Shown: positions 1 through 64,000 of the stretch, piece after piece | Numbering within the stretch: the first letter of the stretch is position 1 | Layout: every line of letters begins with the position of its first letter | Source: a virus | Lineage: Duplodnaviria; Heunggongvirae; Uroviricota; Caudoviricetes | IMG/VR virus record: IMGVR_UViG_3300037312_000757 | Length of the DNA stretch: 64,000 nt | Direction: 5' to 3' (one strand) | Made by a program: the position numbers and the translations under genes | Notes under the pieces: model-generated | What the model was told of the DNA's origin: nothing | Seen by the model: the letters and a program-made list of their open reading frames with translations, nothing else | Databases searched by the model: none

Positions 1-135
1 TGTTTCTTTTACTGTTGGATGATTGCGTTCAAGCCAGACTGCTAGTTCTGACTTGGGCTTCTCTTCAGCCACCAATAGCTTTGCGTACTTGCTCATCTTG
101 GGAGGGGGCGGAGTGGCTACCACCCCAATTACTTT

Positions 136-735
136 TCAGTCAGCTACTTGCAGACCGAACATCTTAACGAAGTCTTCCAGGCCCTTCTCAAAGCCTTCAC
201 CGACCGTCTTGAACGTCCAGTGACCATCGTTGTTACGCTTGATCTCGGCGAATGCGACCGCCGTTGCACGACCACCGTCTTCTTCGAGGTCAAAGCGGGC
301 GAGCTCTTCGCCACCCTTGTCCATGTCCATCAAGCGAATATAAGCGCCATCAACTTGACCGAACGTTTGCTTGCGTGCCACTGCGTCATAGATCGTGACG
401 ACGAAAGCAATTTCCTTAGCATTCTCAGGCAGTGCCGACAGACTCGGAATAACGATTGTTTCGAGGTCAGTTGCAACAGCACCACCAATCTTCTGGTCGC
501 CGCTATGCTTGATGACACCACCCGGGCAGCTTTGCTGGTGATAGAAGGCAACCCATTCTTCGCCAATCGACATTTCATCCGCGCCCAGCACGAATGCCGT
601 CAAGTCCAGGTCGAAGTCGGCTTGTGTGTCGTACTTCTTACCCTTCCAGCCAATAGCCACTGCAATATTGTTAAGCAGAGAGCCGTCCTCTTTGCGAAGC
701 TTGAGGCCTTCGCCCTTCTTGAGATTCAATGCCAT
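136..735 (-). CDS. terD: TerD-domain stress / tellurite-resistance family protein
   Basis: 199-aa ORF with near full-length TerD / general-stress-protein-16U pattern (MA.SL.KG...GW......D.DLD.S.F..G.......F..Q..FG.V.GAYIRL). ATG at 733-735. Confidence 0.85.
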   Translation of the reverse strand: MALNLKKGEGLKLRKEDGSLLNNIAVAIGWKGKKYDTQADFDLDLTAFVLGADEMSIGEEWVAFYHQQSCPGGVIKHSGDQKIGGAVATDLETIVIPSLSALPENAKEIAFVVTIYDAVARKQTFGQVDGAYIRLMDMDKGGEELARFDLEEDGGRATAVAFAEIKRNNDGHWTFKTVGEGFEKGLEDFVKMFGLQVAD

Positions 736-813
736 TTTATTCTTCTTTTGTTTTTGTTAGGCGGGGAATTACACCCCGCCGTTATTCTACAACTCTACTT
801 GCCAGTTGCAACC

Positions 814-1878
814 TTAGTTGGCAACTTGCTCCGTCTTGGCTTCAGCAATAGCATCAGCCTTGTTCGCACGAATTGAATGATAACCAGCAGCAACGATCAG
901 CACCGCACCGATCAGACCAGTGAACCATTCCGGCACTTCGTACGCAGTATTCACGAACATAATCGCAGCCAGGACACCAATAGCCCAGAACGCACCGTGT
1001 TCGAGATAACGCAACGTGTTCAGCACGCCACCTTCCGTCAAGTAGATTGTGAGGCTTCGTACAAACAGCGCACCAATACCCAGACCAGCAGCGATCACGA
1101 TAAAGTTATTCGACAGTGCAAACGCACCAATCACACCGTCAAAGCTGAACGACGCGTCGACAACTTCAATGTGAACTAGTGCCGCAATACCAGCCGATGC
1201 AGCAACACCAGTCGCAACGCCGCTTGCCATAGCCGCTTCATTTTGACCTTCCATCAGCTTCTTGATACCACCAACGAGTACGTTAGCAATGATACCAACC
1301 ATCGAAGCAATCACGAATTCGAATTTGTGATCGGCCGGAACGATCAGCGAGAACAGAGCAACCACGATCAGCGTAAATGCAACTTGCGCCATTTCGATCT
1401 TGCCGAGTGCAGCCAGCTTCGTTTCGATAAAGCCGACCCAGTGTTCGTCCTTTTCTTCGTCGATGAATTGCTCAGCGAACAGCATCATCAGGAACGCACC
1501 ACCAAATCCTGCGATTGTGATGTGTGCCGATTGTACGTGCGCAGCATATTCAGCTGGCTTTGCGATTGCGAGATGCAATGCTTCCAGCGGCGAGATCCAC
1601 GCAGTGACGCTGACGATCAAGATCGGGAACAGCAAACGCATAAACGCGACAGCGATCACCATACCCCAGACGAGGAACCACTTGCGTTGTTTCTCGTTCA
1701 TGTTTTCCAGCAGCGTTGCGTTGACTACCGCATTGTCAAACGACACACTGATTTCCAGGATGGCAAGAACGGTTGTTGCGACGAGACCACCTTCGATGCC
1801 GTAGAAAAACGCCATCAACGCGATGATGATCGGGGCGAGAAAAAGTTCCGCCTTAAAATACTTCCAAATCGTATTCAT
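814..1878 (-). CDS. TerC-family / DUF475-type integral membrane protein
   Basis: 354 aa with multiple TM helices and paired motifs (EISVSFDNAVVNA ; VDASFSFDGVIGAFAL) typical of TerC/DUF475 proteins. Adjacent to terD. Confidence 0.7.
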   Translation of the reverse strand: MNTIWKYFKAELFLAPIIIALMAFFYGIEGGLVATTVLAILEISVSFDNAVVNATLLENMNEKQRKWFLVWGMVIAVAFMRLLFPILIVSVTAWISPLEALHLAIAKPAEYAAHVQSAHITIAGFGGAFLMMLFAEQFIDEEKDEHWVGFIETKLAALGKIEMAQVAFTLIVVALFSLIVPADHKFEFVIASMVGIIANVLVGGIKKLMEGQNEAAMASGVATGVAASAGIAALVHIEVVDASFSFDGVIGAFALSNNFIVIAAGLGIGALFVRSLTIYLTEGGVLNTLRYLEHGAFWAIGVLAAIMFVNTAYEVPEWFTGLIGAVLIVAAGYHSIRANKADAIAEAKTEQVAN

Positions 1879-1896
1879 GATTTTTGATTTTTGAGA

Positions 1897-2619
1897 TTAG
1901 GCCGAAGCCGGGGCGAACTGCTTGATCCACGTGCAGAACTCTTCGTTCAGCAGCAATGCATAAAGCTGGTCGTCAGTCATGTTGTGAATGTCGGACAAAG
2001 CCGCAAACCCAACATTTGGTTCCGACTCTGCGAGATTCTGCAGGGTTTGGAAACGTTCACTACCAATGCCAAGGAACATCCAGTAAATGTTCTTGTCACG
2101 GGTGCTTGCGATCAGTTGCGCAGTGCGCTCAACGTCGCTATAGTCGTTTTCGCCGTCAGTGTTGAACATGACGAACATAGGCAGATTCGGATCAGTTGCG
2201 GCAACTTCTTTCTTGCCAAACAGTCGGCCAAGCAAACCTGGCTTGCTGCCACCATCCGGGTGATCGTATGCGTTGATCACGGCTTCGATCGCGCGTGAGT
2301 AAACAGTACCGCCACCGTGGAAGTGCGGAATGAGTTCCTTCTGAACATACGTGCCAAATGTGTCTGGCGTTGCATCAGCGAGCTTCTTAGCTGATGTGTT
2401 GAAGATGAACTGCTCGAGGCTTTGGTTGTCGTCGAAACGCACGGCAACAGCCAACGAACGGTCGACGGTTTCTTGCATCACACCGCTTTGATAAAGACCG
2501 CTCATGGAACCTGAGCCATCATTTACCATCACTACGCGTGCGATGAGGTTTTCTGGGACGTTGAACTTCTTGAGGCGGAGACCTACCAGTTCGGTCTTCT
2601 TCTGTAATGAAAGAGCCAC
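1897..2619 (-). CDS. von Willebrand factor A (vWA) domain protein, TerY-like
   Basis: 240 aa with MIDAS motif DGSGSM and later TDGE. GTG start preceded by AAGGA. Third gene of the ter-like cluster. Confidence 0.65.
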   Translation of the reverse strand: MALSLQKKTELVGLRLKKFNVPENLIARVVMVNDGSGSMSGLYQSGVMQETVDRSLAVAVRFDDNQSLEQFIFNTSAKKLADATPDTFGTYVQKELIPHFHGGGTVYSRAIEAVINAYDHPDGGSKPGLLGRLFGKKEVAATDPNLPMFVMFNTDGENDYSDVERTAQLIASTRDKNIYWMFLGIGSERFQTLQNLAESEPNVGFAALSDIHNMTDDQLYALLLNEEFCTWIKQFAPASA

Positions 2620-2695
2620 TTTTGTTTTTCCTTATTGTAGCAGCATGCTACGAGTTAATGCCAAACCGTAGTGTACAACAGTTTGGCAACCTTGC

Positions 2696-2878
2696 TTACG
2701 AAGCTGGTTTGAACTTGATACGAACTGGCTCTTCGTCTACGGAGAGACGATAGATGCGGGGCTCATGCCCTTGATTGACTAGATGATTAGCATATGACTG
2801 CGCATCTTCTTCATTTGCTCGATAACGCATGTTACCGATATTGAGGGCACCGCGATAGATTGACGTAACGAAATACAT
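2696..2878 (-). CDS. hypothetical small protein
   Basis: 60-aa ORF with no clear RBS. Upstream perfect palindrome GCCATATGTTatgAACATATGGC. Confidence 0.35.
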   Translation of the reverse strand: MYFVTSIYRGALNIGNMRYRANEEDAQSYANHLVNQGHEPRIYRLSVDEEPVRIKFKPAS

Positions 2879-2946
2879 TTGAATTGCCAGTTACGAAGAA
2901 AGCCATATGTTATGAACATATGGCAATCTTGTAAATGCAGAACTGG

Positions 2947-3264
2947 CTAAGCTGGTGGAAGCAGATGCTTGAAGTGAACGTAGTTGTCGATCACCCAATC
3001 ACGAGGCGAAACAAATTTGCCGCCTGTTGCGCTGCCGTTACGAACTTGATTGCTGTACGGCGGGATCTTCAGCAACAGATACATGGCCGCACCGTGGACG
3101 TATGGTACACCTGCATCTTCCCAAGCGTCCTTGTACTGTTCGACCTTGTCGCCATCGCAGGAGATTGCGCCCTGCACAGAATACAGATGTGTGGGGATCT
3201 CGAGGTTAGAGAAGAACGTGCCAAGATGTTCGTCCAGCCACTTGTAATGGTTGATATAAGCCAT
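2947..3264 (-). CDS. hypothetical protein
   Basis: 105 aa. RBS GGAAGTGGTG. TAATG overlap with the upstream gene. The plus-strand ORF 2935..3291 is an antisense shadow. Confidence 0.55.
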   Translation of the reverse strand: MAYINHYKWLDEHLGTFFSNLEIPTHLYSVQGAISCDGDKVEQYKDAWEDAGVPYVHGAAMYLLLKIPPYSNQVRNGSATGGKFVSPRDWVIDNYVHFKHLLPPA

Positions 3265-3551
3265 TACACCACTTCCAGTTCGTATGCTTGACCAAACGAG
3301 TGGTGATCATCGAACAGCTCTTCTTCGCAGCTCACGTGCGGACTGTTGAACTCCACGCTCAGCGATTCCCAGTCACGAGCACGCAAACCAACGGAACGCG
3401 TCCAGTTGACCTTGATTGTGGTTGATGTCGCCGGGTTATTGAACCGCATCGTCAGCTCGTCCACCTGCATGTCGTTGACAATCATGCGGATCATGTTGTA
3501 GAACTTCTGCGCTTCTTGCTTGGACAGGATGCGACCAACTTTCGTGTACAT
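3264..3551 (-). CDS. hypothetical protein
   Basis: Track ORF 3264..3593 trimmed to Met15 (MYTKVG) just downstream of AGGAGG. The first 14 codons are the translated promoter/leader repeat. Confidence 0.55.
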   Translation of the reverse strand: MYTKVGRILSKQEAQKFYNMIRMIVNDMQVDELTMRFNNPATSTTIKVNWTRSVGLRARDWESLSVEFNSPHVSCEEELFDDHHSFGQAYELEVV

Positions 3552-3605
3552 ACGCCCTCCTATTTGTTCACCATATAAACATGGTACGTTCATATGGTGA
3601 ACGAG

Positions 3606-4514
3606 TCAAGCGAGGCTGTCTTTATCAAGACAACCGAACATGCGGAGTGAAGCTTGGCGCATACGCTCACCCAGTACACGGTCATTGAACTTGTAAACGT
3701 TTATACGCATACGGCCGTAGGCGAACGGACCATCATCACCCACCAACAAGTCGACTTCACCTGTCTCTAGAGCTGCTACAGCGTCGTCAACGTCCCAGGA
3801 ATACGTGACCGATCGTTCTTGCTGGAACGGTATACTCTGTAGATGGCCGAGGTCAATGAAGAATTGTGCTTCATCCTTCAAACTCAGAAAGAACGTGGGT
3901 TCACCGTTGAAGTATCGATATACGTTGCCACGTTCGACGACTTCGAGCATGTTTTCACGCACGTATGTTGTACCACCTTCAACTTGGCGGTACTTGTTCA
4001 CACATTGTACACGATACGTGGTGATACGGTCGGAGCTGACATCGTCGTATTCAATGCTTTGCACAATGCCATATTCAAATTCACTGCGTCCACGGAAAGT
4101 GAACTTGATGAAGTCTCGTTCCCAAGCACGCGTAACAGGGAGATCAGCGATGAACGTTCGATTCTCGAGACGGTCGTCTACCACGTCGTGCCCTTCCGTG
4201 TTGCGTTCAGCGCGTGCATCGGAGAGTCGCCGATTGTATTCAGCCTTGTCAGTCATCGAGACTTTCCACATGTTGGGACTCGATGTGGTGCCGTCTTCCC
4301 ATTCGACGATAGCACCTCGGTCGATCTCGTAGATCCCAGGCTTTCGGGCCGAATAGCTGCCAATACGTGGTGAATAATGCAGAACGCGGTTCTTGCCGAC
4401 AATCACACCCTTCGTTCGATCCTTTACGGGGTCGCCTTTTTGCGCGTAATAGTCTTCACCACGATTGAAGATGACTTCGTCACCAACACGCATCACATTT
4501 TCAGTAAACGACAT
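3606..4514 (-). CDS. hypothetical protein (302 aa)
   Basis: Long ORF. RBS GGAGGTG before ATG. No recognised domain. Confidence 0.65.
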   Translation of the reverse strand: MSFTENVMRVGDEVIFNRGEDYYAQKGDPVKDRTKGVIVGKNRVLHYSPRIGSYSARKPGIYEIDRGAIVEWEDGTTSSPNMWKVSMTDKAEYNRRLSDARAERNTEGHDVVDDRLENRTFIADLPVTRAWERDFIKFTFRGRSEFEYGIVQSIEYDDVSSDRITTYRVQCVNKYRQVEGGTTYVRENMLEVVERGNVYRYFNGEPTFFLSLKDEAQFFIDLGHLQSIPFQQERSVTYSWDVDDAVAALETGEVDLLVGDDGPFAYGRMRINVYKFNDRVLGERMRQASLRMFGCLDKDSLA

Positions 4515-4515
4515 T

Positions 4516-4707
4516 TCACCTCCTGAAAGATTGACCGGCTTCGCGCAGCTTGACTTGATCGATGATAGCCGAAAGCTTGAAACCTTCTTCCATCACACGT
4601 CGTGTTTGCTCGTCGTCACGCATCAACCAGATTATGGTTGCGAAAGCCCCTCCTATCTCGATGATGCTGGCACCACCGAGAATGACGGGGAAGAGTAGGC
4701 TATTCAT
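4516..4707 (-). CDS. small membrane protein
   Basis: Start moved to MNSLLFPVILGG (hydrophobic helix) to avoid an ~70-nt overlap with the upstream gene. Weak RBS. Confidence 0.4.
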   Translation of the reverse strand: MNSLLFPVILGGASIIEIGGAFATIIWLMRDDEQTRRVMEEGFKLSAIIDQVKLREAGQSFRR

Positions 4708-4987
4708 AGCTGTATTCGGCCGGATCGACGAAACCAGCTGCGGCAACGAATAGATCATCAGCTTTGGCAAGGCTTTCGATGTGATCTTCCATTTCCAACC
4801 ATTCGAGCATACTCACGCCATCATGCTTGTCCATGGCGTCAATAGCGTGGCCACCGTTGAGGCGGGCGTCGATCTCTGCGCACACAACTTCATACATCGG
4901 ATGCATTTCGTTGGCCTCGATCTTGGCCAGCTCCAGGTCAGTCATCTTCTTGACCGACGTCAGTTGCTGGTAATCGAAATCGACCAT
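4700..4987 (-). CDS. hypothetical acidic protein
   Basis: Trimmed to Met17 (MVDFDYQQ) after GGAGAG. Promoter repeat upstream. Confidence 0.55.
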   Translation of the reverse strand: MVDFDYQQLTSVKKMTDLELAKIEANEMHPMYEVVCAEIDARLNGGHAIDAMDKHDGVSMLEWLEMEDHIESLAKADDLFVAAAGFVDPAEYSYE

Positions 4988-5055
4988 TTCTACTCTCCTT
5001 GAATGTTGTTCGCCACACGCAAATGGTAAGTTCATATGAGGGTGGCGTCAAGCGC

Positions 5056-5364
5056 TCACAGTTGAGTCTTCATCTTTCGCATCATCTGCGCAACGGAAAT
5101 GCATCCAGCTTCGCGCCCGCGTTGATCCACAATTGACATTCTGGCACGATCACCGCGCATTCCCGTACCGAATTCACGACCTCGTTCGGTTGCTTGCTTT
5201 GCAAGTTCCTCCAGAAGAAAGCCGGTAAACTTGCGCAGTTCATCCGTAACCATGATACGTTCACGGACACCCTGCGCCTCACCGTTTGCGTCGATGATGC
5301 CATCGGAGACATCGAAACCTGCTTGGCGGGCCAGTGCGAAAATGTCGATCTTCGTTGCCATCAT
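5056..5364 (-). CDS. hypothetical protein
   Basis: 102 aa. RBS GGAGAAC. Promoter repeat at 5370-5415. Confidence 0.55.
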   Translation of the reverse strand: MMATKIDIFALARQAGFDVSDGIIDANGEAQGVRERIMVTDELRKFTGFLLEELAKQATERGREFGTGMRGDRARMSIVDQRGREAGCISVAQMMRKMKTQL

Positions 5365-5415
5365 GTTCTCCTGTTCATTACCATATTCAAATAGTAAGTT
5401 CAGGTGAACATAACG

Positions 5416-6282
5416 TCAAGTGCCTGAAACAGCAGCGTAGAGGATTTCGATGCAGACGTCTTCAGTTTCGAAGTCAACGTCACGCTCTGGGTTGTATTCA
5501 ACCAACTCAAAACCGACTAACTTGGTTTTGTCCATGACTTCGAATGCCGTAACAACTTCCCACGCATCAAGCCCATTTTCTTCTGGAGAACCAACGCCAG
5601 GAGCTTGCTTCGGGTCAATCGAATCAACATCAAACGTGATACCAAATCCGATTGTGTTCTTTGTAACGATTTCTATTGCCTCGCCCAAGCAATAGAGAAA
5701 ACCTTTCTGTTGTACTTCTTCGATACGCATGACGCGAACACCCATGCTGGCAAGCAATTGTTCCTCGCCTGCTTCGCTGCTACGGGCGCCGATCACCACA
5801 ACGTTTTCTGGCTTGAACTTGGGCAGCGCATCAGCAATGCTAGTCAACTTATCATTGCCCTTACCTAGCAAGTGAGCCAAGGGCATACCATGAGGCGCAC
5901 CACTTTCTGATGTTTCAGGTGTATGGCTGTCCAAGTGTGCATCGATCCAAATCAGGCCGATGTCACCACGATCACGGTAGGTTTTCGCTATCGCACTCCA
6001 GGTACCAATAGCACAAGAATGATCGCCGCCGATCACGACAGGGAATACTTCCCGCTTCATCACTGCATCAACTGCTGATGCCAAGCGTGGCATGTAATCT
6101 TCGACAATAGCCATCTTGGATCCGAGCGACGCATCTGACGTGACCGTTTGGCCTAAGGCGATTGTAAGTTTGTGGGATTGAAGATCTTGAAGACGTTGCT
6201 GCAATGCAGCCGGGCCAGCTTTGCACTGGACAATTCGGGCACCTTCGCCAATCTCGGCGAAGACTACTTCGATATGAGACAT
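5416..6282 (-). CDS. arginase/agmatinase/formiminoglutamase-family ureohydrolase
   Basis: Ureohydrolase signature motifs GGDHS, DAHLD and FDVDSIDP present. Start set at MSHIEVV (GGGAG 5 nt upstream). Confidence 0.8.
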   Translation of the reverse strand: MSHIEVVFAEIGEGARIVQCKAGPAALQQRLQDLQSHKLTIALGQTVTSDASLGSKMAIVEDYMPRLASAVDAVMKREVFPVVIGGDHSCAIGTWSAIAKTYRDRGDIGLIWIDAHLDSHTPETSESGAPHGMPLAHLLGKGNDKLTSIADALPKFKPENVVVIGARSSEAGEEQLLASMGVRVMRIEEVQQKGFLYCLGEAIEIVTKNTIGFGITFDVDSIDPKQAPGVGSPEENGLDAWEVVTAFEVMDKTKLVGFELVEYNPERDVDFETEDVCIEILYAAVSGT

Positions 6283-6308
6283 TAGAACTCCCAGACGATG
6301 TATGGCAA

Positions 6309-6350
6309 TTGGCACGGACTCAAGTATAACAGTCCGTGCCAATTTTTTGT
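6309..6350 (+). terminator. hairpin plus T-run oriented on the plus strand in a minus-strand block
   Basis: TTGGCACGGACTcaagtataacAGTCCGTGCCAA plus TTTTTTG. No plus-strand gene upstream. May block antisense read-through or act bidirectionally. Confidence 0.4.
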
Positions 6351-6359
6351 TTGCCTTAT

Positions 6360-6818
6360 TTAGTTCACCTGGGGTTCATGCCCAACATGAAGGAATGTGA
6401 ACGGGACGATAATACTACGCATGCGCTTGTGTCCCCAGTACATGAACAGCATCTTCTTGCCGACTTCGTCAACAACAAAGTCGAACAGTTCGCGTTTGTT
6501 GATCTCGCGCATGTTTTGCGTCGACTCGACGGTGAACAACATGCGTTGATAACCAACTTCGTGGGTGTCTTCGTAGCGGAATGCGTTTACGCGGAACTGA
6601 ATAAAGTATTCGTTGATCAGCTTGCGTGACGACAGGTCGAAGACACGACTGTCATGTAGGCTGAACTCCGTGCCACCCAGCACGTTTTCAGTGTAATGTC
6701 GTAGGCTGGCGGTAGCAGCCCAGAACGCTTTGTATTCAGCGTTGACGTCCCCGGTATACTTCGGATCATTGAGCTTACGGTGAAGCTCTGCCGACGTCCG
6801 GGCGTATTGTTCGAGCAT
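6360..6818 (-). CDS. hypothetical protein
   Basis: 152-aa ORF. No recognised motif (not ThyX: no RHRxxS). Confidence 0.6.
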   Translation of the reverse strand: MLEQYARTSAELHRKLNDPKYTGDVNAEYKAFWAATASLRHYTENVLGGTEFSLHDSRVFDLSSRKLINEYFIQFRVNAFRYEDTHEVGYQRMLFTVESTQNMREINKRELFDFVVDEVGKKMLFMYWGHKRMRSIIVPFTFLHVGHEPQVN

Positions 6819-6827
6819 GCTTTCCCC

Positions 6828-7064
6828 TTACAGTGAAGAGATCACCATCAAAATGTCGTAGCCTGCATCACGACGACCTTGTTTCATAGCACCTTTCTGG
6901 CCCCACGGATCTTGACCCTGGTACCTTGGGTCGCTGTCATCGCGGGTGATGTCGAATGCTTTGCCCAGAAGCAATGTTGAGAAAAGTTTCAATTGTGCTT
7001 CGGCAAGCTCACTGTCTATCACCAAGTTTGCTTGGGCGGCAAGGGCCTTGAGGTCGATTTTCAT
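6828..7064 (-). CDS. hypothetical protein
   Basis: 78 aa. RBS GGAGAA. ATGA overlap with the upstream gene. Confidence 0.55.
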   Translation of the reverse strand: MKIDLKALAAQANLVIDSELAEAQLKLFSTLLLGKAFDITRDDSDPRYQGQDPWGQKGAMKQGRRDAGYDILMVISSL

Positions 7065-7258
7065 CAGTTCTCCTTGACTTTGCGGGTCCGAACTACTGCG
7101 CAGTGAAAGCCGGCCGTTTTTCTGTAACCATGTTGCTGGTTATAGCAATCAGCAAAGGCTTCGGCTTTTGCTTTGTCGTCAAACGTATCGAGAAGGGCAT
7201 AGTCAGGGCCGCCGATACGGTCGCCTTTCACTTTGTGATACACGTAGAACGTGGCCAT
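7064..7258 (-). CDS. hypothetical protein
   Basis: Trimmed to Met10 (MATFYVYH) after CAGGAGAAAG. Promoter repeat upstream. Confidence 0.55.
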   Translation of the reverse strand: MATFYVYHKVKGDRIGGPDYALLDTFDDKAKAEAFADCYNQQHGYRKTAGFHCAVVRTRKVKEN

Positions 7259-7332
7259 TTTTGCTTTCTCCTGTTCATCTACCATGCAAGCATGGTACTT
7301 TCATATGGCAACGAGTCAAGTACCAAATGATG

Positions 7333-7354
7333 AAAAGTCCCAAAGGAGACTTTT
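7333..7354 (-). terminator. intrinsic terminator
   Basis: Minus strand: AAAAGTCtcctttggGACTTTT plus TCATCATTT, after the stop at 7380. Confidence 0.55.
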
Positions 7355-7379
7355 CAATTGTAACGCCTGCTTCGTCAGA

Positions 7380-7733
7380 TTACTTTAAGAGAGCAGCCAC
7401 GATCGAACGAACTGTTGCACTGCTGACGCCATTTGCTTGCGCGATCTCGTAAGCAGTCTTATCGTCTATGGCTAGAACTGCTCGACCCGCTGCAAATGCA
7501 CGCTGAAGGCCAGCGAGGTCGAATGATGCACCGTGAGCCTGTTTCACATTGAGACCATACTCGTCAACTAACCAGCCCTCGAACGTAACCGCATTGGCGC
7601 ATTGAGCTTCTTGTTTGATGCGTCCCGTACCTTCGCAAACGAAACACTCTTGATCGGTACCAATATCAGGATCACGAACCATTCGTCCCGTACCGTTACA
7701 AGCAGAGCACACTTCACCAGTGTTTGCAGTCAT
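7380..7733 (-). CDS. DnaJ-type zinc-finger (2x CxxCxGxG) plus C-terminal HTH protein, putative regulator
   Basis: CSACNGTG and CFVCEGTG repeats. C-terminal helix-turn-helix-like TAYEIAQANGVSSATVRSIV. Start at MTANTG after CAGGAGAAC. Confidence 0.55.
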   Translation of the reverse strand: MTANTGEVCSACNGTGRMVRDPDIGTDQECFVCEGTGRIKQEAQCANAVTFEGWLVDEYGLNVKQAHGASFDLAGLQRAFAAGRAVLAIDDKTAYEIAQANGVSSATVRSIVAALLK

Positions 7734-7814
7734 ATTGTTCTCCTGAATGATTACCATGCCTCGCATTGTATATTCATTTGGCTAGACGTCAAGCTTTTTC
7801 ATGAATGAAAAAGC

Positions 7815-7839
7815 AAGAGCGGCCAAAACGGCCGCTCTT
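7815..7839 (-). terminator. intrinsic terminator
   Basis: GC-rich stem AAGAGCGGCC/GGCCGCTCTT followed by T5 on the minus strand, after the SBP gene. Confidence 0.6.
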
Positions 7840-7861
7840 GGATCACTACGTTCTAAAGGTC

Positions 7862-8791
7862 TTACTTCAGGTCATAGTAGGACCAAAGACCTTTGTTTCC
7901 AGCCTGCACAACTTGCCATTTCGGGTGCGTGCCGGTCGTGTCCTTCAGGTCCGGGAGTGCTTGCGCTTCGCATGCACGCAGACGTTTCAGTTGATCGATC
8001 TTCTGTGCGCTGTTGTACACACGCGACACGAGCAGAGCTTCAGTTGCGACCGTTTCGACACCGCGTTGGCCGAGGTTGCCATAGCTGACACGCGCGGGCT
8101 TGTACACTTTCGACAATGCTGCCGCTTGTTGCGGCGTCACCGTGAGCAGCTTGAAACGATTGTCGAGGCTTGCGACCGTCGAGAGCGGGGCGCCGCCGAC
8201 TGCTACGAACGCGTCGATCTTGCCGGCTTGCAGCGCTTGCGAAGCTTCGTCGTTGCTGTTGAACGTGATGATGTTGTAGTTGATCTTGGCGAGTGCCTTG
8301 ACCACTTCGGCAGTCAGCGCTGAGCCGCCCACCGCGCCAATGTTGCGGCCGTTCAGATCACCGATGTTGTTGAACACGACTTGCTTGCCGCCGATCGAGA
8401 AGCCACCGAGGCTCATGCCGCCTTCATGCACGCCGTCAGCTCGAGCGACGAAGTGAACTTCTTCGGGGAAAAGTGCCACGACAGTTCGCACGTTGTTCAG
8501 GTCGTCTTCGCTGCGTGCGCGCCAGAACAGTGCGTCGGTCTGCACGATGGCAGCGTTCACCTTGTTCTGCTCCAGCATGTCGAGGTTCGCGTTTGAGCCG
8601 TTCGACGGCACTTCTTGCAGTTGCACGCTACCGCAGCGCGATTGCAGTTCCTTGAACATGCGGCTGTAGGTCAGCTTCTGGTCACCCGTTGCAACCACCA
8701 GCGACTGTGCTTGAGCCACACCCGAGATCGCGACGATCATTGCCAGGCCCACCGATACACGCGTGATGAAACGTTTCATATTCATGTTCAC
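7862..8791 (-). CDS. periplasmic solute-binding protein, TAXI-family TRAP receptor-like
   Basis: Signal peptide (MKRFITRVSVGLAMIVAISGVAQA). ATGD..LTY...VQ.DAL pattern like TAXI/NMT1-type solute-binding proteins. GC-rich relative to neighbours. Confidence 0.6.
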   Translation of the reverse strand: MNMNMKRFITRVSVGLAMIVAISGVAQAQSLVVATGDQKLTYSRMFKELQSRCGSVQLQEVPSNGSNANLDMLEQNKVNAAIVQTDALFWRARSEDDLNNVRTVVALFPEEVHFVARADGVHEGGMSLGGFSIGGKQVVFNNIGDLNGRNIGAVGGSALTAEVVKALAKINYNIITFNSNDEASQALQAGKIDAFVAVGGAPLSTVASLDNRFKLLTVTPQQAAALSKVYKPARVSYGNLGQRGVETVATEALLVSRVYNSAQKIDQLKRLRACEAQALPDLKDTTGTHPKWQVVQAGNKGLWSYYDLK

Positions 8792-8811
8792 TACCTCCTG
8801 TAGTTGTTGAA

Positions 8812-9012
8812 TCAGTTGCGATTGTTGATCGAGAACCCGCTCATGCCGTTGTCATTCGACGGTTGCGGCGCAGGAGCCGACTGTTGCGTTGCTTGCGGTT
8901 GCGACTGCTGAACGGCCTCGCTGCTGCCGCTTTCCGTGTTGCCTTTCAGCATGTACGCGCCAATTGCCACGATAATGGCGAGCGCTGAGAAAATCAAACG
9001 AAATTTCATCAT
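8812..9012 (-). CDS. small secreted/membrane protein, Gln/Pro-rich
   Basis: 66 aa with N-terminal hydrophobic segment. RBS GGAGG. Co-oriented immediately upstream of the SBP gene. Confidence 0.5.
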   Translation of the reverse strand: MMKFRLIFSALAIIVAIGAYMLKGNTESGSSEAVQQSQPQATQQSAPAPQPSNDNGMSGFSINNRN

Positions 9013-9018
9013 GCCTCC

Positions 9019-9807
9019 TTATCGTTTCACCGCAACGGGGTCGGTGACATTCAGCAGACCTTCCAGTACGTCGCCGGTGTTGTTTTCGATTGCCGCTTGC
9101 GGCTGCACTTGCTTCATCTCGACGTCGATCACATCGTCGCCGACAGTGCTGTAGTCCAGTGCGATTGCGTTGTCGAGATCGGAGATCACGTCGTTCATCG
9201 CACTACGCACAGCATTGAGCGCTGTCTGTTGCTTGATGAACTCGATCGGGTCAGGCTGCTCGAACTTCTGCATGGCACTGTTAGCTGCTGCTGCCGCAAG
9301 GGCCATGTTCCATTCGGCTTCCGTTTCCTCGATCTTGTCGGAAAACTCGTCGAGCTTCTTCTTGCCCTTCTGCAGTCCGCTCAACTGCTTTTGCAAGACG
9401 TAGCGCATCTTCGCCAGCTGCTTCTGATACTGCGGCGCTTTCGCCGGATACTTGGTTGAGAATTCTTCGACCTTGTCGGCATAGTTCTGCGTTTCCGTGT
9501 TGAACGCTTTCACTGCAATCGCACGTTCTTCCAGCGCCTTCTTCTGCGCGATCCACTGATTTTGTAGTGTCTCGATAGGATTCTTGGCCGCTTCATGCTT
9601 GACTGCCTTTAGCCCCAAGTTCTTGAACTTCATCTCCACCCAAGGAGCGAAATTCACGATGGCCAAGCCGCCCACGATTGCAACACCAAGAGCAACCACG
9701 CCCTGAGCGGCGAGGACGATCACCGGCTCCAGAACTGCAATGGCACCGATCGCAAGGCCAAACTTGAGGGCAGTAGCAAGCTTAGTAGGTTTCGGATCTG
9801 CCACCAT
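9019..9807 (-). CDS. membrane-anchored coiled-coil protein
   Basis: Two N-terminal TM helices then a long heptad-like region. RBS GAGGAGG. Confidence 0.6.
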   Translation of the reverse strand: MVADPKPTKLATALKFGLAIGAIAVLEPVIVLAAQGVVALGVAIVGGLAIVNFAPWVEMKFKNLGLKAVKHEAAKNPIETLQNQWIAQKKALEERAIAVKAFNTETQNYADKVEEFSTKYPAKAPQYQKQLAKMRYVLQKQLSGLQKGKKKLDEFSDKIEETEAEWNMALAAAAANSAMQKFEQPDPIEFIKQQTALNAVRSAMNDVISDLDNAIALDYSTVGDDVIDVEMKQVQPQAAIENNTGDVLEGLLNVTDPVAVKR

Positions 9808-9929
9808 TGCCTCCTCTAAAATTGGTTAAACATTCAACAAGCCGCATTGTACACCTAAGTAGCCACTTGCAAAGACTGGCTGTTCATTTGTTGTTGCCAC
9901 GCTACAAATGAATCTTCACTTGACTTATG

Positions 9930-10571
9930 TTATGCCAACAGTGGCAACATTTCCTTGAACGTAGCTTTCACTCGGGAAAGGCTGCCGCTCTTCAGCGCTA
10001 TTGTAAAGCCAAGCTCAGTTTTGGCGTTCGACACCAAGCCATGTTCGCTGAACAGCTCTGCTTTCAGTTTCGCATTCTTTGCATCAAGAGCAGCTTGACG
10101 AACAGCCTTCGCTTGAGCTGCCCGTTCTTCCTTCAAAATAGTCTGTTCGAGATTATGAATAACGCTCTTCTCAAACTTCTCAAACGCATATGTGATGTCG
10201 CCATCGACAGTTGCCTTTGTAACCATAGTATGTGTGTTATAGTGATTGAACGAATAATTGTAGCGTTCGTAATGCTTCTCACCACGATAGCCAACACGCG
10301 TCGATTGCAGCATGATTTGATTGTTATTTGATTCCGTAATCTCCATCACCACATTGATCGTCTTGTCGTTGTGCTTAATGATGAATCGGAACGAACATTC
10401 CGCATGATTAGCCCATTTAGAATCTGGTTGAGAAAGTCTGAATGAACCATTAGGACGGATCACCGCTAACTTGCTGGCAAACGTCTTCTGATTGTCGCTG
10501 AGCGGTTTTTCTGTATTAGCCAGAATAGCCTGAAGCAGGCTCTGTTCTGCTGAGGTCGAGTTTGTTGTCAT
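9930..10571 (-). CDS. hypothetical protein, paralog family D
   Basis: 213 aa. N-terminus (MTTNSTSAEQSLLQAILAN) and C-terminus (..MLPLLA) resemble genes at 11343 and 12070. AT-rich module. Confidence 0.6.
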   Translation of the reverse strand: MTTNSTSAEQSLLQAILANTEKPLSDNQKTFASKLAVIRPNGSFRLSQPDSKWANHAECSFRFIIKHNDKTINVVMEITESNNNQIMLQSTRVGYRGEKHYERYNYSFNHYNTHTMVTKATVDGDITYAFEKFEKSVIHNLEQTILKEERAAQAKAVRQAALDAKNAKLKAELFSEHGLVSNAKTELGFTIALKSGSLSRVKATFKEMLPLLA

Positions 10572-11329
10572 TGTTGTTCTCGTTTTGCGTATGGATCACC
10601 TTTCAGGAACACTGCCAACTTTGCAAAGTCTCGTTCGATTTCACGACGTGACTTATTGTTCCAGTAGCTATCCGACTCCTTGGCCATCTCGTATGCTTTT
10701 TCTGTCACATCATTGATTTCAAAACCATGATTGTTAATGATTTCCTGCATTGTTTTGATCTCACGCAGCTTTTTTCGTTCTTCGCTCTTGCGCTCTGATT
10801 CTTCTAGGCGCTCAGTGCGAATGATTTCTGCGGCCGTCTGCTGAGCACATTGCTTTAGCATCACTTCGGGGTTAAGATCAGAGGCATTGTCATATCGCAC
10901 AGCCACCATGGCGTTACCGTGATAGAAATGATCAGATGTGGAATTGAAGTGAATCTTACCACCCTTGAACCCCGCACGAATACAGCTAATGTTGAGCTCC
11001 TTAACGATCGTTATCACTGAACCACGTCCCCAATTTTCGTCATCTTCGTCATCATCCCAGTAATCGTCATACAGACATGTTTTGATGTCGATCAGAACGG
11101 TCGCGTTGATGATTTTGGTTTCTTTGGTTTTCTTGTCGTAGTATTCAAGCTTGGTAATGAATTCCGCCTGCATGAGTTCATCAGTATCGTAATCAGGCAC
11201 ATCATTGATACGAATTGTACCTTCTCGTTTCTCTGCGATTTGCTGCAGAACACGCTTCAGGTCGCCATTAACCGGGTGTTGAGCCGTTAGAACAGCGGTG
11301 AGCAACTCACCTTCAAGTTTCTTTCCCAT
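10568..11329 (-). CDS. hypothetical protein (acidic DDYWDDDEDDE tract)
   Basis: 253-aa ORF overlapping its neighbours by 4 nt. AT-rich module. Confidence 0.6.
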   Translation of the reverse strand: MGKKLEGELLTAVLTAQHPVNGDLKRVLQQIAEKREGTIRINDVPDYDTDELMQAEFITKLEYYDKKTKETKIINATVLIDIKTCLYDDYWDDDEDDENWGRGSVITIVKELNISCIRAGFKGGKIHFNSTSDHFYHGNAMVAVRYDNASDLNPEVMLKQCAQQTAAEIIRTERLEESERKSEERKKLREIKTMQEIINNHGFEINDVTEKAYEMAKESDSYWNNKSRREIERDFAKLAVFLKGDPYAKREQQ

Positions 11330-11342
11330 TTTCTTCTTGTTA

Positions 11343-12002
11343 TTATTTGATTAAGTCAATCAACCTGCAGAACAGTTCGCGTTGATCATCAACGGTACCG
11401 TCATGTTCGTAATCCGAAACTATTTGGAGAATGTTTCGCGTCTTCTCGGTGTCTTCGAGATTGAAATGCTTCAACCACGCTTTGTAGCGACGTTGCATGA
11501 TCTTCAAATACTCAATCTCACGTTCAGCTGCTTGATGTTCTTGGAACTTGATTTTGTTGTATAGATCGAAGACTTCTTTCTCGAACATCTCAAACATTTC
11601 TTGGATATCAGCTTTATCAAGGTGATCAATACAATCAATATAACTGGAGATTTCTTCGTGAATATATCGCCCGTTACTTTTTGGATTGTACTTCTTCGAA
11701 CCAATTTTGATATAGTCGAGTTCTATGCCTATATCAGCTTCGACAGTTCCGTCGCTGTTGGGATATTGCCACACATTAAGAACCGCATGAATAGCCATGC
11801 TAATTCCGTTGTGCTTGGCGAGATATCTCACATTGACGTTTTCGTATGAACCGTCCCAGTCAGGGTCGTCGATTGAAATAAGCTCAAACGTCGCATTGCG
11901 AAGTTTTATGACTCGATTGAGTGTGGGGTAAAGGTAAACGTTGCCTGGCTCTGGATTCGACAGAATCAGAGCCAGCAGAGCTGTTTCATACTTGGTTGCC
12001 AT
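11343..12002 (-). CDS. hypothetical protein, paralog family D
   Basis: 219 aa. MATKYETALLALILSNPEPGN N-terminus is family-like. Confidence 0.6.
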   Translation of the reverse strand: MATKYETALLALILSNPEPGNVYLYPTLNRVIKLRNATFELISIDDPDWDGSYENVNVRYLAKHNGISMAIHAVLNVWQYPNSDGTVEADIGIELDYIKIGSKKYNPKSNGRYIHEEISSYIDCIDHLDKADIQEMFEMFEKEVFDLYNKIKFQEHQAAEREIEYLKIMQRRYKAWLKHFNLEDTEKTRNILQIVSDYEHDGTVDDQRELFCRLIDLIK

Positions 12003-12069
12003 TTCTAGTTGTTATTAATAGGCGTTGTGACTAAAATTCTAGCACAACGGTGGCAACTAAGTGTGAACG

Positions 12070-12738
12070 TTACTTCAGAAGTGGTAAGAGCTTTTGAATT
12101 GCGGTGCTGATACGCGCCAACGTACCGAGTGGGGCCACTGCTTCGTATAATGCATCAAACGTTGTATTGGGTGCCGTGATGTTGAAAAGCTGGTAGACCT
12201 CGGATTTTACATCGTCGCGCTTTTCTTGCAATTCCGCACGTCGTTCAGCGGTCAGCTTTTCCCGCTCTTCCCTGCGAGTACGCTCTTCTTCTATACGGCT
12301 TGCGACAACCCGCAGTTCGTAGTCACGCAGTTCGACCATCAACAACCTGAGGGCTTCGTCGAATGTTCGTTCACCGTTGACGAAGTAATATTGTGCAAGT
12401 GTACGCCGATCATATGGCGCATAGATCTTCTCAGACACATATCCGTATTTGATGAGTCTGATTTCGAGCCGATCGCCATTTACATATGGAAGGACTTCCA
12501 TTTTAACACGTCGGCCAGCTTCGGTTTCTGCAAAATATGAAAAATGAACGATCGGATACTTGTCATTGTCCGAATCTTTGCCATTGACAATTGGGATGAA
12601 TCGACCGTTTGGATATTCTTCTGCAAACTTGCGATAGACCGCTTTCACGTCACCCCGAGTTCCAACATTCATGGTGTTGAAGAGATCAGGATAAGTGAGA
12701 ATCAGCTTGACGAATGATTGTTCGGCCTTGCTCGTCAT
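12070..12738 (-). CDS. hypothetical protein, paralog family D (coiled-coil C-terminus)
   Basis: 222 aa. MTSKAEQSFVKLILTYPDLFN ... IQKLLPLLK. Confidence 0.6.
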   Translation of the reverse strand: MTSKAEQSFVKLILTYPDLFNTMNVGTRGDVKAVYRKFAEEYPNGRFIPIVNGKDSDNDKYPIVHFSYFAETEAGRRVKMEVLPYVNGDRLEIRLIKYGYVSEKIYAPYDRRTLAQYYFVNGERTFDEALRLLMVELRDYELRVVASRIEEERTRREEREKLTAERRAELQEKRDDVKSEVYQLFNITAPNTTFDALYEAVAPLGTLARISTAIQKLLPLLK

Positions 12739-13406
12739 GCCGCAATTCCTTGTGCGTTGATACTGCGGTAAATTCGCATCTGAGTCGTCAACATGAATTT
12801 GATGTTCTCGTAGACTGGTTCTTGCTCAGGAAAGTTGCGCCGTGCAAGCTTCAGGAATGTGAAGAAGTGTTCTTCCGTTTCGTCGCAGTATTTCACCTGT
12901 TTCTCTAGCGTGAACACACCAGCCATGGTTCGCATGTTGTGGACACGATCACTGCCCTTCACCACAGACACGCGGTAATTATCGGACAGTGGGCCAAAAT
13001 ACGCGTCAGGTGTTTTCTTCTCACCACGGTATTCTTTAGCCAGCAGTCTACAGTCAGTAGCAACGATTTCATCAGTCACTTCACCAATTTCTTCGAAGCT
13101 GATCTGATCGCCGTAGTCTTCACCCAGGTCGTGCAGTAGGGCATCAGCAATGGTGCGAGGAGCGTCTGTCAGCAGCTTCTCCATGGTCAGGAGATACAAC
13201 GCGATTTCAATCTGGTGTTGGAACTCGGGCGTCTTGCCGTCCTTGCGGAAACCTGTGTGATACTTCAGACCGAGATCAAGAGCACGAACAGCAATGAACC
13301 AAGCAGGATCGAGTGATGCACGCCCCATCAGCTGATAACGAAGAGCCATCTTGAGCTTTTCGTAGTGCAGGATTTCGGGGGTTACGATCTTCTGCTCGCT
13401 TGCCAT
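12735..13406 (-). CDS. HD-domain phosphohydrolase, RelA/SpoT-like (p)ppGpp-hydrolase-like
   Basis: HQIEIALYLL ... ALLHDLGEDY matches the H..HD..ED signature of SpoT/Mesh1 hydrolase domains. Start at MASEQK (GGAG 9 nt upstream). Confidence 0.6.
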   Translation of the reverse strand: MASEQKIVTPEILHYEKLKMALRYQLMGRASLDPAWFIAVRALDLGLKYHTGFRKDGKTPEFQHQIEIALYLLTMEKLLTDAPRTIADALLHDLGEDYGDQISFEEIGEVTDEIVATDCRLLAKEYRGEKKTPDAYFGPLSDNYRVSVVKGSDRVHNMRTMAGVFTLEKQVKYCDETEEHFFTFLKLARRNFPEQEPVYENIKFMLTTQMRIYRSINAQGIAA

Positions 13407-13452
13407 AGCAGGCTCCAAGGTTAGATTAGGTATGGCTGATGATAGCTTCGCG

Positions 13453-13481
13453 GTTGCCAGTTTGCAAGCACATCTGGCAAC
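13453..13481. promoter_or_regulatory. GTTGCCAG-N13-CTGGCAAC palindromic operator in divergent promoter region
   Basis: Inverted 8-mers between the minus-strand HD-hydrolase gene and the plus-strand gene at 13509. Confidence 0.45.
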
Positions 13482-13508
13482 GTAAATATTGAACTAAAAG
13501 GAGATAAC

Positions 13509-14030
13509 ATGAAAGACCCGTTGCTTGGCTACCTAGAATATGAAGCCAAAATCAAGCCTGAGATTGCTGCGCTCGTCGCTCGAGTTGATGACATGACAGA
13601 TGAAGAGATTGATGCGGCGCAAACACCACTGCCGTGGTTCAAGATCGCGTTAAAACGTTTGCGCGATACTCGCCGTTACGAGAAGATGCGTGGTGAGATA
13701 CTTGATGGCATGCAAGATGGGTTTTCACCCGACCCGATGGGTTATGCCGCTGAATGGAATGGTGGTGAAGTGTTCGTTAAAACGTCAGCGAACATGCTTA
13801 TAGAAGTCACGGATCGCACCTTGCTGTGGTTCCCTGACGCTGGTGGTATGTGGGTCGAAAGTACATACTGCTCGACCGTGGATGCTCGTATGGCCAGTCT
13901 AAAGTCGATTGGTCGTATGACTAAGAGTGAATATATGGTGAAGTACAAAGAACAGTTGCAGAAGCGACACGGTGTTTACCAATCACCCGAATCACAATCG
14001 TCTTCACCCTTTAGAGTATACCGCCACTAA
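13509..14030 (+). CDS. hypothetical protein (plus-strand insert)
   Basis: 173 aa with strong RBS AAAGGAGATAAC. One of very few plus-strand genes in the minus block. Next to the GIY-YIG gene. Confidence 0.6.
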   Translation: MKDPLLGYLEYEAKIKPEIAALVARVDDMTDEEIDAAQTPLPWFKIALKRLRDTRRYEKMRGEILDGMQDGFSPDPMGYAAEWNGGEVFVKTSANMLIEVTDRTLLWFPDAGGMWVESTYCSTVDARMASLKSIGRMTKSEYMVKYKEQLQKRHGVYQSPESQSSSPFRVYRH

Positions 14031-14186
14031 TTCAGATAAAACCTTACGGTATTGGTTAATGCGTATTTGAACCACTTCAATACTCAGTATTTGTTCTGAT
14101 GTGAGCTGAGGAAATGCTGCTTTAGCATGGCTGATAATGTGTTTAATACGCATGCCGTTAATTTCTAAACGTTCTTCTGGTGTCAT
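14004..14186 (-). CDS. small ORF, possible detached C-terminal fragment of the GIY-YIG endonuclease
   Basis: 60 aa directly downstream of the GIY-YIG ORF. No RBS. Confidence 0.3.
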   Translation of the reverse strand: MTPEERLEINGMRIKHIISHAKAAFPQLTSEQILSIEVVQIRINQYRKVLSELVAVYSKG

Positions 14187-14191
14187 AGTTG

Positions 14192-14545
14192 TTATACTTT
14201 TAATGCATTCTTTTCGTTAAGAAATCGGCTTGACACTACTGCGTTAAACTTGGTAATCCAAAACTGTTCCCGGCGCTTTAGGTCTTCAGCATTAGCAACA
14301 TATTCGAGCACCACACGTTCAAACTGCGTGATACCATAATGTTCAAAGATGCGCTTGAAGAACTTGCCAGAACCTCGGTAATCGTCTGTGGCTTTACCCT
14401 TGTGTGAGCCAATGTAGAACTTGTCTTCTGGAATGCATCGCCACATGTAAACGAAGCCCGCATACTCTGCGGGCGCCGTTACATTCAACGCTTGGATGTC
14501 TTGCAGCAACGGATTTTTATGGGTGGTGGAAACAATGGTCTTCAT
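14192..14545 (-). CDS. GIY-YIG nuclease domain protein (homing-endonuclease-like)
   Basis: GFVYMW...FYIGSHKG...YRGSG...E matches the GIY-YIG catalytic core. Only 117 aa, with no DNA-binding domain in frame. Confidence 0.7.
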   Translation of the reverse strand: MKTIVSTTHKNPLLQDIQALNVTAPAEYAGFVYMWRCIPEDKFYIGSHKGKATDDYRGSGKFFKRIFEHYGITQFERVVLEYVANAEDLKRREQFWITKFNAVVSSRFLNEKNALKV

Positions 14546-14582
14546 TCAACCATGTTATAGTCACCACCTTTGGTCTGTCAAA

Positions 14583-14801
14583 TTACTCCGTTGACGCAAT
14601 ACCGTACACTACTGCCCCAGCGACGTACATCAAAGGCCCTAGCAGAATGCCATAAAAGCACCAGCGTATGTATGTCCACGGTTTACCACGTAATGTGATA
14701 GAGATCGTCATCGGCAACAGGTTGAGCCGAAAGTTGTAATACAGAAAGCTTGTGAGGCCAATCAAGCCCCACACAAGCAGAAAAACAGCAAGAGGATGCA
14801 T
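14583..14801 (-). CDS. small membrane protein
   Basis: 72 aa with two predicted TM helices. Confidence 0.5.
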   Translation of the reverse strand: MHPLAVFLLVWGLIGLTSFLYYNFRLNLLPMTISITLRGKPWTYIRWCFYGILLGPLMYVAGAVVYGIASTE

Positions 14802-14904
14802 CAGAAATTACTCGAATCAGTTTCTTTGTAACCACGGAACCATACCCAGCCACCTAATGCTCCCAATACAATCACAGCTAGGAGCATATAGTCGTTTGTG
14901 GTCA

Positions 14905-15132
14905 TCACTTCCAGCCCCTGAAAAAGGACATCAACATCGCAAAAAATACACCGTAAGCGAATGTCATTGGACCGAACGCAAGCATGAGAATCACCGAGTC
15001 CAAAAACTTGAAAGGGTGTTCTGTAACCATTTGGCCTGTTCCCTTCCAGTTAATACTGGAAATGAAAAGCATGCCAATTGCACCGAGAGCGAGCCAGCAG
15101 ACAACAACCGTAGAGAGAATAGTATGCAGCAC
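14905..15132 (-). CDS. small membrane protein
   Basis: Track ORF trimmed to a GTG (VLHTIL...) 6 nt after GGAG, directly downstream of an intrinsic terminator. Confidence 0.45.
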   Translation of the reverse strand: MLHTILSTVVVCWLALGAIGMLFISSINWKGTGQMVTEHPFKFLDSVILMLAFGPMTFAYGVFFAMLMSFFRGWK

Positions 15133-15153
15133 AATAGGCTCCAATGAAAAATG

Positions 15154-15170
15154 CCAGTCTAACAGACTGG
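15154..15170 (-). terminator. intrinsic terminator
   Basis: CCAGTCTgttAGACTGG plus CATTTTTC on the minus strand. Confidence 0.5.
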
Positions 15171-15197
15171 CAACCTTCTGCAACCTAATGTGGCAAC

Positions 15198-15557
15198 TTA
15201 CTGCCGACCGCTGAGGGGAACAGTTTCCTTGCCCATACGCGCACGGAGTGCATTCTTCTCTTCTGCAATCTCGATCAGCTGGCGCCAGTAATGCATGATT
15301 TTGGAGCGCACTTTCTGCATATGAAAGTCGTCGAGTGTGCCATTGCGCAGGGCCCACTGTGCAGCCATCGTCATGTACTTCGCATCGTTTGCACGGAAAC
15401 CGATCGTGTTGTGATGCTTGGTTTCCCGATTGCGCTGTTCATCTTCCGTTTGGCGCTGGTAAATGCAGATCAAAGCACGCACAACGGCCTTGTCGTTGTT
15501 CAGCAGCAGCGAGTGAATTTCAGCTTTCTTCGCGTTCAGTGCTTGCGTCTTGTTCAT
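15198..15557 (-). CDS. hypothetical protein
   Basis: Trimmed to Met11 (MNKTQAL) after CAGGAGAGC. Promoter repeat upstream. Confidence 0.6.
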   Translation of the reverse strand: MNKTQALNAKKAEIHSLLLNNDKAVVRALICIYQRQTEDEQRNRETKHHNTIGFRANDAKYMTMAAQWALRNGTLDDFHMQKVRSKIMHYWRQLIEIAEEKNALRARMGKETVPLSGRQ

Positions 15558-15633
15558 TGTGCTCTCCTGTGTGTCTACCATGTTCACAGTATGTGTTCAT
15601 TTGAACGCACAGTCAAGCACTAAATGAACATGG

Positions 15634-15906
15634 TTACTTCAACGGAGTGCCGTCACGCATTTTGACGGGTTCATACAGGTCCCAGCCCACGATGTAGATC
15701 GGAACGATGATAGTTTCGCACAGCAGAATACCGACGATAACACTGCCTGCCGACAGTTCGTAGATCACATTGGGGTCGCGTTTTGCTTCTTGGTTGGCAA
15801 GACCAAATGCTTCGTAGGTCGTACCGTTGATGCGTGTGTCCCGCGCACAGCCGCTGAGGAAAGCGGCCATAACTAGGACCATAAAGGCTGCAAGGATCTT
15901 TTTCAT
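15634..15906 (-). CDS. putative lipoprotein
   Basis: Signal peptide with lipobox (AAFLSGC) plus a C-terminal TM helix. No clear RBS. Confidence 0.55.
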   Translation of the reverse strand: MKKILAAFMVLVMAAFLSGCARDTRINGTTYEAFGLANQEAKRDPNVIYELSAGSVIVGILLCETIIVPIYIVGWDLYEPVKMRDGTPLK

Positions 15907-15972
15907 GTTTTGTTCTTATAGTGAATGGCAAGTTGCCAAACACTAAGATACGCCTTGCTGCCTACAAGTCAA

Positions 15973-16485
15973 TTATTTGAGACGAGAGATGGCTGCCCAT
16001 TCTGAGTTGCTGAACTCCACACGAGCGCCGTTGGCGAACTCGATCACGATGTCTTCTGCGTCGCAGCTGATTTGCAGCGAGTCATTGGCATCGTAGACTG
16101 TCAAAGCGCGACGCACAGTGTTGTCATGATCCAACTCTTCCTGATACACGGCAACAGCAATGTCGCCAAACACTTGCTGAACTGCTGGCAAAGAGTCATC
16201 GCGCTTGATAAATGCTTTCTTGAGCTGGCCGTGACGGAAGCCACCAACTTCAGCGATCTTCTTGCTCAGGCGTTCCCGACGAAGGTTGAGATAATATTCG
16301 CGACGCTTGCTGATTTCACCCCAGAGTTCATCATACACTGAGCTGCTGAGACCTTGATAGACAGTTAGTTCGAACAGCCGCTCACTGAGCTCCTGCACTT
16401 GCTTCTCGTTCATGAATTGAATATCGTGCATGACTTCGTCCATGCGCTTACCTTGAAACAGTTGCTGAGCGTAATGCAATTCCAT
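15973..16485 (-). CDS. hypothetical protein
   Basis: Trimmed to Met15 (MELHYAQ) after ATAGGAGAAG. Confidence 0.6.
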   Translation of the reverse strand: MELHYAQQLFQGKRMDEVMHDIQFMNEKQVQELSERLFELTVYQGLSSSVYDELWGEISKRREYYLNLRRERLSKKIAEVGGFRHGQLKKAFIKRDDSLPAVQQVFGDIAVAVYQEELDHDNTVRRALTVYDANDSLQISCDAEDIVIEFANGARVEFSNSEWAAISRLK

Positions 16486-16555
16486 GTGGCTTCTCCTATG
16501 AATTTGCCACATGATATGCTGGTTCAACTATTGAATCAAGCGCCAAATGGCAAAA

Positions 16556-16574
16556 GGCTCCCTTTTCGGGAGCC
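16556..16574 (-). terminator. intrinsic terminator
   Basis: GGCTCCCgaaaaGGGAGCC plus TTTTGCC on the minus strand. Confidence 0.55.
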
Positions 16575-16593
16575 AGACCACTGCAATAATCAA

Positions 16594-17178
16594 TTACTTG
16601 AAAACTGCTACTGATGCCTTTGTGTTCAGACCGACATTATTTTCAGAATGAACCATTTCGTTATCCTTGAACTGCGCAATGTTCAGAACAGTGTACATAC
16701 CTTTTGATGCATGAGTTTGGTCGTGGAATGCTTCATATGTTTCGCCAACTTTAGCACCAACACCACCACCCGCTGACACTACAAAGAGAATGCGATTGCG
16801 ACCATTCTCTTCTTTACCGCAAATATAAACAGTGCCGCTACCCCACTCTGAAATAGCTTCAGGCAACGTTACCACACGCTTGCCATACAGTTCCATAGTA
16901 GCTGGTAGAATGATCCAACCACGTGACATACGGTCCCAGCTTGCTTCATCAAGCTCGTCCATGTCGTCGTCAACTAGATCACTACGTGTGAGGTCAGCTA
17001 CGCTGAAGCTATGATCGCCATCAAACATACGCACGACTGCGAAATACTTCTTTGAGTCGAAACCAACGATCTCACCAACTTCACCTTGGCCAAAGACATT
17101 ACCAGTTACCTTGACTTCGTCACCAATGTTCAACTCGTCTGGGTTGTATGATTCAGAAATGATTTCAAAATATCGCAT
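16594..17178 (-). CDS. hypothetical protein
   Basis: 194 aa. RBS GGAGAT. Terminator hairpin downstream. Confidence 0.6.
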   Translation of the reverse strand: MRYFEIISESYNPDELNIGDEVKVTGNVFGQGEVGEIVGFDSKKYFAVVRMFDGDHSFSVADLTRSDLVDDDMDELDEASWDRMSRGWIILPATMELYGKRVVTLPEAISEWGSGTVYICGKEENGRNRILFVVSAGGGVGAKVGETYEAFHDQTHASKGMYTVLNIAQFKDNEMVHSENNVGLNTKASVAVFK

Positions 17179-17264
17179 AAAGATATCTCCTTGTGCGATT
17201 ATTTATGTTGGGATATAAAGATGGCTCCTACAGGAGCCAATGCGGAATTACTTCGGGAAGAGCA

Positions 17265-17888
17265 CTATTTCGACGTGACGTTGCGCTCTTCGTCACGTGC
17301 TACCATGTCCCACTTATAGTCAAACAGGTAGTTGTGGGCGTTGCCCTTGAGGTTGTAGATCTGATCTGATACGGATATCTTAACAAACGTGCGATACCCC
17401 GCCACAGCTCTTGTGGACGTGCGGTGAACTATTTGGTTATCAAGCCGCAGCAATGACTTAGGCGAATATGTGACGACGTTGCCTTCATCAGCTTGCGCAG
17501 ACATATCAAGCATCGACTGATGCTCGTCTTCGCTTATGTCAAACGTCTGGTTGCAAAACTCGGTGCTATTTTCCGGTGCGCCGTCATACCATATGTAATT
17601 CAGGTCATCAGTACCGAATCCATCGATATGCCATCCCGGACGATTACCCAGGTTTTCAGGAGTGACATAAAGGTGCTTGGCGGTGATGTAGATGTATGGA
17701 TCGAAGATGAACCTGGTCTCCGCAGCATCACACATCGCTCTGTTGATCAAGGGCTTGAAACACAACAGATTGTCTGGTATGCGAATACCCTTACCAGGGA
17801 TCTGAATAGGCAGATACTGCACAAACATCATCTCGGCTTCGTCGCACTCAATAATGCCCATATCCCGAGGAAGTCCACCAACAATCAT
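17265..17888 (-). CDS. hypothetical protein, possible 2OG-Fe(II)-oxygenase-like (HxD...H)
   Basis: 207 aa. WHIDGFGTDD ... IVHRTS could be an HxD/H facial triad. Weak call. Confidence 0.45.
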   Translation of the reverse strand: MIVGGLPRDMGIIECDEAEMMFVQYLPIQIPGKGIRIPDNLLCFKPLINRAMCDAAETRFIFDPYIYITAKHLYVTPENLGNRPGWHIDGFGTDDLNYIWYDGAPENSTEFCNQTFDISEDEHQSMLDMSAQADEGNVVTYSPKSLLRLDNQIVHRTSTRAVAGYRTFVKISVSDQIYNLKGNAHNYLFDYKWDMVARDEERNVTSK

Positions 17889-17952
17889 TTGTTCACCCCT
17901 TATTAGTTGCCATGTTCAAATGGTACAACCACCTGAACATGGTAGCAAGACC

Positions 17953-18159
17953 TCACTGAGGATTTACCTCCTTGCCAACTTCACGGTAAAACTTCTTCAT
18001 GACCTGCTCGACCGTCAGGTGCGAGAAATCCGGATACTCGAACCCAGGAAACATGGCGTTGAGCGCTGATGCAAACTCCGGGTCCTCGTCGTAAATCTCC
18101 GCCACAGTGAGGAACGGCAAGTAATCATCCACCACCTTCCAAGCTTCATGCAGTGTCAT
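17953..18159 (-). CDS. hypothetical protein
   Basis: Start at MTLHEAW after GGGGGAG. Degenerate promoter repeat upstream. Confidence 0.5.
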   Translation of the reverse strand: MTLHEAWKVVDDYLPFLTVAEIYDEDPEFASALNAMFPGFEYPDFSHLTVEQVMKKFYREVGKEVNPQ

Positions 18160-18171
18160 GATCACTCCCCC

Positions 18172-18426
18172 TTAATAAAGATGAACGTTGGAACACAAAA
18201 ATTCATCAACCGCTTCAAAACCATTGTCCTTCTCCGCCTGAGCAATCAACTCCTCAACTTCCTTACCAGGAGCACCCAGAAACATGGACAACCGGTTAGC
18301 ATCCAATACCATCTCGATGGCTTCATCGTTACCATCACACTCGTCTACGTCCGGAGCAATGGCCTGCCATACTTGCTGCATAGGACCACGTACCTTCTTG
18401 AGAAACTCCCCATCAAGCTTGATCAT
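18172..18426 (-). CDS. small acidic protein
   Basis: Trimmed to MIKLDGEF after GGAGAGG. Confidence 0.5.
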   Translation of the reverse strand: MIKLDGEFLKKVRGPMQQVWQAIAPDVDECDGNDEAIEMVLDANRLSMFLGAPGKEVEELIAQAEKDNGFEAVDEFLCSNVHLY

Positions 18427-18632
18427 CTCGTCCTCTCCTATGTCGTCTACCATATCATTATGGTACGTTCATATGAACCATCTATCAAGGCATTCTTCAG
18501 GAATAATTCATGGAGGTTATTAACTTTATCTAAGGAACACCATGATCCTATAGGCAAAGTATATGGAACCCAGGCAGAACTCTGAAAACATGATGGCACC
18601 CAATGGGTGCCATCATGTCATGTTGATACTGC

Positions 18633-18824
18633 TTAGAGATCGCCGCGGAGCCAGCCCTTGAGACGTAGTTCTTCTTCCTGCTCTTCGTTTATCTTCAGGG
18701 CGATATTCGTGTAGTTACCGACCGGGTTTGCTATTGACACGACGGCGTCAGCCAGGTTATGTCCATTGACGAACGCTTGAACGTTGAACCAGTTGCCCGG
18801 TACTGTGATGACGACTAGCTTCAT
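18633..18824 (-). CDS. hypothetical small protein
   Basis: 63-aa ORF overlapping the next by 4 nt. Confidence 0.45.
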   Translation of the reverse strand: MKLVVITVPGNWFNVQAFVNGHNLADAVVSIANPVGNYTNIALKINEEQEEELRLKGWLRGDL

Positions 18825-19018
18825 GCCGGCACCAAATCAACAGCAGCGACTTCGATGATGTCGATGAACGGAACACGACCGATGCGAACTTGGTAAAACT
18901 CCATGCCCTGGCGTTTCATACAGCGCATCTTGATGGAGCCCGTTCGACCTAGCATATTGCCGTAATCCTTCACCGTGTCGGTGGCGATCTTGACGATTGC
19001 ATTTTCCTTGAAGGTCAT
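18821..19018 (-). CDS. hypothetical small protein
   Basis: 65-aa ORF. Confidence 0.45.
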   Translation of the reverse strand: MTFKENAIVKIATDTVKDYGNMLGRTGSIKMRCMKRQGMEFYQVRIGRVPFIDIIEVAAVDLVPA

Positions 19019-19030
19019 CTGTTCTCTCCT

Positions 19031-19213
19031 TTATTCGTCGTTGGGGTCGCGATAGTTCTTCATCGCGTTGTATGTTTCAGAACAGCAGAAAGAACAGCAT
19101 ACAGGAGCGCCGCAAAGCAAGCATCCCATCTCACGATACGAGTACACGGTGTTGTGCCCGCAGTGCTCACACTCTTCGCCCGTGCCCTTCTTCTCTTCCG
19201 TGATCGTTGCCAT
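19031..19213 (-). CDS. Cys-rich zinc-finger-like small protein
   Basis: CEHCGH ... CLLCGAPVCCSFCC. Confidence 0.5.
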   Translation of the reverse strand: MATITEEKKGTGEECEHCGHNTVYSYREMGCLLCGAPVCCSFCCSETYNAMKNYRDPNDE

Positions 19214-19222
19214 GTTTTCTCC

Positions 19223-19399
19223 TTATTGAGTGAACGTGTAGAAGATGCCGAACAAATTCAGCTCTTCAATGTAGGCGCGAGCGTCGAGTGTGAAGAACTT
19301 GCCCTTGCTCATCATGATGTTTTCATGCAGACGAACGTTGTCCGCACACACGTTGAACTTGGACATCTGGGACATATTAATCGACAGTGTACCAGCCAT
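19223..19399 (-). CDS. hypothetical small protein
   Basis: Trimmed to MAGTLSI 6 nt after GGAG. Promoter repeat upstream. Confidence 0.45.
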   Translation of the reverse strand: MAGTLSINMSQMSKFNVCADNVRLHENIMMSKGKFFTLDARAYIEELNLFGIFYTFTQ

Positions 19400-19487
19400 G
19401 TTCATCTCCTGTTCATCTACCATGTTTCATATGGTATGTTCAAATGAACAGAAGAGCAAGCGGTATTTTTGCCAGAATGAAAAAAAG

Positions 19488-19877
19488 AAGGATCATGTGC
19501 AGGAGGACATGATCCTTCAGAGGCCTTGCTGAAGTTACCAGACGGGCATGCCTGGTAGAAACACGATACAGTCACGCAATACGTGGCGCAAGCATAAAAA
19601 GAGGGCCATAGCGTTTATTCTATGGCCCTTGTACCTACGCGTGTGCGGGAGCTACTCCACACGTTACCAGCGTAACGCTATGAAAATGCGAAATCAATAC
19701 AAACCTGTCATAAAAAGGAGACCATGACTTTCATCATGGTCTACGCAAGGGATCTTCGCTGTACGTGTGGAACGTACAAGACAACAATAATATTTTTGCA
19801 ATCAATTGTCAAGGCGACATGAAAATGAACCGTCTAGCGCAAAAAAAGAGGGATCATGTTTACATGATCCCTTTTAG
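19488..19877 (-). ncRNA. array of four tandem intrinsic-terminator units, candidate sRNA genes
   Basis: Four related hairpins at 19488-19517, 19601-19630, 19717-19744 and 19848-19877. Each is preceded on the plus strand by an A-run plus GAGGG, so on the minus strand each reads stem-loop then T5-7. Spacing is 113-131 bp with structured unique segments between them. No ORF in the 480-bp region. Confidence 0.4.
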
Positions 19878-19936
19878 GTTCCGGTTGTTCAGAAACTATC
19901 ACGACTTGTCCCTGGCCGTGACAACTTACTGTACAG

Positions 19937-20416
19937 CTAGTCTTGCTCGAAATCAACGTTGTTTTCTTCAATCACGTCAATTACTTCACTAGTAAAATTC
20001 TCAATCCACAGCGCAATCATTTTGCAAGCTAAAACAATCGAATGCGGCATGTTCCAGCATTCCTTCTTCACTTCATCAAAGTCGCTGTTGAACATTTCAA
20101 TATGGTCGTCAAGCTCATTCTTCCATGATTCTGGTGTTGCCGCGATTGTATTGCCAGGGTAGTTCGCATTCCACTCATGACGCTTTGCTTCAGTGTAATT
20201 GTTCTCTATACGCTGTACAGTTACGTCATACCACGTGTCAAGAACACCATCGACTAGTGAGTGCTCAGATTCATCACCATCCATGTGGCCGTCACTATAT
20301 CGAAACCACACTTCTTGATTTTCAACATAGACAGAGATGCCAGTTGCGTGATATGAACCGCAGCATTCACAGTCTTGCAGAGGTCCTTCGTAGTTCACGA
20401 TTTTGATTGTTGTCAT
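19937..20416 (-). CDS. hypothetical protein (CxxC pair near N-terminus)
   Basis: 159-aa ORF with no SD. A TATAAT sits immediately upstream of the ATG. Confidence 0.55.
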   Translation of the reverse strand: MTTIKIVNYEGPLQDCECCGSYHATGISVYVENQEVWFRYSDGHMDGDESEHSLVDGVLDTWYDVTVQRIENNYTEAKRHEWNANYPGNTIAATPESWKNELDDHIEMFNSDFDEVKKECWNMPHSIVLACKMIALWIENFTSEVIDVIEENNVDFEQD

Positions 20417-20439
20417 TATTATAACCGTGCAAAGAAAAA

Positions 20440-20458
20440 GCCAGTCTACATGACTGGC
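20440..20458. terminator. bidirectional intrinsic terminator
   Basis: GCCAGTCtacatGACTGGC flanked by an A5 run and TTTTATTTTG. Confidence 0.6.
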
Positions 20459-20489
20459 TTTTATTTTGTGTAAATGTGATGCTTACTTA

Positions 20490-20741
20490 TTAGTTGTCTC
20501 CCTCGCCATCTTCATCATCTTCATCATCTTCATCTTCGTCGTTTTCATCGCGGATGAGAGCGTTGAGCACGAGGTCATCAAAAGCGTAACGAGGCTCTTC
20601 AACATCAAAGTCCAGGAGCTTGCCGAAAATACCCGAGTCATCACCAACACCAGATCGACCTAACACTTCTTTGTCGAGCGGATACTTCTTCAGAATTGCC
20701 AAGGCCGCTTCCATCTTTGCAATCAGTTCACCGTTCACCAT
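20490..20741 (-). CDS. small protein with poly-acidic C-terminal tail
   Basis: Start MVNGELIAK after AAGGAGA. DEDEDDEDDEDGE tail. Confidence 0.5.
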   Translation of the reverse strand: MVNGELIAKMEAALAILKKYPLDKEVLGRSGVGDDSGIFGKLLDFDVEEPRYAFDDLVLNALIRDENDEDEDDEDDEDGEGDN

Positions 20742-20802
20742 GTTCATTCTCCTTTGTTTACCGTGTTCTTATGGTAATTTCAAATGAACATGATTACAAG
20801 CG

Positions 20803-21417
20803 TTATTTGAACTTATCAGTTACTTCAACGCGACGACCATCTTCAACCGTGAAGACCTTCAGGTTGTCGAACACGCGAGCGAAGCCGTAATCATAGTCGA
20901 CGGGATACCCCAGAACATGCTTGATAAGCCGTTCGTAATAAGCGCGACCACGCGAGTCTTCGTCCGTGCTTTCGGCTGACGTGAGACCCCACACTTCCTT
21001 GGTATCAGTTGACAGCTTCTCCCAGTGGTCTACGAAAATGTCGTGCATGATTTCTGCGTAGACTTCGAAGTCATGTTCTTCGTTGCCCATGCCTGGGTCT
21101 TCCCGCGAGTTTGTGCTACTGAAGAGGTGGGCAAGTTCGATGTAGAAGTCGAGATCTTCTTCTGTGAGATTGGTGAGCACTTGCGTCTTGTAGTTGTCAG
21201 CATCGTTTTCCCACGTCTCGATACGCAGTTCGTACCCGCCTTTCGCAAGCAGATCGCTCACCGGCGGAACATCCCGGCAGAAGCTCGCATTGCCAGTCAG
21301 ATTGCGAACTTTCTCGATGATCTCTTCAGCGACTGCACCATCCGGATAACAGCTTTCACGACTGGCGACTTCATTCAGAACGGCTTGAATGATACGAAAT
21401 TGCTCTTTGACTTCCAT
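20803..21417 (-). CDS. hypothetical protein
   Basis: 204 aa. RBS GGGGG. Confidence 0.6.
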   Translation of the reverse strand: MEVKEQFRIIQAVLNEVASRESCYPDGAVAEEIIEKVRNLTGNASFCRDVPPVSDLLAKGGYELRIETWENDADNYKTQVLTNLTEEDLDFYIELAHLFSSTNSREDPGMGNEEHDFEVYAEIMHDIFVDHWEKLSTDTKEVWGLTSAESTDEDSRGRAYYERLIKHVLGYPVDYDYGFARVFDNLKVFTVEDGRRVEVTDKFK

Positions 21418-21495
21418 CGTGCCCCCGTAAAAGAAAAAGCCATTCTAACTGAATGGCTTTCATTCTGCGTGCAAAATTGGCTAAATTAGCTTCTT

Positions 21496-21636
21496 TATGC
21501 GCCTTCTCTTTGATCCTCAACCCCTGCGGCGATGAGGTTTAATGCTACTCGCTTGACTGCATCTTCGTATATACCAAGACCAGTTGTAGACCACAAACGA
21601 ATCAATTCAAAAATGTCTTCTGCTGCGTGTGACACT
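21496..21636 (-). CDS. small ORF (46 aa), GTG start
   Basis: Below the ORF-track cutoff. AGGAGA 7 nt upstream of GTG. Followed by a terminator hairpin at 21439-21458. Coordinates ±1. Confidence 0.35.
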
Positions 21637-21950
21637 ACGTTGTCTCCTAGTTACCAATCAACTTATGTATTATGGTATGGAGCTAGATATGCCAACGCAA
21701 GCGCATTCTACTTAGTGTTTTCGCTTACGTGCTAATAGCTACAGTAAGAATTACTTAGATGGCTATGCGATTTATGAGACGTTATGGGCCCGAAACGGTT
21801 GCAGTTGAAATAAACCAACTTAGGTTTCCCGTCGTACATGACTGATGTGCAATATTCTGCACCTTTGGTACTTGACGAATAAAAATCTGCACTCAGAAGC
21901 ACATTCACCATGTTCCCGAAAATTTTCGGTTAGTTCAACTCATCAACATT

Positions 21951-21981
21951 GGAAAAGCCATTCAAATTGAATGGCTTTTCC
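21951..21981 (-). terminator. intrinsic terminator
   Basis: GGAAAAGCCATTCaaattGAATGGCTTTTCC. Confidence 0.55.
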
Positions 21982-22001
21982 ACAACGAATACGATTGCAT
22001 G

Positions 22002-22244
22002 TTACTTACTGTACATGATTTCTGTTGTTCGTTTTCTAGACAGTTGATTGATAATTTGATCCAAGCGCTCTTTAGCTTCGCAGTATTCTTTCCAAGCGGG
22101 AATCAACGTGATGACGTCTGGATCTGGGTGATTGTTGAACATGGTCCAATCAGTGGGTGGTACATACAAAATTTGTACCTGAGCATGTAATTTGAGTAAT
22201 CGTGGGATCGATACCTTTGATGATTCTTTTACATTGATCGCCAT
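22002..22244 (-). CDS. hypothetical protein
   Basis: 80 aa. RBS AGGAGAA. Terminator hairpin downstream at 21951-21981. Confidence 0.55.
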   Translation of the reverse strand: MAINVKESSKVSIPRLLKLHAQVQILYVPPTDWTMFNNHPDPDVITLIPAWKEYCEAKERLDQIINQLSRKRTTEIMYSK

Positions 22245-22348
22245 TGTTGTTTCTCCTTAGACGTTCAAATTGTAAGGTTCACACTTACAGAACATATATG
22301 AATAGTATGTTCATATTACTATATAATGCAAGCGAAGAATCAAAAGAA

Positions 22349-22372
22349 AAGGCCTCAGCGAAAGCTGAGGCC
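22349..22372 (-). terminator. intrinsic terminator downstream of the tRNA cluster
   Basis: AGGCCTCAGCgaaaGCTGAGGCCT followed by TTTTCTTTTG on the minus strand. Confidence 0.6.
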
Positions 22373-22405
22373 TAAATTCATCATGGTAAACGATGAAGGA
22401 GAAAA

Positions 22406-22482
22406 CTGGTCTCGGGTGTGGGATTCGAACTCACGTCACCTGGTCCCAAACCAGGCACACTAACCAGGCTGTGCTAACCCGA
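22406..22482 (-). tRNA. tRNA-Pro (anticodon UGG)
   Basis: Hand-folded cloverleaf: acceptor CTCGGGT/ACCCGAG, D-arm GCAC/GTGT, anticodon stem CCTGG/CCAGG with loop TTTGGGA, T-loop TTCGAAT, encoded CCA. Confidence 0.8.
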
Positions 22483-22611
22483 GATATGTAGTTCCGTGTT
22501 CATGGTTGTATCACAATCGTCTACAGCATACATGAACAGAGTGTCGACCCTCTTGGAACTACGGGGGTGGAAGTTCCGCATCCGCGTAGACTTGGAACTT
22601 CCGATCACTGT

Positions 22612-22623
22612 GGGGGGGGGGGG
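22612..22623. repeat. G12/C12 homopolymer tract inside the tRNA cluster spacer
   Basis: 12 consecutive G on the plus strand between tRNA-Pro and tRNA-Ala, within a highly structured ~165-nt spacer. Confidence 0.7.
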
Positions 22624-22651
22624 CCAGCTTTCGCCAGCGCCCTTAAAATCT

Positions 22652-22727
22652 TGGTGGAGGTAGACGGGATCGAACCGACGACCTTTAGCTTGCAAAGCTA
22701 CTGCTCTCCCAGCTGAGCTATACCCCC
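22652..22727 (-). tRNA. tRNA-Ala (anticodon UGC)
   Basis: GGGGGTATAGCTCAGCTGGGAGAGC... with G3:U70 Ala identity pair, anticodon loop TTTGCAA, T-loop TTCGATC, CCA. Confidence 0.8.
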
Positions 22728-22728
22728 A

Positions 22729-22804
22729 TGGTACATCCTGACGGGATCGAACCGCCGACCTTCGCCTTGTAAGGGCGTTGCTCTACCAGCTGAGCTAAGG
22801 ATGC
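22729..22804 (-). tRNA. tRNA-Val (anticodon UAC)
   Basis: GCATCCTTAGCTCAGCTGGTAGAGC..., anticodon loop CTTACAA, T-loop TTCGATC, CCA. Only 1 nt from tRNA-Ala. Confidence 0.75.
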
Positions 22805-22857
22805 ATTTTCAGAGACGCAACAATGACTGCTTTGCTGCTGTTCCGTAAGTGTTTCAC

Positions 22858-22886
22858 ATTCTATTTAGTTCTGTGCCAGTAGTCAA
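22858..22886 (-). promoter_or_regulatory. sigma70-like promoter for the tRNA cluster (TTGACT-17-TAGAAT)
   Basis: On the minus strand, TTGACT (22881-22886), a 17-nt spacer, then TAGAAT (22858-22863), ~50 nt upstream of tRNA-Val. Confidence 0.55.
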
Positions 22887-22965
22887 CAACTATTTTCAAT
22901 CGTTTCAAAAATATTTACCAACTGGCTTGGTTCGCGCTGCTAACACGTCACATAGTACAGCGCAA

Positions 22966-23790
22966 TCAGAACGACAGCAATTTACCCACAGCGCTTTCCA
23001 GCATGCGATGCAGCTCGAAGCCAATACCACGTTCCAGCTTTGCAATCTCTTCGTTCAGCTTCTCGGGCGTGCAATGTTCTTGCGCCTTCATGAAGAAGTG
23101 TTCGACACAGCCGTACACTTCTTCACGCCACCAAATGCTGTGCTTGGCCTTTTCGCCCAAAGTCGAGTGTAGCATATCGATCCGTTGGCCCCAGTCTTCC
23201 ACACGAAGCAGCTTGATTTTACCGGTGATTACGTACTGTGCAAGCAATTCACCCAAGAAGTCCAGATCATTCTCCAGCATGCCCATCCGTGCAGAGCGCA
23301 TCGTGCAAAGCATTATCAACAAAGCGTTGGGATGCTTGCCGAATCCGTTGATGCGACCACGTTCAAGCTTAGGTTCTTCGCCCGTCATGTGCTTGTAGCC
23401 TTCGCCAATCTCAGAGATTAAGTTGTATTCAGACACTTGACCACCAGCTTGGATTGCATGCGCCATACGGTGAACCATTGTCCACGCATTCATCGGCATA
23501 GCATTAGGGCCAGTAACATTAGTCGTGTGGCACAAATTGACACAGTCGGGACGGATGAGCTCATCGGGGCGGATCACATCACCACGCAAGCGGTCACCTT
23601 CCGCATGCACAAGATACGTGCCCAAGTGAATGTTGATGTTGAACTTGAAGGGCGTTACGTCGAACTGCCGATGAATCTTGGCTAACCCGGCTTCTGAGTG
23701 CAACAGCGCAACATCGGCATTGGACCAGCCTGCGCCTTTGCTTACACAGTTGTTCTTGTCACCATGAACGCCGAGATGTACCAAACTCAT
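22966..23790 (-). CDS. hypothetical protein (274 aa)
   Basis: Long ORF with GGAGAA RBS. No confident domain. Possibly a hydrolase. Confidence 0.65.
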   Translation of the reverse strand: MSLVHLGVHGDKNNCVSKGAGWSNADVALLHSEAGLAKIHRQFDVTPFKFNINIHLGTYLVHAEGDRLRGDVIRPDELIRPDCVNLCHTTNVTGPNAMPMNAWTMVHRMAHAIQAGGQVSEYNLISEIGEGYKHMTGEEPKLERGRINGFGKHPNALLIMLCTMRSARMGMLENDLDFLGELLAQYVITGKIKLLRVEDWGQRIDMLHSTLGEKAKHSIWWREEVYGCVEHFFMKAQEHCTPEKLNEEIAKLERGIGFELHRMLESAVGKLLSF

Positions 23791-23856
23791 CTTGTTCTCC
23801 TGTTAATCACCACAAACCAAGTTTAAGTTCATTTGGCGCAGGAATCAACAGATGAA

Positions 23857-24012
23857 TCAGTCGTTGGAATAAAAGAAAATGCGGTCTTTGCCGACAAACA
23901 TGTGGAGATGGATACCATTACGGTACTTGATACGGTCGTGTGCAATCACACCTAGGATACCAACGATGAGAACAGTACCAACAGCAAGACCGCAGCCAAG
24001 AACGAGCTCCAT
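23857..24012 (-). CDS. small membrane protein (51 aa)
   Basis: MELVLGCGLAVGTVLIVGILGVIAH... GGAG 8 nt upstream. The plus-strand ORF 23879..24073 is its antisense shadow. Confidence 0.4.
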   Translation of the reverse strand: MELVLGCGLAVGTVLIVGILGVIAHDRIKYRNGIHLHMFVGKDRIFFYSND

Positions 24013-24074
24013 GACGTTGCTCCAAAGTTATGACATTCAGATGATACTACCAAGTTTGGCAAGTATCAAGTGAA

Positions 24075-24293
24075 TTACTTTGGCTGCACAGTCAGGGAAA
24101 ACTTGATCATGAGGGCTTGTTGACGAGCGTTTTCAAGCTCAAAGATGTCGGACTTGAAGCAGAAGTCTGGTGAATCTTCCTGCTCACGTGTGAGGAAGGC
24201 AATACATTCATCGACGAATTGGTCGATGTCTTCTATGGTCGCATTGGGATCATATCCCATGTCCTTGATGCGATCAACGATTTTGGTCTGCAT
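24075..24293 (-). CDS. hypothetical small protein
   Basis: 72-aa ORF with weak RBS. Confidence 0.4.
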   Translation of the reverse strand: MQTKIVDRIKDMGYDPNATIEDIDQFVDECIAFLTREQEDSPDFCFKSDIFELENARQQALMIKFSLTVQPK

Positions 24294-24771
24294 GGTTGGT
24301 GTAATTCTTCAGCTTGGTTGCCAGTTTAATTCGTTTGACTTTCAAGCCATAAGCCTGTGCGGACGACGAAAGTTCCCCATATTTATAGCCTGCAAAACGT
24401 GTCAGTAGGGTGAGCATAATGTGCATGAAAATGCCACCATGCTCTTCGCTATCCTTCTCATCAATCATGTTGCAGAGAGTATGGGCCAATTCGTGAAGAA
24501 CAATTATATTGTTGCGAGACCACTTTGGGAGGTGTATCTCAGTATGGAAATTGCGAGCGTAATTACTACCACGACCATCAACCACTTTAGGCGCGGTGCC
24601 CTTCATATTCAGGGCTTTCCAGCATTCTTTTACCAATTCACGGCATTGCTTTAGGGTGATGATTGCTTCATCGCGGAAGGTGAAACGGGACGATTCCCAT
24701 GAATAACAGAGTTGCGTTTGGCCCGCAAAGTCACCCGCGCTTGGGGAATTGGCAGCACGTAGGTTGCTCAT
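24274..24771 (-). CDS. putative zinc metallopeptidase (HExxH)
   Basis: IVLHELAHTL motif. Start at MSNLRAAN, with AGGAG 8 nt upstream. Confidence 0.55.
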   Translation of the reverse strand: MSNLRAANSPSAGDFAGQTQLCYSWESSRFTFRDEAIITLKQCRELVKECWKALNMKGTAPKVVDGRGSNYARNFHTEIHLPKWSRNNIIVLHELAHTLCNMIDEKDSEEHGGIFMHIMLTLLTRFAGYKYGELSSSAQAYGLKVKRIKLATKLKNYTNHADQNR

Positions 24772-24850
24772 AATGCGGGCTCCTGTTATAATTGGCATCG
24801 ACCACGCAAATATTTAGTGGTGAAAAACGCCAATTAACAGCGCACACAAG

Positions 24851-25039
24851 ATGAGCGACAATAAAGATAAAAAGGCTTCATTGTGGGAAGCCACGAACAT
24901 GGGCTTCAACGACCGAGACACCGCCAAGTCACCAGAAGACGTTCTGGCAGCCCTCCAGTTGATTCGAGAGGCCCGGAAGCAGCTTGATGCGGCAGAGGCC
25001 CTATTGCTCGGAATTCAAGCCAAACTACAGGTGAAGTGA
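24851..25039 (+). CDS. hypothetical small protein
   Basis: 62-aa plus-strand ORF overlapping the next by ATGA-type junction. Confidence 0.45.
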   Translation: MSDNKDKKASLWEATNMGFNDRDTAKSPEDVLAALQLIREARKQLDAAEALLLGIQAKLQVK

Positions 25040-25260
25040 TGGACTACAGAATTGAGATCAAGGTCTCAGGGCCAGGTATGACGATCAACACTGAAATGGC
25101 ATTGATCGAAAAAGCGCTGCGTGATGCAGGCATTCCTGTGGATGTGGTGAACGAACACCCGGACTCACCGACCAGCAATCAGCTGAGTGAGAGTCACATC
25201 GAGTATTGCAGGAAGCGAGGTGTGAAGCTGGTGGCTAATCACTGCCCTTGGGGTGGTTGA
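25036..25260 (+). CDS. hypothetical small protein
   Basis: 74 aa. RBS AGGTGA. Followed by a GC hairpin plus T-run at 25270-25299. Confidence 0.5.
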   Translation: MMDYRIEIKVSGPGMTINTEMALIEKALRDAGIPVDVVNEHPDSPTSNQLSESHIEYCRKRGVKLVANHCPWGG

Positions 25261-25269
25261 AACACTGAC

Positions 25270-25288
25270 GGCGTCCCCTGGGGACGCC
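25270..25288. terminator. terminator between convergent genes
   Basis: GGCGTCCCCtggGGACGCC, with T-rich sequence downstream on the plus strand. Confidence 0.5.
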
Positions 25289-25309
25289 GTACTTACTTTT
25301 GGAAAGGAA

Positions 25310-25609
25310 TTACTGGTGTCGGACCATCTCGGGAGCCGGCATCAAGCCGTTGGGAGCACCATCGTTTACAACCCCTCCCATGTACTCCGGGTACAAAACC
25401 TGAAACTCGAGCAGCTTGTCCTTCAACTCGTCGTTTGACATGCGGTCGAACCCCGCACTCTTCGGATCACTCTTGATCTGATCACCCAGCAGCTTCAGCG
25501 CAACCTCCCGCGCGAACACCCACTTGAAACCGGCCGGTACAGTCATCGGCACCAGGTCAGGATAAACGGGATCATTCAGGAACTCTGCTACTTGCTTCTC
25601 TGCATTCAT
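25310..25609 (-). CDS. hypothetical protein, paralog family E (GGVVND motif)
   Basis: 99 aa. RBS AGGTGAG. Shares a VYP..VP...F.FAR.VA...L...GGVVND..NG pattern with the next gene. Confidence 0.55.
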   Translation of the reverse strand: MNAEKQVAEFLNDPVYPDLVPMTVPAGFKWVFAREVALKLLGDQIKSDPKSAGFDRMSNDELKDKLLEFQVLYPEYMGGVVNDGAPNGLMPAPEMVRHQ

Positions 25610-25895
25610 AACTCACCTGTGGTGTTTGAAATGCGTTAATGAAACCGTTCGTAACATCGTCGTTGACAACTCCACCGTATAGGTGGTAAGGAACAGCGCC
25701 CTCAGCTAGAAGGCATTCACCCAATTCCGCGTTGTTCATCGTTGAATACGTGAGTCGCAGATCTTCAGGCATGTCATCTTGCAACATTTCTAATACGAAG
25801 ATAGCAACAGTGCGGGCGAAAACAAAACACCCTTGGTTTGCGTCGCGGATAGGGATGGAGGTCGGATACACTAGATCATGTTCTTCCAAACTCAT
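25572..25895 (-). CDS. hypothetical protein, paralog family E
   Basis: Tandem paralog of 25310..25609. Start uncertain (Met1 or Met6). Confidence 0.5.
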   Translation of the reverse strand: MSLEEHDLVYPTSIPIRDANQGCFVFARTVAIFVLEMLQDDMPEDLRLTYSTMNNAELGECLLAEGAVPYHLYGGVVNDDVTNGFINAFQTPQVSYECREASSRVPE

Positions 25896-25955
25896 CACCT
25901 CATACAACAAAGGCTGACCCGCCGTGGGTCAGCCTTGTGTCAGTAGCAGCATAGC

Positions 25956-26798
25956 TTACGCGCTCTGCGTGCCTTCGTCCTTCTGCTTCTTCGTGCTGGC
26001 CTTCTTGACAGCAGCAGTCGTGCTCTTCGCCGCCGCCTTGGCCGCAGGGGTGTTCGCAGCTTCCGCCGCGGTTTCAGCAGCTTGGGCTTCACCGTTTGCT
26101 TCACCAGCTGCCGTGATCGCTTGTTCTTCAGCGCTCAGACCGAAGTGCTTGGCGAGTTCGTCCGCGCTCGACTGTACCGTCGTGTCGCCTGCCGACGTTT
26201 CCGAGGTTTCGGTCACGTTCGTTTGCGGTTCAGCTTGCGTGTCAGTCGTGGGTGCTGCCGGCGCTTCAGGCTGCGTAGCAGCTTCCGTCTTCTTGCCCTT
26301 CGACTTACCGCCCGTCGCTTTCTTTGCGGCCGGCTTGGCTGCCTTTTCCGTCTTTTCCTTTGCAGCTTTCGCCGGTTTCTCGGCCTTTTCAGCCTTGGCG
26401 GGCTTTTCGGCCGGCTCTTCCTTCGCGTCCGCCTTCACCGCAGTTTTCATCAGCGCGGAGTCGGCGACGATCAGCGTGGGCGTTGCGTCAGTTGCATCGT
26501 CCGGCAGTTCGCGCAGCGTGAACCAGCCGTAGCCTTCGTCGTTGAACAGGAACGACGCGCCGAGATCGGGACGGGTGTACTTGAGCTCTTTCAGGTAGCC
26601 AGCGGGAATTTCGACCAATGTCGCGCCGCTTTCAGCTTTTGCAGTGCGTGCCTGCAGGTTCTTTCCCGACACGCGGTAGCTGGGCCGCAACGCCAGGTAT
26701 TCGACACCACCGCGCTTCTTGATGTTCACACGAAGACGCGTGATGCCTTGCAGCAGTTCAACTGCCGCGCCATTGAATTGCAAAACCAACGAGGTCAT
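25956..26798 (-). CDS. Lys/Ala-rich histone-H1-like (AKP-repeat) DNA-binding-type protein
   Basis: ~110-aa N-terminal domain followed by ~170 aa of KAEKPAKAAKEK.../AAKAAAKSTTAAVKK low-complexity tail. GGAGAA RBS. GC-rich. Confidence 0.65.
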   Translation of the reverse strand: MTSLVLQFNGAAVELLQGITRLRVNIKKRGGVEYLALRPSYRVSGKNLQARTAKAESGATLVEIPAGYLKELKYTRPDLGASFLFNDEGYGWFTLRELPDDATDATPTLIVADSALMKTAVKADAKEEPAEKPAKAEKAEKPAKAAKEKTEKAAKPAAKKATGGKSKGKKTEAATQPEAPAAPTTDTQAEPQTNVTETSETSAGDTTVQSSADELAKHFGLSAEEQAITAAGEANGEAQAAETAAEAANTPAAKAAAKSTTAAVKKASTKKQKDEGTQSA

Positions 26799-26957
26799 GT
26801 GTAATTCTCCTTAAATCTTCATCTGGTCCTGGGGCAAAAAGCTTGCACAAAAATATTTGTGTAAATGAACTTTAACATCATCTGCTCACCTACACAAGCG
26901 CTTTATGAACATTCTTTTAGCAAACGAACAACACTTTCATTTAAAACTGGTAAAAAC

Positions 26958-27635
26958 TTATACAACAGAAAAACGTGAAATTACTTCTTTAATCCCCAAA
27001 ACCTCAATACCAGAGCGGTCCTCCGGGAACACAATCATGCCAAGTACGGAGAACGGATCAGAAACATCTACTTCTGGTTTTAAGCCAGGTTCAAAAAGCA
27101 TTTGCATCGCATTTCGATATTTCGCACCACAAAATTGGTAATTCATTACCGAAATACTTGGATCATAACCAGCCCATACCAATTTGGCATACGTCTTCAT
27201 GTCGACTAAAGCAGCGCGCGTGATGGCTTCAAGCGGAACACTGTCCTGATAGCCACACGTTCCGAGCGCTTTTAAGCTTTGCCGCCAGTCATACATGTGA
27301 GCGCGTTCACGATAGTACATCGTTCGCTCTTCCATGGTTCCTGGCACATCATCTTTGCCGCGATTCGTCTGCTCCACAGCATCTTCATCTGCGCAGAGCA
27401 TGAATTCATTCAGCATGTCGGTGTCGATCTCTAGCACGACTAGACGATCATCATGTTCTTCCTCACAAGCTTGCGCCGAGAAATACAGCGCATATGAGTC
27501 AGTCAGGTAGACCGTTTCATGATTGCTAGGGATACTGTGATCCCAGTTGCTCACCTGTGTTTGGTTCCGCGGGGTGAGCCCGTTCTTCAGGATACTGGGA
27601 AGATGACGGCTTGCTGTGCCGTGATAGAGAATCAT
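26958..27635 (-). CDS. KptA/Tpt1-like NAD-binding (ADP-ribosyltransferase-fold) domain protein
   Basis: N-terminus MILYHGTASRHLPSILKNGL closely matches the conserved LYHGT...IL.EGL segment of Tpt1/KptA. Lacks the Tpt1 N-terminal domain. ATGA-coupled to the upstream Zn-ribbon gene. Confidence 0.5.
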   Translation of the reverse strand: MILYHGTASRHLPSILKNGLTPRNQTQVSNWDHSIPSNHETVYLTDSYALYFSAQACEEEHDDRLVVLEIDTDMLNEFMLCADEDAVEQTNRGKDDVPGTMEERTMYYRERAHMYDWRQSLKALGTCGYQDSVPLEAITRAALVDMKTYAKLVWAGYDPSISVMNYQFCGAKYRNAMQMLFEPGLKPEVDVSDPFSVLGMIVFPEDRSGIEVLGIKEVISRFSVV

Positions 27636-27952
27636 GCTTTCGTCGCGAGCAGTTCGAGAGCTTCGGGGTCGAGAACGCAGAGATCGCCGTCCGGGAAATC
27701 GCGGTTTGCGCGGTTCAGCATATGAGCACAGTCACCGCAGTAGAACGCATATGAACCACGGTTCCACCACACAGCGCCAGGTCTCTGGCACGCGGTACGG
27801 TTGCAGCTACCCGCCTTCTTGCCCTTGTCTGCTTTCTTTTCGGGCTCCGTGTGAGCGATCAGCCCACGTGGGCCTGCGTTGGTGAGGAACATACCACGCA
27901 GGCTGGAATTTCGTGCAGACGGGATACCTTGGCGACGCGCCATTGATTTCAT
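27632..27952 (-). CDS. zinc-ribbon protein
   Basis: CNRTAC...CGDCAH four-Cys ribbon. GGAG at the start. Promoter-repeat variant upstream. Confidence 0.5.
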   Translation of the reverse strand: MKSMARRQGIPSARNSSLRGMFLTNAGPRGLIAHTEPEKKADKGKKAGSCNRTACQRPGAVWWNRGSYAFYCGDCAHMLNRANRDFPDGDLCVLDPEALELLATKA

Positions 27953-28013
27953 CTCCTGTTCGTTTACCGTATTCAGATGATATGTTCGTATGAATATGGT
28001 GTAAAGCGAATTT

Positions 28014-28370
28014 TCAGCTGTTTTGAGCCAGAATGATCGCGTACAATTTATGGCTCACCATTCGCAATTTGTCGGCGTCGACCTTCAAGTGTGCAAGTGC
28101 CCGCGCGATTTCATCAACTTCGAGGGCACGACGAGCCATCCGAACGACCGTGTAATCTTGCAGATCATCACGTTCAACTTCATCAAGCAAGTCCTCATAT
28201 TGCTCGTAGGTGAGCTTGAAGCCTTGCTTCTGCTGGCGATACTGGCAGTAGAACGCATGCTTGTTGATGTCGCCATTGATCTGCGGATCGGAAAGCTTGC
28301 AGTAAACGCACCGATAATACGGATTGCCTCCACCAATCGGTTCGGTGGGATAGTTGTGATCGTATGCCAT
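28014..28370 (-). CDS. hypothetical protein (CxxC...C pair)
   Basis: 118 aa. RBS GGAGAAAAC. Confidence 0.55.
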   Translation of the reverse strand: MAYDHNYPTEPIGGGNPYYRCVYCKLSDPQINGDINKHAFYCQYRQQKQGFKLTYEQYEDLLDEVERDDLQDYTVVRMARRALEVDEIARALAHLKVDADKLRMVSHKLYAIILAQNS

Positions 28371-28418
28371 GTTTTCTCCAAATGGAGAGAGCCCCCTTGG
28401 GAGCCCTTCCGCGCCGAC

Positions 28419-28787
28419 TTACTTTGCCTTGTACGTCTTCACCTTTTTGCGGCGAGCAGCGATACGCGGACGCTTGACCTTCACATCGCGAACGTCGAAC
28501 GACAGCTTGATCTTCGCAGCGTCCGTCTCGTCGGACAAGTACACCTTGTCCACGTAGATGATCTTGTTTTCGAATTCCTTCGGGCGACCCTTGACGCGCG
28601 TCGAATCCTTGTGCGTATAGCACACCACCTTGTAGTAGCCCTTCGCGTTCTCGCGGAGCCATGTCAGCACGTCTTCCGGAGCAAGCTGGCTGTTACCAAA
28701 CCAGAAACGCACCGGGAATGCGTAGTAGTGGCTGATGTCGCCAAAGCGTTCACTGTGGCGGCCGAAGTCTTTGATCGTTGTGGACAT
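28419..28787 (-). CDS. hypothetical protein with basic C-terminal tail
   Basis: Trimmed to MSTTIKD after GAGGAGG. KRPRIAARRKKVKTYKAK tail. Confidence 0.55.
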   Translation of the reverse strand: MSTTIKDFGRHSERFGDISHYYAFPVRFWFGNSQLAPEDVLTWLRENAKGYYKVVCYTHKDSTRVKGRPKEFENKIIYVDKVYLSDETDAAKIKLSFDVRDVKVKRPRIAARRKKVKTYKAK

Positions 28788-28862
28788 TCTGTACCTCCTC
28801 ACGTTGTTTACCATAACCAGATGATAAGTTCACATGAATATGGCGTCAAGCGTTTTGTTCAC

Positions 28863-29099
28863 CTAACTTTGCGGCACCCCGTCTGTGTACCCGAAGGGAC
28901 CATATCCACGAATGCTCACCAGGTACGTATCCCAGCCGCAACGATCGTCGAAGCCCTGAGGCAAGAAGCCAACGTCGTCCGGGCCAAAATGCGTCGCCAT
29001 GCGTTCGTTGATCTCTTTCAGCAAGTCTTCCTTCGTCTCAAAGTTGAAGACCGTGGCCAGTGATTCCGCTAGGTTACCGCGATGTTCACGTGCTCTCAT
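28863..29099 (-). CDS. hypothetical small protein
   Basis: 78 aa. AAGGAAGGG upstream. TAAATG junction. Confidence 0.5.
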   Translation of the reverse strand: MRAREHRGNLAESLATVFNFETKEDLLKEINERMATHFGPDDVGFLPQGFDDRCGWDTYLVSIRGYGPFGYTDGVPQS

Positions 29100-29464
29100 T
29101 TACAAAACCCTTCCTTTTGCGCAATGCGGCGCGTCATCGTCAGCACCGTAGTATCGAGAATGTCTTCGTGGCGATGCATACCGCTGCCTGTATAGGCCAC
29201 CACCTCGAAGTACGTTTGGTCACGACCACCAGTGAAATTACCCTGCTTGTAGTGGTAGTTGATGATCAGTTGCCGTTCGCTGTCGAAGATGAACGCAACT
29301 TGTGCAGTTTGATTGCCTGCACGATGCTGGTCCACTCGATGTACCACCTTCGATGCGCCAATTTCGTTGGCCAAGCTTTTGATGCCTTTAACATCGATCA
29401 AAAAGCAGTCATAGCTGGTTTCTTTCACAGCTTTGCGAACTTCACGCTTGTATTCAACTGTCAT
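29096..29464 (-). CDS. hypothetical protein
   Basis: 122 aa. RBS GGAG. Promoter repeat upstream. Confidence 0.55.
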   Translation of the reverse strand: MTVEYKREVRKAVKETSYDCFLIDVKGIKSLANEIGASKVVHRVDQHRAGNQTAQVAFIFDSERQLIINYHYKQGNFTGGRDQTYFEVVAYTGSGMHRHEDILDTTVLTMTRRIAQKEGFCK

Positions 29465-29469
29465 TTTGA

Positions 29470-29520
29470 TCTCCGCTGTTTACCATGTTCAAATGATACG
29501 TTCAAATGAACACGGTAGCA
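29470..29520 (-). promoter_or_regulatory. conserved promoter/operator/leader repeat copy
   Basis: tttaccatgttcaaatgatacgttcaaatgaacacggtagcaagcg. Confidence 0.55.
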
Positions 29521-29527
29521 AGCGAAT

Positions 29528-29983
29528 TCATTCATCTTGTCCACGACTTTTCATCGCACGTTGCACTTCTCGCTTCACTTCGCGATCCTTGATCGCTTCG
29601 CGCTTGTCGTGCTGCTTCTTGCCCTTAGCAAGCCCGATTTCAACTTTGACCCGCCCACGATGATAGTGCAGGTTCAGTGGCACTACGGTGTAGCCAGCGG
29701 TTGCCACTTTGCCCGAGAGCTTGTCGATCTCGCTCTGATTCAGCAGAAGCTTCCTGGTGCGTACCGGATCAGGCTTGATGTGCGTGGAGGCTTCCGGCAA
29801 CGGGCTGATGTGAGAGCCCAACAGGTAGAACGCACCGTCACGGAAGAACACGTAGGCTTCCTGAAGCGAAGTACGCCCAGCGCGGATGGCTTTCACTTCC
29901 CAGCCCTCCAACACGAGACCAGCTTGAAACTTGGTCTCGATGAAGTAGTCGTGGAAAGCTTTTCGATTTTCAACGATCGACAT
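29528..29983 (-). CDS. smpB: SsrA-binding protein SmpB
   Basis: Full-length match to the SmpB pattern ([26 protein letters not shown]...L.EAY......LLG.HISP.......DP.RTRKLLL...EI.KL......GYT.VPL.L....R.KVE..LAKGKK.HDKRE) including the basic C-terminal tail. Confidence 0.85.
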
Positions 29984-29989
29984 TTACAG

Positions 29990-30205
29990 TCAGAGCCCCG
30001 TATCGAATAGAATGTCAGACCACTTGTGGCCGGTTTCATCATCTTCCCGCGCGTTGAGTGGGGAGACGCTTTTGACCTGGTTGCTGAAGCCGTTGTGCTC
30101 GACCCACACTTCAGTGGGATCACCAATGTTGTCGGTTTCCGGCCAGTCCTTTATGAGCTCCTTCAGCTCCTTGACAGTCAGCCCGTTGGGAAATTGAACG
30201 ATCAT
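29990..30205 (-). CDS. hypothetical small protein
   Basis: Track ORF trimmed to MIVQFPNGLTVKEL (AGGA upstream). The longer N-terminal extension is low-complexity overlap. Confidence 0.45.
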   Translation of the reverse strand: MIVQFPNGLTVKELKELIKDWPETDNIGDPTEVWVEHNGFSNQVKSVSPLNAREDDETGHKWSDILFDTGL

Positions 30206-30206
30206 G

Positions 30207-30455
30207 TTAGTCCTTGACGTTGCGGTTGCGGTAGGCATCGCCACGGTAAGCATTACGGCGACGGGCGGCGTAAGCACGTCCACGGTTGTTGACGACGGGC
30301 TCGATCTTACCGGTGACGCTGTTGATGATCGCGACCGGGATGTCACCGAACGTCTTGATGAATGAGAAACGACGGCGGGCCTTAGCGCCCTTGATAGCAC
30401 GAACATGCACCTGCTTCTCGATAATCGGCACTGCAATGTCTTGCCAGATAACCAT
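30207..30455 (-). CDS. small basic (Arg-rich tail) protein
   Basis: Trimmed to MVIWQDIAVP after AAAGGAGGAAAG. Promoter repeat upstream. Confidence 0.5.
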   Translation of the reverse strand: MVIWQDIAVPIIEKQVHVRAIKGAKARRRFSFIKTFGDIPVAIINSVTGKIEPVVNNRGRAYAARRRNAYRGDAYRNRNVKD

Positions 30456-30516
30456 CTTTCCTCCTTTGTTTACCATTGCCCAGATGATACGTTCACCTGA
30501 GCAAGGCTGCAACTGA

Positions 30517-30831
30517 TTACTGAGCGGCTTGCGCTTTTTTAGCTGCGTTGCGCTGACGGGTGTCGAACGCTTTGAAGCGACGCACAAGCTCCTTTTTGAC
30601 AGCTTGCGAGTTTTCCGAGCGATATGCGCCAGAATTGACTGCCATGTCGAGCGCTTGCATTGCACCCTTGTGTGTGCAGCGGAGTTTGGCGTCTTCCTGC
30701 TCTTCGGACGGTGTCTCGAGCAGAGCAGCGAGGTACTCTTCGCCATACTGGCCGACGTTTGCGCATTCCTTGCGGATGAGTTGGGCAAGTTCGTTCAGCG
30801 TCATCTTCTTCAGCTCGTCTTGCGTCAGCAT
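30517..30831 (-). CDS. hypothetical protein
   Basis: Trimmed to MLTQDELKK. The MVNNTEEQQ prefix is the translated leader. Confidence 0.55.
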   Translation of the reverse strand: MLTQDELKKMTLNELAQLIRKECANVGQYGEEYLAALLETPSEEQEDAKLRCTHKGAMQALDMAVNSGAYRSENSQAVKKELVRRFKAFDTRQRNAAKKAQAAQ

Positions 30832-30905
30832 CTGTTGCTCCTCTGTGTTGTTCACCATGTAAAGATGATAGTTTCATATGAACAAACAGTCAACGTTCAA
30901 ATGAA

Positions 30906-30931
30906 TTTAGGGGCGAAATATTTCGCCCCTA
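30906..30931 (-). terminator. intrinsic terminator
   Basis: TTAGGGGCGAAAtatTTCGCCCCTAA. Confidence 0.5.
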
Positions 30932-30954
30932 ATGTTTACTGCTGAAGCAGCAGC

Positions 30955-31350
30955 TTAGAAGCTGAAGTCGTGATACGTTTCGCGCGAGCCAATGCGAACA
31001 CCACCACACGTCGACTTCTTCCAGCGACCAGTTTCCGGGCTCTTGTACACTCGTTCCCACATTCCGTTTGTGGCAGTGCGGAACGTTTCCGTGCGGCCAT
31101 TCGCGTTCGGCGAGTATTCGTAGTCTTGACACTCGCTCATGCCGTTCTTGTCGATGCGCTTCGAGTGATCTTCTTGAACCGTGATGTACATCTTGCCGCG
31201 GATCGTTTCCACCTTCGTGATCGTACCAGCATGGCGATCCGTGTAGGACAGCAGAGTAGCGCCCATGCCAACTTCCGGGGTCGGTTGTCCCTTCACACCA
31301 CGTGCATAAAGGTGATTGACCAGGCTGCCAGTTTGTTGTGCGTAGCTCAT
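30955..31350 (-). CDS. hypothetical protein
   Basis: 131 aa. RBS AAAGGAGAAACG. Confidence 0.55.
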   Translation of the reverse strand: MSYAQQTGSLVNHLYARGVKGQPTPEVGMGATLLSYTDRHAGTITKVETIRGKMYITVQEDHSKRIDKNGMSECQDYEYSPNANGRTETFRTATNGMWERVYKSPETGRWKKSTCGGVRIGSRETYHDFSF

Positions 31351-31502
31351 TGCGTTTCTCCTTTGCTGTTTACCATGTTCCTATGGTATGTTCATTTGAA
31401 CATGATTACAAGCACCAAATGAATTATTTTTCTGCTTGATGAACATTCATCTGGTATGTTAACCTGAAAGTAGCCAGCTTTTCACCATGATGAGCTCAAA
31501 AG

Positions 31503-31529
31503 AAAACGGGAAGCAATGCTTCCCGTTTT
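31503..31529. terminator. bidirectional intrinsic terminator
   Basis: AAAACGGGAAGCaatGCTTCCCGTTTT. Confidence 0.6.
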
Positions 31530-31546
31530 CACAACGTTCGTTTGAT

Positions 31547-32371
31547 TTACTTCTTGGCTACATCAATTACCTTTGCCACCCCGCCAATGTTATCGGCTTG
31601 TGTTTGGGCCGCGTTGGCGTTGCGCCACGCGATCACTTGTTCGGGCGTGAGATGCGCAGCATCAGCAGCGGCTCGAAGTGCTTCTGCGTCAATTGACGCT
31701 TTCTGCCGAGCAAGTTCCTTGCGTTGTGCAATCAGCGCAAGTTCAGCAGCATTGCTCTCTCGCTCTGCGTTGAACGACGCAACCTTGTTCACCTGTTGCT
31801 GAATAGAATCTGGCAACTTAAAGTGTGTCGTCGTAACGTTCACTGACAAAAACGCATCAGGATAACGTTGATCCAGCAATCGTTTGAATTCAGCTGATGC
31901 TTTCTCGTCATACGCTTGTGTATTTTTGGCAATAGCAACCGGATTGTCAGTTTCAGTTACCGTTTGCATCACACCAGGTGCCCACTGTTTGATGGCCTCA
32001 AGCCCGATCGTTGTATATTCTCGATTGCTACCATCTTTGTATGTGTCAAGTTCATGTGTGGTAGAATAGAACTGTGATACATGCTGTGGATTGAGCGTAT
32101 AAGTGACAATGATATCAAGATCATCCACAGGCACGCCATCAGCATCTTTTGGTGTCAGGTTATTTACCACTACCCTTGTGGGTGTGGTGTCGACTTCGGC
32201 GAGGATCGAATCGAAGAACATCCAGTGAAATCCAGGTGTAGCGACCTCAGGGTCGATCTTGCCACCCCAATGCTTGACGATGCCAATATTACCTGATTCA
32301 ATCCGCGAGCATCCACTCATCGCAAGAATGATGGTTGCAAGCGCAGCAAAAAGTGCTAGAGTGCGTTTCAT
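31547..32371 (-). CDS. SPFH/band-7 (prohibitin/HflKC-like) lipoprotein
   Basis: Start at MKRTLALFAALATIILAMSGC (lipobox) after ACGGAGGT. GIVKHWGGKIDPEVATPGFHW... SPFH-type core plus an Ala/Glu coiled-coil tail. Confidence 0.55.
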   Translation of the reverse strand: MKRTLALFAALATIILAMSGCSRIESGNIGIVKHWGGKIDPEVATPGFHWMFFDSILAEVDTTPTRVVVNNLTPKDADGVPVDDLDIIVTYTLNPQHVSQFYSTTHELDTYKDGSNREYTTIGLEAIKQWAPGVMQTVTETDNPVAIAKNTQAYDEKASAEFKRLLDQRYPDAFLSVNVTTTHFKLPDSIQQQVNKVASFNAERESNAAELALIAQRKELARQKASIDAEALRAAADAAHLTPEQVIAWRNANAAQTQADNIGGVAKVIDVAKK

Positions 32372-32420
32372 TATACCTCCGTAGATTGTTTGGTGCGCCA
32401 TTATATATGAATGGCAAATG

Positions 32421-32447
32421 AAAAGCGGGAGTATTGCTCCCGCTTTT
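32421..32447. terminator. bidirectional intrinsic terminator
   Basis: AAAAGCGGGAGtattgCTCCCGCTTTT. Confidence 0.6.
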
Positions 32448-32459
32448 GCCACTTACCGC

Positions 32460-33116
32460 TTACCAGCCGAAACGATCGCGCAGCTCTTTGCGACGTGCGC
32501 GCGTATCAGCACGTTTCGCACCAGCGTCAGCAGCTTCCGCCTTGTGCGCGTTGTAGCACGCGTCCAGCTCGACGTTGAATCCCTGCTTCTGCTTCATCTT
32601 GATCGTCACACCAGCGTGCTCGTAGCGCACCCAGCCCATGCGCGAGCCGACGCGCGTGTACGACGTGGTAGTGCGGAAGCCCTTCAGCTTGCATTGCTTG
32701 TAGTCGACTTCACACACCTTGAAGTCGTATTCATCATCAGCAGTGATGACCGTTACAATGTCGCCAGGACGCACGTCGTTGCCGGCCAGGTTCTCCTGGT
32801 ACTTTGCTTCGCGCTTCTTGTAGTCAGCTTGCAGCTTGTCGATTACCTTCTTACGCGAGGCGGCCGTTGCCTGTTTCGCGATTTTCATGACCTTTGCCAG
32901 CTTGGCGGCAGTGTCGACACCGTATTCGATGCGCATCTTCCACCAGTACGAGGAGCCGGGATTCTTGCCGCCCAAGCTTTCGAAGTTATACGTGACAAAC
33001 GTGCGCGTGCGTTCGATCGACACGAGACGGGAGCGACCATACTTCACATCGTACTTCGTGTTCGCTTCGTATTCGACTTCAGCGCCAACGACGAACAGTT
33101 CCGAATTCTTGGTCAT
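32460..33116 (-). CDS. hypothetical protein
   Basis: Trimmed to MTKNSELF after the leader. Confidence 0.6.
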   Translation of the reverse strand: MTKNSELFVVGAEVEYEANTKYDVKYGRSRLVSIERTRTFVTYNFESLGGKNPGSSYWWKMRIEYGVDTAAKLAKVMKIAKQATAASRKKVIDKLQADYKKREAKYQENLAGNDVRPGDIVTVITADDEYDFKVCEVDYKQCKLKGFRTTTSYTRVGSRMGWVRYEHAGVTIKMKQKQGFNVELDACYNAHKAEAADAGAKRADTRARRKELRDRFGW

Positions 33117-33223
33117 TTGCTGCTCTCCTGTGTTGTTTACCATGTGTCACATTATGTGTTCATTTGGCTACGTTTGCAAGCACTTGTTGAATTAAATGAA
33201 CAATTATTTTTGTGCATATGAAA

Positions 33224-33248
33224 AAAGAGCCCACACAGTGGGCTCTTT
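33224..33248 (-). terminator. intrinsic terminator
   Basis: AAAGAGCCCACacaGTGGGCTCTTT plus T6 on the minus strand. Confidence 0.6.
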
Positions 33249-33249
33249 C

Positions 33250-33414
33250 TCAATCCTTATCTGGATCGAACCGCTCAGTCTTCTTGCGCGGTAGCTGCTT
33301 GAGATCGTACGTCTTAGAGCGGTCATACGACTCGCGCCAGCGTTTGTACACCCGCTTGATCTTAGCACTATTGCAGCCGCAACCACGCAGGCGTTTCAGT
33401 CCTCGACGTTTCAT
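33250..33414 (-). CDS. small highly basic protein (54 aa, GCGC motif)
   Basis: Below the track cutoff. GAGGAGG 6 nt upstream of ATG. Terminator 33224-33248 downstream. The track ORF 33204..33386 is a different frame. Confidence 0.45.
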   Translation of the reverse strand: MKRRGLKRLRGCGCNSAKIKRVYKRWRESYDRSKTYDLKQLPRKKTERFDPDKD

Positions 33415-33479
33415 GGTTCCTCCTCAGGTTAAATTCACCTAGGGGAAACCGTCCTCTGCTTGTTTCATGTTGCCTCCTT

Positions 33480-33824
33480 TTACGGCTTCAACAGATCGGC
33501 GAGATCGTCGAAGTAGTTGGCGACTTCCGAGTAACCTGAACTATGACCATGTTCCCATGCGATATCGAACGCGCGGTTCGCCTTCGGGTGGGCAGTCACA
33601 CCATGTTCATCGAACAAGTCAGCCTTGAATTCCCGTTCCAGCGCGTTCTGCAGATCGCGGTACTTGCGCGTTTCTGCGTAATAGGCATCCTTGTCGAAGT
33701 CTTCTTCGATGATGCAGCCAGCGTCTCGATATTCCTTCAGTGCATTGGCATCGATCTTGTTCTTTGCTACGCCATTCACGATCGTCTTGCCCTTGCTGTA
33801 GACGAACAGGCTTCGCAGCGTCAC
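33480..33824 (-). CDS. hypothetical protein (GTG start coupled to a 21-codon leader ORF)
   Basis: 114 aa. The only in-frame start is a GTG overlapping the TGA of an upstream 21-codon ORF that carries the promoter-repeat RBS. Confidence 0.5.
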   Translation of the reverse strand: MTLRSLFVYSKGKTIVNGVAKNKIDANALKEYRDAGCIIEEDFDKDAYYAETRKYRDLQNALEREFKADLFDEHGVTAHPKANRAFDIAWEHGHSSGYSEVANYFDDLADLLKP

Positions 33825-33894
33825 CGGTTCGGGTAAGCCATCGGAACAGCATTGTAGTAATCGAAATTCTTGAGACCCATCTTCATTTCTCCTT

Positions 33895-33945
33895 GAGTTT
33901 GTTTACCATGTTCAAATGGTAAATTCACCTGAAGAATGAATCAAG
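33895..33945 (-). promoter_or_regulatory. conserved early-promoter/operator/leader repeat (consensus copy)
   Basis: Plus-strand tgTTTACCATgttcaaATGGTAAAttcacctgaa...tcaagtg. On the coding strand this reads cTTGAyT-N17-TACCAT then TGAACATGGTAAACA, then GGAGA-N5-8-ATG. One of at least 40 copies (listed in the findings). Confidence 0.6.
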
Positions 33946-34204
33946 TGTTTTTCACTACGTTGTCAGAAAATGTCAGCTTGAACTGCATGGCGATCAACTC
34001 ATCGCGGAATGCATAGACGTTGATCAGATGCACAAAGTCATCACTTTGGCATTGTGCAGCCAGCCATGCCTGAGCCTCGTCCTTAACACGCGGCGCAATG
34101 AGTTGATACTGGAATGGATAATGGCGCCGCAGAAGCGTGGCGCTGTTTTCGTTGGGTTTGCGGGGTTGAGCTTTAACAAAGTCAACCCATTCTAATGGAG
34201 TCAT
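33941..34204 (-). CDS. paralog family A small protein (C-terminal F..LTF motif)
   Basis: 87 aa ending ...DELIAMQFKLTFSDNVVKNT. ATGA-coupled. Confidence 0.5.
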   Translation of the reverse strand: MTPLEWVDFVKAQPRKPNENSATLLRRHYPFQYQLIAPRVKDEAQAWLAAQCQSDDFVHLINVYAFRDELIAMQFKLTFSDNVVKNT

Positions 34205-34518
34205 GCGATACCGTAAGTTAATTTAAACATTGCTGCGTCACCAAGTTCCTCGAAACACCAAATAGCACTGATGCCTTTGGGCGTCGATACGATGGCACCG
34301 AATTCACCTGTCGTGTTGTTATCGAGAAATTCGTCCAGGTCAGCGGTCTTGCGACCAGCTTCACGGAAAGCTCGGCGGTGATCATCGGTCAGCACCACAT
34401 AGCCTTCAGGGACAAAACCGAGATCATCAACACCACGGATGATAGCTGGCCAGAAAACGTCACGAATGTTCGCGTCTGCGAGGACCTGTTCTAGCCTCTT
34501 CATCTGCGCTTGGTTCAT
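34201..34518 (-). CDS. paralog family A small protein
   Basis: 105 aa ending ...ELGDAAMFKLTYGIA. RBS GGAGAGAG. Promoter repeat upstream. Confidence 0.55.
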   Translation of the reverse strand: MNQAQMKRLEQVLADANIRDVFWPAIIRGVDDLGFVPEGYVVLTDDHRRAFREAGRKTADLDEFLDNNTTGEFGAIVSTPKGISAIWCFEELGDAAMFKLTYGIA

Positions 34519-34571
34519 ATCTCTCTCCGTGGTTTACCGTAGCCAGATGATACTTTCACTTGAACCAAGAA

Positions 34572-34880
34572 TCAACACCACGTCAGCTTGAATATAGCAG
34601 CTTCGGACAGGTCTTCAAACACCATCACCATAGCGATATCGGTGAATGCCGGTGAGGTTAGTCGGTGAAATTCACCTTTAACGTTATCAGCCATCCAATC
34701 AAAGAAATAGTCAACAGTTAGGTTCGGGAATGTTTCGTTGCTGATGACTACAAATCCCTGTGGTTTGAATGGCAACGCTTTCAAAATCTTCTCGAAGGTT
34801 TCAAGCTCCCAATCACGTTGGCTGAACATGGTGGGCTTGCAACCGTAAAACTCGTTGAGGGTCTCAGTCAGAGTTTTCAT
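34572..34880 (-). CDS. paralog family A small protein
   Basis: 102 aa ending ...DLSEAAIFKLTWC. TGAATGA junction. Confidence 0.55.
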   Translation of the reverse strand: MKTLTETLNEFYGCKPTMFSQRDWELETFEKILKALPFKPQGFVVISNETFPNLTVDYFFDWMADNVKGEFHRLTSPAFTDIAMVMVFEDLSEAAIFKLTWC

Positions 34881-35140
34881 TCAAATGCAAGCTTGCAAGC
34901 AATAGCATCGGCCATCGACTCAAAGTAGATGCCGTTGCAGAACTGGGGATTGAAATACCGACTCGCCAAGCTGTCGAACCATTCCTTGTTATCCCGCACT
35001 AACTTGACTGCGGCCGTATTGTAGCAGCGCAATACACAAGCAGGAGTCCAGCAAATCGTGGTAAGTTTGAGTCTGCGTACTTCTTTCACATTAGGACGTT
35101 CATCAATGAAATCCTCTACTGTCATTATTTTAAGCGCCAT
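34877..35140 (-). CDS. paralog family A small protein
   Basis: 87 aa ending ...MADAIACKLAFE. Confidence 0.5.
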   Translation of the reverse strand: MALKIMTVEDFIDERPNVKEVRRLKLTTICWTPACVLRCYNTAAVKLVRDNKEWFDSLASRYFNPQFCNGIYFESMADAIACKLAFE

Positions 35141-35417
35141 CGACTAGCCATGTAAGTTTGAACATCAGTGCAACATTTTCATCAGTGAAGAACCAATACT
35201 TGTCGCTTTTTCGTTGAGCGTTTCGCCCTGTTCTTTGCACCAGTTGCGCATATTCTTTAATGCCCCACGGGTCCAAATTCCTGACACGTAGAACAATCGT
35301 GACATTGTGTTCCAGCAAGCGTCTGGCGAGTTCTGGACGATGTGCTGGGTTTTGATAGCGCACGTAATCAAGAACAGGAATTACAGCGCTGCCATCGTCG
35401 TTTAATGTGATTGCCAT
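35130..35417 (-). CDS. paralog family A small protein
   Basis: 95 aa ending ...ENVALMFKLTWLVDGA. Begins 10 nt after an intrinsic terminator. Confidence 0.5.
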   Translation of the reverse strand: MAITLNDDGSAVIPVLDYVRYQNPAHRPELARRLLEHNVTIVLRVRNLDPWGIKEYAQLVQRTGRNAQRKSDKYWFFTDENVALMFKLTWLVDGA

Positions 35418-35427
35418 ATGGTGAAAA

Positions 35428-35445
35428 GGGGAACTTTTGTTCCCC
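35428..35445 (-). terminator. intrinsic terminator
   Basis: GGGGAACaaaaGTTCCCC plus TTTT on the minus strand. Immediately precedes the ATG of the gene at 35417. Confidence 0.55.
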
Positions 35446-35460
35446 TAGTGTAGCACAGCA

Positions 35461-35480
35461 CTGGCAACCTTAGTTGCCAG
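35461..35480. promoter_or_regulatory. CTGGCAAC-ctta-GTTGCCAG perfect palindrome
   Basis: Same 8-mer half-sites as at 13453. Near-copy at 802-828 and single half-sites at 9880-9950, 15170-15200, 15920-15940, 36550-36560, 58845-58915 and 59560-59600. Confidence 0.45.
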
Positions 35481-35487
35481 TTGTGGC

Positions 35488-35847
35488 TTAGTGACGCGTG
35501 TTCAGCTTACCCTTCGACATGTCGGAGTAGAAGTGCTTCGTCACGTCGGCCACGAGATTCGGGCACAGCGTCATTTGCATCGCCGGCGAAGCAACCGGGG
35601 TGTACACATCACCACCATCCGTGCGGCCACCGATCTTTTCTGCCCACTTTTCCATCACGGCGCCCAGCTCGCTCAGGAAGCGCGTCTTGAACTTCAGCTT
35701 GCCGTTACGCCGACCCCAGAAGTTGACCAGCTTGCCGTCGATCTTCGCGATGCCCCAGATTTTGTCATTAGAAGCAGCACCGCCTGCGTTGCCACGTGCG
35801 CCTTCGTTGTAGAAGTGACCAAACTTGAGGATTTCGACGTTTGCCAT
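35488..35847 (-). CDS. paralog family B protein (GRRxGKLxFKT core)
   Basis: Start MANVEIL. Shares M.VEI...GH...G.RG..GG.SKD.V.G.A......GRRGG.L.FKT with 39657 and 45470 genes. Conserved 5'-UTR hairpin upstream. Confidence 0.6.
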   Translation of the reverse strand: MANVEILKFGHFYNEGARGNAGGAASNDKIWGIAKIDGKLVNFWGRRNGKLKFKTRFLSELGAVMEKWAEKIGGRTDGGDVYTPVASPAMQMTLCPNLVADVTKHFYSDMSKGKLNTRH

Positions 35848-35880
35848 GTTCATTTCTCCTTAAAGTTGTTGCAGCGTTTT

Positions 35881-35899
35881 GTTTGCTGCGTTGCGTCTA
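35881..35899 (-). promoter_or_regulatory. conserved 5'-UTR hairpin of paralog family B mRNAs
   Basis: GCAGCgttttgtttGCTGC between the promoter repeat and the RBS. Equivalents at 40083-40097 and 46014-46034. Confidence 0.4.
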
Positions 35900-35958
35900 C
35901 CATGTATCACATTCTACATTCATTTGGTAGGCAGTCAACAACTAAATGAACATTTTTG

Positions 35959-36186
35959 TCATTCTTTTTGCGCCAGCTTTACTTGCTGTTTGTAGCGTTC
36001 CTCCCACGCTGCCATCGGCCATGCTACCGACAGCAAGCAAATCAAGCAGAAGCCCTGGAACACACGAACGCCGCTGTCGCCGACGTACCATGAGCCCCCA
36101 ACGCCCCAGATCATTTGGCTGACGCCACACAGCATCGCAATCCACGACGTTGCGATAACAACTCCCAGCAAGATTTTGAGCTTCAT
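35959..36186 (-). CDS. small membrane protein
   Basis: 75 aa with two TM helices. RBS GGGGAA. Confidence 0.5.
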   Translation of the reverse strand: MKLKILLGVVIATSWIAMLCGVSQMIWGVGGSWYVGDSGVRVFQGFCLICLLSVAWPMAAWEERYKQQVKLAQKE

Positions 36187-36214
36187 TCTATTCCCCTATA
36201 CAGTTGTTGTTCGA

Positions 36215-36553
36215 TCACTTTTCCCAAGACCAGTTCGCGTTATGCAAGCGGGCGGCCACAATGCTGGCATCGCTGTAACACACCAAATAATGATGTCCTT
36301 CTTCTTTGACGACTAGTTGAGGATTTGAAGAGCACTGCACGTTCACGGTCGTTGCGCGTTGAAAGTCTTCCAGCGTGCGATGGCGTCGCCGTATGTCAGG
36401 AATCTGCGCATACAACATTTCGGTCACAGTCGGGTAGTAGCGCTCAGCCGCATCAGCTTGGATGCTCTTGCAGGGGGATAGACCGTATGTCATCGAGACT
36501 GAATAGGGATACGTATCCCTATTCAGTGCCGTGGTGGCAATTACCGTAATCAT
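36215..36553 (-). CDS. hypothetical protein (contains 30-bp perfect palindrome)
   Basis: 112-aa ORF with weak RBS. GTTGCCAG motif 15 nt upstream of the ATG. Confidence 0.5.
   Translation of the reverse strand: MITVIATTALNRDTYPYSVSMTYGLSPCKSIQADAAERYYPTVTEMLYAQIPDIRRRHRTLEDFQRATTVNVQCSSNPQLVVKEEGHHYLVCYSDASIVAARLHNANWSWEK
36498..36527. repeat. perfect 30-bp palindrome ACTGAATAGGGATAC|GTATCCCTATTCAGT inside a CDS
   Basis: Read directly from the sequence. Lies within the coding region of the 36215..36553 gene. Confidence 0.7.
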
Positions 36554-36620
36554 GTTGTTTTAGTTGCCAGAGATTTACAAACTTCCGATGCTAACTTCAT
36601 CGCAAGCACGGCGTCAACGT

Positions 36621-36782
36621 TTAAACCCGCGTGGCTATGATGGGATTGCCATGTATGCCGAAGTCGCCTTCGATGCCAAGTGCCTTGAAACCGGCTTCGA
36701 TCAATGCCTCTTGCTCATCTCCTACTTCGACAGTCATCTTGAAACCATCGTCGAATTCGACTTCGTATTCTTGCAAGCTCAT
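36621..36782 (-). CDS. small acidic protein (53 aa)
   Basis: Below the track cutoff. GGAG 7 nt upstream, directly after a promoter repeat. The plus-strand ORFs 36564..36827 and 36631..36903 are shadows. Confidence 0.45.
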   Translation of the reverse strand: MSLQEYEVEFDDGFKMTVEVGDEQEALIEAGFKALGIEGDFGIHGNPIIATRV

Positions 36783-36842
36783 GTCATGCTCCGGTTGTTA
36801 CCATGTTCAAATGGTAACATCAAATGAAATGCCAATCAAGCA

Positions 36843-37049
36843 TCAAATGATTTCGATCTCGTCACGTTTGACAGTACAAGCCGTATTGTTGGCTTCAAAG
36901 TGATACTCGCCGTTGCCCTTATCGATCAGCAGATCGCTCACCGTACCCTTCTTCAGCACGTCGCCGTTATCCAGTTTGATACGCTTCTTGAGCTTGGCTT
37001 TGAGCTTCGTATTGCTGGTGTACGCACGGACCATGTCGCTCAGTTTCAT
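36843..37049 (-). CDS. hypothetical small basic protein
   Basis: 68 aa. RBS AAAGGAGAAC. Confidence 0.5.
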   Translation of the reverse strand: MKLSDMVRAYTSNTKLKAKLKKRIKLDNGDVLKKGTVSDLLIDKGNGEYHFEANNTACTVKRDEIEII

Positions 37050-37079
37050 GTTGTTCTCCTTTAACCAAGAATGCGCCGC

Positions 37080-37364
37080 TTAACGCAGGTGCTCGAGGCC
37101 AGGGTGCTCGAATGCGCGTTCGAAGATCCAGCATTCGCCGTCTTCACGACGGTAGGTGCCAACGTGCTCTTCCGTCGACCCATGCTTGTCTTTCACGTCG
37201 CCAACATAGTAATACAGGAACAAGCCGTGCGTAACCCCGGGTTCGTTGCCTTCCTCGTCGTAAGAGCGCTTGACGATGTTCACGCCAGGGAATGTGTCAG
37301 CAACCAGTTCATCGAATGCTTGCGCCGTCAGTTTACCGCTAAACAACATTCCAATACGGGGCAT
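37080..37364 (-). CDS. hypothetical protein
   Basis: 94 aa. RBS AAGGAGAAC. Promoter repeat upstream. Confidence 0.55.
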   Translation of the reverse strand: MPRIGMLFSGKLTAQAFDELVADTFPGVNIVKRSYDEEGNEPGVTHGLFLYYYVGDVKDKHGSTEEHVGTYRREDGECWIFERAFEHPGLEHLR

Positions 37365-37467
37365 GCTTGTTCTCCTTGTTGTTTATCATGTTCAAAGAAT
37401 ATAGCCAAATGAAACAACAATCAAGCGGAAAAGCCACCGAAGTGGCTTTCTTTGTTTGCGTTTTCGC

Positions 37468-38025
37468 TTATGCTTGCTGCACAACCTTGCGTGCGGCAAG
37501 ATGATATGCGTTGGCGGCGTTAATCATCACCAGCATCGTCAGGCCGCCGAAGCTCAGTGCTTCATGATGTGCAAACACCAACACACCTTCCAGCAGGATC
37601 GTGAAGCCCCAAGCTTTGTAAACGTTGCCACACCACTTTTCTGCCCAGCTTGCAACCGACGGAGCCGAGAACATCAGCGCCGCAGCAACCAGAATCCAGA
37701 GCAGCGGTTGTTGAGCTGCTTCGTGGTGTGCGATCACAAAACTTGCAATCGGGAGAAAACCACTTGCGATCGCAGCAACGAACTGGCCGATCGTGCGCTT
37801 TTGTGCAGCGTTGATCTTGATCGGGGCGGCCGTCGGTTGCTTGCGCGAACCAGTGCGCTTCGACGCTTGCGGTTGTGCAACCTTCGGCTTATCAACTGCC
37901 GGTTTTGCGTCCTTCAGCGCTTGTGCAGCAGCACGACGAGCACGGCTACGAACAGCGCTGGGCGACATCGACAATTGCTTGTCCGACTTTGCTGCCAGTT
38001 CCACCACGTTAGCTGCGTTTGCCAT
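37468..38025 (-). CDS. protein with basic Lys/Ala-rich N-terminal region and C-terminal membrane domain
   Basis: Trimmed to MANAANVV. The C-terminal ~100 aa are hydrophobic. Confidence 0.6.
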   Translation of the reverse strand: MANAANVVELAAKSDKQLSMSPSAVRSRARRAAAQALKDAKPAVDKPKVAQPQASKRTGSRKQPTAAPIKINAAQKRTIGQFVAAIASGFLPIASFVIAHHEAAQQPLLWILVAAALMFSAPSVASWAEKWCGNVYKAWGFTILLEGVLVFAHHEALSFGGLTMLVMINAANAYHLAARKVVQQA

Positions 38026-38093
38026 GTTTGCTTCTCCTTTGTTGTTTACCATGTATCAAATGATATGCTCAGGTGAATGTGGTTGCAAGCGCT

Positions 38094-38396
38094 TTATGGA
38101 ATAAATGTGGCGAGTGGTTTGAGAAAGAACGCGCCTAATACATCAAGCTGCGTGTTGGCGAAACCAACCTGGAACCAATGGTAGCCCAGATAACCATCAA
38201 CGAGAATGTCTACCTCCACGTTGTCGTTTTTGTAGCGGATATTCGTCTCAGTTTTCTCATACCAATCTCGGTCGAGATCAAGATCACAATAAGTCTTGAA
38301 GAACTCGTCTACTGCCACTTTTGTTTGTGGAAGATCGTAAGAAATCAGCATTCGGTTTTCTGGTATCGGTATGTTGGGTACCGGCCCAAAATTCAT
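38094..38396 (-). CDS. hypothetical protein
   Basis: 100 aa. ATGA-coupled to the upstream gene. Confidence 0.5.
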   Translation of the reverse strand: MNFGPVPNIPIPENRMLISYDLPQTKVAVDEFFKTYCDLDLDRDWYEKTETNIRYKNDNVEVDILVDGYLGYHWFQVGFANTQLDVLGAFFLKPLATFIP

Positions 38397-38674
38397 GTTT
38401 TAGTAACCGCGTTGAGGATCATGTCCAGCGCGTGCAGGAATTCATCACTCTGCATGCGTTCAGAACCGCGCAGGAGCCTCACCGTGATGATGGCGTTTTC
38501 AAGATCGCTGTTGGTATAGTCAACCCCATTCCACAGCGCGATGGCGCCGTCTTGCGTTTCGTGGGGTTTGCTTTGATGGCCGCAGAAATGGCATTTCAGA
38601 AAAAACTTGCCAATCTGGTGTACGTGAATGGTCTCTTGATTACCGCACTTGCAGGCTTTGAAGGATGAGGACAT
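38393..38674 (-). CDS. zinc-binding small protein
   Basis: CKCG...CHFCGH. RBS AGGAG. Confidence 0.5.
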   Translation of the reverse strand: MSSSFKACKCGNQETIHVHQIGKFFLKCHFCGHQSKPHETQDGAIALWNGVDYTNSDLENAIITVRLLRGSERMQSDEFLHALDMILNAVTKT

Positions 38675-38739
38675 AGCATACTCCTAAGACAGTTGCCATA
38701 TCCCCATACTATTGCAGAAAAATTATGGCATCAAGAATT

Positions 38740-39216
38740 TTACTTGATGTGTTGCTTGATTGCATTCACCAATGCGACACGCATGGCATTGCGATGCGCT
38801 TCAGCGGCTTCAGCGTCGGTGCGAGCGTCTTCGACCGTCGCATTCTCAAGTGCCGTGATCGCATTCATGATGTCTTCGGGAATGTCGAACTTCTTCGCCA
38901 TATCCACCTTTGCTTTGGTGATCTCGGCTGCGATCTGACGCAGTTCATCCGGCCCACCAACGGTGAAGTTAACAGTCACATCGCTTTCCAGCGAGCCATA
39001 TTGAATGAAGCAGTTAAACACACCTGCCTTGATGATTTGTGCGCCGTAACCACCGTCCGACATGACAGCTTTACATTCGCCCAACATATGCACACCTTCT
39101 GCACTCCAGATACCACCCATTTGTGGGTGGTCGGGTTTGATCAGTTCACCATGTTGCCGAATGTACTGATACAGGGCGTTGAAAACTTGCGCCAGTTGAA
39201 TGTTATGCACTTTCAT
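38740..39216 (-). CDS. hypothetical protein
   Basis: Trimmed to MKVHNIQ after CGAGGAGAAC. Confidence 0.55.
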   Translation of the reverse strand: MKVHNIQLAQVFNALYQYIRQHGELIKPDHPQMGGIWSAEGVHMLGECKAVMSDGGYGAQIIKAGVFNCFIQYGSLESDVTVNFTVGGPDELRQIAAEITKAKVDMAKKFDIPEDIMNAITALENATVEDARTDAEAAEAHRNAMRVALVNAIKQHIK

Positions 39217-39277
39217 CTTGTTCTCCTCGTCGGTTACCATGTTCTTATGGTAACTTCACCTGAACCTGGCTACAAGC

Positions 39278-39538
39278 CTAATGCACGACATAAAGATGGT
39301 TGAACATGCTGTCGTCAAACAGTTCGTCACGTTCTTGGCATTCACGTGCGAAATTGAACCGCACAAGCATACACAGATACAGCACATCATCTGCTGTTAG
39401 CTTGAAGTGAGAACCATCAAATGGCAAGCCAGAAATGCGAAGGAGTCGAAGAAGCTCGTCATCTGTGAGGCGATGATCCCGTTTCACGTTGCGTACTTCA
39501 ATCGACCCCACAAACCGTCCGTCTTCTCGTGTCAGCAT
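39278..39538 (-). CDS. hypothetical protein
   Basis: 86 aa. RBS AGGAAAC. Confidence 0.5.
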   Translation of the reverse strand: MLTREDGRFVGSIEVRNVKRDHRLTDDELLRLLRISGLPFDGSHFKLTADDVLYLCMLVRFNFARECQERDELFDDSMFNHLYVVH

Positions 39539-39611
39539 AACGTTTCCTGATCGTCTTAATGTTCACATTGTTGTTTCATATGAACATTAAGTCAAGCAGG
39601 AAGCCAGTTGG

Positions 39612-39642
39612 CAAAAGGGCCCGGGATTGCTCACGGGCCTTT
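39612..39642. terminator. bidirectional intrinsic terminator
   Basis: AAAAGGGCCCGggattgctcaCGGGCCTTTT. Confidence 0.6.
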
Positions 39643-39656
39643 TGCGCATCACGGAC

Positions 39657-40058
39657 TTATTCCGCTGCGGCAGCCTTCGCCGGCTTCGTCGAACGCGTGT
39701 TCACCTTGCCTTCCTTCTGCGCTGCGGCGAAGCCCTTCGCGACGTCTTCCATGATCGTCGGGCAGGTCTGCTTGATCGCCTTCGCCGACGTGATGTCCAC
39801 GTACTGGATGCCCTTCACGTCCTTGCCTTCGAGCTTCAGCGCGAACAGTTCGAGAGCTGCGTCGAGCTCCGTGCGCTTCTCGGTCTTGAAGCGCAGCTTG
39901 CCACCACGGCGACCGTAGAACTTGACGAGGCGCTGTCCCTTGCCTGCGCCGATGTAAGCCAGACCCCAGACGCTGTCCTTCGACGGCTTGCCGCCCTTCT
40001 CGCCGCGTTCGCCATCGACCAGTGCGTGTCCCAGACGGATGATTTCGACTTGTGCCAT
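39657..40058 (-). CDS. paralog family B protein
   Basis: MAQVEIIRLGHALVDGERG...GRRGGKLRFKT. RBS GGAGAAG. 5'-UTR hairpin GCTGCgttttGCAGC. Confidence 0.6.
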   Translation of the reverse strand: MAQVEIIRLGHALVDGERGEKGGKPSKDSVWGLAYIGAGKGQRLVKFYGRRGGKLRFKTEKRTELDAALELFALKLEGKDVKGIQYVDITSAKAIKQTCPTIMEDVAKGFAAAQKEGKVNTRSTKPAKAAAAE

Positions 40059-40183
40059 TGTTCACTTCTCCTTTAAAAGTTAGCTGCGTTTTGCAGCAGT
40101 ACCTACCATGTGTCAAATGATAGGATCACCTAATTACCACGTCAACACCTTTTTCAGAAAATTTTTGACTTTTTGAACGAGGT

Positions 40184-40240
40184 TACTGGTTTACTAACAA
40201 GGTTCAGAACTGGTAAGGCTTTCCCTGAAATTACTGGTTA
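40184..40240. repeat. three direct (T)TACTGGT(T/A)A iteron-like repeats
   Basis: ttactggttt / aactggtaag / ttactggtta spaced ~23 bp apart in a noncoding gap next to an AT-rich TTTTCAGAAAATTTTTGACTTTTTGAA tract. Confidence 0.4.
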
Positions 40241-40533
40241 CCAAAGGTCAAATAAGCATTCAACGCATCGTTGTATTTTCCATACACTGTTGCAAGAATT
40301 CCACCAAATACAGTCTTGGTTGCCTTGATCTTATTGACGGCCTGCCAATTGTGAAACGCCTTGGTATCAATGGCGGAGCGGTCGAACAACACTATGTACC
40401 TCGAAGCGTCAAATTTCTTATTGGCGTTCGCCATTCTCGAATAAAACTGCCGCACAGCAAGCTCAGCTTTGCTGTGAAGCTGGTCCTCAGGCATCAGGAA
40501 CCAAGTTTCAAACTGACGTATGATTGCAGTCAT
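40231..40533 (-). CDS. small protein, family A-like
   Basis: Trimmed to MTAIIRQ. Ends ...ALNAYLTFGNQ. Confidence 0.45.
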   Translation of the reverse strand: MTAIIRQFETWFLMPEDQLHSKAELAVRQFYSRMANANKKFDASRYIVLFDRSAIDTKAFHNWQAVNKIKATKTVFGGILATVYGKYNDALNAYLTFGNQ

Positions 40534-40534
40534 G

Positions 40535-40864
40535 TCAGCACCAAGTAAAGTGGAACGCGAGTGCGTCGTTGAAGTTCTCGAACAGTGCAACACGATTGAT
40601 AAACCGTAGCGACCATCCGCCAGTGCAGTTCTCTTTCGCCCATCGATAGATGGGACTTGTTCTAGCTTTGTCTGTCTCCAAACGCAACGGTTTTGCCTTG
40701 GTTGCCAAGTCGAACATAACTAGATCACCAACAGCATATGCCGGTGCGAAGTCATGCTGTTTTTGCACCAACTCGAAGAGCTCCTGGCGCATTCTCGAAC
40801 TACCACATTGGATGAGATCTGGGTACGCAATCCAGTCATCTATTTTGAAAAGGCGTGCGGACAT
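40535..40864 (-). CDS. paralog family A small protein
   Basis: 109 aa ending ...FNDALAFHFTWC. Confidence 0.5.
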   Translation of the reverse strand: MSARLFKIDDWIAYPDLIQCGSSRMRQELFELVQKQHDFAPAYAVGDLVMFDLATKAKPLRLETDKARTSPIYRWAKENCTGGWSLRFINRVALFENFNDALAFHFTWC

Positions 40865-40865
40865 A

Positions 40866-41156
40866 TTAGAACCAGGTCATGTAGACAAGCAGAGCGTCAG
40901 TGTACTCTGCAAAGAACATGGCTTCATTGGAAATGTTCAGGAAATGACGACCTGTCATGTTCCCTTCAAACCATTGACGCAATGTTGACCACTGCTCGTA
41001 GATTGGGTCTGGCTCAAAGCCGTATATCATGTACACCGGTACGAAATGTGCGACCTTCCACACGTGGTCGATCACATAATGTCTACCACGAGACCCAACC
41101 ATTTCTGAGTGTGGCTCGGCTACCCAGTCTTCAACCTTGAGTAGCCGTACCGTCAC
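40866..41156 (-). CDS. paralog family A small protein
   Basis: 96 aa ending ...YTDALLVYMTWF. GTGA junction. Confidence 0.5.
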   Translation of the reverse strand: MTVRLLKVEDWVAEPHSEMVGSRGRHYVIDHVWKVAHFVPVYMIYGFEPDPIYEQWSTLRQWFEGNMTGRHFLNISNEAMFFAEYTDALLVYMTWF

Positions 41157-41476
41157 AGTTTGTCACCGTGTGTCATGTAAAACTTGATCGCGTCGATCTC
41201 ACGTTCGAAGAACACTACGAACACGCCCGTACCGTTGCGTGAGCGGGCGATCATCTCCTGACGACCTTCGCACTGGCCATCCAACCATTCAACCAGTTCC
41301 GTCATCGCCCACTTGCGTTTGTGGTTGAATGCGATAACGAGAGCGCAAGCGATCGGGAACGTCATCGACTCAACACCGTTCAGGAACCAGCTGCCAGCAT
41401 GTTCGACATCACCGTACAGGTGATCGAGTTTGCCAAGCTCGTTGAAGACGTGGGGTTTGAAGATTTGTACGTTCAT
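41153..41476 (-). CDS. paralog family A small protein
   Basis: Trimmed to MNVQIF (ATGA junction). Ends ...EIDAIKFYMTHGDKL. Confidence 0.5.
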   Translation of the reverse strand: MNVQIFKPHVFNELGKLDHLYGDVEHAGSWFLNGVESMTFPIACALVIAFNHKRKWAMTELVEWLDGQCEGRQEMIARSRNGTGVFVVFFEREIDAIKFYMTHGDKL

Positions 41477-41673
41477 TCGGCAAGGTATGGACTGAACCAC
41501 AACCCCTCGTGTTGAGCGTTGAACTTACCTGCCTTGTACATTGCACCAGCTTCGTTGTACCCGACGAACGCGTCAGCCGGGTTAGGGCTTAGCCATTGCT
41601 CACCAGCCTTGCCGGTGTAGTACAGTTTTTCGCCAGTTTGCTTGTTTTCTGCCACTACACCATGCGTACTCAT
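41473..41673 (-). CDS. hypothetical small protein
   Basis: Trimmed to MSTHGVV after GGGAGAA. Confidence 0.45.
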   Translation of the reverse strand: MSTHGVVAENKQTGEKLYYTGKAGEQWLSPNPADAFVGYNEAGAMYKAGKFNAQHEGLWFSPYLAE

Positions 41674-41733
41674 TATTATTCTCCCGCACAAAGGTTATTG
41701 GACTTCAGATGATACGTTCATATGAACATACAG

Positions 41734-42006
41734 TCAACCCCAAGTCAGCAACCACAACATTGCTTCATTTTCGTCTTCGAAGTAGATAGCAGGTGGGATA
41801 AAGTCAACACCAGGGTTTGTGCCTACCTGCTTCTTTATTTGTTCGTGCCGCCAATCAGGACATACTGCGTAAAAGTGAAGATGATGGTCGGTCAACAATA
41901 CTGATGATGGCTTGAACAGGACATTGCCCATGTTGCGCGACATCCAATTCTGCACTCGGTTTTCACCATACATCTCGATGAAGTCAGGGAACGAAACCAG
42001 CTTCAT
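41734..42006 (-). CDS. paralog family A small protein
   Basis: 90 aa ending ...ENEAMLWLLTWG. Confidence 0.5.
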   Translation of the reverse strand: MKLVSFPDFIEMYGENRVQNWMSRNMGNVLFKPSSVLLTDHHLHFYAVCPDWRHEQIKKQVGTNPGVDFIPPAIYFEDENEAMLWLLTWG

Positions 42007-42007
42007 G

Positions 42008-42253
42008 TTACTGACCCTTCTTACCCAAGCGAATGGTCATCGTCTCCCGTAATTTTTCAACTTCGAAGGTTTCGCCCTCGAAATAGCTGATGAAATCCTC
42101 CGGAAGCTGTTGCAAGACGAGGTCTGTTTCGTAGACCGAAGTGTACGGCATGAAACCACCACGACCACCCTCTTCGGTGGTGATGACCTGGATGACTGCG
42201 TCTTCAGGAAATTGATCGAGCCACTTTTGCAATTCGAGTCGCGTCACACTCAT
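42008..42253 (-). CDS. hypothetical small protein
   Basis: 81 aa. RBS CAGGAGAAC. Promoter repeat upstream. Confidence 0.5.
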   Translation of the reverse strand: MSVTRLELQKWLDQFPEDAVIQVITTEEGGRGGFMPYTSVYETDLVLQQLPEDFISYFEGETFEVEKLRETMTIRLGKKGQ

Positions 42254-42259
42254 CTCGTT

Positions 42260-42305
42260 CTCCTGTCGTTACCATGTTCATATGGTAAGTTCAAATGAAC
42301 AATCA
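42260..42305 (-). promoter_or_regulatory. conserved promoter/operator/leader repeat copy
   Basis: ttaccatgttcatatggtaagttcaaatgaacaatcagtcaagcgc. Confidence 0.55.
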
Positions 42306-42602
42306 GTCAAGCGCAAGATAGAATTGCATAGCATCAGAATGATTCTGGAAATACGCAAAACCAAGTCCGTCCAATGCATACTGCTGAATGCCTTGGTTCT
42401 TCAGAATTTTTTCGTAAACACTGGGCGCTTCAATAGCAGACGCGACAACGAATTCAATCGTTATCTTGTTTTGGCGCTCCAATCGTCCTATGTCAATGCG
42501 GCGTTTTTTGCGCGTCTCGCGTGATGCACGCTGCTTCAGAAAATTGCCCTTGAAGTCGTACTCGACGCCGACAAAATCTTCAACGGTAAAGAGCTCAGCC
42601 AT
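42303..42602 (-). CDS. paralog family A-like small protein
   Basis: 99 aa ending ...HSDAMQFYLALD. Confidence 0.5.
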   Translation of the reverse strand: MAELFTVEDFVGVEYDFKGNFLKQRASRETRKKRRIDIGRLERQNKITIEFVVASAIEAPSVYEKILKNQGIQQYALDGLGFAYFQNHSDAMQFYLALD

Positions 42603-42662
42603 GACGATCCCCTAGCATAATATCTAGGGGAAGTGTAACTGTAACAGGCAAGCTCGTAAAGC

Positions 42663-43169
42663 TTACGCCTTCTGCTGTAGTGCTTCGAGGACCAGCGGGT
42701 GAATGTACTTTGCGACTTTCACTTCCCAGTTGTCGAAGCCGACAAACCCGCGCACCGCTGATGAACTGATACGAGTTTTGTCTTCGGGCGGGATAACGAA
42801 AACATGGTCGATTTCGCTTTCGATATCCATGTTGAACCCTTGAATGTCTTTCTCGTAATCGAAATCGACACCGTTCCGAATACCGCGCATGATTGTGGTA
42901 ACGCCCAAGCGCTTCGCCACGCTGACGGTGAATTCATTTTCGACAACTACAAACTTCAGCTTTGCGAACAGTTCAGGTGTCAGAGAATCAGCTAGTACAC
43001 GACGAGCCAGGTCTTCACGCTCAACAGCATTGAACATGCCCTTCTTTGCTGGATTGTAGGCGATTGCAAAGTAGACTTCATCGAATGTCTTGCAAGCTCG
43101 TTCGACCATCCACTCATGGCCACGGGTGATGGGGTCGAATGACCCCGTTGTCATACCAATCGTGTACAT
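42663..43169 (-). CDS. coaD: phosphopantetheine adenylyltransferase (CoaD/PPAT)
   Basis: TGSFDPITRGHEWMVERA ... RGIRNGVDFDYE ... ISSSAVRGF aligns along the full length of CoaD (T/HxGH motif and ISSS motif). TAATG-coupled to coaE. Confidence 0.8.
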   Translation of the reverse strand: MYTIGMTTGSFDPITRGHEWMVERACKTFDEVYFAIAYNPAKKGMFNAVEREDLARRVLADSLTPELFAKLKFVVVENEFTVSVAKRLGVTTIMRGIRNGVDFDYEKDIQGFNMDIESEIDHVFVIPPEDKTRISSSAVRGFVGFDNWEVKVAKYIHPLVLEALQQKA

Positions 43170-44404
43170 TAGATCCAACGCCCCCATTTCTTGATGATGT
43201 TGTTTACGTTGCGCTTCGCGTTGTCCTCGAATTGCGAGAAGTGCGGCGAATGGAAAATCCGTTCACGATCAGCAAACGTCTTCATTGCCACGACTCGACC
43301 ACGAGCAAATGTGATGACGTCGTATTGGTCTTTGAATTCTTGATACACCGCTTCGTCGAACGCATTAGCTTCTGCTTCAGTTCCGCCGAGCATCATCAAG
43401 TCCACGTCCAAGAACAGTTCGCAATCAGCTTTCAGTTCAGGATTCGAAAGCAAGTATGGAGACGTGATCGCATGGCCTTTAGTCGCCATGATGAATTCGG
43501 CAACCGTGGCCAGTGTCGGTATACCAGCTTCAATCTCGAAGCCCAGTGCTTCTGGCAGATGCTCCCTGAACTGTTCCATCATGAACTTGACACTCCACGC
43601 TTCGTTGAAGGCGTACAGGTCCTTGTAAGCGCTGTAGACAGCGTCGTGATAGATGATTGCCAGTCCCGCAATGCCCGGATAGTTAAACTTTTCGACGTTG
43701 TTCATGAACCAGCGGTACATCTGGCGTGGATGATCAGCGTTATGCCAGTGCCGACTCGTATCGAAATACTGCTTCATTGCATTGTCGAACAGAACACCAG
43801 CTTCCTTTTCGTGACCGTAGAATGCACCCTGGAAAAACAAACGCAGATCTTGCAGCGAGATACGATCAGCAATGCGCTTCGCCTCGTCCTCCAGATCCTC
43901 GAGAGAAATGTTGGTATCAACCGTGTCGTCGGCCATTGCGATCTTGACACGCGTGCTCAGTTGCGCTGCGCGGATGCGTTCGATCTTCTCCTGCGTGAAG
44001 CCATCTCGCGCCATCACACGCTGCATCTGCACGTCATCTGCGCAGTGACACGTGATGACAAAGTCATACTTGCCGCTCTTGCCCATTTCGTACAGAAGCG
44101 GGAACTCCATCACCAGATGTTTCTTGTAGTCGTAGTTCGCCAGCTTCCAACGCATTGTGTCCTTGGTCAGGTCTTCCAACCACAGACGATCGGCCGAGTT
44201 GTTGAACACGATGTCCGACACCTTCTTGCGGTCGGACGTGCCGAAGCGATTCTCGAGATCAAGCTTGAACGCTTTGTCGTTGTAGAGGTCGCGAACCATG
44301 TCGTCGATGCTTGCGTGCTCGTAGTTTGCCGCCAAGTGTTTCAGCAGCAACTTCGTGAATGTTGTCTTGCCACAGCCGATGTTGCCAGTGATGGCTACTC
44401 GCAT
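43169..44404 (-). CDS. coaE: dephospho-CoA kinase (CoaE) fused to a C-terminal HD-domain phosphohydrolase
   Basis: N-terminal MRVAITGNIGCGKTT P-loop and CoaE-like blocks (IDDMVRDL, FPLLYE, DDTVDTN). C-terminal HWHNADHP...IIYHDAVY HD motif. RBS GGGAGA. Confidence 0.8.
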   Translation of the reverse strand: MRVAITGNIGCGKTTFTKLLLKHLAANYEHASIDDMVRDLYNDKAFKLDLENRFGTSDRKKVSDIVFNNSADRLWLEDLTKDTMRWKLANYDYKKHLVMEFPLLYEMGKSGKYDFVITCHCADDVQMQRVMARDGFTQEKIERIRAAQLSTRVKIAMADDTVDTNISLEDLEDEAKRIADRISLQDLRLFFQGAFYGHEKEAGVLFDNAMKQYFDTSRHWHNADHPRQMYRWFMNNVEKFNYPGIAGLAIIYHDAVYSAYKDLYAFNEAWSVKFMMEQFREHLPEALGFEIEAGIPTLATVAEFIMATKGHAITSPYLLSNPELKADCELFLDVDLMMLGGTEAEANAFDEAVYQEFKDQYDVITFARGRVVAMKTFADRERIFHSPHFSQFEDNAKRNVNNIIKKWGRWI

Positions 44405-44473
44405 GAATGGTCTCCCGTAAATGAGGCCATTCTATATTCGTTTGTGACTACCGTAAAGTCTATCAACAAATTG

Positions 44474-44499
44474 AAAAGGCTCCCAGTTGGGAGCCTTTT
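44474..44499. terminator. bidirectional intrinsic terminator
   Basis: AAAAGGCTCCCagttGGGAGCCTTTT. Confidence 0.6.
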
Positions 44500-44501
44500 C
44501 A

Positions 44502-45071
44502 TTACCACGGAAAATCAGCCTTCTTGATCTTGACTAACCGACCATCAGGGTGCCACCAAACGACACCTTCAATCGGCTTATCACGCAGATATTCCATGAT
44601 GCCATCAAACGTGCGTGGGCAGTCTTCCAAGATATCCTTGCCGTGCGGGACAAGAATGTGCTCGGTCAAGCCTTCCGGATTAGCACCGTGCCGCGTCCCA
44701 ATCTTGGGGCCACAAGCCTCGTAAGTGCCATCAGGAATGCCATCAGCATACTTACCCTTCAAAGCCCATTCAACAGCTTCGCGAATCCACTTCGAATCCG
44801 GACCATCAGTAGGTACCCAGCCTGGCCAGTGACCAGACTTGGGATCCGGGTTAGGTTGGGCAGGGATGAAGTCCACGGGAGGGGTTCTCCCAGCCTTAGC
44901 GTCGTAACGCTTAAAGACTCGACCATCCTTTACCAACACGGCCACGCCATCCCACTTACGAGTGGCGTAACCTTCCCCAGAAACAACCCATTCAGTTCCG
45001 GGCGTAACTTCGTCACGAACCTTACGGTCACCATCGTAGTTACGAACAAACAACGAAACGGTCTTCTTCAT
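44502..45071 (-). CDS. minimal nucleotidyltransferase of the ligase superfamily (KxDG), RNA/DNA-ligase-like
   Basis: Start MKKTVSLF after AAGGAG. Motif I RKWDG, motif IV EGVVWW, motif V LVKIKK. Confidence 0.5.
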   Translation of the reverse strand: MKKTVSLFVRNYDGDRKVRDEVTPGTEWVVSGEGYATRKWDGVAVLVKDGRVFKRYDAKAGRTPPVDFIPAQPNPDPKSGHWPGWVPTDGPDSKWIREAVEWALKGKYADGIPDGTYEACGPKIGTRHGANPEGLTEHILVPHGKDILEDCPRTFDGIMEYLRDKPIEGVVWWHPDGRLVKIKKADFPW

Positions 45072-45193
45072 GTACTGCTCCTTAAAAGTGATGAGATAGT
45101 TTTCGAGTCCCATCAACGCCACCTTTAAGGCTTACTGCAACTTCCTTTACTGCTAAGCCATATTGTATATATGGCTCATACTACAGTCAAGCA

Positions 45194-45409
45194 CTACTCG
45201 CTAGGGCAATCGGCATAAGGTGCCAAATCAATTCGAATCTTGCCGTTTGTTGCCACTACATGTTCGTAGACCTCTCCACTTTGCGTGAATTTCCGCAAGC
45301 GTTCAGGATAGAACTCGGGTATTCTTGCGCATAGCCATTCGGTAGCCGCCACGCAACCCATCCTACGTCTTTTCGACCCCCATTCTTCAATGGCTGCATC
45401 TAAAGTCAT
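45194..45409 (-). CDS. hypothetical small protein
   Basis: 71 aa. RBS GGAG. Confidence 0.45.
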   Translation of the reverse strand: MTLDAAIEEWGSKRRRMGCVAATEWLCARIPEFYPERLRKFTQSGEVYEHVVATNGKIRIDLAPYADCPSE

Positions 45410-45469
45410 GATTACTCCGGAAATGACGATGGCTAGGTTTTACCCTAGCCATCTTGCTATGCCATCAGC

Positions 45470-45976
45470 TTACGCTGCCAGCTTTGCTGCTTGCGCTGCC
45501 GCGATCGAAGCTTGCGTCGGGAACGCGAACACCTTCTTCGGGTCCGGAGCCTTGTACTTCGGAGCCTTCGGGGCCTTTGCTGCCTTTGCTTCGGCGCCCT
45601 TCGCCGTTTCACGCGTGTTCAGCTTCTTGTTCGTCGATGCCTTGTGGAACATCTTGCCAAGCGTGTCTGCGAAGTCTGCACCCAGCACTTCGTCGCGTGC
45701 TGCTGCGTCGAGATCCTTGTACGCGAAGCCCTTGTCCTTGCCCGTCAGCTTCACGTCCGTGTAGAACGCGAGGACCTTGTCCATGTCTGCCTTCTTGTAC
45801 GTCTTGAAGCGCAGCATGCCACCGCGACGACCACCGAACGTTGCCAGCGTCGTCACCACGCCGAAGTTGATCAGCGCAATACCAAACACGCTGTCCTTCG
45901 ACGGTGCGCCACCGTTGTCACCACGCTTGCCAGCAACCAGTGCGTGACCAACACGAACGATTTCGATCTTTGCCAT
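45470..45976 (-). CDS. paralog family B protein with AKAPKAPKYKAPDPKK histone-like tail
   Basis: MAKIEIVRVGHALVAGKRG...GRRGGMLRFKT. 5'-UTR hairpin GCAGCGctttgtcttCGCTGC. Confidence 0.6.
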   Translation of the reverse strand: MAKIEIVRVGHALVAGKRGDNGGAPSKDSVFGIALINFGVVTTLATFGGRRGGMLRFKTYKKADMDKVLAFYTDVKLTGKDKGFAYKDLDAAARDEVLGADFADTLGKMFHKASTNKKLNTRETAKGAEAKAAKAPKAPKYKAPDPKKVFAFPTQASIAAAQAAKLAA

Positions 45977-46142
45977 GTTCATTTCTCCTTAAAGTTGTTT
46001 ACCAGTTTTGTTTGCAGCGCTTTGTCTTCGCTGCGTCGTCTACCATGTCGCTATATTATGTTCATCTGAAACTTGAATCAACAGCTAAATGAACAAATTT
46101 TCAACTTTTTTCATCTGTTGTGGCAACACAACATGGTTCAAA

Positions 46143-46595
46143 TTATCTGCAACCGTAGTCGTATGCTACCAAACGTCCATGACGATTGAATCCTACTTGA
46201 CCTCCGTCAACACTCCAAGTCCAGTCAGACTCGCCAGGAGGCGTACCCAAGTGCTCTTCTACTTCTCGTACTGAAGCATGGCGAACGCATTCCATAAAGA
46301 CTATGGCAATGTCACCAACATAGACAAGACGTGTTCGCGCGTATTGCACATACTGGGGATCACCATAATTCTCACCGTTGGAAACGGATCCTTCCCAGTC
46401 ATTATCAGCAACACCATCCCAGTTCATGGGAATCTTCACGACATAGTTGGTGAAAACGAATACCATACGGTTGCGGCCGCACAAAACATCCGGAGTTCTG
46501 GTTGCATAACGCAACGCCAAGTTTTTCACTGTTTCATTGACTTCCGAATCATGAAATTGAATCCAGTCGTCAAGATTTGAAATATCAGCAGTCAT
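46143..46595 (-). CDS. hypothetical protein
   Basis: 150 aa. RBS GGTGGTGA. Confidence 0.55.
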   Translation of the reverse strand: MTADISNLDDWIQFHDSEVNETVKNLALRYATRTPDVLCGRNRMVFVFTNYVVKIPMNWDGVADNDWEGSVSNGENYGDPQYVQYARTRLVYVGDIAIVFMECVRHASVREVEEHLGTPPGESDWTWSVDGGQVGFNRHGRLVAYDYGCR

Positions 46596-46906
46596 ACATA
46601 TTCACCACCAAAGCGGAAGTAGAACGCAAGTGCATCAGCGTGTTTCAAGAACATGTAGATGCCAATACGGGTGATTGCAGCGTATTCCGTGCGCACCCCG
46701 GGCACGTCAGACACATTGTCCATGCACCAGTCAATCATGTCACACCAGCCGTTAAGCGACGTGGCTTCTTTGCCGGTGATATGCACGACATAGATGGTGT
46801 CAGGACTACGCATGCCACGTATGGCCTTTCGGATCTGTGTCCAATACTCCTTCTCGAAGCCATGCACGAAGGCGTCGATATCCTTGATCTCGGTTACGCT
46901 AGACAA
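46592..46906 (-). CDS. paralog family A small protein (start uncertain, possibly TTG)
   Basis: Ends ...HADALAFYFRFGGEYV. The track N-terminus overlaps the upstream gene. TTG preceded by GGGGGA. Confidence 0.4.
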   Translation of the reverse strand: MSSVTEIKDIDAFVHGFEKEYWTQIRKAIRGMRSPDTIYVVHITGKEATSLNGWCDMIDWCMDNVSDVPGVRTEYAAITRIGIYMFLKHADALAFYFRFGGEYV

Positions 46907-47195
46907 ATCGAGTCCCCCAAGTAAGATAAAAGTGCAAAGCGTCAGTGTATTCTTTGAAAAAGAAGAAACCAAGGTCATCGTCAGTCAAGTATCGGCCATC
47001 CATGTACTCGATAAGCCAATCGGTGATCTCTTCCCTGTTAGATACAACAATGACTGTGTCGACATCGACCAGATACACGGTTGATGGGAAATCACGCAAA
47101 GACTGTTTCATCTTTGCGTAATCTTCCATGAAATAAAACGTGTTGAGCAGCTTGTTCAACTCATACTGGTCAAGCTGCCTTATCTGCGTGCTCAC
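46899..47195 (-). CDS. paralog family A small protein
   Basis: 98 aa ending ...YTDALHFYLTWGTRFV. GTG start, GTGA junction. Confidence 0.5.
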   Translation of the reverse strand: MSTQIRQLDQYELNKLLNTFYFMEDYAKMKQSLRDFPSTVYLVDVDTVIVVSNREEITDWLIEYMDGRYLTDDDLGFFFFKEYTDALHFYLTWGTRFV

Positions 47196-47413
47196 TTGAT
47201 TGCCTTTTGCAGTGCAGCGATCATCATCTGGAGTCGATCTTTCGACTGGTGACGCGCCAGAAGTTGAGCAGCTTGTTCCATGTGAACCTTCGCAGTTTCT
47301 TCGGAGCTGCCGAAGATCTCGAAACCATATTCTTGGAATTCGAGCAAGGCGCGTTGCGTTTCCGTGCGACGTTCTTCTTGAGCTGCTTGATAACGTTGTG
47401 CGCTGTTCATCAT
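47192..47413 (-). CDS. hypothetical small protein
   Basis: Trimmed to MMNSAQRY after GGAGAAC. Confidence 0.5.
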   Translation of the reverse strand: MMNSAQRYQAAQEERRTETQRALLEFQEYGFEIFGSSEETAKVHMEQAAQLLARHQSKDRLQMMIAALQKAIK

Positions 47414-47483
47414 GTTCTCCTGTTCATCTACCATGTTCCTATAGTAGTTTCATATGAAACACGAATCAAGCACAGAATGAACG

Positions 47484-47504
47484 AAGGCCCCATAAAGGGG
47501 CCTT
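47484..47504 (-). terminator. intrinsic terminator
   Basis: AAGGCCCCataaaGGGGCCTT. Confidence 0.5.
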
Positions 47505-47523
47505 GCTATGCTGTTGCTGATGT

Positions 47524-47697
47524 TTACAGCAAACCGCGTTCTCGAATATTCACCACTTCTACAAAGGTCCATTCAGACTTAATGGCTTCGGCGGCGGTCT
47601 GAGCCTGTTCTTCAGTCTCGTGTGTGGATTTGACGTCGCTCAATCCACCCCAAGGGTAATATTGATTCACCCCAATAACCCACCAAATCTTGTCCAT
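47524..47697 (-). CDS. hypothetical small protein
   Basis: Start MDKIWWV 8 nt after AAGGAG. Confidence 0.4.
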   Translation of the reverse strand: MDKIWWVIGVNQYYPWGGLSDVKSTHETEEQAQTAAEAIKSEWTFVEVVNIRERGLL

Positions 47698-47729
47698 TAT
47701 TTGATCTCCTTTCTTGGAACCAAAGTCCA

Positions 47730-48044
47730 CTAACTCATGCGATCCAGGTGGGTTAGATAAAACTGAATCGCGTCGACGTGGTCAGTAAAGAAATAAAGAC
47801 CAACATCAGATTGTGCGAAATACAATTGCGCGGGAACGTTTGATGCTAACCAAGTCAGCATTGATTCTTGCGCATCAGCAATCCAAGCACGCTCATTGCA
47901 ATCGACCACGAACACTTTGTCACCACAGATATCACGCACCGCTTGCAGTACCATAGCGATGTCTTCATCACCAACATTGAACTTCAGAAATAGCCTGAAG
48001 TCCTGGCTGTCGATAACGTATTCCCTGACTTGGTTACTCGCCAT
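47730..48044 (-). CDS. paralog family A small protein
   Basis: Ends ...HVDAIQFYLTHLDRMS. Start set at MASNQV. Confidence 0.5.
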   Translation of the reverse strand: MASNQVREYVIDSQDFRLFLKFNVGDEDIAMVLQAVRDICGDKVFVVDCNERAWIADAQESMLTWLASNVPAQLYFAQSDVGLYFFTDHVDAIQFYLTHLDRMS

Positions 48045-48264
48045 CGCAGGAGCACTCAACATCAGACTTCTTGAAGCCCAATGCCTTGCGGACTTCCTTC
48101 TCCGTTACTTCATCGACCTTGATCGAGAAGCCATATCCGCAGTGCCGACCGTTTTCACCTTCATACACGCGAGCTTGCTTGATCAGTTGCATGAGGTTGT
48201 GAAACTCCCGGGAGTCTTCACACCACACTTCCATCTCCAGCTTGATGCCCTTCACTTGTGCCAT
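48034..48264 (-). CDS. hypothetical small protein (CxC motifs)
   Basis: 76 aa. RBS AAAGGAGCG. Promoter repeat upstream. Confidence 0.5.
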   Translation of the reverse strand: MAQVKGIKLEMEVWCEDSREFHNLMQLIKQARVYEGENGRHCGYGFSIKVDEVTEKEVRKALGFKKSDVECSCDGE

Positions 48265-48327
48265 CTTGCGCTCCTTTGTTTACCGTATTCATATGGTACA
48301 TTCACATGAAGCATGAATCAAGTGTGC

Positions 48328-48693
48328 TTACTTGTCAGCGTGGCGAGTGATGAAATTCACTCGCATGTGCTCAGGTGCAAAATACTTGTTCACCATGTCA
48401 ATCACAGTTTGCGTGTTGTATGACTTGCACGAAAAAACGTCGAAGTAACTTGTTCCGTCAAGTTCCATGAAGTGGCCACAGATGTTTGATGTTGTGATGA
48501 GCTGCATCAAGCTATAACCCTGCTTTGGATCGCCTGGGAGTAGATACTCGATGATAGGCTCGCCGTGCGCTTCCATATCGATAGCGACGACCAACTCTTT
48601 GATGAAGTTGTAGATTGCTTCCTTGCTGGCAATGCCGTTTTCGACCTTGCAACCAGCACAGTCGAGCATAAGGTGGTAACCGAAATATTTCAT
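48328..48693 (-). CDS. S-adenosylmethionine decarboxylase-like (SpeH/pyruvoyl-enzyme fold) protein
   Basis: Start MKYFGYH. G.HL..D..GC ... GYSLMQLITTSNICGHF ... DVFSC parallels the bacterial SpeH layout. Confidence 0.55.
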   Translation of the reverse strand: MKYFGYHLMLDCAGCKVENGIASKEAIYNFIKELVVAIDMEAHGEPIIEYLLPGDPKQGYSLMQLITTSNICGHFMELDGTSYFDVFSCKSYNTQTVIDMVNKYFAPEHMRVNFITRHADK

Positions 48694-48740
48694 AATAACC
48701 CCGTTCAAATTAAGGAACGTTTTAATTCGTTCGGGGTTAT
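48694..48740 (-). promoter_or_regulatory. stem-loop sequestering the RBS of the AdoMetDC-like gene
   Basis: ATAACCCCG...(28-nt loop with inner GAACG/CGTTC stem)...CGGGGTTAT. The 3' arm is the GGGG Shine-Dalgarno located 6 nt before the ATG. Confidence 0.4.
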
Positions 48741-48772
48741 TTATGACTACTCTATGGCTGTTACTTTTTCTT

Positions 48773-49213
48773 CTATTTTGCCATGCATTCGAGGTCTTTC
48801 TGCGTGACCGTCAGCGCAAGCGCTATCTTGAAGTGATCGACTGCACCAGCTAGGAATGCAGTCAGCTTCATCTTTTCGCCAGCAATGTACACATGATTCT
48901 GGCCGCCGCCTGCCGTTCCGCCTTCATACTTCTCCCAGCGGAACAGCGGCTTGCCATTCGGCGCAAGTTCAGCCGTTGTTGCGTTGAACGTGGTAAGACG
49001 AACATGATGATCCGACCAGGAATTGTAAGCAGGCGAACCTTCATACGTGCTACCAACCACACGCGCCAGCTTCAGATCGAATTGCGCGAGAATCGCCTTG
49101 ATCCTCTGATAGTTGTCGGTTTGCTTGTGAAAGTTGTGCGTTTCGGGATCACAATCGAACGAACCGAGCGGAATACCATTATCACGGCTGGGTTTCAGAT
49201 TGAAGCGCGACAT
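48773..49213 (-). CDS. hypothetical protein, paralog family C
   Basis: Start MSRFNLK. ...FRWEKYEGG...HVYIAGEKM...KIALALT shared with 49625..50065. Confidence 0.55.
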   Translation of the reverse strand: MSRFNLKPSRDNGIPLGSFDCDPETHNFHKQTDNYQRIKAILAQFDLKLARVVGSTYEGSPAYNSWSDHHVRLTTFNATTAELAPNGKPLFRWEKYEGGTAGGGQNHVYIAGEKMKLTAFLAGAVDHFKIALALTVTQKDLECMAK

Positions 49214-49286
49214 CGCTTTCTCCTTCAAGTTGTTTACCATGTTCAAATGATAAGGTCAAATGAACATGGTGTCAACTCCTTTTTAC

Positions 49287-49535
49287 CTACAGTGAATGTG
49301 CGAGGCGCATCAGCTTTTTCTTCACGTCGATGCGAACTTCCTTTTGAATCACGGGCACCGTTGTCACTGCCAGAGAGTCGGCAATAGCCTGGAAGTCACT
49401 CACTCGCACCAATTTGGTACGCTTCACGATATCACGCATGATCGTTTCCAAATGTGCTTCACACGTGAAGTGAATGCCCTTGAAATCATCCGAGCGATCA
49501 TTCGGAAAAAGATAAATTTTTACTCGTGTTTTCAT
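49287..49535 (-). CDS. hypothetical small protein
   Basis: Start MKTRVKIY after AGGAGAA. Confidence 0.5.
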   Translation of the reverse strand: MKTRVKIYLFPNDRSDDFKGIHFTCEAHLETIMRDIVKRTKLVRVSDFQAIADSLAVTTVPVIQKEVRIDVKKKLMRLAHSL

Positions 49536-49624
49536 ATTTCTCCTAGCCAATAATGGTGGCATTATTTTTGGCTTCAGCATATTGACCATAATTTTTCATA
49601 TGGTATGTTAGCCTGGCTGGCGAA

Positions 49625-50065
49625 TCAAGATACTTTCTTCTTGCGTTGCTGCCGTTCTTTTTCCGTATCAGTCAGCAGTATTGCCAGCTTGAACGGATCA
49701 CGTTCGGCCAAAGCAATGAATTCCGAAGTACGCAACATCTGGCCCGACACATACACGCGGTTTTGTGCGCCGCGTGGGTTGTTGCCTTCGTATTTCTCCC
49801 AGATGAACTGAGGGTAGTTGACATCCCCTGCGATGACAACAAACCGCATTTGACGCAGTTGTTGATCGTCAGGTTGACGCGGGCACGCGCTCATGAGCGT
49901 GAGCTCGATGCCGTGAAGCCCTAGCACCTCTTTGAGCTTTTGGTAGTTGTTGAGTTGCTGCTTGAAGTTGAAGCGTTCCGGGTGGCCGAAGAAATGGCCC
50001 TTCGGAACCATGATTGAGCGGCGTCCGCCGATAGGCAAACGGTCGGGGAACGTGTTCTCACGCAT
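49625..50065 (-). CDS. hypothetical protein, paralog family C
   Basis: Start MRENTFPD after AAGGAG. ...FIWEKYEGNN...RVYVSGQML...KLAILLT. Confidence 0.55.
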   Translation of the reverse strand: MRENTFPDRLPIGGRRSIMVPKGHFFGHPERFNFKQQLNNYQKLKEVLGLHGIELTLMSACPRQPDDQQLRQMRFVVIAGDVNYPQFIWEKYEGNNPRGAQNRVYVSGQMLRTSEFIALAERDPFKLAILLTDTEKERQQRKKKVS

Positions 50066-50119
50066 GCAAGCTCCTTGTGAAATTATCGCCTTAGATGATA
50101 ATTTCACATGGTGTACAAA

Positions 50120-50899
50120 TCAACTCTTGTACGTGAGGTTTGTGTAGATGTCAGCGTCGCACAGTTCTTGCCCAACGCTTTTGAATACATGCACCATACG
50201 ACCAGCAGCACGAAGTTGATCTGCGATTTCATCAACTCTTTCGTGTACGATAGCACCGTTAGAAGTGAGTAGAGGGTTGAGTGTGATGGACCACTTACGA
50301 TCGCCCCATGCAGCTAAACCTGCTATGTCATCTTCACTGTCGTTCAGACCAGCTTGAAGCACATAGTTGATACGGATATTGCAGAATTTTTCTTCACACA
50401 GTGAAACATAGGTCGCCAAGTATAATGCATGCGGTGTATCACACATGATGTTTGCACGCTTCTCTAAGTCGGCCGCGTGTAGAGATATCTGCAATTCTGT
50501 GAGGTACTGATGTGTCGGAAGCTCTTTGATACGCCAGGGTGCAAGCCCGCTAGTTGAGAAGCGTAGGCCCCCTATAGGCAAGCCAGAACGCGATAATTGT
50601 TCAACTACCTTAGTCACATTGGGAATGTTTGCCGTGACTTCACCTTCACCCGTGAACGAAAGCAGAAACGGTTCACCAGGAGCGTGGGCCGTTACAAGAC
50701 GAACCATTTCATCAGCCGTCAAGTTACGTCCAAATGGTTGCTCTGATGAAACGCAAAACTTACATTTCACCGGGCAACCGATCTGGGTGGGAATACTAAG
50801 AATCCGCTGTCCCGTCGTATTGATCGACAATACCGGCACTTCATATGCTTTCTTGTCTATCAATCGCTTGACTGGGATATGGCGAAGGTCAACATTCAC
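50120..50899 (-). CDS. radical SAM methyltransferase of the RlmN/Cfr family (RNA adenine C-methyltransferase-like)
   Basis: CPVKCKFC (CX3CX2C) and successive RlmN/Cfr blocks: FTGEGE (cf. MGMGEP), FSTSG, ELQISLHAADLEKR (cf. ALAISLHAPNDEIR), INYVLQAGLNDSEDDIAGLA. Lacks the RlmN N-terminal extension. GTG start. Confidence 0.75.
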   Translation of the reverse strand: MNVDLRHIPVKRLIDKKAYEVPVLSINTTGQRILSIPTQIGCPVKCKFCVSSEQPFGRNLTADEMVRLVTAHAPGEPFLLSFTGEGEVTANIPNVTKVVEQLSRSGLPIGGLRFSTSGLAPWRIKELPTHQYLTELQISLHAADLEKRANIMCDTPHALYLATYVSLCEEKFCNIRINYVLQAGLNDSEDDIAGLAAWGDRKWSITLNPLLTSNGAIVHERVDEIADQLRAAGRMVHVFKSVGQELCDADIYTNLTYKS

Positions 50900-51078
50900 T
50901 TGGCTGGCCCTGACGAACAGAACAAGGTTACAATGCCGTCCTTTTCACGTGTGACGATCGACTGTGCTGACTTCACCGCCTGCATGCAAACTTCCATGCT
51001 GGGCTCGGGATAGGTACGATCATACGTGCCATAGCCAGGGGAGGTGATCACGTACACCAAGTATGCGGCGGCCAGCAT
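50896..51078 (-). CDS. hypothetical small protein
   Basis: Start MLAAAYL (GGGAAG upstream). TAATG-coupled. Confidence 0.4.
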   Translation of the reverse strand: MLAAAYLVYVITSPGYGTYDRTYPEPSMEVCMQAVKSAQSIVTREKDGIVTLFCSSGPAK

Positions 51079-51251
51079 TACAGCTTCCCGTCGATCTTTG
51101 CGATCGCGTCGTCTTGCGTATGAACGCCGAGATGCTTGTAGATCGCATGCAGGTTGCGATGATTCTTCCCGAACCATTTGTCGCACTTCATGCCAACGAA
51201 AAAACCGACAGCCAGGATTGCGAGCTCACTGAGACCCAGAAACAAAAACAT
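51078..51251 (-). CDS. small membrane protein (57 aa)
   Basis: MFLFLGLSELAILAVGFFVG... with AGAGGAAAT RBS. Replaces the out-of-frame track ORF 50896..51186. Confidence 0.4.
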   Translation of the reverse strand: MFLFLGLSELAILAVGFFVGMKCDKWFGKNHRNLHAIYKHLGVHTQDDAIAKIDGKL

Positions 51252-51272
51252 GATTTCCTCTTGTAGTTGAGA

Positions 51273-51665
51273 TTACTTCTTCTTGTTATTCAGGTCACGA
51301 GCAAGCTCGTCCAACGCTTCAATCTCGAGTCGCGCATTGCGCTCATCTAGATCGAGGTCAAGCATCCGATCAAGCTCCAGCGCTGTTGTGATCGCACCCG
51401 GACCGTAGAACGCATTGATCGCAAGACCACCGTGATCGTTCTCGAGGTAATAACGTACAAGCTGATAACGCTGTGAGTTCTCGAGATGTGGAGTCGTTGC
51501 AGAAATCATCGTTTCAATGTGTTGGTTGTTTTCCAACACCGCTTGTTCAAGTTCAGTAAGCTCACCATCGATTTCTTCTTCTGCTTCGATTCGTCCGTTC
51601 AACTTGCCCCACACATAGCCAAATACGATCCCCGCAATCACAGCCATCAGAATAGCGGCGCACAT
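51273..51665 (-). CDS. membrane-anchored acidic coiled-coil protein
   Basis: Start set at MCAAILMAV (TM helix) downstream of the terminator at 51705-51729. Confidence 0.5.
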   Translation of the reverse strand: MCAAILMAVIAGIVFGYVWGKLNGRIEAEEEIDGELTELEQAVLENNQHIETMISATTPHLENSQRYQLVRYYLENDHGGLAINAFYGPGAITTALELDRMLDLDLDERNARLEIEALDELARDLNNKKK

Positions 51666-51704
51666 CAATGATACATCGTTCACTTTGTTCTTCTTATAAA
51701 ATGA

Positions 51705-51729
51705 AAAGGTGCCATATTGTGGCACCTTT
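51705..51729. terminator. bidirectional intrinsic terminator
   Basis: AAAGGTGCCAtattgTGGCACCTTT. Confidence 0.55.
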
Positions 51730-51759
51730 CCAGTATGGCAACAAGCGCGATTTGCCAGC

Positions 51760-51912
51760 TTATTGCTCAGCCGTTTCCTTTGATTCTGCCTGAAGCTGCT
51801 TTAGCGCGATTTTGCGGAAGAAACCCTCGAGGTCTTGCCGGCGCATTGCTTCGTAATATTGATTGCGCAGCTCTCGGATTCGTTCGTTCACTTCGGTGTA
51901 ATGCAGTGCCAT
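51760..51912 (-). CDS. hypothetical small protein (50 aa)
   Basis: Start MALHYTEV after CAGGAGAAC. Confidence 0.45.
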   Translation of the reverse strand: MALHYTEVNERIRELRNQYYEAMRRQDLEGFFRKIALKQLQAESKETAEQ

Positions 51913-52030
51913 GCCAGTTCTCCTGTAGTGTACCCGGCATGATTCTACACTCATATGAAAGCCTCCTGTGGGGCTGTTGCCATTACGCAACAAACAGGAG
52001 GCTGGCTGCTAACGAGACGTGAAAAACCTG

Positions 52031-52231
52031 TTACACGAGTGACTCGCGGGGCTTGTAATCATCCAGCTTGCAGATCTTGTACTGCTGTTGTTCAGGCAAA
52101 CCCTGTGTTATCTGACGCACCCTGCACTTCACATACATCATGCAAGTAGTCCAACCAGCTTGACCGATTTCATCTACTGCTATGCGATACGCGTTAAGTT
52201 CTAAACGCTCATCATCACTCAGATGTGTCAT
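52031..52231 (-). CDS. hypothetical small protein
   Basis: 66 aa. RBS GAGGGGG. Confidence 0.5.
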   Translation of the reverse strand: MTHLSDDERLELNAYRIAVDEIGQAGWTTCMMYVKCRVRQITQGLPEQQQYKICKLDDYKPRESLV

Positions 52232-52548
52232 TTGTCCCCCTCATTGTTGACCGCTCTCACGGTGTATCAATTGTAAGCAAACAAAATTGCTTTTGTGTTG
52301 CGAGCGCGAAAATATTTTGCGAAATCTAAAGCAATAAGGCATTGACTTTTCCTTCAAGAGTTGGTGCCTAGTATCCACCGCACTGTTAAAGTGTGGTGGG
52401 CCCATATACCCCGACGGGTATTCATTTACTGTTAAACGGTGAAAGTAATACTGATACTACTAGTTGGAAAAATGATGACTTCTGCCTGGGTTTCGAACTA
52501 TCAGGGTGGTAGTAGATAACCTCCATGAATTATTCGTTGAATACTGGC

Positions 52549-52800
52549 TCAGACTTTGGTTACGGGGATAAACAGTTTATCAACGAGTTCTTTCACATAT
52601 GGTGTAAAGGAGGACTCGATTAATACGAGTGGTTTGAACTCAGTACCGTACTCAAGTGTTTTAAGTTGGTGTGTAGACGTGTCTATGGTAAGAAAGTTGC
52701 ATGAATCCCACAGAGCTATAGCCACGTATTCGCCTTCACCGAAGTACCATCCGTTATGGTGCAGTTTTTCTTTCTTGATTGGTTTGCTTTGCGATTTCAT
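52549..52800 (-). CDS. hypothetical small protein (AT-rich module)
   Basis: 83-aa ORF in a low-GC block. Confidence 0.45.
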   Translation of the reverse strand: MKSQSKPIKKEKLHHNGWYFGEGEYVAIALWDSCNFLTIDTSTHQLKTLEYGTEFKPLVLIESSFTPYVKELVDKLFIPVTKV

Positions 52801-53230
52801 TGTCGATCCACAATTTGAATTTCACGATATCCATTTGTGGGTGATCGCCGAATTCGACTCTAAGTGCAGCCAGAACTTGGAGATCGATATAACCGCCGTT
52901 TCGTTTCAGGAAGTGGTTGAGGAGGAATGATAATCGTTCGTGATCTTTTACGCATTCAATTGCAAACCGTTCTTGAGCTGCTTTGGTAGCTTCGTTCAAT
53001 TGAATTCGTTCATTCACTATTGTTTGTTCTTCATTTGCTTTATCCCAGCCGCTATACCACAGTTCCTTAGCTTCTTTTTCGAAGGTTTGTTTAGCTAGTC
53101 TAGTGTAAAACAGGCGTTGTGAAAGTGTGAAGGAGAAGCCTGTTTTGTAGGGATTTTGTTCACGAAGTTGGTTATTTTCACGTGCTTGATGCCCTTGGTT
53201 GAAGAATGTTGCTCGTTGTTCTTGTTTCAT
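52754..53230 (-). CDS. hypothetical protein (AT-rich module)
   Basis: 158 aa. RBS GAGGTGA. ATGA-coupled. Confidence 0.55.
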   Translation of the reverse strand: MKQEQRATFFNQGHQARENNQLREQNPYKTGFSFTLSQRLFYTRLAKQTFEKEAKELWYSGWDKANEEQTIVNERIQLNEATKAAQERFAIECVKDHERLSFLLNHFLKRNGGYIDLQVLAALRVEFGDHPQMDIVKFKLWIDNEIAKQTNQERKTAP

Positions 53231-53541
53231 TCATCACCTCGTGTGTAGCCGCGCGAAATCAACCATTGTTGCACTTCATGTAGATGAAAGATGGGGCCTG
53301 AACGGAGGTCTGCTATGGGCTTGGGGAAGTTGATGTCACGTGCCCTCCAGTTGCTAACAGCTTGACGGGAGGTGTGACACAATTCGGAGATTTCCGCGAT
53401 GCCAACCAGGGTTTGTTCACCGATCTTTTGGTTGAATGCCTCCTCCAGGTCGCGGTAGTCCTGGAACTTTACATACTCACCAATTCTGCTTTCATCCATC
53501 TCATAAGCGCGATACATGGATGGATTGTATCTTTTAACCAT
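53227..53541 (-). CDS. AlpA/excisionase-like (MerR-superfamily) HTH DNA-binding protein
   Basis: VGIAEISELCHTSRQAVSNWRARDINFPKPIADL...VQQWL resembles AlpA-type phage regulators. Start MVKRYNP after AAAGG. Confidence 0.5.
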   Translation of the reverse strand: MVKRYNPSMYRAYEMDESRIGEYVKFQDYRDLEEAFNQKIGEQTLVGIAEISELCHTSRQAVSNWRARDINFPKPIADLRSGPIFHLHEVQQWLISRGYTRGDE

Positions 53542-53869
53542 ATTTGCCTTTGGCGTCATTATAAGACGGCGTGGCGCTTACCATGAGCGACCATACGTTC
53601 CGCGTATATGCCGTGATATGAGACGCTTGAGCGGCCATCTGGCCAGTGGCAACAACAGGCATGAGTTTATAGCCGTTGAAGATTGAACCGTTCATCAAGT
53701 CACGAGCGAAGCTGAGCGACAATGTTGCTTCGAGGTACTTGCATCGTTCCTCTAGTGCTTTATAGTCGCTCAGCTTCACAAATTTGCCGTCACTATCATT
53801 TATCATGACGGCATACGTCATCTTGAATGTGGTTTCGACCCGCAGTGCAGGCGAGTAACGGTGAACCAT
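53534..53869 (-). CDS. hypothetical protein
   Basis: Trimmed to MVHRYSP after GAGGG. Confidence 0.45.
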   Translation of the reverse strand: MVHRYSPALRVETTFKMTYAVMINDSDGKFVKLSDYKALEERCKYLEATLSLSFARDLMNGSIFNGYKLMPVVATGQMAAQASHITAYTRNVWSLMVSATPSYNDAKGKYG

Positions 53870-53880
53870 GCAACCCTCGG

Positions 53881-54519
53881 TTAGATTTTCCGAGCAGCCG
53901 CTCCTATCGTAAGGGCACGCATAACCAAATCGACGACACACTGTTTGTCGCTTTCGTACATGCTGACATTGCCACAGACTGCCCCAACAACGAACGGCGC
54001 TTTGACGATTACCTGCTCACGAGGAACTTTGTCCCCACAGCCTTCTATGGTAATACCGTTGATGCGGCATACGTTGTCGAGATAGTCGTCATCGACAAAA
54101 AGACGTTCCGGTTCTTCAAGCACGAACGACAGCGGGTCCTTCTTGTCACGCGGCTGCTTCAGCTTTTCCATCCTCAGCTTGAGGCCTGCTTGCACGTTTG
54201 CCTTCAGCTCAGCCAGCCGGCGAGCCCGTTCTTCCGCGGCGAGCTGTGCCTTCATTGCTTCAGCTTGTGCCATCCGTTCCTCGAACGAAAGCTTTGGACC
54301 GGGACGGTTCGCAATCACGTAACGTTTCAGCTCCAGGTAGCCACGGATGAACTTTTCCTTCCACACTTGCGAACTGGCCCAGTGCGGTTTACCTGCCCCA
54401 CGTTTGCTGCTGGTGAGTACTGCCGTACGATACGTCTTCATCGTGCGCTCGGCGAACGAGAATGCGGCTTCTTCGCCTTGCGTTTCCTTCACCGAGTTGA
54501 TGCGGTCGATTTCTGCCAT
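53881..54519 (-). CDS. hypothetical protein (Ala/Glu/Arg coiled-coil centre)
   Basis: 212 aa. RBS GGGGG. Confidence 0.55.
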   Translation of the reverse strand: MAEIDRINSVKETQGEEAAFSFAERTMKTYRTAVLTSSKRGAGKPHWASSQVWKEKFIRGYLELKRYVIANRPGPKLSFEERMAQAEAMKAQLAAEERARRLAELKANVQAGLKLRMEKLKQPRDKKDPLSFVLEEPERLFVDDDYLDNVCRINGITIEGCGDKVPREQVIVKAPFVVGAVCGNVSMYESDKQCVVDLVMRALTIGAAARKI

Positions 54520-54768
54520 TTAACCCCCTGAAACGATTGTGCTGTCGCTGCCTTCGAGGACCGTGCTTTCTTCCCCATAGCCGAACATTCGTTGTTCGCG
54601 ATGAACGAGCTTCACGCTGACGCGGACTTCGTTATCACGTTGCTCAAACGGCGCCCCGTTATCTACCCTTACCTCCAGGCTCATATTGTCCCGGATGAAG
54701 CCGACGAGTCGGTTTTGGAAGCGCTCATCTTCGAAGAGTGCGTCGAGAAATTCGTTGTTGATATCCAC
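54520..54768 (-). CDS. hypothetical small protein (GTG start)
   Basis: GGAG plus 6 nt, then GTG. Confidence 0.45.
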   Translation of the reverse strand: MDINNEFLDALFEDERFQNRLVGFIRDNMSLEVRVDNGAPFEQRDNEVRVSVKLVHREQRMFGYGEESTVLEGSDSTIVSGG

Positions 54769-54818
54769 TTTCTGCTCCTGTTCTGTACCATTGCCGTTAT
54801 GGTACATTCATATGAATA

Positions 54819-55247
54819 TTAGAGCAAGCCGGTCAGCAGATTAAAACCTGTTGATTGACTGAAGGTGGCAGCTATGTACATAGCTGCGCCGCGAATTGGC
54901 TTAACAATGCGTTCTTCACAATGGCCATCCGAATACAGACGATCATCGCCATCTTTCTTGAACATCATCGAGCAGAACGGCAGATATTTCATACCCCATC
55001 CACCATACTTTTCTTTGTAGTCTTCCATGTCAAACACAACGGTCCATCGCGGACCAACTGGTTTGCCATATTTGTTCAACTCACGGAATTGATCACCCTT
55101 TTGCAGGTGCTTGAGCTGGACTCGTTCCGCTCGGTTGACATCTTTCCACCACATCATCTCGCGTGGTGTATAGCGCCAAGGAATGTTTAAGAGCTTGCGC
55201 TCTTTCGAGGACAAGCTCTTGGGTTTGCAACTTTGCTCGAGCAGCAA
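54819..55247 (-). CDS. hypothetical protein (start uncertain, TTG)
   Basis: 142-aa ORF with TAATTG junction to the small upstream ORF. Confidence 0.5.
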   Translation of the reverse strand: MLLEQSCKPKSLSSKERKLLNIPWRYTPREMMWWKDVNRAERVQLKHLQKGDQFRELNKYGKPVGPRWTVVFDMEDYKEKYGGWGMKYLPFCSMMFKKDGDDRLYSDGHCEERIVKPIRGAAMYIAATFSQSTGFNLLTGLL

Positions 55248-55358
55248 TTACAGACCACCTCCGAAGTTGCGGCGTGCCAGCGAGTTCACGTACAGGACGA
55301 TTACTGCTGCGCCGACGGTCGTTGCCATGATCATTGCTGCGTGTGCGATTGCGTGCAT
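55248..55358 (-). CDS. small membrane peptide (36 aa)
   Basis: MHAIAHAAMIMATTVGAAVIVLYVN... GGAG RBS directly after a promoter repeat. Coordinates ±1. Confidence 0.35.
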   Translation of the reverse strand: MHAIAHAAMIMATTVGAAVIVLYVNSLARRNFGGGL

Positions 55359-55374
55359 TTCTGTTACTCCGTTG

Positions 55375-55430
55375 TGTTGTTTACCATGTATCAAATGATA
55401 CGTTCACTTGAACATGGTTGCAAGCACTTT
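55375..55430 (-). promoter_or_regulatory. conserved promoter/operator/leader repeat copy
   Basis: tttaccatgtatcaaatgatacgttcacttgaacatggttgcaagcac. Confidence 0.55.
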
Positions 55431-55435
55431 TTGAT

Positions 55436-55648
55436 TTAATCGTTGGGTTCCATGCGACACAACCGACCAGCAGATTGCTCGCCGAATTCGATTGTCAGTT
55501 CGGCCGGTTTCGGTTCGACGATCGACGTGCTCTTGCACTTTTCGCACTCGACGATGAGTCGAAAGCCATATGGCTGATCTTGATGAAAGATCCTGAAGCT
55601 GCCACTTCCGCAGTTGCCGCATGCCATCGGCTCAACGTTTGTTAGCAC
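55436..55648 (-). CDS. zinc-ribbon small protein
   Basis: CGNCGS...CEKCKS. GTG start 4 nt after AAGGAGAG. Confidence 0.45.
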   Translation of the reverse strand: MLTNVEPMACGNCGSGSFRIFHQDQPYGFRLIVECEKCKSTSIVEPKPAELTIEFGEQSAGRLCRMEPND

Positions 55649-55658
55649 GGTGCTCTCC

Positions 55659-55865
55659 TTACTTGATAACTGCGTATTTCAGGAACAATGTCGAAAAGAC
55701 ACGTTTCTCGTTGCCGTTCTTGTCAAGCATGACAACGTGCGGTTCGTTGTGATCGTCGCCATTTTCCTTAACCATGGTTTCGCGCACGAACTGAACGTGG
55801 CCATAGGGGCCATACGACACTGCGGTGCCTTCCTTCATGTCGCACAGTTGTTCTTTGGTGATCAT
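55659..55865 (-). CDS. hypothetical small protein
   Basis: 68 aa. RBS CAGGAGATGG. Confidence 0.5.
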   Translation of the reverse strand: MITKEQLCDMKEGTAVSYGPYGHVQFVRETMVKENGDDHNEPHVVMLDKNGNEKRVFSTLFLKYAVIK

Positions 55866-55925
55866 GCCATCTCCTGTTGTTTACCATGCTCACATGATAC
55901 GCTCATATGAGCGCAGTATCAAGCA

Positions 55926-56198
55926 TCACTTGTAATGCTTCAGCTTTGCGGCCACAGTCAGCGCAACGACTTGAACTGGCTTCACGTGTCTGTGCTTTAC
56001 GTGCATGAGATCGACGATATTTCCGTTCGGATCGTATGCAGTGCAGACGCCAGGGTTAGTGTCAATGACTGTGTAACGGCCACCAGTAGCTTTGCCGTTG
56101 CGATCGAGCAAGCGGAACTGCTCCCCTTCCTCCATGCACGCCAGGGTGACGTTTTTGGGGATGGTGTTGTCGAGTGTGTGAATGAGACCTACGAACAT
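55926..56198 (-). CDS. hypothetical small protein
   Basis: 90 aa. RBS AAGGAGGATC. Confidence 0.5.
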   Translation of the reverse strand: MFVGLIHTLDNTIPKNVTLACMEEGEQFRLLDRNGKATGGRYTVIDTNPGVCTAYDPNGNIVDLMHVKHRHVKPVQVVALTVAAKLKHYK

Positions 56199-56210
56199 GA
56201 TTGATCCTCC

Positions 56211-56474
56211 TTACTTGAGAACAAGGTAGCGATTTTCATCGTCTTCAACGCCAACGAACTTCGAATCGCCAGTGGTGTCACCCGGGTGACCTACAAACAG
56301 CACAGGCTCGACGTTATCGGCCGGCTTGCCGAGCGCGTAGACCTTTTCAATTTCAATGTTAGGAGGTACATGGTAGGTGCCCCAGTAGGGGCCACCATCC
56401 TTCTCGATAACGACGAGCGGGTTACCTTCGATTGCCTGCAGCATTGCAATCAGATCGTTTTTGCGAATAAGCAT
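56211..56474 (-). CDS. hypothetical small protein
   Basis: 87 aa. RBS AAGGAGGTGG. Confidence 0.5.
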   Translation of the reverse strand: MLIRKNDLIAMLQAIEGNPLVVIEKDGGPYWGTYHVPPNIEIEKVYALGKPADNVEPVLFVGHPGDTTGDSKFVGVEDDENRYLVLK

Positions 56475-56483
56475 ACCACCTCC

Positions 56484-56804
56484 TTACACTTGTTCCTTCC
56501 AGTCGCCATCCAGGTATGCGGTGCGTTTGTTTACATCTGCGCGAACAAACTTACCATCCGGGTACAACCAACCAGCGCAGTCGCGCGTGCTGAGTGCAAC
56601 GGCGAGAACACGCTTACCATCTTTGGTCGCGTAGTAGATCTTACGTGCATGCCAGCCAAACTTGGCCATTTTTTCCAACGAAACCATCTGCGCTTCTGAT
56701 ACGTGGTCGGCGAAGTTGTAAACATAGTTGCTATTGCGCATTGTGTTTTGTACGTGCAACTTGGCGAGAACAGCTTCTACACGATCATACACATCCAGAT
56801 TCAT
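56484..56804 (-). CDS. hypothetical protein
   Basis: Trimmed to MNLDVYD after ACGGAGCG. Confidence 0.5.
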   Translation of the reverse strand: MNLDVYDRVEAVLAKLHVQNTMRNSNYVYNFADHVSEAQMVSLEKMAKFGWHARKIYYATKDGKRVLAVALSTRDCAGWLYPDGKFVRADVNKRTAYLDGDWKEQV

Positions 56805-56896
56805 TTTGCGCTCCGTAACGTTTACCATGTTCATATGGTAAATTCACCTAGTGCCTTTTGCAAGCGCTAGGTGAACATGGTTACAAACTTTGTTGC

Positions 56897-57466
56897 TTAG
56901 TCGGCGTCGAACGACGATACGAACACGCGTTGCCCGACCAAGCGCTCCAGCTCGTAGCTGGCCTTGATATTTTCCGGAAAGCGCTCGCGTCGGAAGCTGA
57001 TGGTGAAGTTGTAACCAGTGCCGAACCCCGACGGGAAGTAGCAGTACGTTTCACCGCGCTTGAGCTTGTCCACCATCGCTTGCTTTGCTTCGTCGGTCAT
57101 GAACAGCGCAACAGGTCCCAGGTCAACGCGTTGGCTCTTCACCAGCACCGCTTGACGTTCCTTCGCGCGTTCAACTTGCTCAGCAAACTGCTCGGGCAGC
57201 TTTGCAAGCGTTTCGTAATAGAAGCTGTCTTCGACGCCGAGACGATTGAACGTGAACGTGCGACCATGCGCCTTGTAGTTGGTTGTACACATGGGACTGG
57301 TGCTGTCTCCGAAGAACTCGAGCAGGATTTCGACACCGTCGTTCACCGGGAGCTCCATCTTCAGCGTGGTATTCTTGTTACCTTGCGTTCGCGTTACAGT
57401 GCCTTGCAGGATCTTTGCGAACGCTTCCATCTTCTTCTGGATGCTGTCGATGTTTGCCTTTGCCAT
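56897..57466 (-). CDS. hypothetical protein
   Basis: Trimmed to MAKANIDS after the leader. Confidence 0.6.
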   Translation of the reverse strand: MAKANIDSIQKKMEAFAKILQGTVTRTQGNKNTTLKMELPVNDGVEILLEFFGDSTSPMCTTNYKAHGRTFTFNRLGVEDSFYYETLAKLPEQFAEQVERAKERQAVLVKSQRVDLGPVALFMTDEAKQAMVDKLKRGETYCYFPSGFGTGYNFTISFRRERFPENIKASYELERLVGQRVFVSSFDAD

Positions 57467-57553
57467 CTCAACTTCTCCTGTGTTGTTCACCATGTCGTTA
57501 TTCTGCGTTCATATGAACAAACAGTCAAGCACCAAATGAACGAAAAGTTGAAG

Positions 57554-57580
57554 AAAAAGCCCGCATTGTGCGGGCTTTTT
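57554..57580. terminator. bidirectional intrinsic terminator
   Basis: AAAAAGCCCGCattgtGCGGGCTTTTT. Confidence 0.6.
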
Positions 57581-57598
57581 ACTGCGTTGCGTTGCTGC

Positions 57599-57928
57599 TT
57601 ACTTGAACACCCAGATCGGATGTGCCGTGTGCAGACCTTGGTTGTTCTCGTGCGACACGATCTTGCCACCCTGGATGTTGATGACGTTCACGATCTCGAC
57701 ACGCGACATCATTTTGCGCGTTTGGTCGTGAATCGCGTAATGCACTTTGCCGATCACGAAATCGTCGCCCAGAGGGCCACAGCTTGAGAGGAACACCAGC
57801 TTATCGTCGTTTTTGCGCGCGACGTAGACCGTGCAACGATCCCAAATTTCGCTGAAACGGTTAACGCGTACTGCACGCAAGTTGAACAGCGATTGCGTTG
57901 CGGGAAGCAGTGCGAGGTTTTGTCCCAT
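57599..57928 (-). CDS. hypothetical protein
   Basis: Trimmed to MGQNLALL after AAGGAGAG. Confidence 0.55.
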   Translation of the reverse strand: MGQNLALLPATQSLFNLRAVRVNRFSEIWDRCTVYVARKNDDKLVFLSSCGPLGDDFVIGKVHYAIHDQTRKMMSRVEIVNVINIQGGKIVSHENNQGLHTAHPIWVFK

Positions 57929-57993
57929 GTCTAACTCTCCTTGTTGTCTACCATGTTTCAAATGATACATTCATTTGGCAGAAAATCAAGCGA

Positions 57994-58182
57994 TTATTCG
58001 TCGCTCGGGAGAATCAAAGCATCCAGCACCATGCGGCGGCGCGACTGTTCGACCAACGTTTTGATGTCCACACGCGGAAGGCCCCTCACATCAGTCATCG
58101 GAAGAGATTCAGGCAGACGTACTTCAACAACTTCCCAGCCAGCTTGCTGTGCGATTTGCTTCATGATGGCCGACTTAGTCAT
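57994..58182 (-). CDS. hypothetical small protein
   Basis: Start MTKSAIMKQ after ACGGAG. Confidence 0.45.
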   Translation of the reverse strand: MTKSAIMKQIAQQAGWEVVEVRLPESLPMTDVRGLPRVDIKTLVEQSRRRMVLDALILPSDE

Positions 58183-58234
58183 GTTCATCTCCGTTGTTTA
58201 CCCAAGCCAGATGGTACATTCATCTGGCTAGGTA

Positions 58235-58789
58235 TCAAGCTTTTTTCGTTCGCGTTTTCGTGATGACAAACTGGAAGTAGCTTGATTGCTGATCAATCGA
58301 TTTGCCATTTACGATGGGATACTTCGTGTCCCATTCGTACTTCACCTTCTTGGGATTCCGCGCATATGGATCCTGGTACATGTCGAGTCGATGATAGTGA
58401 CCTAGACTGCGCCACGTGCGTACTGCCATTTCACCAATACAGGTGCTGCTGTGGATCTTTTTCAACACGTGAGCGGCGCCGAGATAGAGAACTGTTCCGA
58501 GCCCACGTCCACGGTAGCCGCGCTTCAGATAGACTGCGTACACCCCGTAACCGATCTTGCGCTCTTTTTTCTTGTTGAGCGATATGATACCGACGATCTG
58601 CTTGTCGCGATTACGCTGCAAATAAACGTATTGACTCCAGCGCGTACCTTTGTCCAGGTGAAAGAGCGTCAGTCCGTCTTTTGTGCCGAGATTAGTGGCT
58701 TCGTTGCCGTTTGCTACGGCTTCTTTAATTTCGTCCTTGAGATTGTTGAAGCCCCACAGGTCGTAATTTTCGCCTTTTGTAATGTACAT
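58235..58789 (-). CDS. GNAT-family N-acetyltransferase
   Basis: Motif A ...GVYAVYLKRGYRGRGLGTVL... Start set at MYITKG. The track N-terminus is low-complexity. Confidence 0.55.
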   Translation of the reverse strand: MYITKGENYDLWGFNNLKDEIKEAVANGNEATNLGTKDGLTLFHLDKGTRWSQYVYLQRNRDKQIVGIISLNKKKERKIGYGVYAVYLKRGYRGRGLGTVLYLGAAHVLKKIHSSTCIGEMAVRTWRSLGHYHRLDMYQDPYARNPKKVKYEWDTKYPIVNGKSIDQQSSYFQFVITKTRTKKA

Positions 58790-58943
58790 TGCCAAATCAA
58801 TATTGTTATTGTTATGGGAACTGCTGAGCGCATGATACATATGGCAACTGAAGCGTCAAGGTGCCAAATGACTATTTCACGTCTATTCTGGTTAACTGGC
58901 AACCTGTTGTAGAATGGCAACTATTCATTTACGAGTTAAAACA

Positions 58944-59348
58944 ATGAAAATCAAACTCCTTGCTGTTGTGCTCATCGGCGCAGTCGCCCTGACAGGTTGT
59001 GAAGAAAGTGAACATGCCAAAGCTCTCATGGCCAACCCTGAGATCACGGTTGTTGGCACGTTCGACGGTTGCACGACAAAATATGTCAACCGTGGCTACG
59101 ACAATCTCTCATTCTATCAATCGAAATGCGGTGACACTGTGGCTACGACGTCGAACTTCACCGTGTCACACGGCAAGTCGAGTTCGTTTGAACGTCGTGT
59201 GGCCATCACACAACAAATCGCCAAGCTTCAAGAAGAACAGAAAGCAATCGACGCTGACCTCGCTGTTCGTCATGAAGCGCTCAGCAAACTAAGCCCCGCA
59301 GAACGCTCCGCACTGGGTCTGGCAGCGAGCGACGCGCAAGGTCAATAA
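58944..59348 (+). CDS. lipoprotein
   Basis: MKIKLLAVVLIGAVALTGC lipobox. First gene of the plus-strand block. Confidence 0.55.
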   Translation: MKIKLLAVVLIGAVALTGCEESEHAKALMANPEITVVGTFDGCTTKYVNRGYDNLSFYQSKCGDTVATTSNFTVSHGKSSSFERRVAITQQIAKLQEEQKAIDADLAVRHEALSKLSPAERSALGLAASDAQGQ

Positions 59349-59536
59349 TGAAGAAGCTGCTCGGACTACCCGTTCTGGTATTTGGTTACCTTGGGTTCTG
59401 TTTGGCAACCCTGTTCGTGTTCATAGGGTCATTCTTCTATTGGCTCGGTTGCCCAGCCACCGCTCATGCGTTTGATAGCGTGTTTGACTGGTACCTGATT
59501 CGTTTTCTTCGCACTATGAAATGGTGTATGGAATGA
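59348..59536 (+). CDS. small membrane protein
   Basis: 62 aa with two TM helices. TAATGA junction. Confidence 0.45.
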   Translation: MKKLLGLPVLVFGYLGFCLATLFVFIGSFFYWLGCPATAHAFDSVFDWYLIRFLRTMKWCME

Positions 59537-59635
59537 ACGGATGGTTTGACGGTAACCCGTATGAAATTGCCGTGTTTGCTGTTATAATGGCAATCTATTG
59601 CTGGGCCAAATTCTCAAAACCAAAACAAAAACAAA

Positions 59636-60175
59636 ATGAAAAAACTGATCGCTCTTCTGGCAGCTAGTCTTGCCATTATCACTGCTCCTGCATACGCTGT
59701 TCAAATGGGTGTGCAATGTGCAGCTGACGTTGAATTCAGCCCGAATGGTGGCGGCGAGCAATTGGTCGTTCGTGCGATTCATTCGGCGAAGCACCAAATT
59801 CTCGTACAAGCATACAACTTCACCGACCCCGCAATCCTGCAGGCTTTGTATGATGCAAAGACAAAGGGTGGTGTTGATGTACGACTCATTCTCGACAAGA
59901 GCAATGAGCAAGCGCGTTACGCAAACCTGATCAAGCCGTTCCTGGCTGCCGGTGTTCCAGTGTCGACTGATTATTCAGTGGCAATTGCGCACAACAAAGT
60001 GATGGTGATTGACGGCACCGACGTCATCACCGGAAGCTTCAACTTCACGACAAGTGCGCAGAAGCGTAATGCTGAAAACGTAGTATGGTTCGCTCGTTGT
60101 CCTGCTATGGCGGGCCCGTACACGCAAAACTGGAACAATCGTCTTGCTGTATCTCGCCCGTACCAGGCACAATGA
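59636..60175 (+). CDS. secreted phospholipase-D-family (Nuc-like) endonuclease
   Basis: Signal peptide. HNKVMVIDG...GSFNFT HKD motif. Confidence 0.75.
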   Translation: MKKLIALLAASLAIITAPAYAVQMGVQCAADVEFSPNGGGEQLVVRAIHSAKHQILVQAYNFTDPAILQALYDAKTKGGVDVRLILDKSNEQARYANLIKPFLAAGVPVSTDYSVAIAHNKVMVIDGTDVITGSFNFTTSAQKRNAENVVWFARCPAMAGPYTQNWNNRLAVSRPYQAQ

Positions 60176-60300
60176 TTTCAATCTTTGCTTTCATCATTAT
60201 CGCTGCTGCGGTATATGGCGTAATTCAAGCCATTGCATCAGAGATGATTGATGGTCTTATGGAGTTGGTTAAAACAAAATGTCAACATTTCTCGAAATAA
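60172..60300 (+). CDS. small membrane peptide (42 aa)
   Basis: MISIFAFIIIAAAVYGVIQAIASE... ATGA-coupled to the nuclease gene. Confidence 0.35.
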   Translation: MISIFAFIIIAAAVYGVIQAIASEMIDGLMELVKTKCQHFSK

Positions 60301-60854
60301 TCGCCCCCAATATCAATTTGGAAAGCGACCATGATCACTTCTCAGCACTCGAAGTGAAGTACGATTTGGCCAAAAATGTCAAAGGATTGGAGATCATCCG
60401 ACACACGCCTGCTCTGATCTCAGATCATGGTAAGCACTCGCCGGAAGTCGTGACAGCTGAAGTTCTGAAGCTCATTCGTAGCTTGCCTGCCCGTGAAGCA
60501 ACATATAAGGGTGATGACGAGAACTTTGCTAATTACATGGCCCTGCAGGCGTGCCAGTCAGCTAACCATATCGGCGCAAAGAATCACCGTGGGGCTGGCA
60601 CGTGTGCAATTGTGTCAGTAAACATGTTCTACATGATTCAAACCCACAACGTGGCGATGGACGTCAATATCCGAGCAGATGAGAATCTGCGAGATGACGA
60701 GATGATCGTCACATATCATCGCGATGTAAATGAATCTGTGGTTGACGGTGGCTTGGCTGTTGTCAAGCTCCCCGACGGTGATGCGATGTTGTGTCAGTTA
60801 CCAAACTGGGAGAATTACTACGAATATGTCAATTTCAGCAGATCACGGATCTAA
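60279..60854 (+). CDS. hypothetical protein, paralog family F
   Basis: 191 aa. C-terminal ...LPDGDAMLCQLPNWENYYEYV shared with the next gene. Confidence 0.5.
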   Translation: MSTFLEIIAPNINLESDHDHFSALEVKYDLAKNVKGLEIIRHTPALISDHGKHSPEVVTAEVLKLIRSLPAREATYKGDDENFANYMALQACQSANHIGAKNHRGAGTCAIVSVNMFYMIQTHNVAMDVNIRADENLRDDEMIVTYHRDVNESVVDGGLAVVKLPDGDAMLCQLPNWENYYEYVNFSRSRI

Positions 60855-61464
60855 TCCGAATTACATGATCATTGATACTGAATGCCACTACATCAAGGGT
60901 CTTGCATCACCGTACCCACTTTCTGAAGATGTGGGGACCATCTATCACTTGGAGATGGCACAGCATGGTAGTGGTCGCGTTGGCTTGCAAATCACCAGTA
61001 CCGAGCTTGAATCGGCCGCAGCGTTCAGTGGTAGTGATTATAGCAAGATTGCTGATACTATCCTTTGCATCATCTTGACCAGTGCTAGGAAAGAGTCGAG
61101 GACATACGATGTGAAGCAAGCCATCACAATCGAACAGTTTTTGACTTGCAGTTCAAATTCAGCCCGAACTTTGACTGGACATTATTCGAAACGGTCAGCC
61201 GCAAATAACTTGGTGATGTCTAAGAACCTAGCAAAGTCATTCGCACAACTTGAGCTGTACAATGGTGTCACCATTTACGTCTGTGATCAGATGCCAGATA
61301 ATCAGTTCCTCGCGTGCTATAAGTCTGACAATCAGGTTATTGACAGCGGTATCAAGTTGGCTGAGACGCCTGACGGTATGTATCATGCGTGCTTCATGCC
61401 GGGCTGGGAGAATTACTACCTGCTGATGACGCTTGACTATGAGGGTGATCTTCGCCTAGAATGA
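60826..61464 (+). CDS. hypothetical protein, paralog family F
   Basis: Start MSISADHG. C-terminal ...TPDGMYHACFMPGWENYYLLM. Confidence 0.5.
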   Translation: MSISADHGSNPNYMIIDTECHYIKGLASPYPLSEDVGTIYHLEMAQHGSGRVGLQITSTELESAAAFSGSDYSKIADTILCIILTSARKESRTYDVKQAITIEQFLTCSSNSARTLTGHYSKRSAANNLVMSKNLAKSFAQLELYNGVTIYVCDQMPDNQFLACYKSDNQVIDSGIKLAETPDGMYHACFMPGWENYYLLMTLDYEGDLRLE

Positions 61465-61488
61465 AGTAACTCATTCTGGGAGAGTGCC

Positions 61489-61683
61489 GTGTACACGATG
61501 ATAATCATGGGTGCGGCTGCGTCTTCGCTGGTTGGCAATGGGGTGTCGTTTGAGAACCAATCGCTGTGTGACCGGGCGGCAGATGCAATACTGCACTCGA
61601 TTCCCGTTGAACAAGCCAAGCAAACACAAATCATCTGCGCTCCGCAAGGTAATGTCTATCAACCACCCGCACGTGGAAAGTGA
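61489..61683 (+). CDS. hypothetical small protein
   Basis: 64 aa. Followed by a bidirectional terminator. Confidence 0.4.
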   Translation: MYTMIIMGAAASSLVGNGVSFENQSLCDRAADAILHSIPVEQAKQTQIICAPQGNVYQPPARGK

Positions 61684-61684
61684 A

Positions 61685-61712
61685 AAAGAGGAACGCTAAT
61701 GCGTTCCTCTTT
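61685..61712. terminator. bidirectional intrinsic terminator ending the plus-strand block
   Basis: AAAGAGGAACGCtaatGCGTTCCTCTTT plus TATTTG. Confidence 0.6.
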
Positions 61713-61822
61713 TATTTGTGGACTACGGTAAGCAGAATGTAGCAGTTGATTGTCAGAGCTGCAATGGCTGCTGATGTACGAACCATTTCCATACCGATTC
61801 TGAATTTTGTCATCTTGTCCAT
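61712..61822 (-). CDS. small hydrophobic peptide (36 aa), isolated minus-strand gene
   Basis: MDKMTKFRIGMEMVRTSAAIAALTINCYILLTVVHK. GGAGA 5 nt upstream. Its 3' end abuts the bidirectional terminator. Confidence 0.3.
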   Translation of the reverse strand: MDKMTKFRIGMEMVRTSAAIAALTINCYILLTVVHK

Positions 61823-61896
61823 AACCATCTCCTTTTCTAATATTTATTGGCAAGATGCCATTCGTGTATAATTCCATAAAACTATAACAAGAAATC

Positions 61897-62190
61897 ATGG
61901 AAACGTGCGGTATTTGTGGTAGGGAATTGGGTGACATCAATGTTGATGAACACCACCTTGTCCCTAAAACATTCAAGGGCAGAGAAAAATTCAAAGTACA
62001 TAGAATCTGCCATACCAAAGTTCACAGCGTATTTTCTGAGCGTGAGCTTTTCAACTACTATCATACATTTGAACGCATTCGCGATCACAGTGAAATGCAG
62101 AAGTTCATCAAGTGGGTTGAAAAGAAAGATCCTGGTTTCTACGATAAAAACAAAGAAACGAACGAGAGAAATGGGAAACGTAGGCGTTAG
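61897..62190 (+). CDS. HNH endonuclease
   Basis: CGICG...DEHHLVPK...HRICHTKVH (Cys4 plus HNH). Promoter TTATTG-17-TATAAT upstream. Confidence 0.7.
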   Translation: METCGICGRELGDINVDEHHLVPKTFKGREKFKVHRICHTKVHSVFSERELFNYYHTFERIRDHSEMQKFIKWVEKKDPGFYDKNKETNERNGKRRR

Positions 62191-62413
62191 AGAAGCTGCA
62201 ACTTGGTTGCAAGATCATGCGATGCTCATAATCGTATGTGTTAGTTTTGTGACAGTGTTCACTATAGCATTTGCTGAATTGACTGGTATTGCCGACAAGT
62301 ATGCGTCAAAGACAGCAATTAGAAAAGCATACATTGATCCAACAAATGGCCAATGCTACATGTACCAAGGCACAAAGCTTATTCCTTGCCCTGTGCCAGC
62401 CACATCAAAGTAG
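62171..62413 (+). CDS. small membrane protein
   Basis: MGNVGVREAATWLQDHAMLIIVCVSFVTVF... Internal start within track ORF 61916..62413. Confidence 0.35.
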   Translation: MGNVGVREAATWLQDHAMLIIVCVSFVTVFTIAFAELTGIADKYASKTAIRKAYIDPTNGQCYMYQGTKLIPCPVPATSK

Positions 62414-62472
62414 CATTTGGAATTCAGTTCATTTGCTGTTATCATGCTGATGTTCAAAGTACAGGAGGGATT

Positions 62473-62715
62473 ATGGCAGCAAATGAATTGAAGATGCGGT
62501 GGGTGGCTAAAGACGGCTCCGTGTTTGTAGAAGATACCACGGCGGTAAAGCTGGAGGGCCAGAAAAAGACAATCATGGTGCAAAAAGCGATTGCCTTCAA
62601 CGTGGGTAAGGAAATGGCAGATTACATCGTGAATCTGCATAACGAAAGCCTGCTTCAAAACCATACGAACAGCGGGACGGCACATCAAAAGACAGTAGCG
62701 GCATTACGCCAATAA
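62473..62715 (+). CDS. hypothetical small protein
   Basis: Start MAANELKM after AGGAGGG. Confidence 0.5.
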   Translation: MAANELKMRWVAKDGSVFVEDTTAVKLEGQKKTIMVQKAIAFNVGKEMADYIVNLHNESLLQNHTNSGTAHQKTVAALRQ

Positions 62716-62746
62716 CCCTTTATTGCAGTAAACAAAGGAGAGTTTT

Positions 62747-63292
62747 ATGCTCTCCTTTTCGTACCAATATAAGAATAATAAAATGGATTGGGATCAGTAT
62801 TTTATCAGCATGTGCTACTTCGTAGCCATGAAAAGCAAAGACCCGTCAACAAAAGTTGGCTGCGTTATCGTGGGGGAAGATAACGAAGTAGTCTCAACAG
62901 GCTTCAACAGTTTCCCCCGCTTGCTCAACGACAATATCCCAGAACGCGCCCATAGACCCCTCAAGTACATGTTCATTGAGCATGCCGAGCGGAATGCGAT
63001 CGCAAACGCCGCGCGTATTGGAGCGTCAACCAAAGACTGCAAGATGTATATGCTCTGGTACCCTTGCGTTGAGTGTGCGCGAATGGTTATCCAGAGCGGT
63101 ATCAAGGAAGTGATCATTCACCAAGAGTTTCCCGGCAACGATCAGCATGTCGGCCACTGGCAAGAAAGCATGGTTGTAGGCCAGCAAATGCTGCAAGAAT
63201 GCGGAGTCACGATTCGTTGGTGGTCGGGCGAAGCAATCACGCCAGTCGCAACATATCAGGGAAATTCGTTCCCACTCAACTCCCTCAAGTAA
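62747..63292 (+). CDS. dCMP (deoxycytidylate) deaminase
   Basis: HAERNAI ... PCVECARMV zinc-binding CDA motifs with dCMP-deaminase-type spacing. RBS AAAGGAGAG. Confidence 0.85.
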   Translation: MLSFSYQYKNNKMDWDQYFISMCYFVAMKSKDPSTKVGCVIVGEDNEVVSTGFNSFPRLLNDNIPERAHRPLKYMFIEHAERNAIANAARIGASTKDCKMYMLWYPCVECARMVIQSGIKEVIIHQEFPGNDQHVGHWQESMVVGQQMLQECGVTIRWWSGEAITPVATYQGNSFPLNSLK

Positions 63293-63309
63293 TTAACATA
63301 GCAGTTAAT

Positions 63310-63350
63310 AGCCATTGGCGGACGCTAAATCCACCAATGGCTTTTTGTTT
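63310..63350 (+). terminator. intrinsic terminator after the dCMP deaminase gene
   Basis: AGCCATTGGcggacgctaaatCCACCAATGGCT plus TTTTTGTTT. Confidence 0.55.
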
Positions 63351-63400
63351 ATTGGAAGTGCTAAATAAACATATCATTTAACCCTTTTCCGAGGTATTTC

Positions 63401-64000
63401 ATGGCAAACCCAACAATGCGCAGCTATGTCAAGCTGCTCGAGTCCGCACTGCGCGGCGAAGAAGTTAACGAAGCTGGCGCATTCGGCGCCGAAACAGAAC
63501 GTGACGCAGATGGACGTCTCGTACACCCAGACGTTTCATACGACGTCAAGGGCGGTAAGTCACCAAAGATCACAGCTACTCTTGGTAGCCATACATCAGC
63601 GATGTTCACCAAGATGGCTCAAAACGTTCAGAAGGCCAAGATGATGGCTGAAGAACTGAAGTCATTGGAAGAAGACATCAAGGCAGAAGCACGTGACATG
63701 ATCGGTGATCTGTTTGCTCCTGCTGACGAAGCTATGATGCGCGTAGTTGAAACTGTTTCATTTGCGATCGAACTGAAGAAGGCCGCTAAGGACGTTCCAT
63801 CAACCAAGTATGCATCAGTACTGGAAGAATTTGCAACCCACCTGACACCAGAACTACTGAAGGTTCTTGAGTCACTGAAGGCAAAGTACACATCATACGC
63901 TGACAAGGCAGGCGCACTATCAATCTCAGCAAAGACAGAAAGCGTTGAACTGGACGAAGGTTTGACTGACAAGTTTGCAGCATTCTTCGCAAAGCTGGCA
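63401..64000 (+). CDS. hypothetical protein (3'-truncated by window end)
   Basis: ORF open to the end of the window. RBS GAGGTA. Promoter-like TTATTG-17-TATCAT upstream. Confidence 0.5.
   Translation, partial: MANPTMRSYVKLLESALRGEEVNEAGAFGAETERDADGRLVHPDVSYDVKGGKSPKITATLGSHTSAMFTKMAQNVQKAKMMAEELKSLEEDIKAEARDMIGDLFAPADEAMMRVVETVSFAIELKKAAKDVPSTKYASVLEEFATHLTPELLKVLESLKAKYTSYADKAGALSISAKTESVELDEGLTDKFAAFFAKLA

What the first reader, a model, noticed from the sequence alone, without database searches (positions are those of the whole stretch)
5416..6282. Polyamine-metabolism theme: agmatinase/arginase-family ureohydrolase (5416-6282) plus AdoMetDC-like gene (48328-48693) whose SD is buried in a stem-loop
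The ureohydrolase has all three Mn-binding signature blocks (GGDHS, DAHLD, DVDSIDP). The 121-aa ORF at 48328-48693 follows the small bacterial SpeH-type S-adenosylmethionine decarboxylase layout (G.HL..D..GC ... GYSLMQLITTSNICGHF ... DVFSC), although the canonical Glu-Ser self-cleavage dipeptide is Thr-Ser here. Together they could make putrescine and decarboxylated SAM for spermidine-type polyamines, needed for packaging large DNA genomes. The AdoMetDC-like gene's GGGG Shine-Dalgarno is the 3' arm of a 47-nt stem-loop (ATAACCCCG...CGGGGTTAT, 48694-48740). That placement suggests structure-dependent translational control, possibly metabolite-responsive.
Basis: partly seen in the sequence, partly recalled or inferred. 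Interest (0 to 1): 0.6.

Follow-up and report, generated by a model that had tools for sequence, protein, structure and literature searches.

The report
Phage arginase plus pyruvoyl ornithine decarboxylase
A roughly 524-kb bacteriophage genome carries an arginase and a small enzyme that looks like S-adenosylmethionine decarboxylase but bears the signature of an ornithine decarboxylase, so together they most likely turn arginine into putrescine rather than make spermidine precursors.

Summary
The interpretation needs correcting.

- **Ureohydrolase, 5416-6282(-).** It is arginase-like, not agmatinase-like. Its bacterial relatives sit in operons with ornithine-consuming enzymes.
- **121-aa protein, 48328-48693(-).** It has the AdoMetDC class 1b fold. 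All four diagnostic residues (Gln, Thr, Phe, Tyr) are present. The Pro of true AdoMetDCs is absent. The NCBIfam AdoMetDC model scores below its cut-off.
- **Pathway.** The pair most likely converts arginine to ornithine to putrescine. Decarboxylated SAM is not expected, and the window holds no spermidine synthase.
- **Distribution.** The pair recurs in a sister 524-kb genome and probably in a third lineage. SpeDC genes are common in phages. Arginase is very rare there, and a 2023 survey found none.
- **Leader hairpin.** It pairs the Shine-Dalgarno sequence and the AUG. It is kept in three lineages, with G-U-tolerant and compensatory changes. Other close relatives lack it, it matches no Rfam family, and it is one of about ten comparably structured leaders in the window. 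A metabolite sensor is unsupported.

This is a solid, moderately novel auxiliary-metabolism finding.

The parts
5416..6282 (-). Arginase-family Mn ureohydrolase, 288 aa; predicted L-arginase (arginine -> ornithine + urea)
   Evidence: Pfam Arginase scores 2e-55. TIGR01229 arginase scores 177.8 bits, below its 227.6 cut-off, against agmatinase at 75 bits. The best solved relative is B. caldovelox arginase 1CEV at 4.5e-48. All Mn ligands are invariant. Clade members in bacteria are adjacent to an Aminotran_3 gene or to ornithine cyclodeaminase.
6307..6344 (.). Perfect 14-bp inverted repeat between the upstream gene's stop and the arginase start; it does not cover the SD GGGAG
   Evidence: In the sense orientation the A-tract lies 5' of the stem, so the repeat looks like a terminator only for the opposite strand.
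48328..48693 (-). AdoMetDC-fold (class 1b) pyruvoyl proenzyme of the SpeDC clade, 121 aa; predicted L-ornithine decarboxylase with self-cleavage at Thr68|Ser69
   Evidence: Pfam AdoMet_dc scores 63 bits. The NCBIfam AdoMetDC equivalog is not met, at 30.7 bits against 75.65. Q64, T68, S69, H74, F75, Y83 and C89 are conserved. The AF2 model (pLDDT 81.8) matches T. maritima AdoMetDC at TM 0.78. The SpeDC diagnostic residues come from PMC10407285.
48690..48746 (-). Leader hairpin of about 22 bp that pairs the Shine-Dalgarno GGGG (48699-48702) and the start codon (48691-48693)
   Evidence: z -4.5. It is conserved in L007 (z -5.7) and L138 (z -5.2), with compensatory and G-U changes. It is absent in L008, L011, L137 and L140.

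Best explanation
**Proposed pathway.** The window comes from a bacteriophage genome of about 524 kb. It carries two unlinked auxiliary metabolic genes, 42 kb apart on the same strand. Together they form a two-step route from L-arginine to putrescine.
1. The 288-aa protein is a binuclear-Mn arginase of a Burkholderiales-type subclade. It hydrolyses arginine to ornithine and urea.
2. The 121-aa protein is a SpeDC-type enzyme. It has the AdoMetDC class 1b fold. It should cleave itself between Thr68 and Ser69 to form an N-terminal pyruvoyl group, with His74 and Cys89 as the catalytic partners. It would decarboxylate L-ornithine to putrescine, not AdoMet.

The phage would thereby raise putrescine during infection. 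Putrescine would serve charge neutralisation of a very large packaged genome and support translation. Any spermidine synthesis would be left to the host.

**Leader hairpin.** The SpeDC mRNA leader folds into a long hairpin that occludes the SD and the AUG. It most likely lowers or times translation of read-through transcripts. It is unlikely to sense a ligand.

**Shown versus inferred.**
- Shown: family and fold membership, signature residues, co-occurrence of the two genes, and the conserved RNA structure.
- Inferred: substrate specificities, self-processing, the physiological purpose, and what the hairpin does.
For: **SpeDC identity.**
- The central motif QLITTSN..HF..YFDxFSC is invariant in 120 close homologs.
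- Among 149 representatives clustered at 50% identity the counts are Gln64 144, Thr68 144, Ser69 145, His74 147, Phe75 123, Tyr83 121 and Cys89 143.
- PMC10407285 states that Gln, Thr, Phe and Tyr in this region are diagnostic for the ODC group, and that a Pro is completely conserved in true AdoMetDCs. The window has GHFMEL, with no Pro.
- A DNA pattern encoding the signature hits the taxa that paper lists for SpeDC. These include Nitrospira, Leptospira and other Spirochaetales, CPR bacteria, Omnitrophota, Anaerolineales, Peribacteria, Desulfotignum, Victivallales and Methanomicrobia.
- The NCBIfam AdoMetDC equivalog is below cut-off.
- The fold matches T. maritima AdoMetDC at TM 0.78, with Ser69 just after a turn between two strands.
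- Phage AdoMetDC homologs of this kind were shown biochemically to be ODCs (PMC9992855).

**Arginase identity.**
- HMM and PDB ranking favour arginase over agmatinase.
- The Mn ligands, His141, Ser137 and the acidic pair at positions 183 and 186 are kept.
- Rhodoferax homolog P0229 overlaps an ornithine cyclodeaminase gene.
- Homolog P0129 follows a class-III aminotransferase gene.

**Pairing of the two genes.**
- Both genes lie on the sister 523,572-bp contig, in the same order and on the same strand.
- Both are found in sample SRR23815405, on separate contigs.

**Phage origin.**
- The window carries a phage RNA ligase PHROG hit (2e-82), a dCMP deaminase, tRNAs and dense small ORFs.
- More than 192 IMG/VR viral loci carry the SpeDC gene.

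**Hairpin.**
Against: - No enzyme assay exists for this protein or for any close relative.
- The nearest deposited phage homolog is Sinorhizobium phage phiN3 at 33.6% identity. It sits in the ODC clade yet complemented an E. coli speD mutant (PMC9992855). It has Gln, Phe and Tyr but Asp-Ser instead of Thr-Ser. The signature is therefore a strong guide, not proof.
- I could not see the paper's Figure 8. Mapping '2-Thr' to Thr68 is my inference from conservation.
- The arginase clade replaces two alpha-carboxylate-contacting Asn residues (human Asn130 to His, Asn139 to Ala). It falls below the NCBIfam arginase cut-off at 173-193 bits against 227.6.
- The two genes are 42 kb apart, so co-regulation is not shown.
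- Only 64 kb of about 524 kb was examined. A spermidine synthase or other polyamine genes could lie elsewhere.
Confidence: 0.72

Rival explanations
1. The small protein is a genuine AdoMet decarboxylase with a variant cleavage site. The ureohydrolase, acting as agmatinase or arginase, supplies putrescine. The phage thereby drives spermidine synthesis.
For: - Pfam AdoMet_dc and PHROG 3125 'S-adenosylmethionine decarboxylase' both match.
- phiN3, the closest deposited phage homolog, is a bona fide AdoMetDC inside the ODC clade (PMC9992855).
Against: - The score is below the NCBIfam AdoMetDC equivalog cut-off.
- All four ODC-diagnostic residues are present and the AdoMetDC-specific Pro is absent.
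- phiN3 differs exactly at the Thr position.
- No spermidine synthase homolog is found in the window (tblastn E > 0.2).
- The five freshwater phage homologs tested in PMC9992855 failed to restore spermidine and were ODCs.
Confidence: 0.07
2. The order of steps is reversed. The small protein is a pyruvoyl arginine decarboxylase (SpeDA-like). The ureohydrolase is an agmatinase. Arginine is converted to agmatine and then to putrescine.
For: - Pelagiphage HTVC201P's homolog is an ADC that groups with the SpeDC clade, and UCP01 has mixed ADC and ODC activity (PMC9992855).
- The arginase clade lacks two canonical carboxylate-binding Asn residues. Loss of carboxylate recognition is what one would expect of an agmatinase.
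Against: - The pelagiphage ADC type (Eistla: ETSH..HSW, with no Phe or Tyr) differs from the window protein at the diagnostic positions.
- The ureohydrolase scores far better against arginases than agmatinases.
- It keeps the acidic residues that bind the alpha-amino group.
- Its bacterial clade-mates are operonic with ornithine cyclodeaminase or an aminotransferase.
Confidence: 0.1
3. The two genes are functionally unrelated passengers. The arginase serves arginine depletion, nitrogen or urea release, or ornithine and proline supply. The SpeDC gene uses host ornithine independently.
For: - The genes are 42-55 kb apart and not in an operon.
- The SpeDC gene occurs in hundreds of viral contigs, while arginase is almost never seen in viral contigs. 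SpeDC therefore clearly works without a phage arginase in most phages.
Against: - The product of one enzyme is the substrate of the other.
- The pair is retained in at least two, and probably three, diverged genomes. Between them the arginases are 61-65% identical and the SpeDC proteins 83-86% identical.
- Ornithine supply is known to limit putrescine synthesis. Giant viruses pair arginase with an ODC (PMC9992855).
Confidence: 0.1
4. The leader hairpin is a ligand-responsive translational switch, sensing a polyamine, SAM, arginine or ornithine.
For: - It sequesters the SD and the AUG.
- It is conserved with compensatory and G-U changes in three lineages. The G-U pairs indicate selection on the sense-strand RNA.
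- Polyamines are known to modulate translation of mRNAs with poorly accessible SD sequences in E. coli (the 'polyamine modulon'; my own knowledge, not checked here).
Against: - It is a plain, nearly perfect hairpin with two small internal loops and no multi-helix aptamer.
- There is no Rfam match.
- It is missing in the relatives that are 88-89% identical in protein (L137, L140). These have a classic terminator and an open SD.
- It is missing in most of 80 viral loci.
- Comparably structured leaders occur at about 10 other genes in the window.
Confidence: 0.06

Closest known systems
SpeDC: AdoMetDC-derived pyruvoyl-dependent L-ornithine decarboxylases (Li et al., PNAS 2023 PMC9992855; JBC 2023 PMC10407285)
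   Same: - About 120 aa, with the class 1b AdoMetDC fold.
- Conserved Ser, His and Cys triad for processing and catalysis.
- The diagnostic Gln, Thr, Phe and Tyr are present, and the AdoMetDC Pro is lost.
- Encoded by freshwater and environmental phages without an adjacent spermidine synthase.
   Different: - Only 30-49% identical to the cellular signature-bearing proteins I retrieved.
- The characterised phage proteins (LBP, UCP01-04) could not be fetched for direct comparison.
- Activity is untested.
- Here the gene is accompanied by a phage arginase and, in this lineage, by a structured leader.
Klosneuvirus KNV1 arginase + PLP-dependent ODC module (PMC9992855)
   Same: A virus-encoded two-step route from arginine to ornithine to putrescine, with a Mn arginase as the first enzyme.
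   Different: - That is a giant eukaryotic virus, and its ODC is a PLP-dependent alanine-racemase-fold enzyme.
- Here the host is bacterial and the decarboxylase is pyruvoyl-dependent and non-homologous.
- That survey found no arginase homolog in phages.
Bacterial arginase (RocF) of the arginase pathway; Burkholderiales arginase + ornithine cyclodeaminase or aminotransferase operons
   Same: - 44-57% identity to Burkholderiales proteins named arginase.
- Identical Mn-ligand and catalytic residues.
- The same clade-specific DAHLDSH..S[G/Q]APHG motif.
   Different: - Detached from the ornithine-catabolic partner genes.
- The clade as a whole is below the NCBIfam arginase equivalog cut-off, and I found no biochemical characterisation of it.
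Thermotoga maritima AdoMetDC (PDB 1TLU, 1TMI, 1VR7), class 1b SpeD/SpeH
   Same: - Same fold (TM 0.78, rmsd 2.3-2.5 Å).
- Equivalent Ser63, His68 and Cys83.
   Different: - 18-19% identity.
- Glu-Ser is replaced by Thr-Ser, and HTWPE by GHFMEL.
- phmmer finds no PDB hit at E <= 1.
- The substrate pocket residues are diverged.
Phage T4-type translational occlusion hairpins (e.g. gene e and soc leaders) (from my own knowledge)
   Same: The SD and AUG are sequestered in a stable hairpin on transcripts that read through from upstream.
   Different: - No internal promoter was found in this hairpin.
- The T4 late-promoter motif (N)ATAAATA is not enriched in the window.
- An unrelated lineage (L192, L196) does carry TTGACA-17-TATAAT inside its hairpin.

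Membership tests
AdoMetDC-fold pyruvoyl proenzymes, class 1b (Pfam PF02675) | Sequence match above the Pfam gathering score | tested here: met
   63 bits against a cut-off of 25, covering positions 1-106 of the 107-position model.
AdoMetDC-fold pyruvoyl proenzymes, class 1b (Pfam PF02675) | Alpha/beta sandwich fold of T. maritima AdoMetDC | tested here: met
   The AF2 model (pLDDT 81.8) has 1VR7, 1TMI and 1TLU as top Foldseek hits, at TM 0.76-0.78 and E 5e-6.
AdoMetDC-fold pyruvoyl proenzymes, class 1b (Pfam PF02675) | Processing and catalytic Ser, His and Cys (T. maritima S63, H68, C83) | tested here: met
   S69, H74 and C89 are invariant across homologs.
AdoMetDC-fold pyruvoyl proenzymes, class 1b (Pfam PF02675) | Autocatalytic serinolysis producing a pyruvoyl group | not testable with these tools
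   This needs SDS-PAGE or mass spectrometry of the expressed protein, with an S69A control.
Bona fide S-adenosylmethionine decarboxylase (SpeD/SpeH; NCBIfam TIGR03330) | Score at or above the equivalog cut-off | tested here: not met
   30.7 bits against 75.65.
Bona fide S-adenosylmethionine decarboxylase (SpeD/SpeH; NCBIfam TIGR03330) | Glu-Ser cleavage site and the completely conserved Pro (HTWPE) after the catalytic His (PMC10407285) | tested here: not met
   The window has TTS and GHFMEL. The canonical MaAM05 speH_2 has SES and HTWPE in the same alignment.
Bona fide S-adenosylmethionine decarboxylase (SpeD/SpeH; NCBIfam TIGR03330) | A partner aminopropyltransferase (SpeE) encoded nearby | tested here: not met
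   No SpeE-like sequence is found in the 64-kb window. The rest of the ~524-kb genome was not examined.
SpeDC pyruvoyl L-ornithine decarboxylase (PMC10407285) | Four diagnostic residues Gln, Thr, Phe and Tyr in the central region | tested here: met
   Q64, T68, F75 and Y83 are present and are the dominant residues in 121-144 of 149 representatives. The same signature retrieves the taxa listed for SpeDC. The positional mapping to the paper's figure is inferred.
SpeDC pyruvoyl L-ornithine decarboxylase (PMC10407285) | Decarboxylates L-ornithine, not AdoMet, arginine or lysine | not testable with these tools
   An enzyme assay is required. The exception, phiN3, shows that clade membership alone is not decisive.
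Arginase/ureohydrolase superfamily (Pfam PF00491) | Binuclear Mn site: His101, Asp124, His126, Asp128, Asp232, Asp234 (human ARG1 numbering) | tested here: met
   H88, D114, H116, D118, D218 and D220 are invariant in the clade alignment. Pfam scores 188.6 bits.
L-arginase (RocF; NCBIfam TIGR01229) | Score at or above the equivalog cut-off | tested here: not met
   177.8 bits against 227.6. The Burkholderiales proteins named arginase also fall short, at 173-193 bits. Arginase is nevertheless the best-scoring subfamily by about 100 bits.
L-arginase (RocF; NCBIfam TIGR01229) | Residues contacting the substrate's alpha-carboxylate and alpha-amino groups (Asn130, Ser137, Asn139; Asp183, Glu186; PMC5648838) | tested here: inconclusive
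   Ser137 and Glu186 are kept, and Asp183 is Glu. Asn130 is His and Asn139 is Ala throughout the clade.
L-arginase (RocF; NCBIfam TIGR01229) | Genomic association with ornithine-consuming enzymes in cellular members | tested here: met
   P0229 overlaps the ornithine cyclodeaminase gene. P0129 follows an Aminotran_3 gene with a LysR regulator.
Agmatinase (SpeB; TIGR01230 / NF002564) | Score at or above the model cut-off | tested here: not met
   75.1 bits against 174.3, and 74.7 against 302. It is 22% identical to phage MaAM05 SpeB at E 3e-5.
Riboswitch or other known cis-regulatory RNA (Rfam 15) | Match to a curated covariance model | tested here: not met
   The only hit is a chance miRNA match, at 24.9 bits against a gathering score of 100 and E 0.38.

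The most novel reading that the evidence does not exclude
The most novel reading has two parts.
1. This megaphage lineage encodes the first complete bacteriophage-borne arginine-to-putrescine pathway. It pairs an arginase subclade of altered substrate-binding loop (His130/Ala139) with a pyruvoyl ODC.
2. The conserved SD/AUG-occluding leader hairpin is a polyamine- or metabolite-sensitive translational gate. It would give feedback control of phage putrescine synthesis.
Probability: 0.06. Interest if true: 0.7.

Novelty: new member of a known kind. Interest (0 to 1): 0.42.

Why it matters
Polyamines neutralise packaged DNA and support translation, and phage replication depends on them. Phage SpeDC ornithine decarboxylases were discovered only in 2023. 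The same survey found arginase in giant eukaryotic viruses but in no phage.

A ~524-kb phage carrying both enzymes would supply its own ornithine. It would not depend on the host ornithine pool. That would extend the virus-encoded arginine-to-putrescine module to bacteriophages, using a non-homologous, PLP-independent decarboxylase.

The finding is also a practical annotation warning. 'S-adenosylmethionine decarboxylase' labels on hundreds of phage genes with the Q..TS..HF..Y signature are probably wrong.

The arginase subclade with His and Ala in the carboxylate-binding loop is uncharacterised and worth an assay.

Tried and rejected
- **Nucleotide search of deposited phages.** Both regions gave no match.
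- **Sequence search of the PDB with the small protein.** It found nothing. Structure prediction was needed instead.
- **First scan of 185,579 species genomes with family peptides.** It found no relative. The second scan used a signature pattern.
- **Characterised sequences.** The supplements of the two Li et al. papers hold no sequences, so the characterised phage ODCs could not be aligned directly.
- **T4-type late promoter inside the hairpin.** The hypothesis was that the conserved CATAAATA would let late transcripts escape occlusion. TATAAATA, CATAAATA and ATAAATA are at chance frequency in the window. No convincing sigma-70 promoter was found there. I dropped this as unsupported.
- **Hairpin as the upstream gene's terminator.** L007 has a separate strong terminator just upstream. 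The hairpin also lacks a U-tract. This is unlikely to be its main role.
- **RNAalifold on three leaders.** It undercounts covariation because MAFFT misaligns the L138 arms. I relied on the individual folds instead.
- **GNAT acetyltransferase at 58235-58840.** I checked it as a possible polyamine acetyltransferase. No specific family was assigned.
- **Close-relative scan of IMG/VR with the arginase.** It found nothing. The profile scan found only 3 distant loci, two of them giant-virus MAGs.
Full report
**1. Observation.**

Genes in this part of the window run on the minus strand. The ORF at 5416-6282(-) encodes a 288-aa protein. Its ATG at 6282 is preceded by GGGAG. It contains GGDHS, DAHLD and DVDSIDP.

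The ORF at 48328-48693(-) encodes a 121-aa protein, MKYFGYHLMLDCAGC...LITTSNICGHF...DVFSC.

Upstream of it lies an inverted repeat with arms at 48694-48713 and 48722-48741. As RNA it extends to about 22 bp spanning 48690-48746. It pairs the GGGG Shine-Dalgarno sequence (48699-48702) and also the AUG (48691-48693). The MFE context is -31.1 kcal/mol, with z = -4.5.

**2. Source of the window.**

The arginase protein is found verbatim on a JGI metagenome contig of 523,837 bp.

The window has about 144 mostly small, same-strand ORFs with few family matches. It also holds three tRNAs, a phage RNA ligase (PHROG 14301, 2e-82), a dCMP deaminase, Ter proteins and CoaD/CoaE.

There is no nucleotide match to any deposited phage. 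Relatives of the small protein lie on more than 192 IMG/VR viral loci, on contigs of up to 316 kb. No close relative was found in 185,579 species-representative bacterial and archaeal genomes. I treat the source as a very large uncultivated bacteriophage.

**3. The small protein.**

- *Family and fold.* Pfam AdoMet_dc is met (63 bits). The NCBIfam equivalog for true AdoMetDC is not met (30.7 bits against 75.65). phmmer finds nothing in the PDB. An AlphaFold model (pLDDT 81.8) superposes on T. maritima AdoMetDC at TM 0.78. Ser69 follows a short turn between two strands.
- *Published background.* Li et al. showed that many phage AdoMetDC homologs do not complement speD. Instead they are pyruvoyl-dependent ornithine or arginine decarboxylases (PMC9992855). 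Their follow-up defines the ODC group (SpeDC) by four diagnostic residues in the central region: Gln, Thr, Phe and Tyr. Ser63, His68 and Cys83 (T. maritima numbering) stay conserved. True AdoMetDCs keep an invariant Pro (PMC10407285).
- *The window protein against that signature.* It reads Q64-L-I-T-T68-S69-N-I-C-G-H74-F75-M-E-L-...-Y83-F-D-V-F-S-C89. This block is invariant in 120 close homologs. It dominates in 149 representatives clustered at 50% identity: Q 144, T 144, S 145, H 147, F 123, Y 121, C 143.
- *Comparison in one alignment.* A canonical AdoMetDC (MaAM05 speH_2) has SES/HTWPE. A pelagiphage ADC-type protein has ETSH/HSW. Sinorhizobium phage phiN3 is the one proven AdoMetDC inside the ODC clade. 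It has Gln, Phe and Tyr but Asp-Ser.
- *Taxonomic check.* A DNA pattern encoding the signature retrieves the lineages the paper lists for SpeDC. These include Nitrospira, Leptospira, Saccharibacteria and other CPR bacteria, Omnitrophota, Anaerolineales, Peribacteria/Peregrinibacteria, Desulfotignum, Victivallales and Methanomicrobia. The window protein is 30-49% identical to the retrieved proteins.
- *Conclusion.* The Thr-Ser is the family hallmark, not a defect. The most likely activity is L-ornithine decarboxylation. This rests on signature and clade, not on an assay. I could not view the paper's figure to confirm the exact column mapping.

**4. The ureohydrolase.**

- *Subfamily ranking.* Among ureohydrolase subfamilies it scores far best as arginase. 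TIGR01229 gives 177.8 bits, against 84 for formimidoylglutamase and 75 for agmatinase. B. caldovelox arginase 1CEV scores 4.5e-48, against about 1e-12 for agmatinases. It remains below the arginase equivalog cut-off of 227.6.
- *Active site.* All six Mn ligands, His141 and Ser137 are present. An acidic pair occupies the positions that bind the alpha-amino group.
- *A clade-wide peculiarity.* Two Asn residues of the 130-139 loop contact the alpha-carboxylate in human arginase I (PMC5648838). Here they are His and Ala. This holds for the whole clade, including the Burkholderiales proteins that NCBI names arginase.
- *Genome context in bacteria.* In Rhodoferax saidenbachensis the homolog overlaps an ornithine cyclodeaminase gene behind an AsnC-type regulator. 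In another bacterial contig it follows a class-III aminotransferase gene and a LysR regulator. Both neighbours consume ornithine. I therefore take the clade to be genuine arginases with a variant loop, and I flag the specificity as untested.

**5. The pair.**

Arginase makes the substrate of the decarboxylase. The two genes are 42 kb apart here.

The sister contig Ga0466959_0000001 (523,572 bp) carries both, in the same order and on the same strand. There the SpeDC protein is 86% identical and the arginase 64% identical.

Sample SRR23815405 yields both on separate phage-like contigs that are syntenic with the window.

No spermidine synthase is detectable in the window. The rest of the genome was not available.

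A profile scan of 2.9 million IMG/VR contigs for this arginase clade found only three distant loci, two of them giant-virus MAGs. The 2023 survey likewise reported arginase homologs in giant viruses 'but none in phage'.

The nearest precedent for the module is Klosneuvirus arginase plus a PLP-dependent ODC.

Independent work shows that phages benefit from raising arginine-derived putrescine (PMC11898732).

**6. The leader hairpin.**

- *Conservation.* The structure is conserved in three diverged leaders: the window (identical in L001), L007 and L138. Their z-scores are -4.5, -5.7 and -5.2.
- *Covariation.* The middle stem reads AACCCCG/CGGGGUU in the window, AGUUCCG/CGGGAUU in L007 and AUCUCCGA/UCGGAGAU in L138. 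Each variant shows a C-G to U-A double change. L007 also has G-U pairs. G-U pairs preserve RNA pairing only on the sense strand, which argues against a DNA operator.
- *Start codon.* In all three, CAU pairs with the start codon.
- *Where it is absent.* The hairpin is missing from L137 and L140, whose proteins are 88-89% identical to the window's. These have a classic terminator and an open SD. It is also missing from L008 and L011.
- *Wider family.* None of 80 IMG/VR homolog loci reaches the window's energy (-25.3 kcal/mol; mean -12.2, sd 4.2). A separate lineage has evolved its own SD-occluding hairpin with a sigma-70-like promoter inside it.
- *Within the window.* The leader ranks about 10th of 143 for folding energy.
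- *Other checks.* There is no Rfam match. No enrichment of T4-type late-promoter motifs was found.
- *Conclusion.* This is a selected RNA structure that should repress or time translation. Nothing points to ligand sensing.

**7. Verdict.**

The best model is a phage-encoded route from arginine to ornithine to putrescine, using an arginase and a SpeDC pyruvoyl ODC (confidence about 0.7).

Both enzyme families are known, and phage SpeDC is known. The new elements are a bacteriophage arginase, its pairing with a pyruvoyl ODC, and a lineage-specific structured leader.

Noticed in passing
window 42663-43187(-) and 43169-44404(-): These adjacent genes encode the last two steps of coenzyme A synthesis. 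CoaD (pantetheine-phosphate adenylyltransferase) scores 135.5 bits against a cut-off of 103.3. CoaE (dephospho-CoA kinase) scores 82.5 bits against 65.55. The CoaE protein carries about 230 extra, unassigned C-terminal residues.
   Followed up: partly
window 136-2619(-): A tellurite-resistance-like cluster: TerD (136-735), DUF475/TerC membrane protein (814-1878) and a vWA TerF-like protein (1897-2619).
   Followed up: no
window 7862-8791(-); also L132 2861-3778 and L133 13450-14364: A TAXI/NMT1-type solute-binding protein with a weak hit (1.2e-5) to the lysine/arginine/ornithine-binding protein family. It stays within a few kb of the arginase gene in related phage contigs. A possible link to arginine handling was not tested.
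   Followed up: partly
window 48773-49246(-) and 49625-50107(-): Two paralogous ORFs of about 146 aa lie directly upstream of the SpeDC gene. They are 33% identical (E 1e-22) and share a WEKYEG...QN.VY..G motif. No Pfam or PHROG family matches. They are present in L001 and absent in L007.
   Followed up: partly
window 50120-50899(-): A radical SAM protein related to RlmN/Cfr RNA methyltransferases, well below their cut-offs. It is conserved 1-2 kb upstream of the SpeDC gene in L001 and L005-L007.
   Followed up: no
window 6307-6344: A perfect 14-bp inverted repeat lies between the upstream gene and the arginase start. The T-tract follows the stem only on the plus strand, so it resembles an intrinsic terminator for antisense transcription.
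   Followed up: no
L192, L196, L204, L206 (IMG/VR), about 60 nt upstream of the SpeDC start: This is an independent lineage. A sigma-70-like TTGACA-17-TATAAT lies inside the 5' arm and loop of a hairpin that pairs the AGGAGG Shine-Dalgarno sequence. Read-through transcripts would therefore be occluded, while promoter-proximal transcripts would not.
   Followed up: no
L003 (Microcystis phage MaAM05, MW495066.1) 2486-5264: A deposited 274-kb phage record carries a speH_2 - speH_1 - speE - speB cluster. speH_2 has the canonical SES/HTWPE. speH_1 has ES but no Pro, which is ADC-like. The cluster looks like a full arginine-to-spermidine module.
   Followed up: no
window 12735-13418(-), 22407-22804(-), 44502-45122(-), 58235-58840(-): Other accessory genes: an HD_4 (SpoT-like hydrolase) domain protein, a tRNA-Pro/Ala/Val cluster, an RNA ligase (PHROG 14301) and an unassigned GNAT acetyltransferase.
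   Followed up: partly
L015 (Hydrogenophaga intermedia MAG contig, 23 kb) and L014, L081, L100, L101: The 'genome' hits closest to the window SpeDC protein (43-49% identity) lie on short MAG contigs of Proteobacteria, Chlamydiae and Bacteroidota. These may be mis-binned phage fragments rather than cellular genes.
   Followed up: no

Follow-up and report, generated by a model that had tools for sequence, protein, structure and literature searches.

The 537 bp without a called gene that separate the stop codon of a 159-aa gene (19937) from the probable start of the gene that follows (19399, with AGGAG 6 nt upstream) on the minus strand of this phage DNA probably hold four tandem, autonomous small RNA (sRNA) minigenes that contain no open reading frame (ORF). 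With a probability that we put at about 0.55, these units, here called A to D, would be expressed early, would yield stable RNAs, and would be RNA-cargo versions of the PeSL cassettes of T4-type phages. Each unit consists of a sigma70-like promoter site, a hairpin at the predicted 5' end, a short linker, and an intrinsic terminator. The units lie in what is called the window below, meaning the whole stretch of 64,000 nucleotides that was analyzed. The source is an uncultured phage of ~524 kb, and the 159-aa protein is encoded on a 523,837-bp JGI contig. Almost all genes here are on the minus strand.

Anatomy of the gene-free stretch

Gene calls made independently on an identical 2-kb Logan contig placed no gene in the 537-bp stretch. 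The ORFs of 20 to 59 aa within it are without a ribosome-binding site and cross the terminator stems. No coding signal was found in the units themselves, where the ORFs that can be drawn comprise 3 to 11 codons or cross the terminator stems and are again without a ribosome-binding site. The stretch had originally been predicted to be ORF-free, and the absence of called genes and of ribosome-binding sites before the short ORFs bears this out. The array is the only long noncoding stretch of the window that is without tRNAs. The only other apparent gap of any size, at 24799 to 25309, was considered as a second array and rejected, since it is occupied by small plus-strand ORFs together with their terminator.

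Four strong minus-strand intrinsic terminators (T1 to T4) fall within 390 bp, and no called gene separates them (Table 1). The original prediction had placed four hairpins here at a spacing of 113 to 131 bp. All four are present where they had been located, with stems of 10 to 12 bp that are followed on the minus strand by a run of 5 to 7 T, and the distances between them are 113, 116, and 131 bp. The 2.5-kb neighborhood contains 8 terminator-like sites, compared with 2.2 ± 1.6 in shuffled sequences, and the 64-kb window has ~10 strong terminators, 4 of them inside the array. Folding of the region as a whole gave a z score of -6.3. The clustering of terminators is not due to chance.

The terminators form two pairs. 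T1 and T4 are identical at 18 of 19 nt and have the stem GGATCATGT in common, while T2 and T3 are 73% alike across 26 nt. No similarity was detected among the bodies of units A to D beyond the terminators. The earlier description of the units as related is thus correct for the terminators (T1 with T4, T2 with T3) but not for the unit bodies. Its exclusion of CRISPR stands, since the hairpins are terminators of two different pairs that lie 113 to 131 bp apart and each carry a T-run; the near-identical repeats and constant-length spacers of a CRISPR array are absent. A type III toxin-antitoxin RNA (ToxI-like) was also considered and rejected: there are no tandem identical repeats of ~36 nt, and the neighboring proteins have no Pfam or PHROG match. 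Terminator T1 would, in addition, end the mRNA of the 159-aa gene.

One sigma70-like site of the form TTGNNN-17-TANNNT precedes each of the four units, ~70 to 80 nt upstream of the terminator. The pattern searched was TTGNNN-N16-18-TANNNT, a host-type (sigma70-like) form. The -35 of unit A lies inside the end of the 159-aa coding sequence, the stop codon of which falls within the 17-nt spacer, and the site of unit B is preceded by GTTCATTT, as in the promoter cassettes of this genome. The -10 elements are mediocre (TACGCT, TATCGT, TACAGT, and TATTGT). In the first promoter scan, which covered 11 segments (3 window units, 7 units of relatives, and the orthologous copy in relative L040), 10 segments matched, against a shuffle mean of 1.75 of 11 and a maximum of 6 in 2000 shuffles. 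Promoter matches were found afterwards for the one unmatched segment (unit u1 of L093) and for window unit A. No copy of the conserved cassette was found inside 19480 to 19936 with the cassette hidden Markov model (HMM), even at an E value of ≤100, and the units would therefore use plainer sigma70-like promoters.

The placement of the first hairpin relative to these sites is also nonrandom. In 9/9 units tested from the window phage and its relatives, a hairpin with a stem of ≥6 bp begins 4 to 8 nt past the -10 element. In the rest of the window, promoter-like sites show this placement in 9/88 cases on one strand and in 6/63 on the other. The offsets in the window units are 4, 4, 4, and 5 nt. 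The hairpin therefore begins at the predicted transcription start or within 1 to 2 nt of it.

The predicted RNAs of the four units have a common layout, composed of a 5'-terminal stem-loop of 6 to 10 bp, a mostly unpaired linker of 11 to 20 nt, a terminator hairpin, and a U-tail. The predicted fold of the unit A RNA has an energy of -29.1 kcal/mol (z score, -3.96), and the folding z scores of the unit B, C, and D RNAs are -5.67, -3.73, and -4.72, respectively. Two internal hairpins named in the original prediction, at 19536 to 19557 and 19760 to 19778, are real. By sequence prediction, the units combine the attributes of an sRNA gene, namely, their own promoter, an intrinsic terminator, no ORF, and a length of 50 to 300 nt.

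Table 1. Features of the candidate sRNA array, the 159-aa gene, and the module edges
Feature	Position	Strand	Description
Terminator T0	20462-20431	-	Hairpin AAAAGCCAGTC-ATGTA-GACTGGCTTTT and T-rich tail; between 85-aa and 159-aa genes
159-aa gene	20416-19937	-	Accompanies ORF-less units (window, L039)
Unit A promoter-like site	19956-19928	-	-35 TTGATT 19956-19951, 17-nt spacer, -10 TACAGT 19933-19928
Unit A predicted RNA	19923-19841	-	~83 nt; 5' hairpin 19923-19897, linker, T1 stem 19872-19849, U7 tail 19847-19841
Terminator T1	19872-19849	-	AGGGATCATGTAAACATGATCCCT+CTTTTTTT
Unit B promoter-like site	19812-19784	-	TTGACA-17-TATTGT
Unit B predicted RNA	19778-19712	-	67 nt; 5' hairpin 19778-19760 (UGUACGU/ACGUACA), linker AGCGAAGAUCCCUUGCGU, T2 19742-19719, U5 tail
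Terminator T2	19742-19719	-	AGACCATGATGAAAGTCATGGTCT+CCTTTTT
Unit C promoter-like site	19697-19669	-	TTGATT-17-TACGCT; weakest -10 of the four
Unit C predicted RNA	19663-19596	-	68 nt; 5' hairpin 19662-19643 (GUGUGG/CCGCAC), linker, T3 19629-19602, U5 tail
Terminator T3	19629-19602	-	AGGGCCATAG..CTATGGCCCT+CTTTTT; 8-nt loop
Unit D promoter-like site	19591-19563	-	TTGCGC-17-TATCGT; abuts T-run of T3
Unit D predicted RNA	19557-19480	-	78 nt; 5' hairpin 19557-19536, 17-nt linker AACUUCAGCAAGGCCUC, T4 19518-19487, U7 tail
Terminator T4	19518-19487	-	GAAGGATCATGT..ACATGATCCTTC+TTTTTTT; 8-nt loop CCUCCUGC, anti-Shine-Dalgarno-like
Promoter cassette downstream of array	19467-19400	-	-35 TTGCTC 19459-19454, spacer palindrome GTTCATTTGAAC, -10 TACCAT 19436-19431, AGGAG 19410-19406

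Genome context and recurrence in relatives

The window contains ~37 copies of a conserved promoter cassette of ~60 bp, all on the minus strand, with the consensus gCTTGAc-N5-GTTCAnnTGAAC-nTAyCAT-nnGAAcATGGTAaAC-AGGAGA-N5-ATG. A gene directly follows almost every copy. Most gene junctions in the window have no terminator; where terminators are present, they sit immediately upstream of cassette promoters (7840 to 7748, 22373 onward, and 19518 to 19400). The cassette downstream of the array drives a 58-aa gene (19399 to 19223), aligns with positions 9771 to 9830 of relative L039, and constitutes the downstream edge of a module of ~1 kb, of which terminator T0 is the upstream edge. Hairpins of the T0 family with the conserved loop TGTAGA were found in relatives L093 (6509 to 6533) and L094 (6921 to 6949). 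A 204-aa protein encoded nearby is distantly homologous to the T4-type trna.2 family. Upstream of the array there is a trna.2-like gene at 0.9 kb, and three tRNA genes are found at 2.5 kb. The 159-aa protein, like its neighbors, has no Pfam or PHROG match. Its AF2 model has a pLDDT of 86.6 and gave no match in a fold search of the PDB, so the 159-aa protein could not be linked to a role as an RNA-binding partner of the units.

Relatives were recovered via the small flanking proteins. One of these, L039, is syntenic with the window at ~70 to 75% nucleotide identity. The orthologous junction in L039 has no terminator: the 85-aa gene ends, the next gene's promoter cassette begins immediately after its stop codon, and ~28 bp take the place of window positions 20509 to 19450. 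The ~1.03-kb insert of the window at this junction lies between the stop codon and the -35 of the cassette and is made up of T0, the 159-aa gene, and the four units. A homologue of the 159-aa protein with 46% amino acid identity is encoded in L039 at 7718 to 8188, 2 kb away, right after a tRNA-Pro terminator. It is followed by 323 ORF-free bp that contain two units of the same design (8189 to 8445). The first of these runs from GCTTGCTA-17-TATGAT to a hairpin (GUGUGC..GCACAC) and a terminator and opens with an 11-codon ATG..TAA frame; the second runs from TCTTGACG-17-TAGTAT to a hairpin (GUGCG..CGCAC) and a terminator. The occurrence of the homologue and its trailing units at another site in L039 indicates that the gene and the RNA units behave as one movable module. 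A further homologue of the 159-aa protein, in L002 (50%), has no ORF-less unit downstream.

Units of this design recur in other relatives. In L093, three units form an array at 4395 to 4765, preceded by a gene unrelated to the 159-aa gene, and a further single unit lies at 3646 to 3760; L094 and nine population variants have a single unit at 7614 to 7726. The units of the relatives have predicted RNAs of 67 to 92 nt and the same layout. The single L093 unit is 90% identical to its orthologue in L040; the promoter is 97% identical, the 5' hairpin is 100% identical, the linker is 77% identical, and the terminator loop is 33% identical. On its flanks, identity is 59% for the upstream coding sequence, 63% for the next promoter cassette, and 71% for the downstream coding sequence. 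This pattern, in which the promoter and hairpin are better conserved than the linker, could be explained at the level of DNA or by recombination just as well as by an RNA seed.

Terminator sequence families are common to several phages, in which they occupy nonorthologous places, and stems like that of T2 (AGGCCATGA) occur in L093 and L094. In ~1.05 Mb comprising all fetched loci, clusters of at least 3 terminators were found only in the window and in a single relative from its lineage. No tandem same-strand terminator array was found in 916 kb around the trna.2 homologues of other phages; two terminator pairs were flagged there, and both are within coding sequence. Homologues of the window's own four units were sought in the relatives with blastn (word size 7) and nhmmer (--max), and none was detected beyond the terminators. 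In the comparison with related phages that had been suggested for covariation, the same design recurs, but the window's own units have no detectable homologue that would serve for covariation.

Searches beyond these relatives gave mostly negative results. DNA similarity searches of cultured phages (megablast and blastn) returned no match. IMG/VR, searched with both flanking and two neighboring proteins, returned only distant trna.2 homologues without synteny, and a scan of JGI metagenomes with the 204-aa neighbor returned only distant relatives. The promoter cassette pattern had 0 matches in IMG/VR and GTDB genomes. With Rfam 15 at the gathering score, the window yielded only three tRNAs and the relatives yielded only tRNAs. 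The covariance-model search that had been proposed as a check on the array, run here against Rfam, matched no family in 19350 to 19990 even at an E value of ≤10, with nothing above 20 bits, CRISPR-DR families included.

Known systems and rival readings

In T4-type phages, a PeSL comprises a stem-loop terminator, then a sigma70-like promoter, and then a Shine-Dalgarno sequence and ATG; PeSLs concentrate in hyperplastic regions and are implicated in modular shuffling (PMC4122927; PMC2839356). PMC2839356 makes no mention of tandem ORF-less PeSL units or of small RNAs. The array and PeSLs both have a stem-loop terminator directly upstream of a sigma70-like early promoter, and both occur in hyperplastic early regions of large, myovirus-like genomes related to T4, at indel or module boundaries between close relatives, where such elements appear to recur many times. 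The terminator consensus of nt-1/KVP40 PeSLs, A3-4G3-loop-C3T3-4, resembles T1 and T3. In the array, T1 leads to the promoter of unit B, T2 to that of unit C, T3 to that of unit D, and T4 to the cassette, the promoter lying 4 to 36 nt past the T-run in each case, and the location is an indel or exchange point between relatives in a hyperplastic region. The two differ in what follows the promoter. A PeSL ends with a Shine-Dalgarno sequence and the start of an ORF(an), whereas units A to D run into a hairpin and the next terminator; the Shine-Dalgarno and start-codon ending is found only at terminator T4 with its cassette (19518 to 19397). The cargo here would accordingly be a structured RNA of ~70 nt and not an ORF. 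The promoters of the units are not copies of the genome's cassette. A PeSL is a conserved sequence of ~100 bp with many copies in a genome; in the window the promoter cassette has ~37 copies, none of them inside 19480 to 19936, and within the array only the terminators belong to sequence families.

Tandem sRNA clusters are known from bacteria (Listeria LhrC1-4, Pseudomonas PrrF1/PrrF2, and E. coli OmrA/OmrB). A single intergenic region there contains several sRNA genes of ~70 to 110 nt in head-to-tail order, and every gene has a promoter and a Rho-independent terminator to itself; the LhrC RNAs use C/U-rich loops or linkers to pair with ribosome-binding sites. Those clusters consist of paralogues with homologous sequences and shared seeds and are located on a bacterial chromosome, whereas the phage units have only terminator families in common and belong to a giant phage of virulent type. 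Phage T4 produces two stable RNAs, species 1 and 2 (rnaC/rnaD), which are small, noncoding, and of unknown function, are encoded near tRNA genes and trna.x ORFs, and are processed from the tRNA operon transcript. The trna.2-like gene 0.9 kb upstream of the array is a point of likeness to rnaC/rnaD; unlike them, the units are found 2.5 kb downstream from the tRNA genes, and each has a promoter and a terminator.

Phages also encode short noncoding transcripts that have a promoter and an intrinsic terminator of their own, among them the 77-nt OOP RNA of lambda and prophage sRNAs (PMC12197685). The known phage sRNAs are single and mostly antisense or from temperate phages, whereas the array, which lies in an early region, has four tandem sense-strand units and no antisense partner. 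The terms "tandem," "jumbo," and "phage T4" do not occur in that 2025 review of phage sRNAs. RNA anti-CRISPRs (Racrs; Camara-Wilpert et al. 2023, PMC10651486) are small ORF-less phage RNAs from accessory regions, and their active part is a hairpin with a tail, which is a likeness to the units. Racrs are defined by their mimicry of CRISPR repeats; the array had no Rfam CRISPR-DR match at an E value of ≤10.

The sequence features can also be read without assigning a function to the RNAs. The units may be PeSL-type regulatory and recombination cassettes that have no functional RNA cargo and are leftovers of shuffling, or multiples, in a hyperplastic early region. Short transcripts would then be incidental, and the elements would insulate neighboring transcription and offer homology for cassette exchange. 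This is a possible explanation, although on the unlikely side. It agrees with the ~37 copies of a single minus-strand promoter cassette in the window; with the common position of terminators just upstream of cassettes, as in the published description of PeSLs (PMC4122927); with the indel relative to L039, which comprises the array and the 159-aa gene and falls exactly between the stop codon and the -35 of the cassette; and with the presence of the same gene module at another L039 site. The recurrence of terminator families at nonorthologous places and the lack of conservation of the unit bodies across phages point in the same direction, and degraded PeSLs near indels, with several stem-loops and weak copies of -35 and -10 elements, are on record (PMC4122927). 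However, a deletion between two PeSLs should give one PeSL and not a series with unique structured inserts of 35 to 50 nt, and the units retain no remnant of the cassette spacer palindrome, the Shine-Dalgarno sequence, or the start codon. Decay would also leave unexplained the +1 hairpin in every unit and the uniform RNA length, and the L040/L093 unit is better conserved than the genes that flank it.

Tandem terminators tighten termination, as in rrnB T1T2. Serial terminators being a known means to that end, the array could be a terminator stack, or insulator, that protects the operator-controlled gene downstream from read-through out of the strongly transcribed tRNA or early operon, with internal promoters that are incidental. 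The downstream cassette palindromes resemble operator sites, and T1 is the natural end of the 159-aa gene mRNA. Neither most junctions in the window nor the same junction in L039 has any terminator, however, and a stack would require neither a spacing of 113 to 131 bp with unique structured inserts nor the exact 17-nt promoter spacing and the hairpin at approximately +1 that all four units have. We consider such a stack to be quite unlikely. A decayed coding segment (pseudogenes) or a set of micropeptides is very improbable. The many small ORFans of this hyperplastic region and the 11-codon frame at the start of the first L039 unit speak for it, but the units have no ribosome-binding site or consistent frame, the possible peptides comprise 3 to 9 codons or lie inside terminator stems, and neither at the protein nor at the DNA level do they resemble genes of the relatives. 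Recent decay, which the original prediction had itself raised, would not be expected to leave four intact terminators and four correctly spaced promoters.

Proposed function and searches for partners

If the units are sRNA minigenes, as we favor, host RNA polymerase would transcribe them early in infection, like the ~37 neighboring early-type cassettes, and the products would be four discrete RNAs of ~83, 67, 68, and 78 nt. Stable small RNAs classically carry a stem at the 5' terminus and a terminator stem at the 3' end, given the 5'-end dependence of RNase E and RppH, and here the two stems would shield the RNAs from 5'-end-dependent and 3' exonucleolytic decay. The working surface would be the exposed linker together with the unusually large 8-nt terminator loops of T3 and T4 (CCUCCUGC in unit D). 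Through this surface, the RNAs may base-pair with target RNAs, most likely those of the host, or may bind host RNA-binding or defense proteins. In evolutionary terms, the units could be the RNA-cargo equivalents of "PeSL + ORFan" cassettes, that is, modules between terminator/promoter composites with fast turnover. The earlier proposal of an array of short RNAs, each with its own terminator, thus gains sequence evidence from the promoters, the +1 hairpins, the folds of 67 to 83 nt, and the recurrence in relatives, but not from homologues of these particular units. The RNA-processing module that had been offered beside it found no support.

A bolder version of the minigene reading, which we consider doubtful, is that the array is a battery of fast-evolving, horizontally shuffled "RNA morons" that act as early decoy or guide-like RNAs. 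The hairpin-plus-tail form would then imitate immune or regulatory RNAs of the host, for example CRISPR repeats, antitoxin RNAs, or ligands of sRNA chaperones, and the giant phages of this lineage would swap units between terminator/promoter junctions in the manner of T4-type ORFan cassettes. If this were true, RNA morons would be a previously unrecognized class of RNA-only phage accessory or counter-defense cassettes.

Intrinsic terminators, sigma70-like early promoters, PeSL-type cassettes, and phage sRNAs, the parts from which the units are built, are all known. What appears to be new is how they are combined: tandem units that carry no ORF and run from a promoter through a 5' hairpin and a linker to a terminator would be the RNA cargo of cassette shuffling in a lineage of ~0.5-Mb phages. 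A limited literature check found no description of such units in the PeSL papers PMC4122927 and PMC2839356 or in the review PMC12197685. Very little is known of the noncoding RNAs that virulent and giant phages encode, and stretches like this one are left blank by annotation pipelines. If the units are expressed, large phages would own mobile expression cassettes with a small RNA, in place of a protein, as cargo, and the terminator/promoter junctions through which ORFans are shuffled would shuffle these cassettes as well. The signature TTGNNN-17-TANNNT, +1 hairpin, short linker, terminator, and no ORF could be used to mine metagenomes for phage sRNAs, and the four units supply concrete, testable transcript coordinates. 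Rapid turnover among related phages would suggest a host-specific role in takeover or counter-defense.

Searches for targets and shared motifs were made with the predicted RNAs. In a test for host mimicry, the 22-mer of the unit D hairpin had 0 matches in 185,579 GTDB species genomes. Five linker and loop seeds were paired with 119 phage initiation regions by use of RNAduplex, and the best pairings were no better than those of shuffled sequences. Two shared motifs were set aside as post hoc and marginally above chance. These were the 8-mer ACTTCAGC with a CCUCC terminator loop, common to unit D and unit u2 of L093, and AAGAYCC in the linkers of unit B and of the units u1 of L039 and L093. When unit C was aligned structurally with both L039 units, MAFFT left the shared elements out of register, and the alignment was rejected as a basis for a covariance model. 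Unit C and the two L039 units nonetheless have GUGYG/CRCAC stems and AGRGCCA terminator bases in common. The CCUCCUG loop of unit D pairs generically with ribosome-binding sites (mean, -10.4 versus -8.7 ± 0.6).

Promoter cassette of the small protein genes

Nearly all small genes in the window are preceded by a highly conserved promoter cassette of ~60 bp, which occurs at about 37 sites, all on the minus strand. Its consensus reads gCTTGAc-N5-GTTCAnnTGAAC-nTAyCAT-nnGAAcATGGTAaAC-AGGAGA-N5-ATG, and it is ~80 to 90% conserved between copies at non-orthologous positions and in L039, a syntenic relative. The cassette contains two palindromes. The first, TTCAnnTGAA, lies within the -35/-10 spacer, and the -35 element is often preceded by a third half-site, TTCATTTG; the second, TACCAT..ATGGTA, covers the -10 element and the start. 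The palindromes look like operator sites for a regulator.

The gene for a 159-aa ORFan has neither a Shine-Dalgarno sequence nor the promoter cassette, in the window and in L039 alike, and in both phages it starts 15 to 20 nt past a terminator (TATAATAATG / GATAATG). Members of this family carry an invariant C-E-C-C-G-S motif close to the N-terminus. The AlphaFold model of the protein is confident (pLDDT of 86.6) and comprises four helices and three long strands; a PDB fold search with this model returned nothing at an E value of <0.1.

ORF-less units and tRNA promoters in related phages

Related phages carry more ORF-less units composed of a promoter, a hairpin, and a terminator, including a three-unit array in L093. 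When L040 was compared with L093, one such unit was found to be 90% conserved, with flanks 59 to 71% identical. The linkers of unit D of the window, one of its four predicted ORF-less minigenes, and of unit u2 of L093 both contain ACUUCAGC, and both units carry CCUCC within a large terminator loop; AAGAYCC is common to unit B and to unit u1 of both L039 and L093. These motifs are possible seeds, for which the statistics are marginal.

A promoter outside the cassette class, TTGACT-17-TAGAAT, lies ahead of the tRNA genes. A hairpin begins ~8 nt past its -10 element, resembling the arrangement in the ORF-less units. This likeness suggests that the non-coding transcription units of the lineage may have a promoter/5'-hairpin style in common, one that sets them apart from the protein genes. 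In the window, a strong terminator (22373-22350) stands after the tRNA genes, next comes a cassette-like promoter, and a gene for a trna.2-like 204-aa protein lies 1 kb downstream, a layout that mirrors the T4 tRNA region.

A ~5-kb stretch (14384-19875) of L002, the distant phage contig that encodes a 50% homologue of the 159-aa protein, is almost devoid of called genes. Within it, a tRNA block, Leu(TAA)-Met-Leu(TAA), is duplicated (14451-14840 and 16819-17264), and a run of seven tRNAs follows at 19527-20504. The same contig contains an IS605 OrfB/Cas12f-like fragment (2581-2940).

Terminator families and surrounding genes

Terminators with the conserved loop (A)TGTAGA occur at non-orthologous positions in three phages, and their stems vary by compensatory changes (GCCAGTC/GACTGGC, GCCGTTC/GAATGGC, and GCCATTTC/GAATGGC). 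A second family has the form AG(G)CCATGA-loop-TCATGG(C)CT.

Locations of features in the window and in related phages
Feature	Location	Strand	E value
Promoter cassette, example copies	Window 42317-42261, 29528-29472, 20807-20750, 19467-19409, 5425-5370	minus	
159-aa ORFan family	Window 19937-20416	minus	
159-aa ORFan family	L039 7718-8188; P0002 (L002 10001-10531)		
ORF-less units, relatives	L093 4395-4810 and 3637-3822; L040 1990-2160; L039 8189-8510; L094 7605-7790		
tRNA-gene promoter	L039 7370-7398; L093 ~1163; L094 ~2449		
tRNA-Val(TAC), tRNA-Ala(TGC), tRNA-Pro(TGG), and terminator region	Window 22350-22804	minus	
(A)TGTAGA-loop terminators	Window 20436-20462; L093 6509-6533; L094 6921-6949		
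Second terminator family, members include	Window T2 (terminator of unit B); L094 3840 and 7693; L093 4484		
Plus-strand island, ORFs of 62 and 74 aa	Window 24851-25290	plus	
Auxiliary-type gene, DUF475/TerC-family membrane protein	Window 814-1878	minus	5e-95
Auxiliary-type gene, arginase-family protein	Window 5416-6342	minus	3e-55
Auxiliary-type gene, dephospho-CoA-kinase-like P-loop kinase fused to phosphohydrolase domain	Window 43169-44404	minus	

The small plus-strand island, in otherwise minus-strand surroundings, includes a GC-rich terminator (25268-25290) and matches L039 genes of the opposite orientation (2741-3410).
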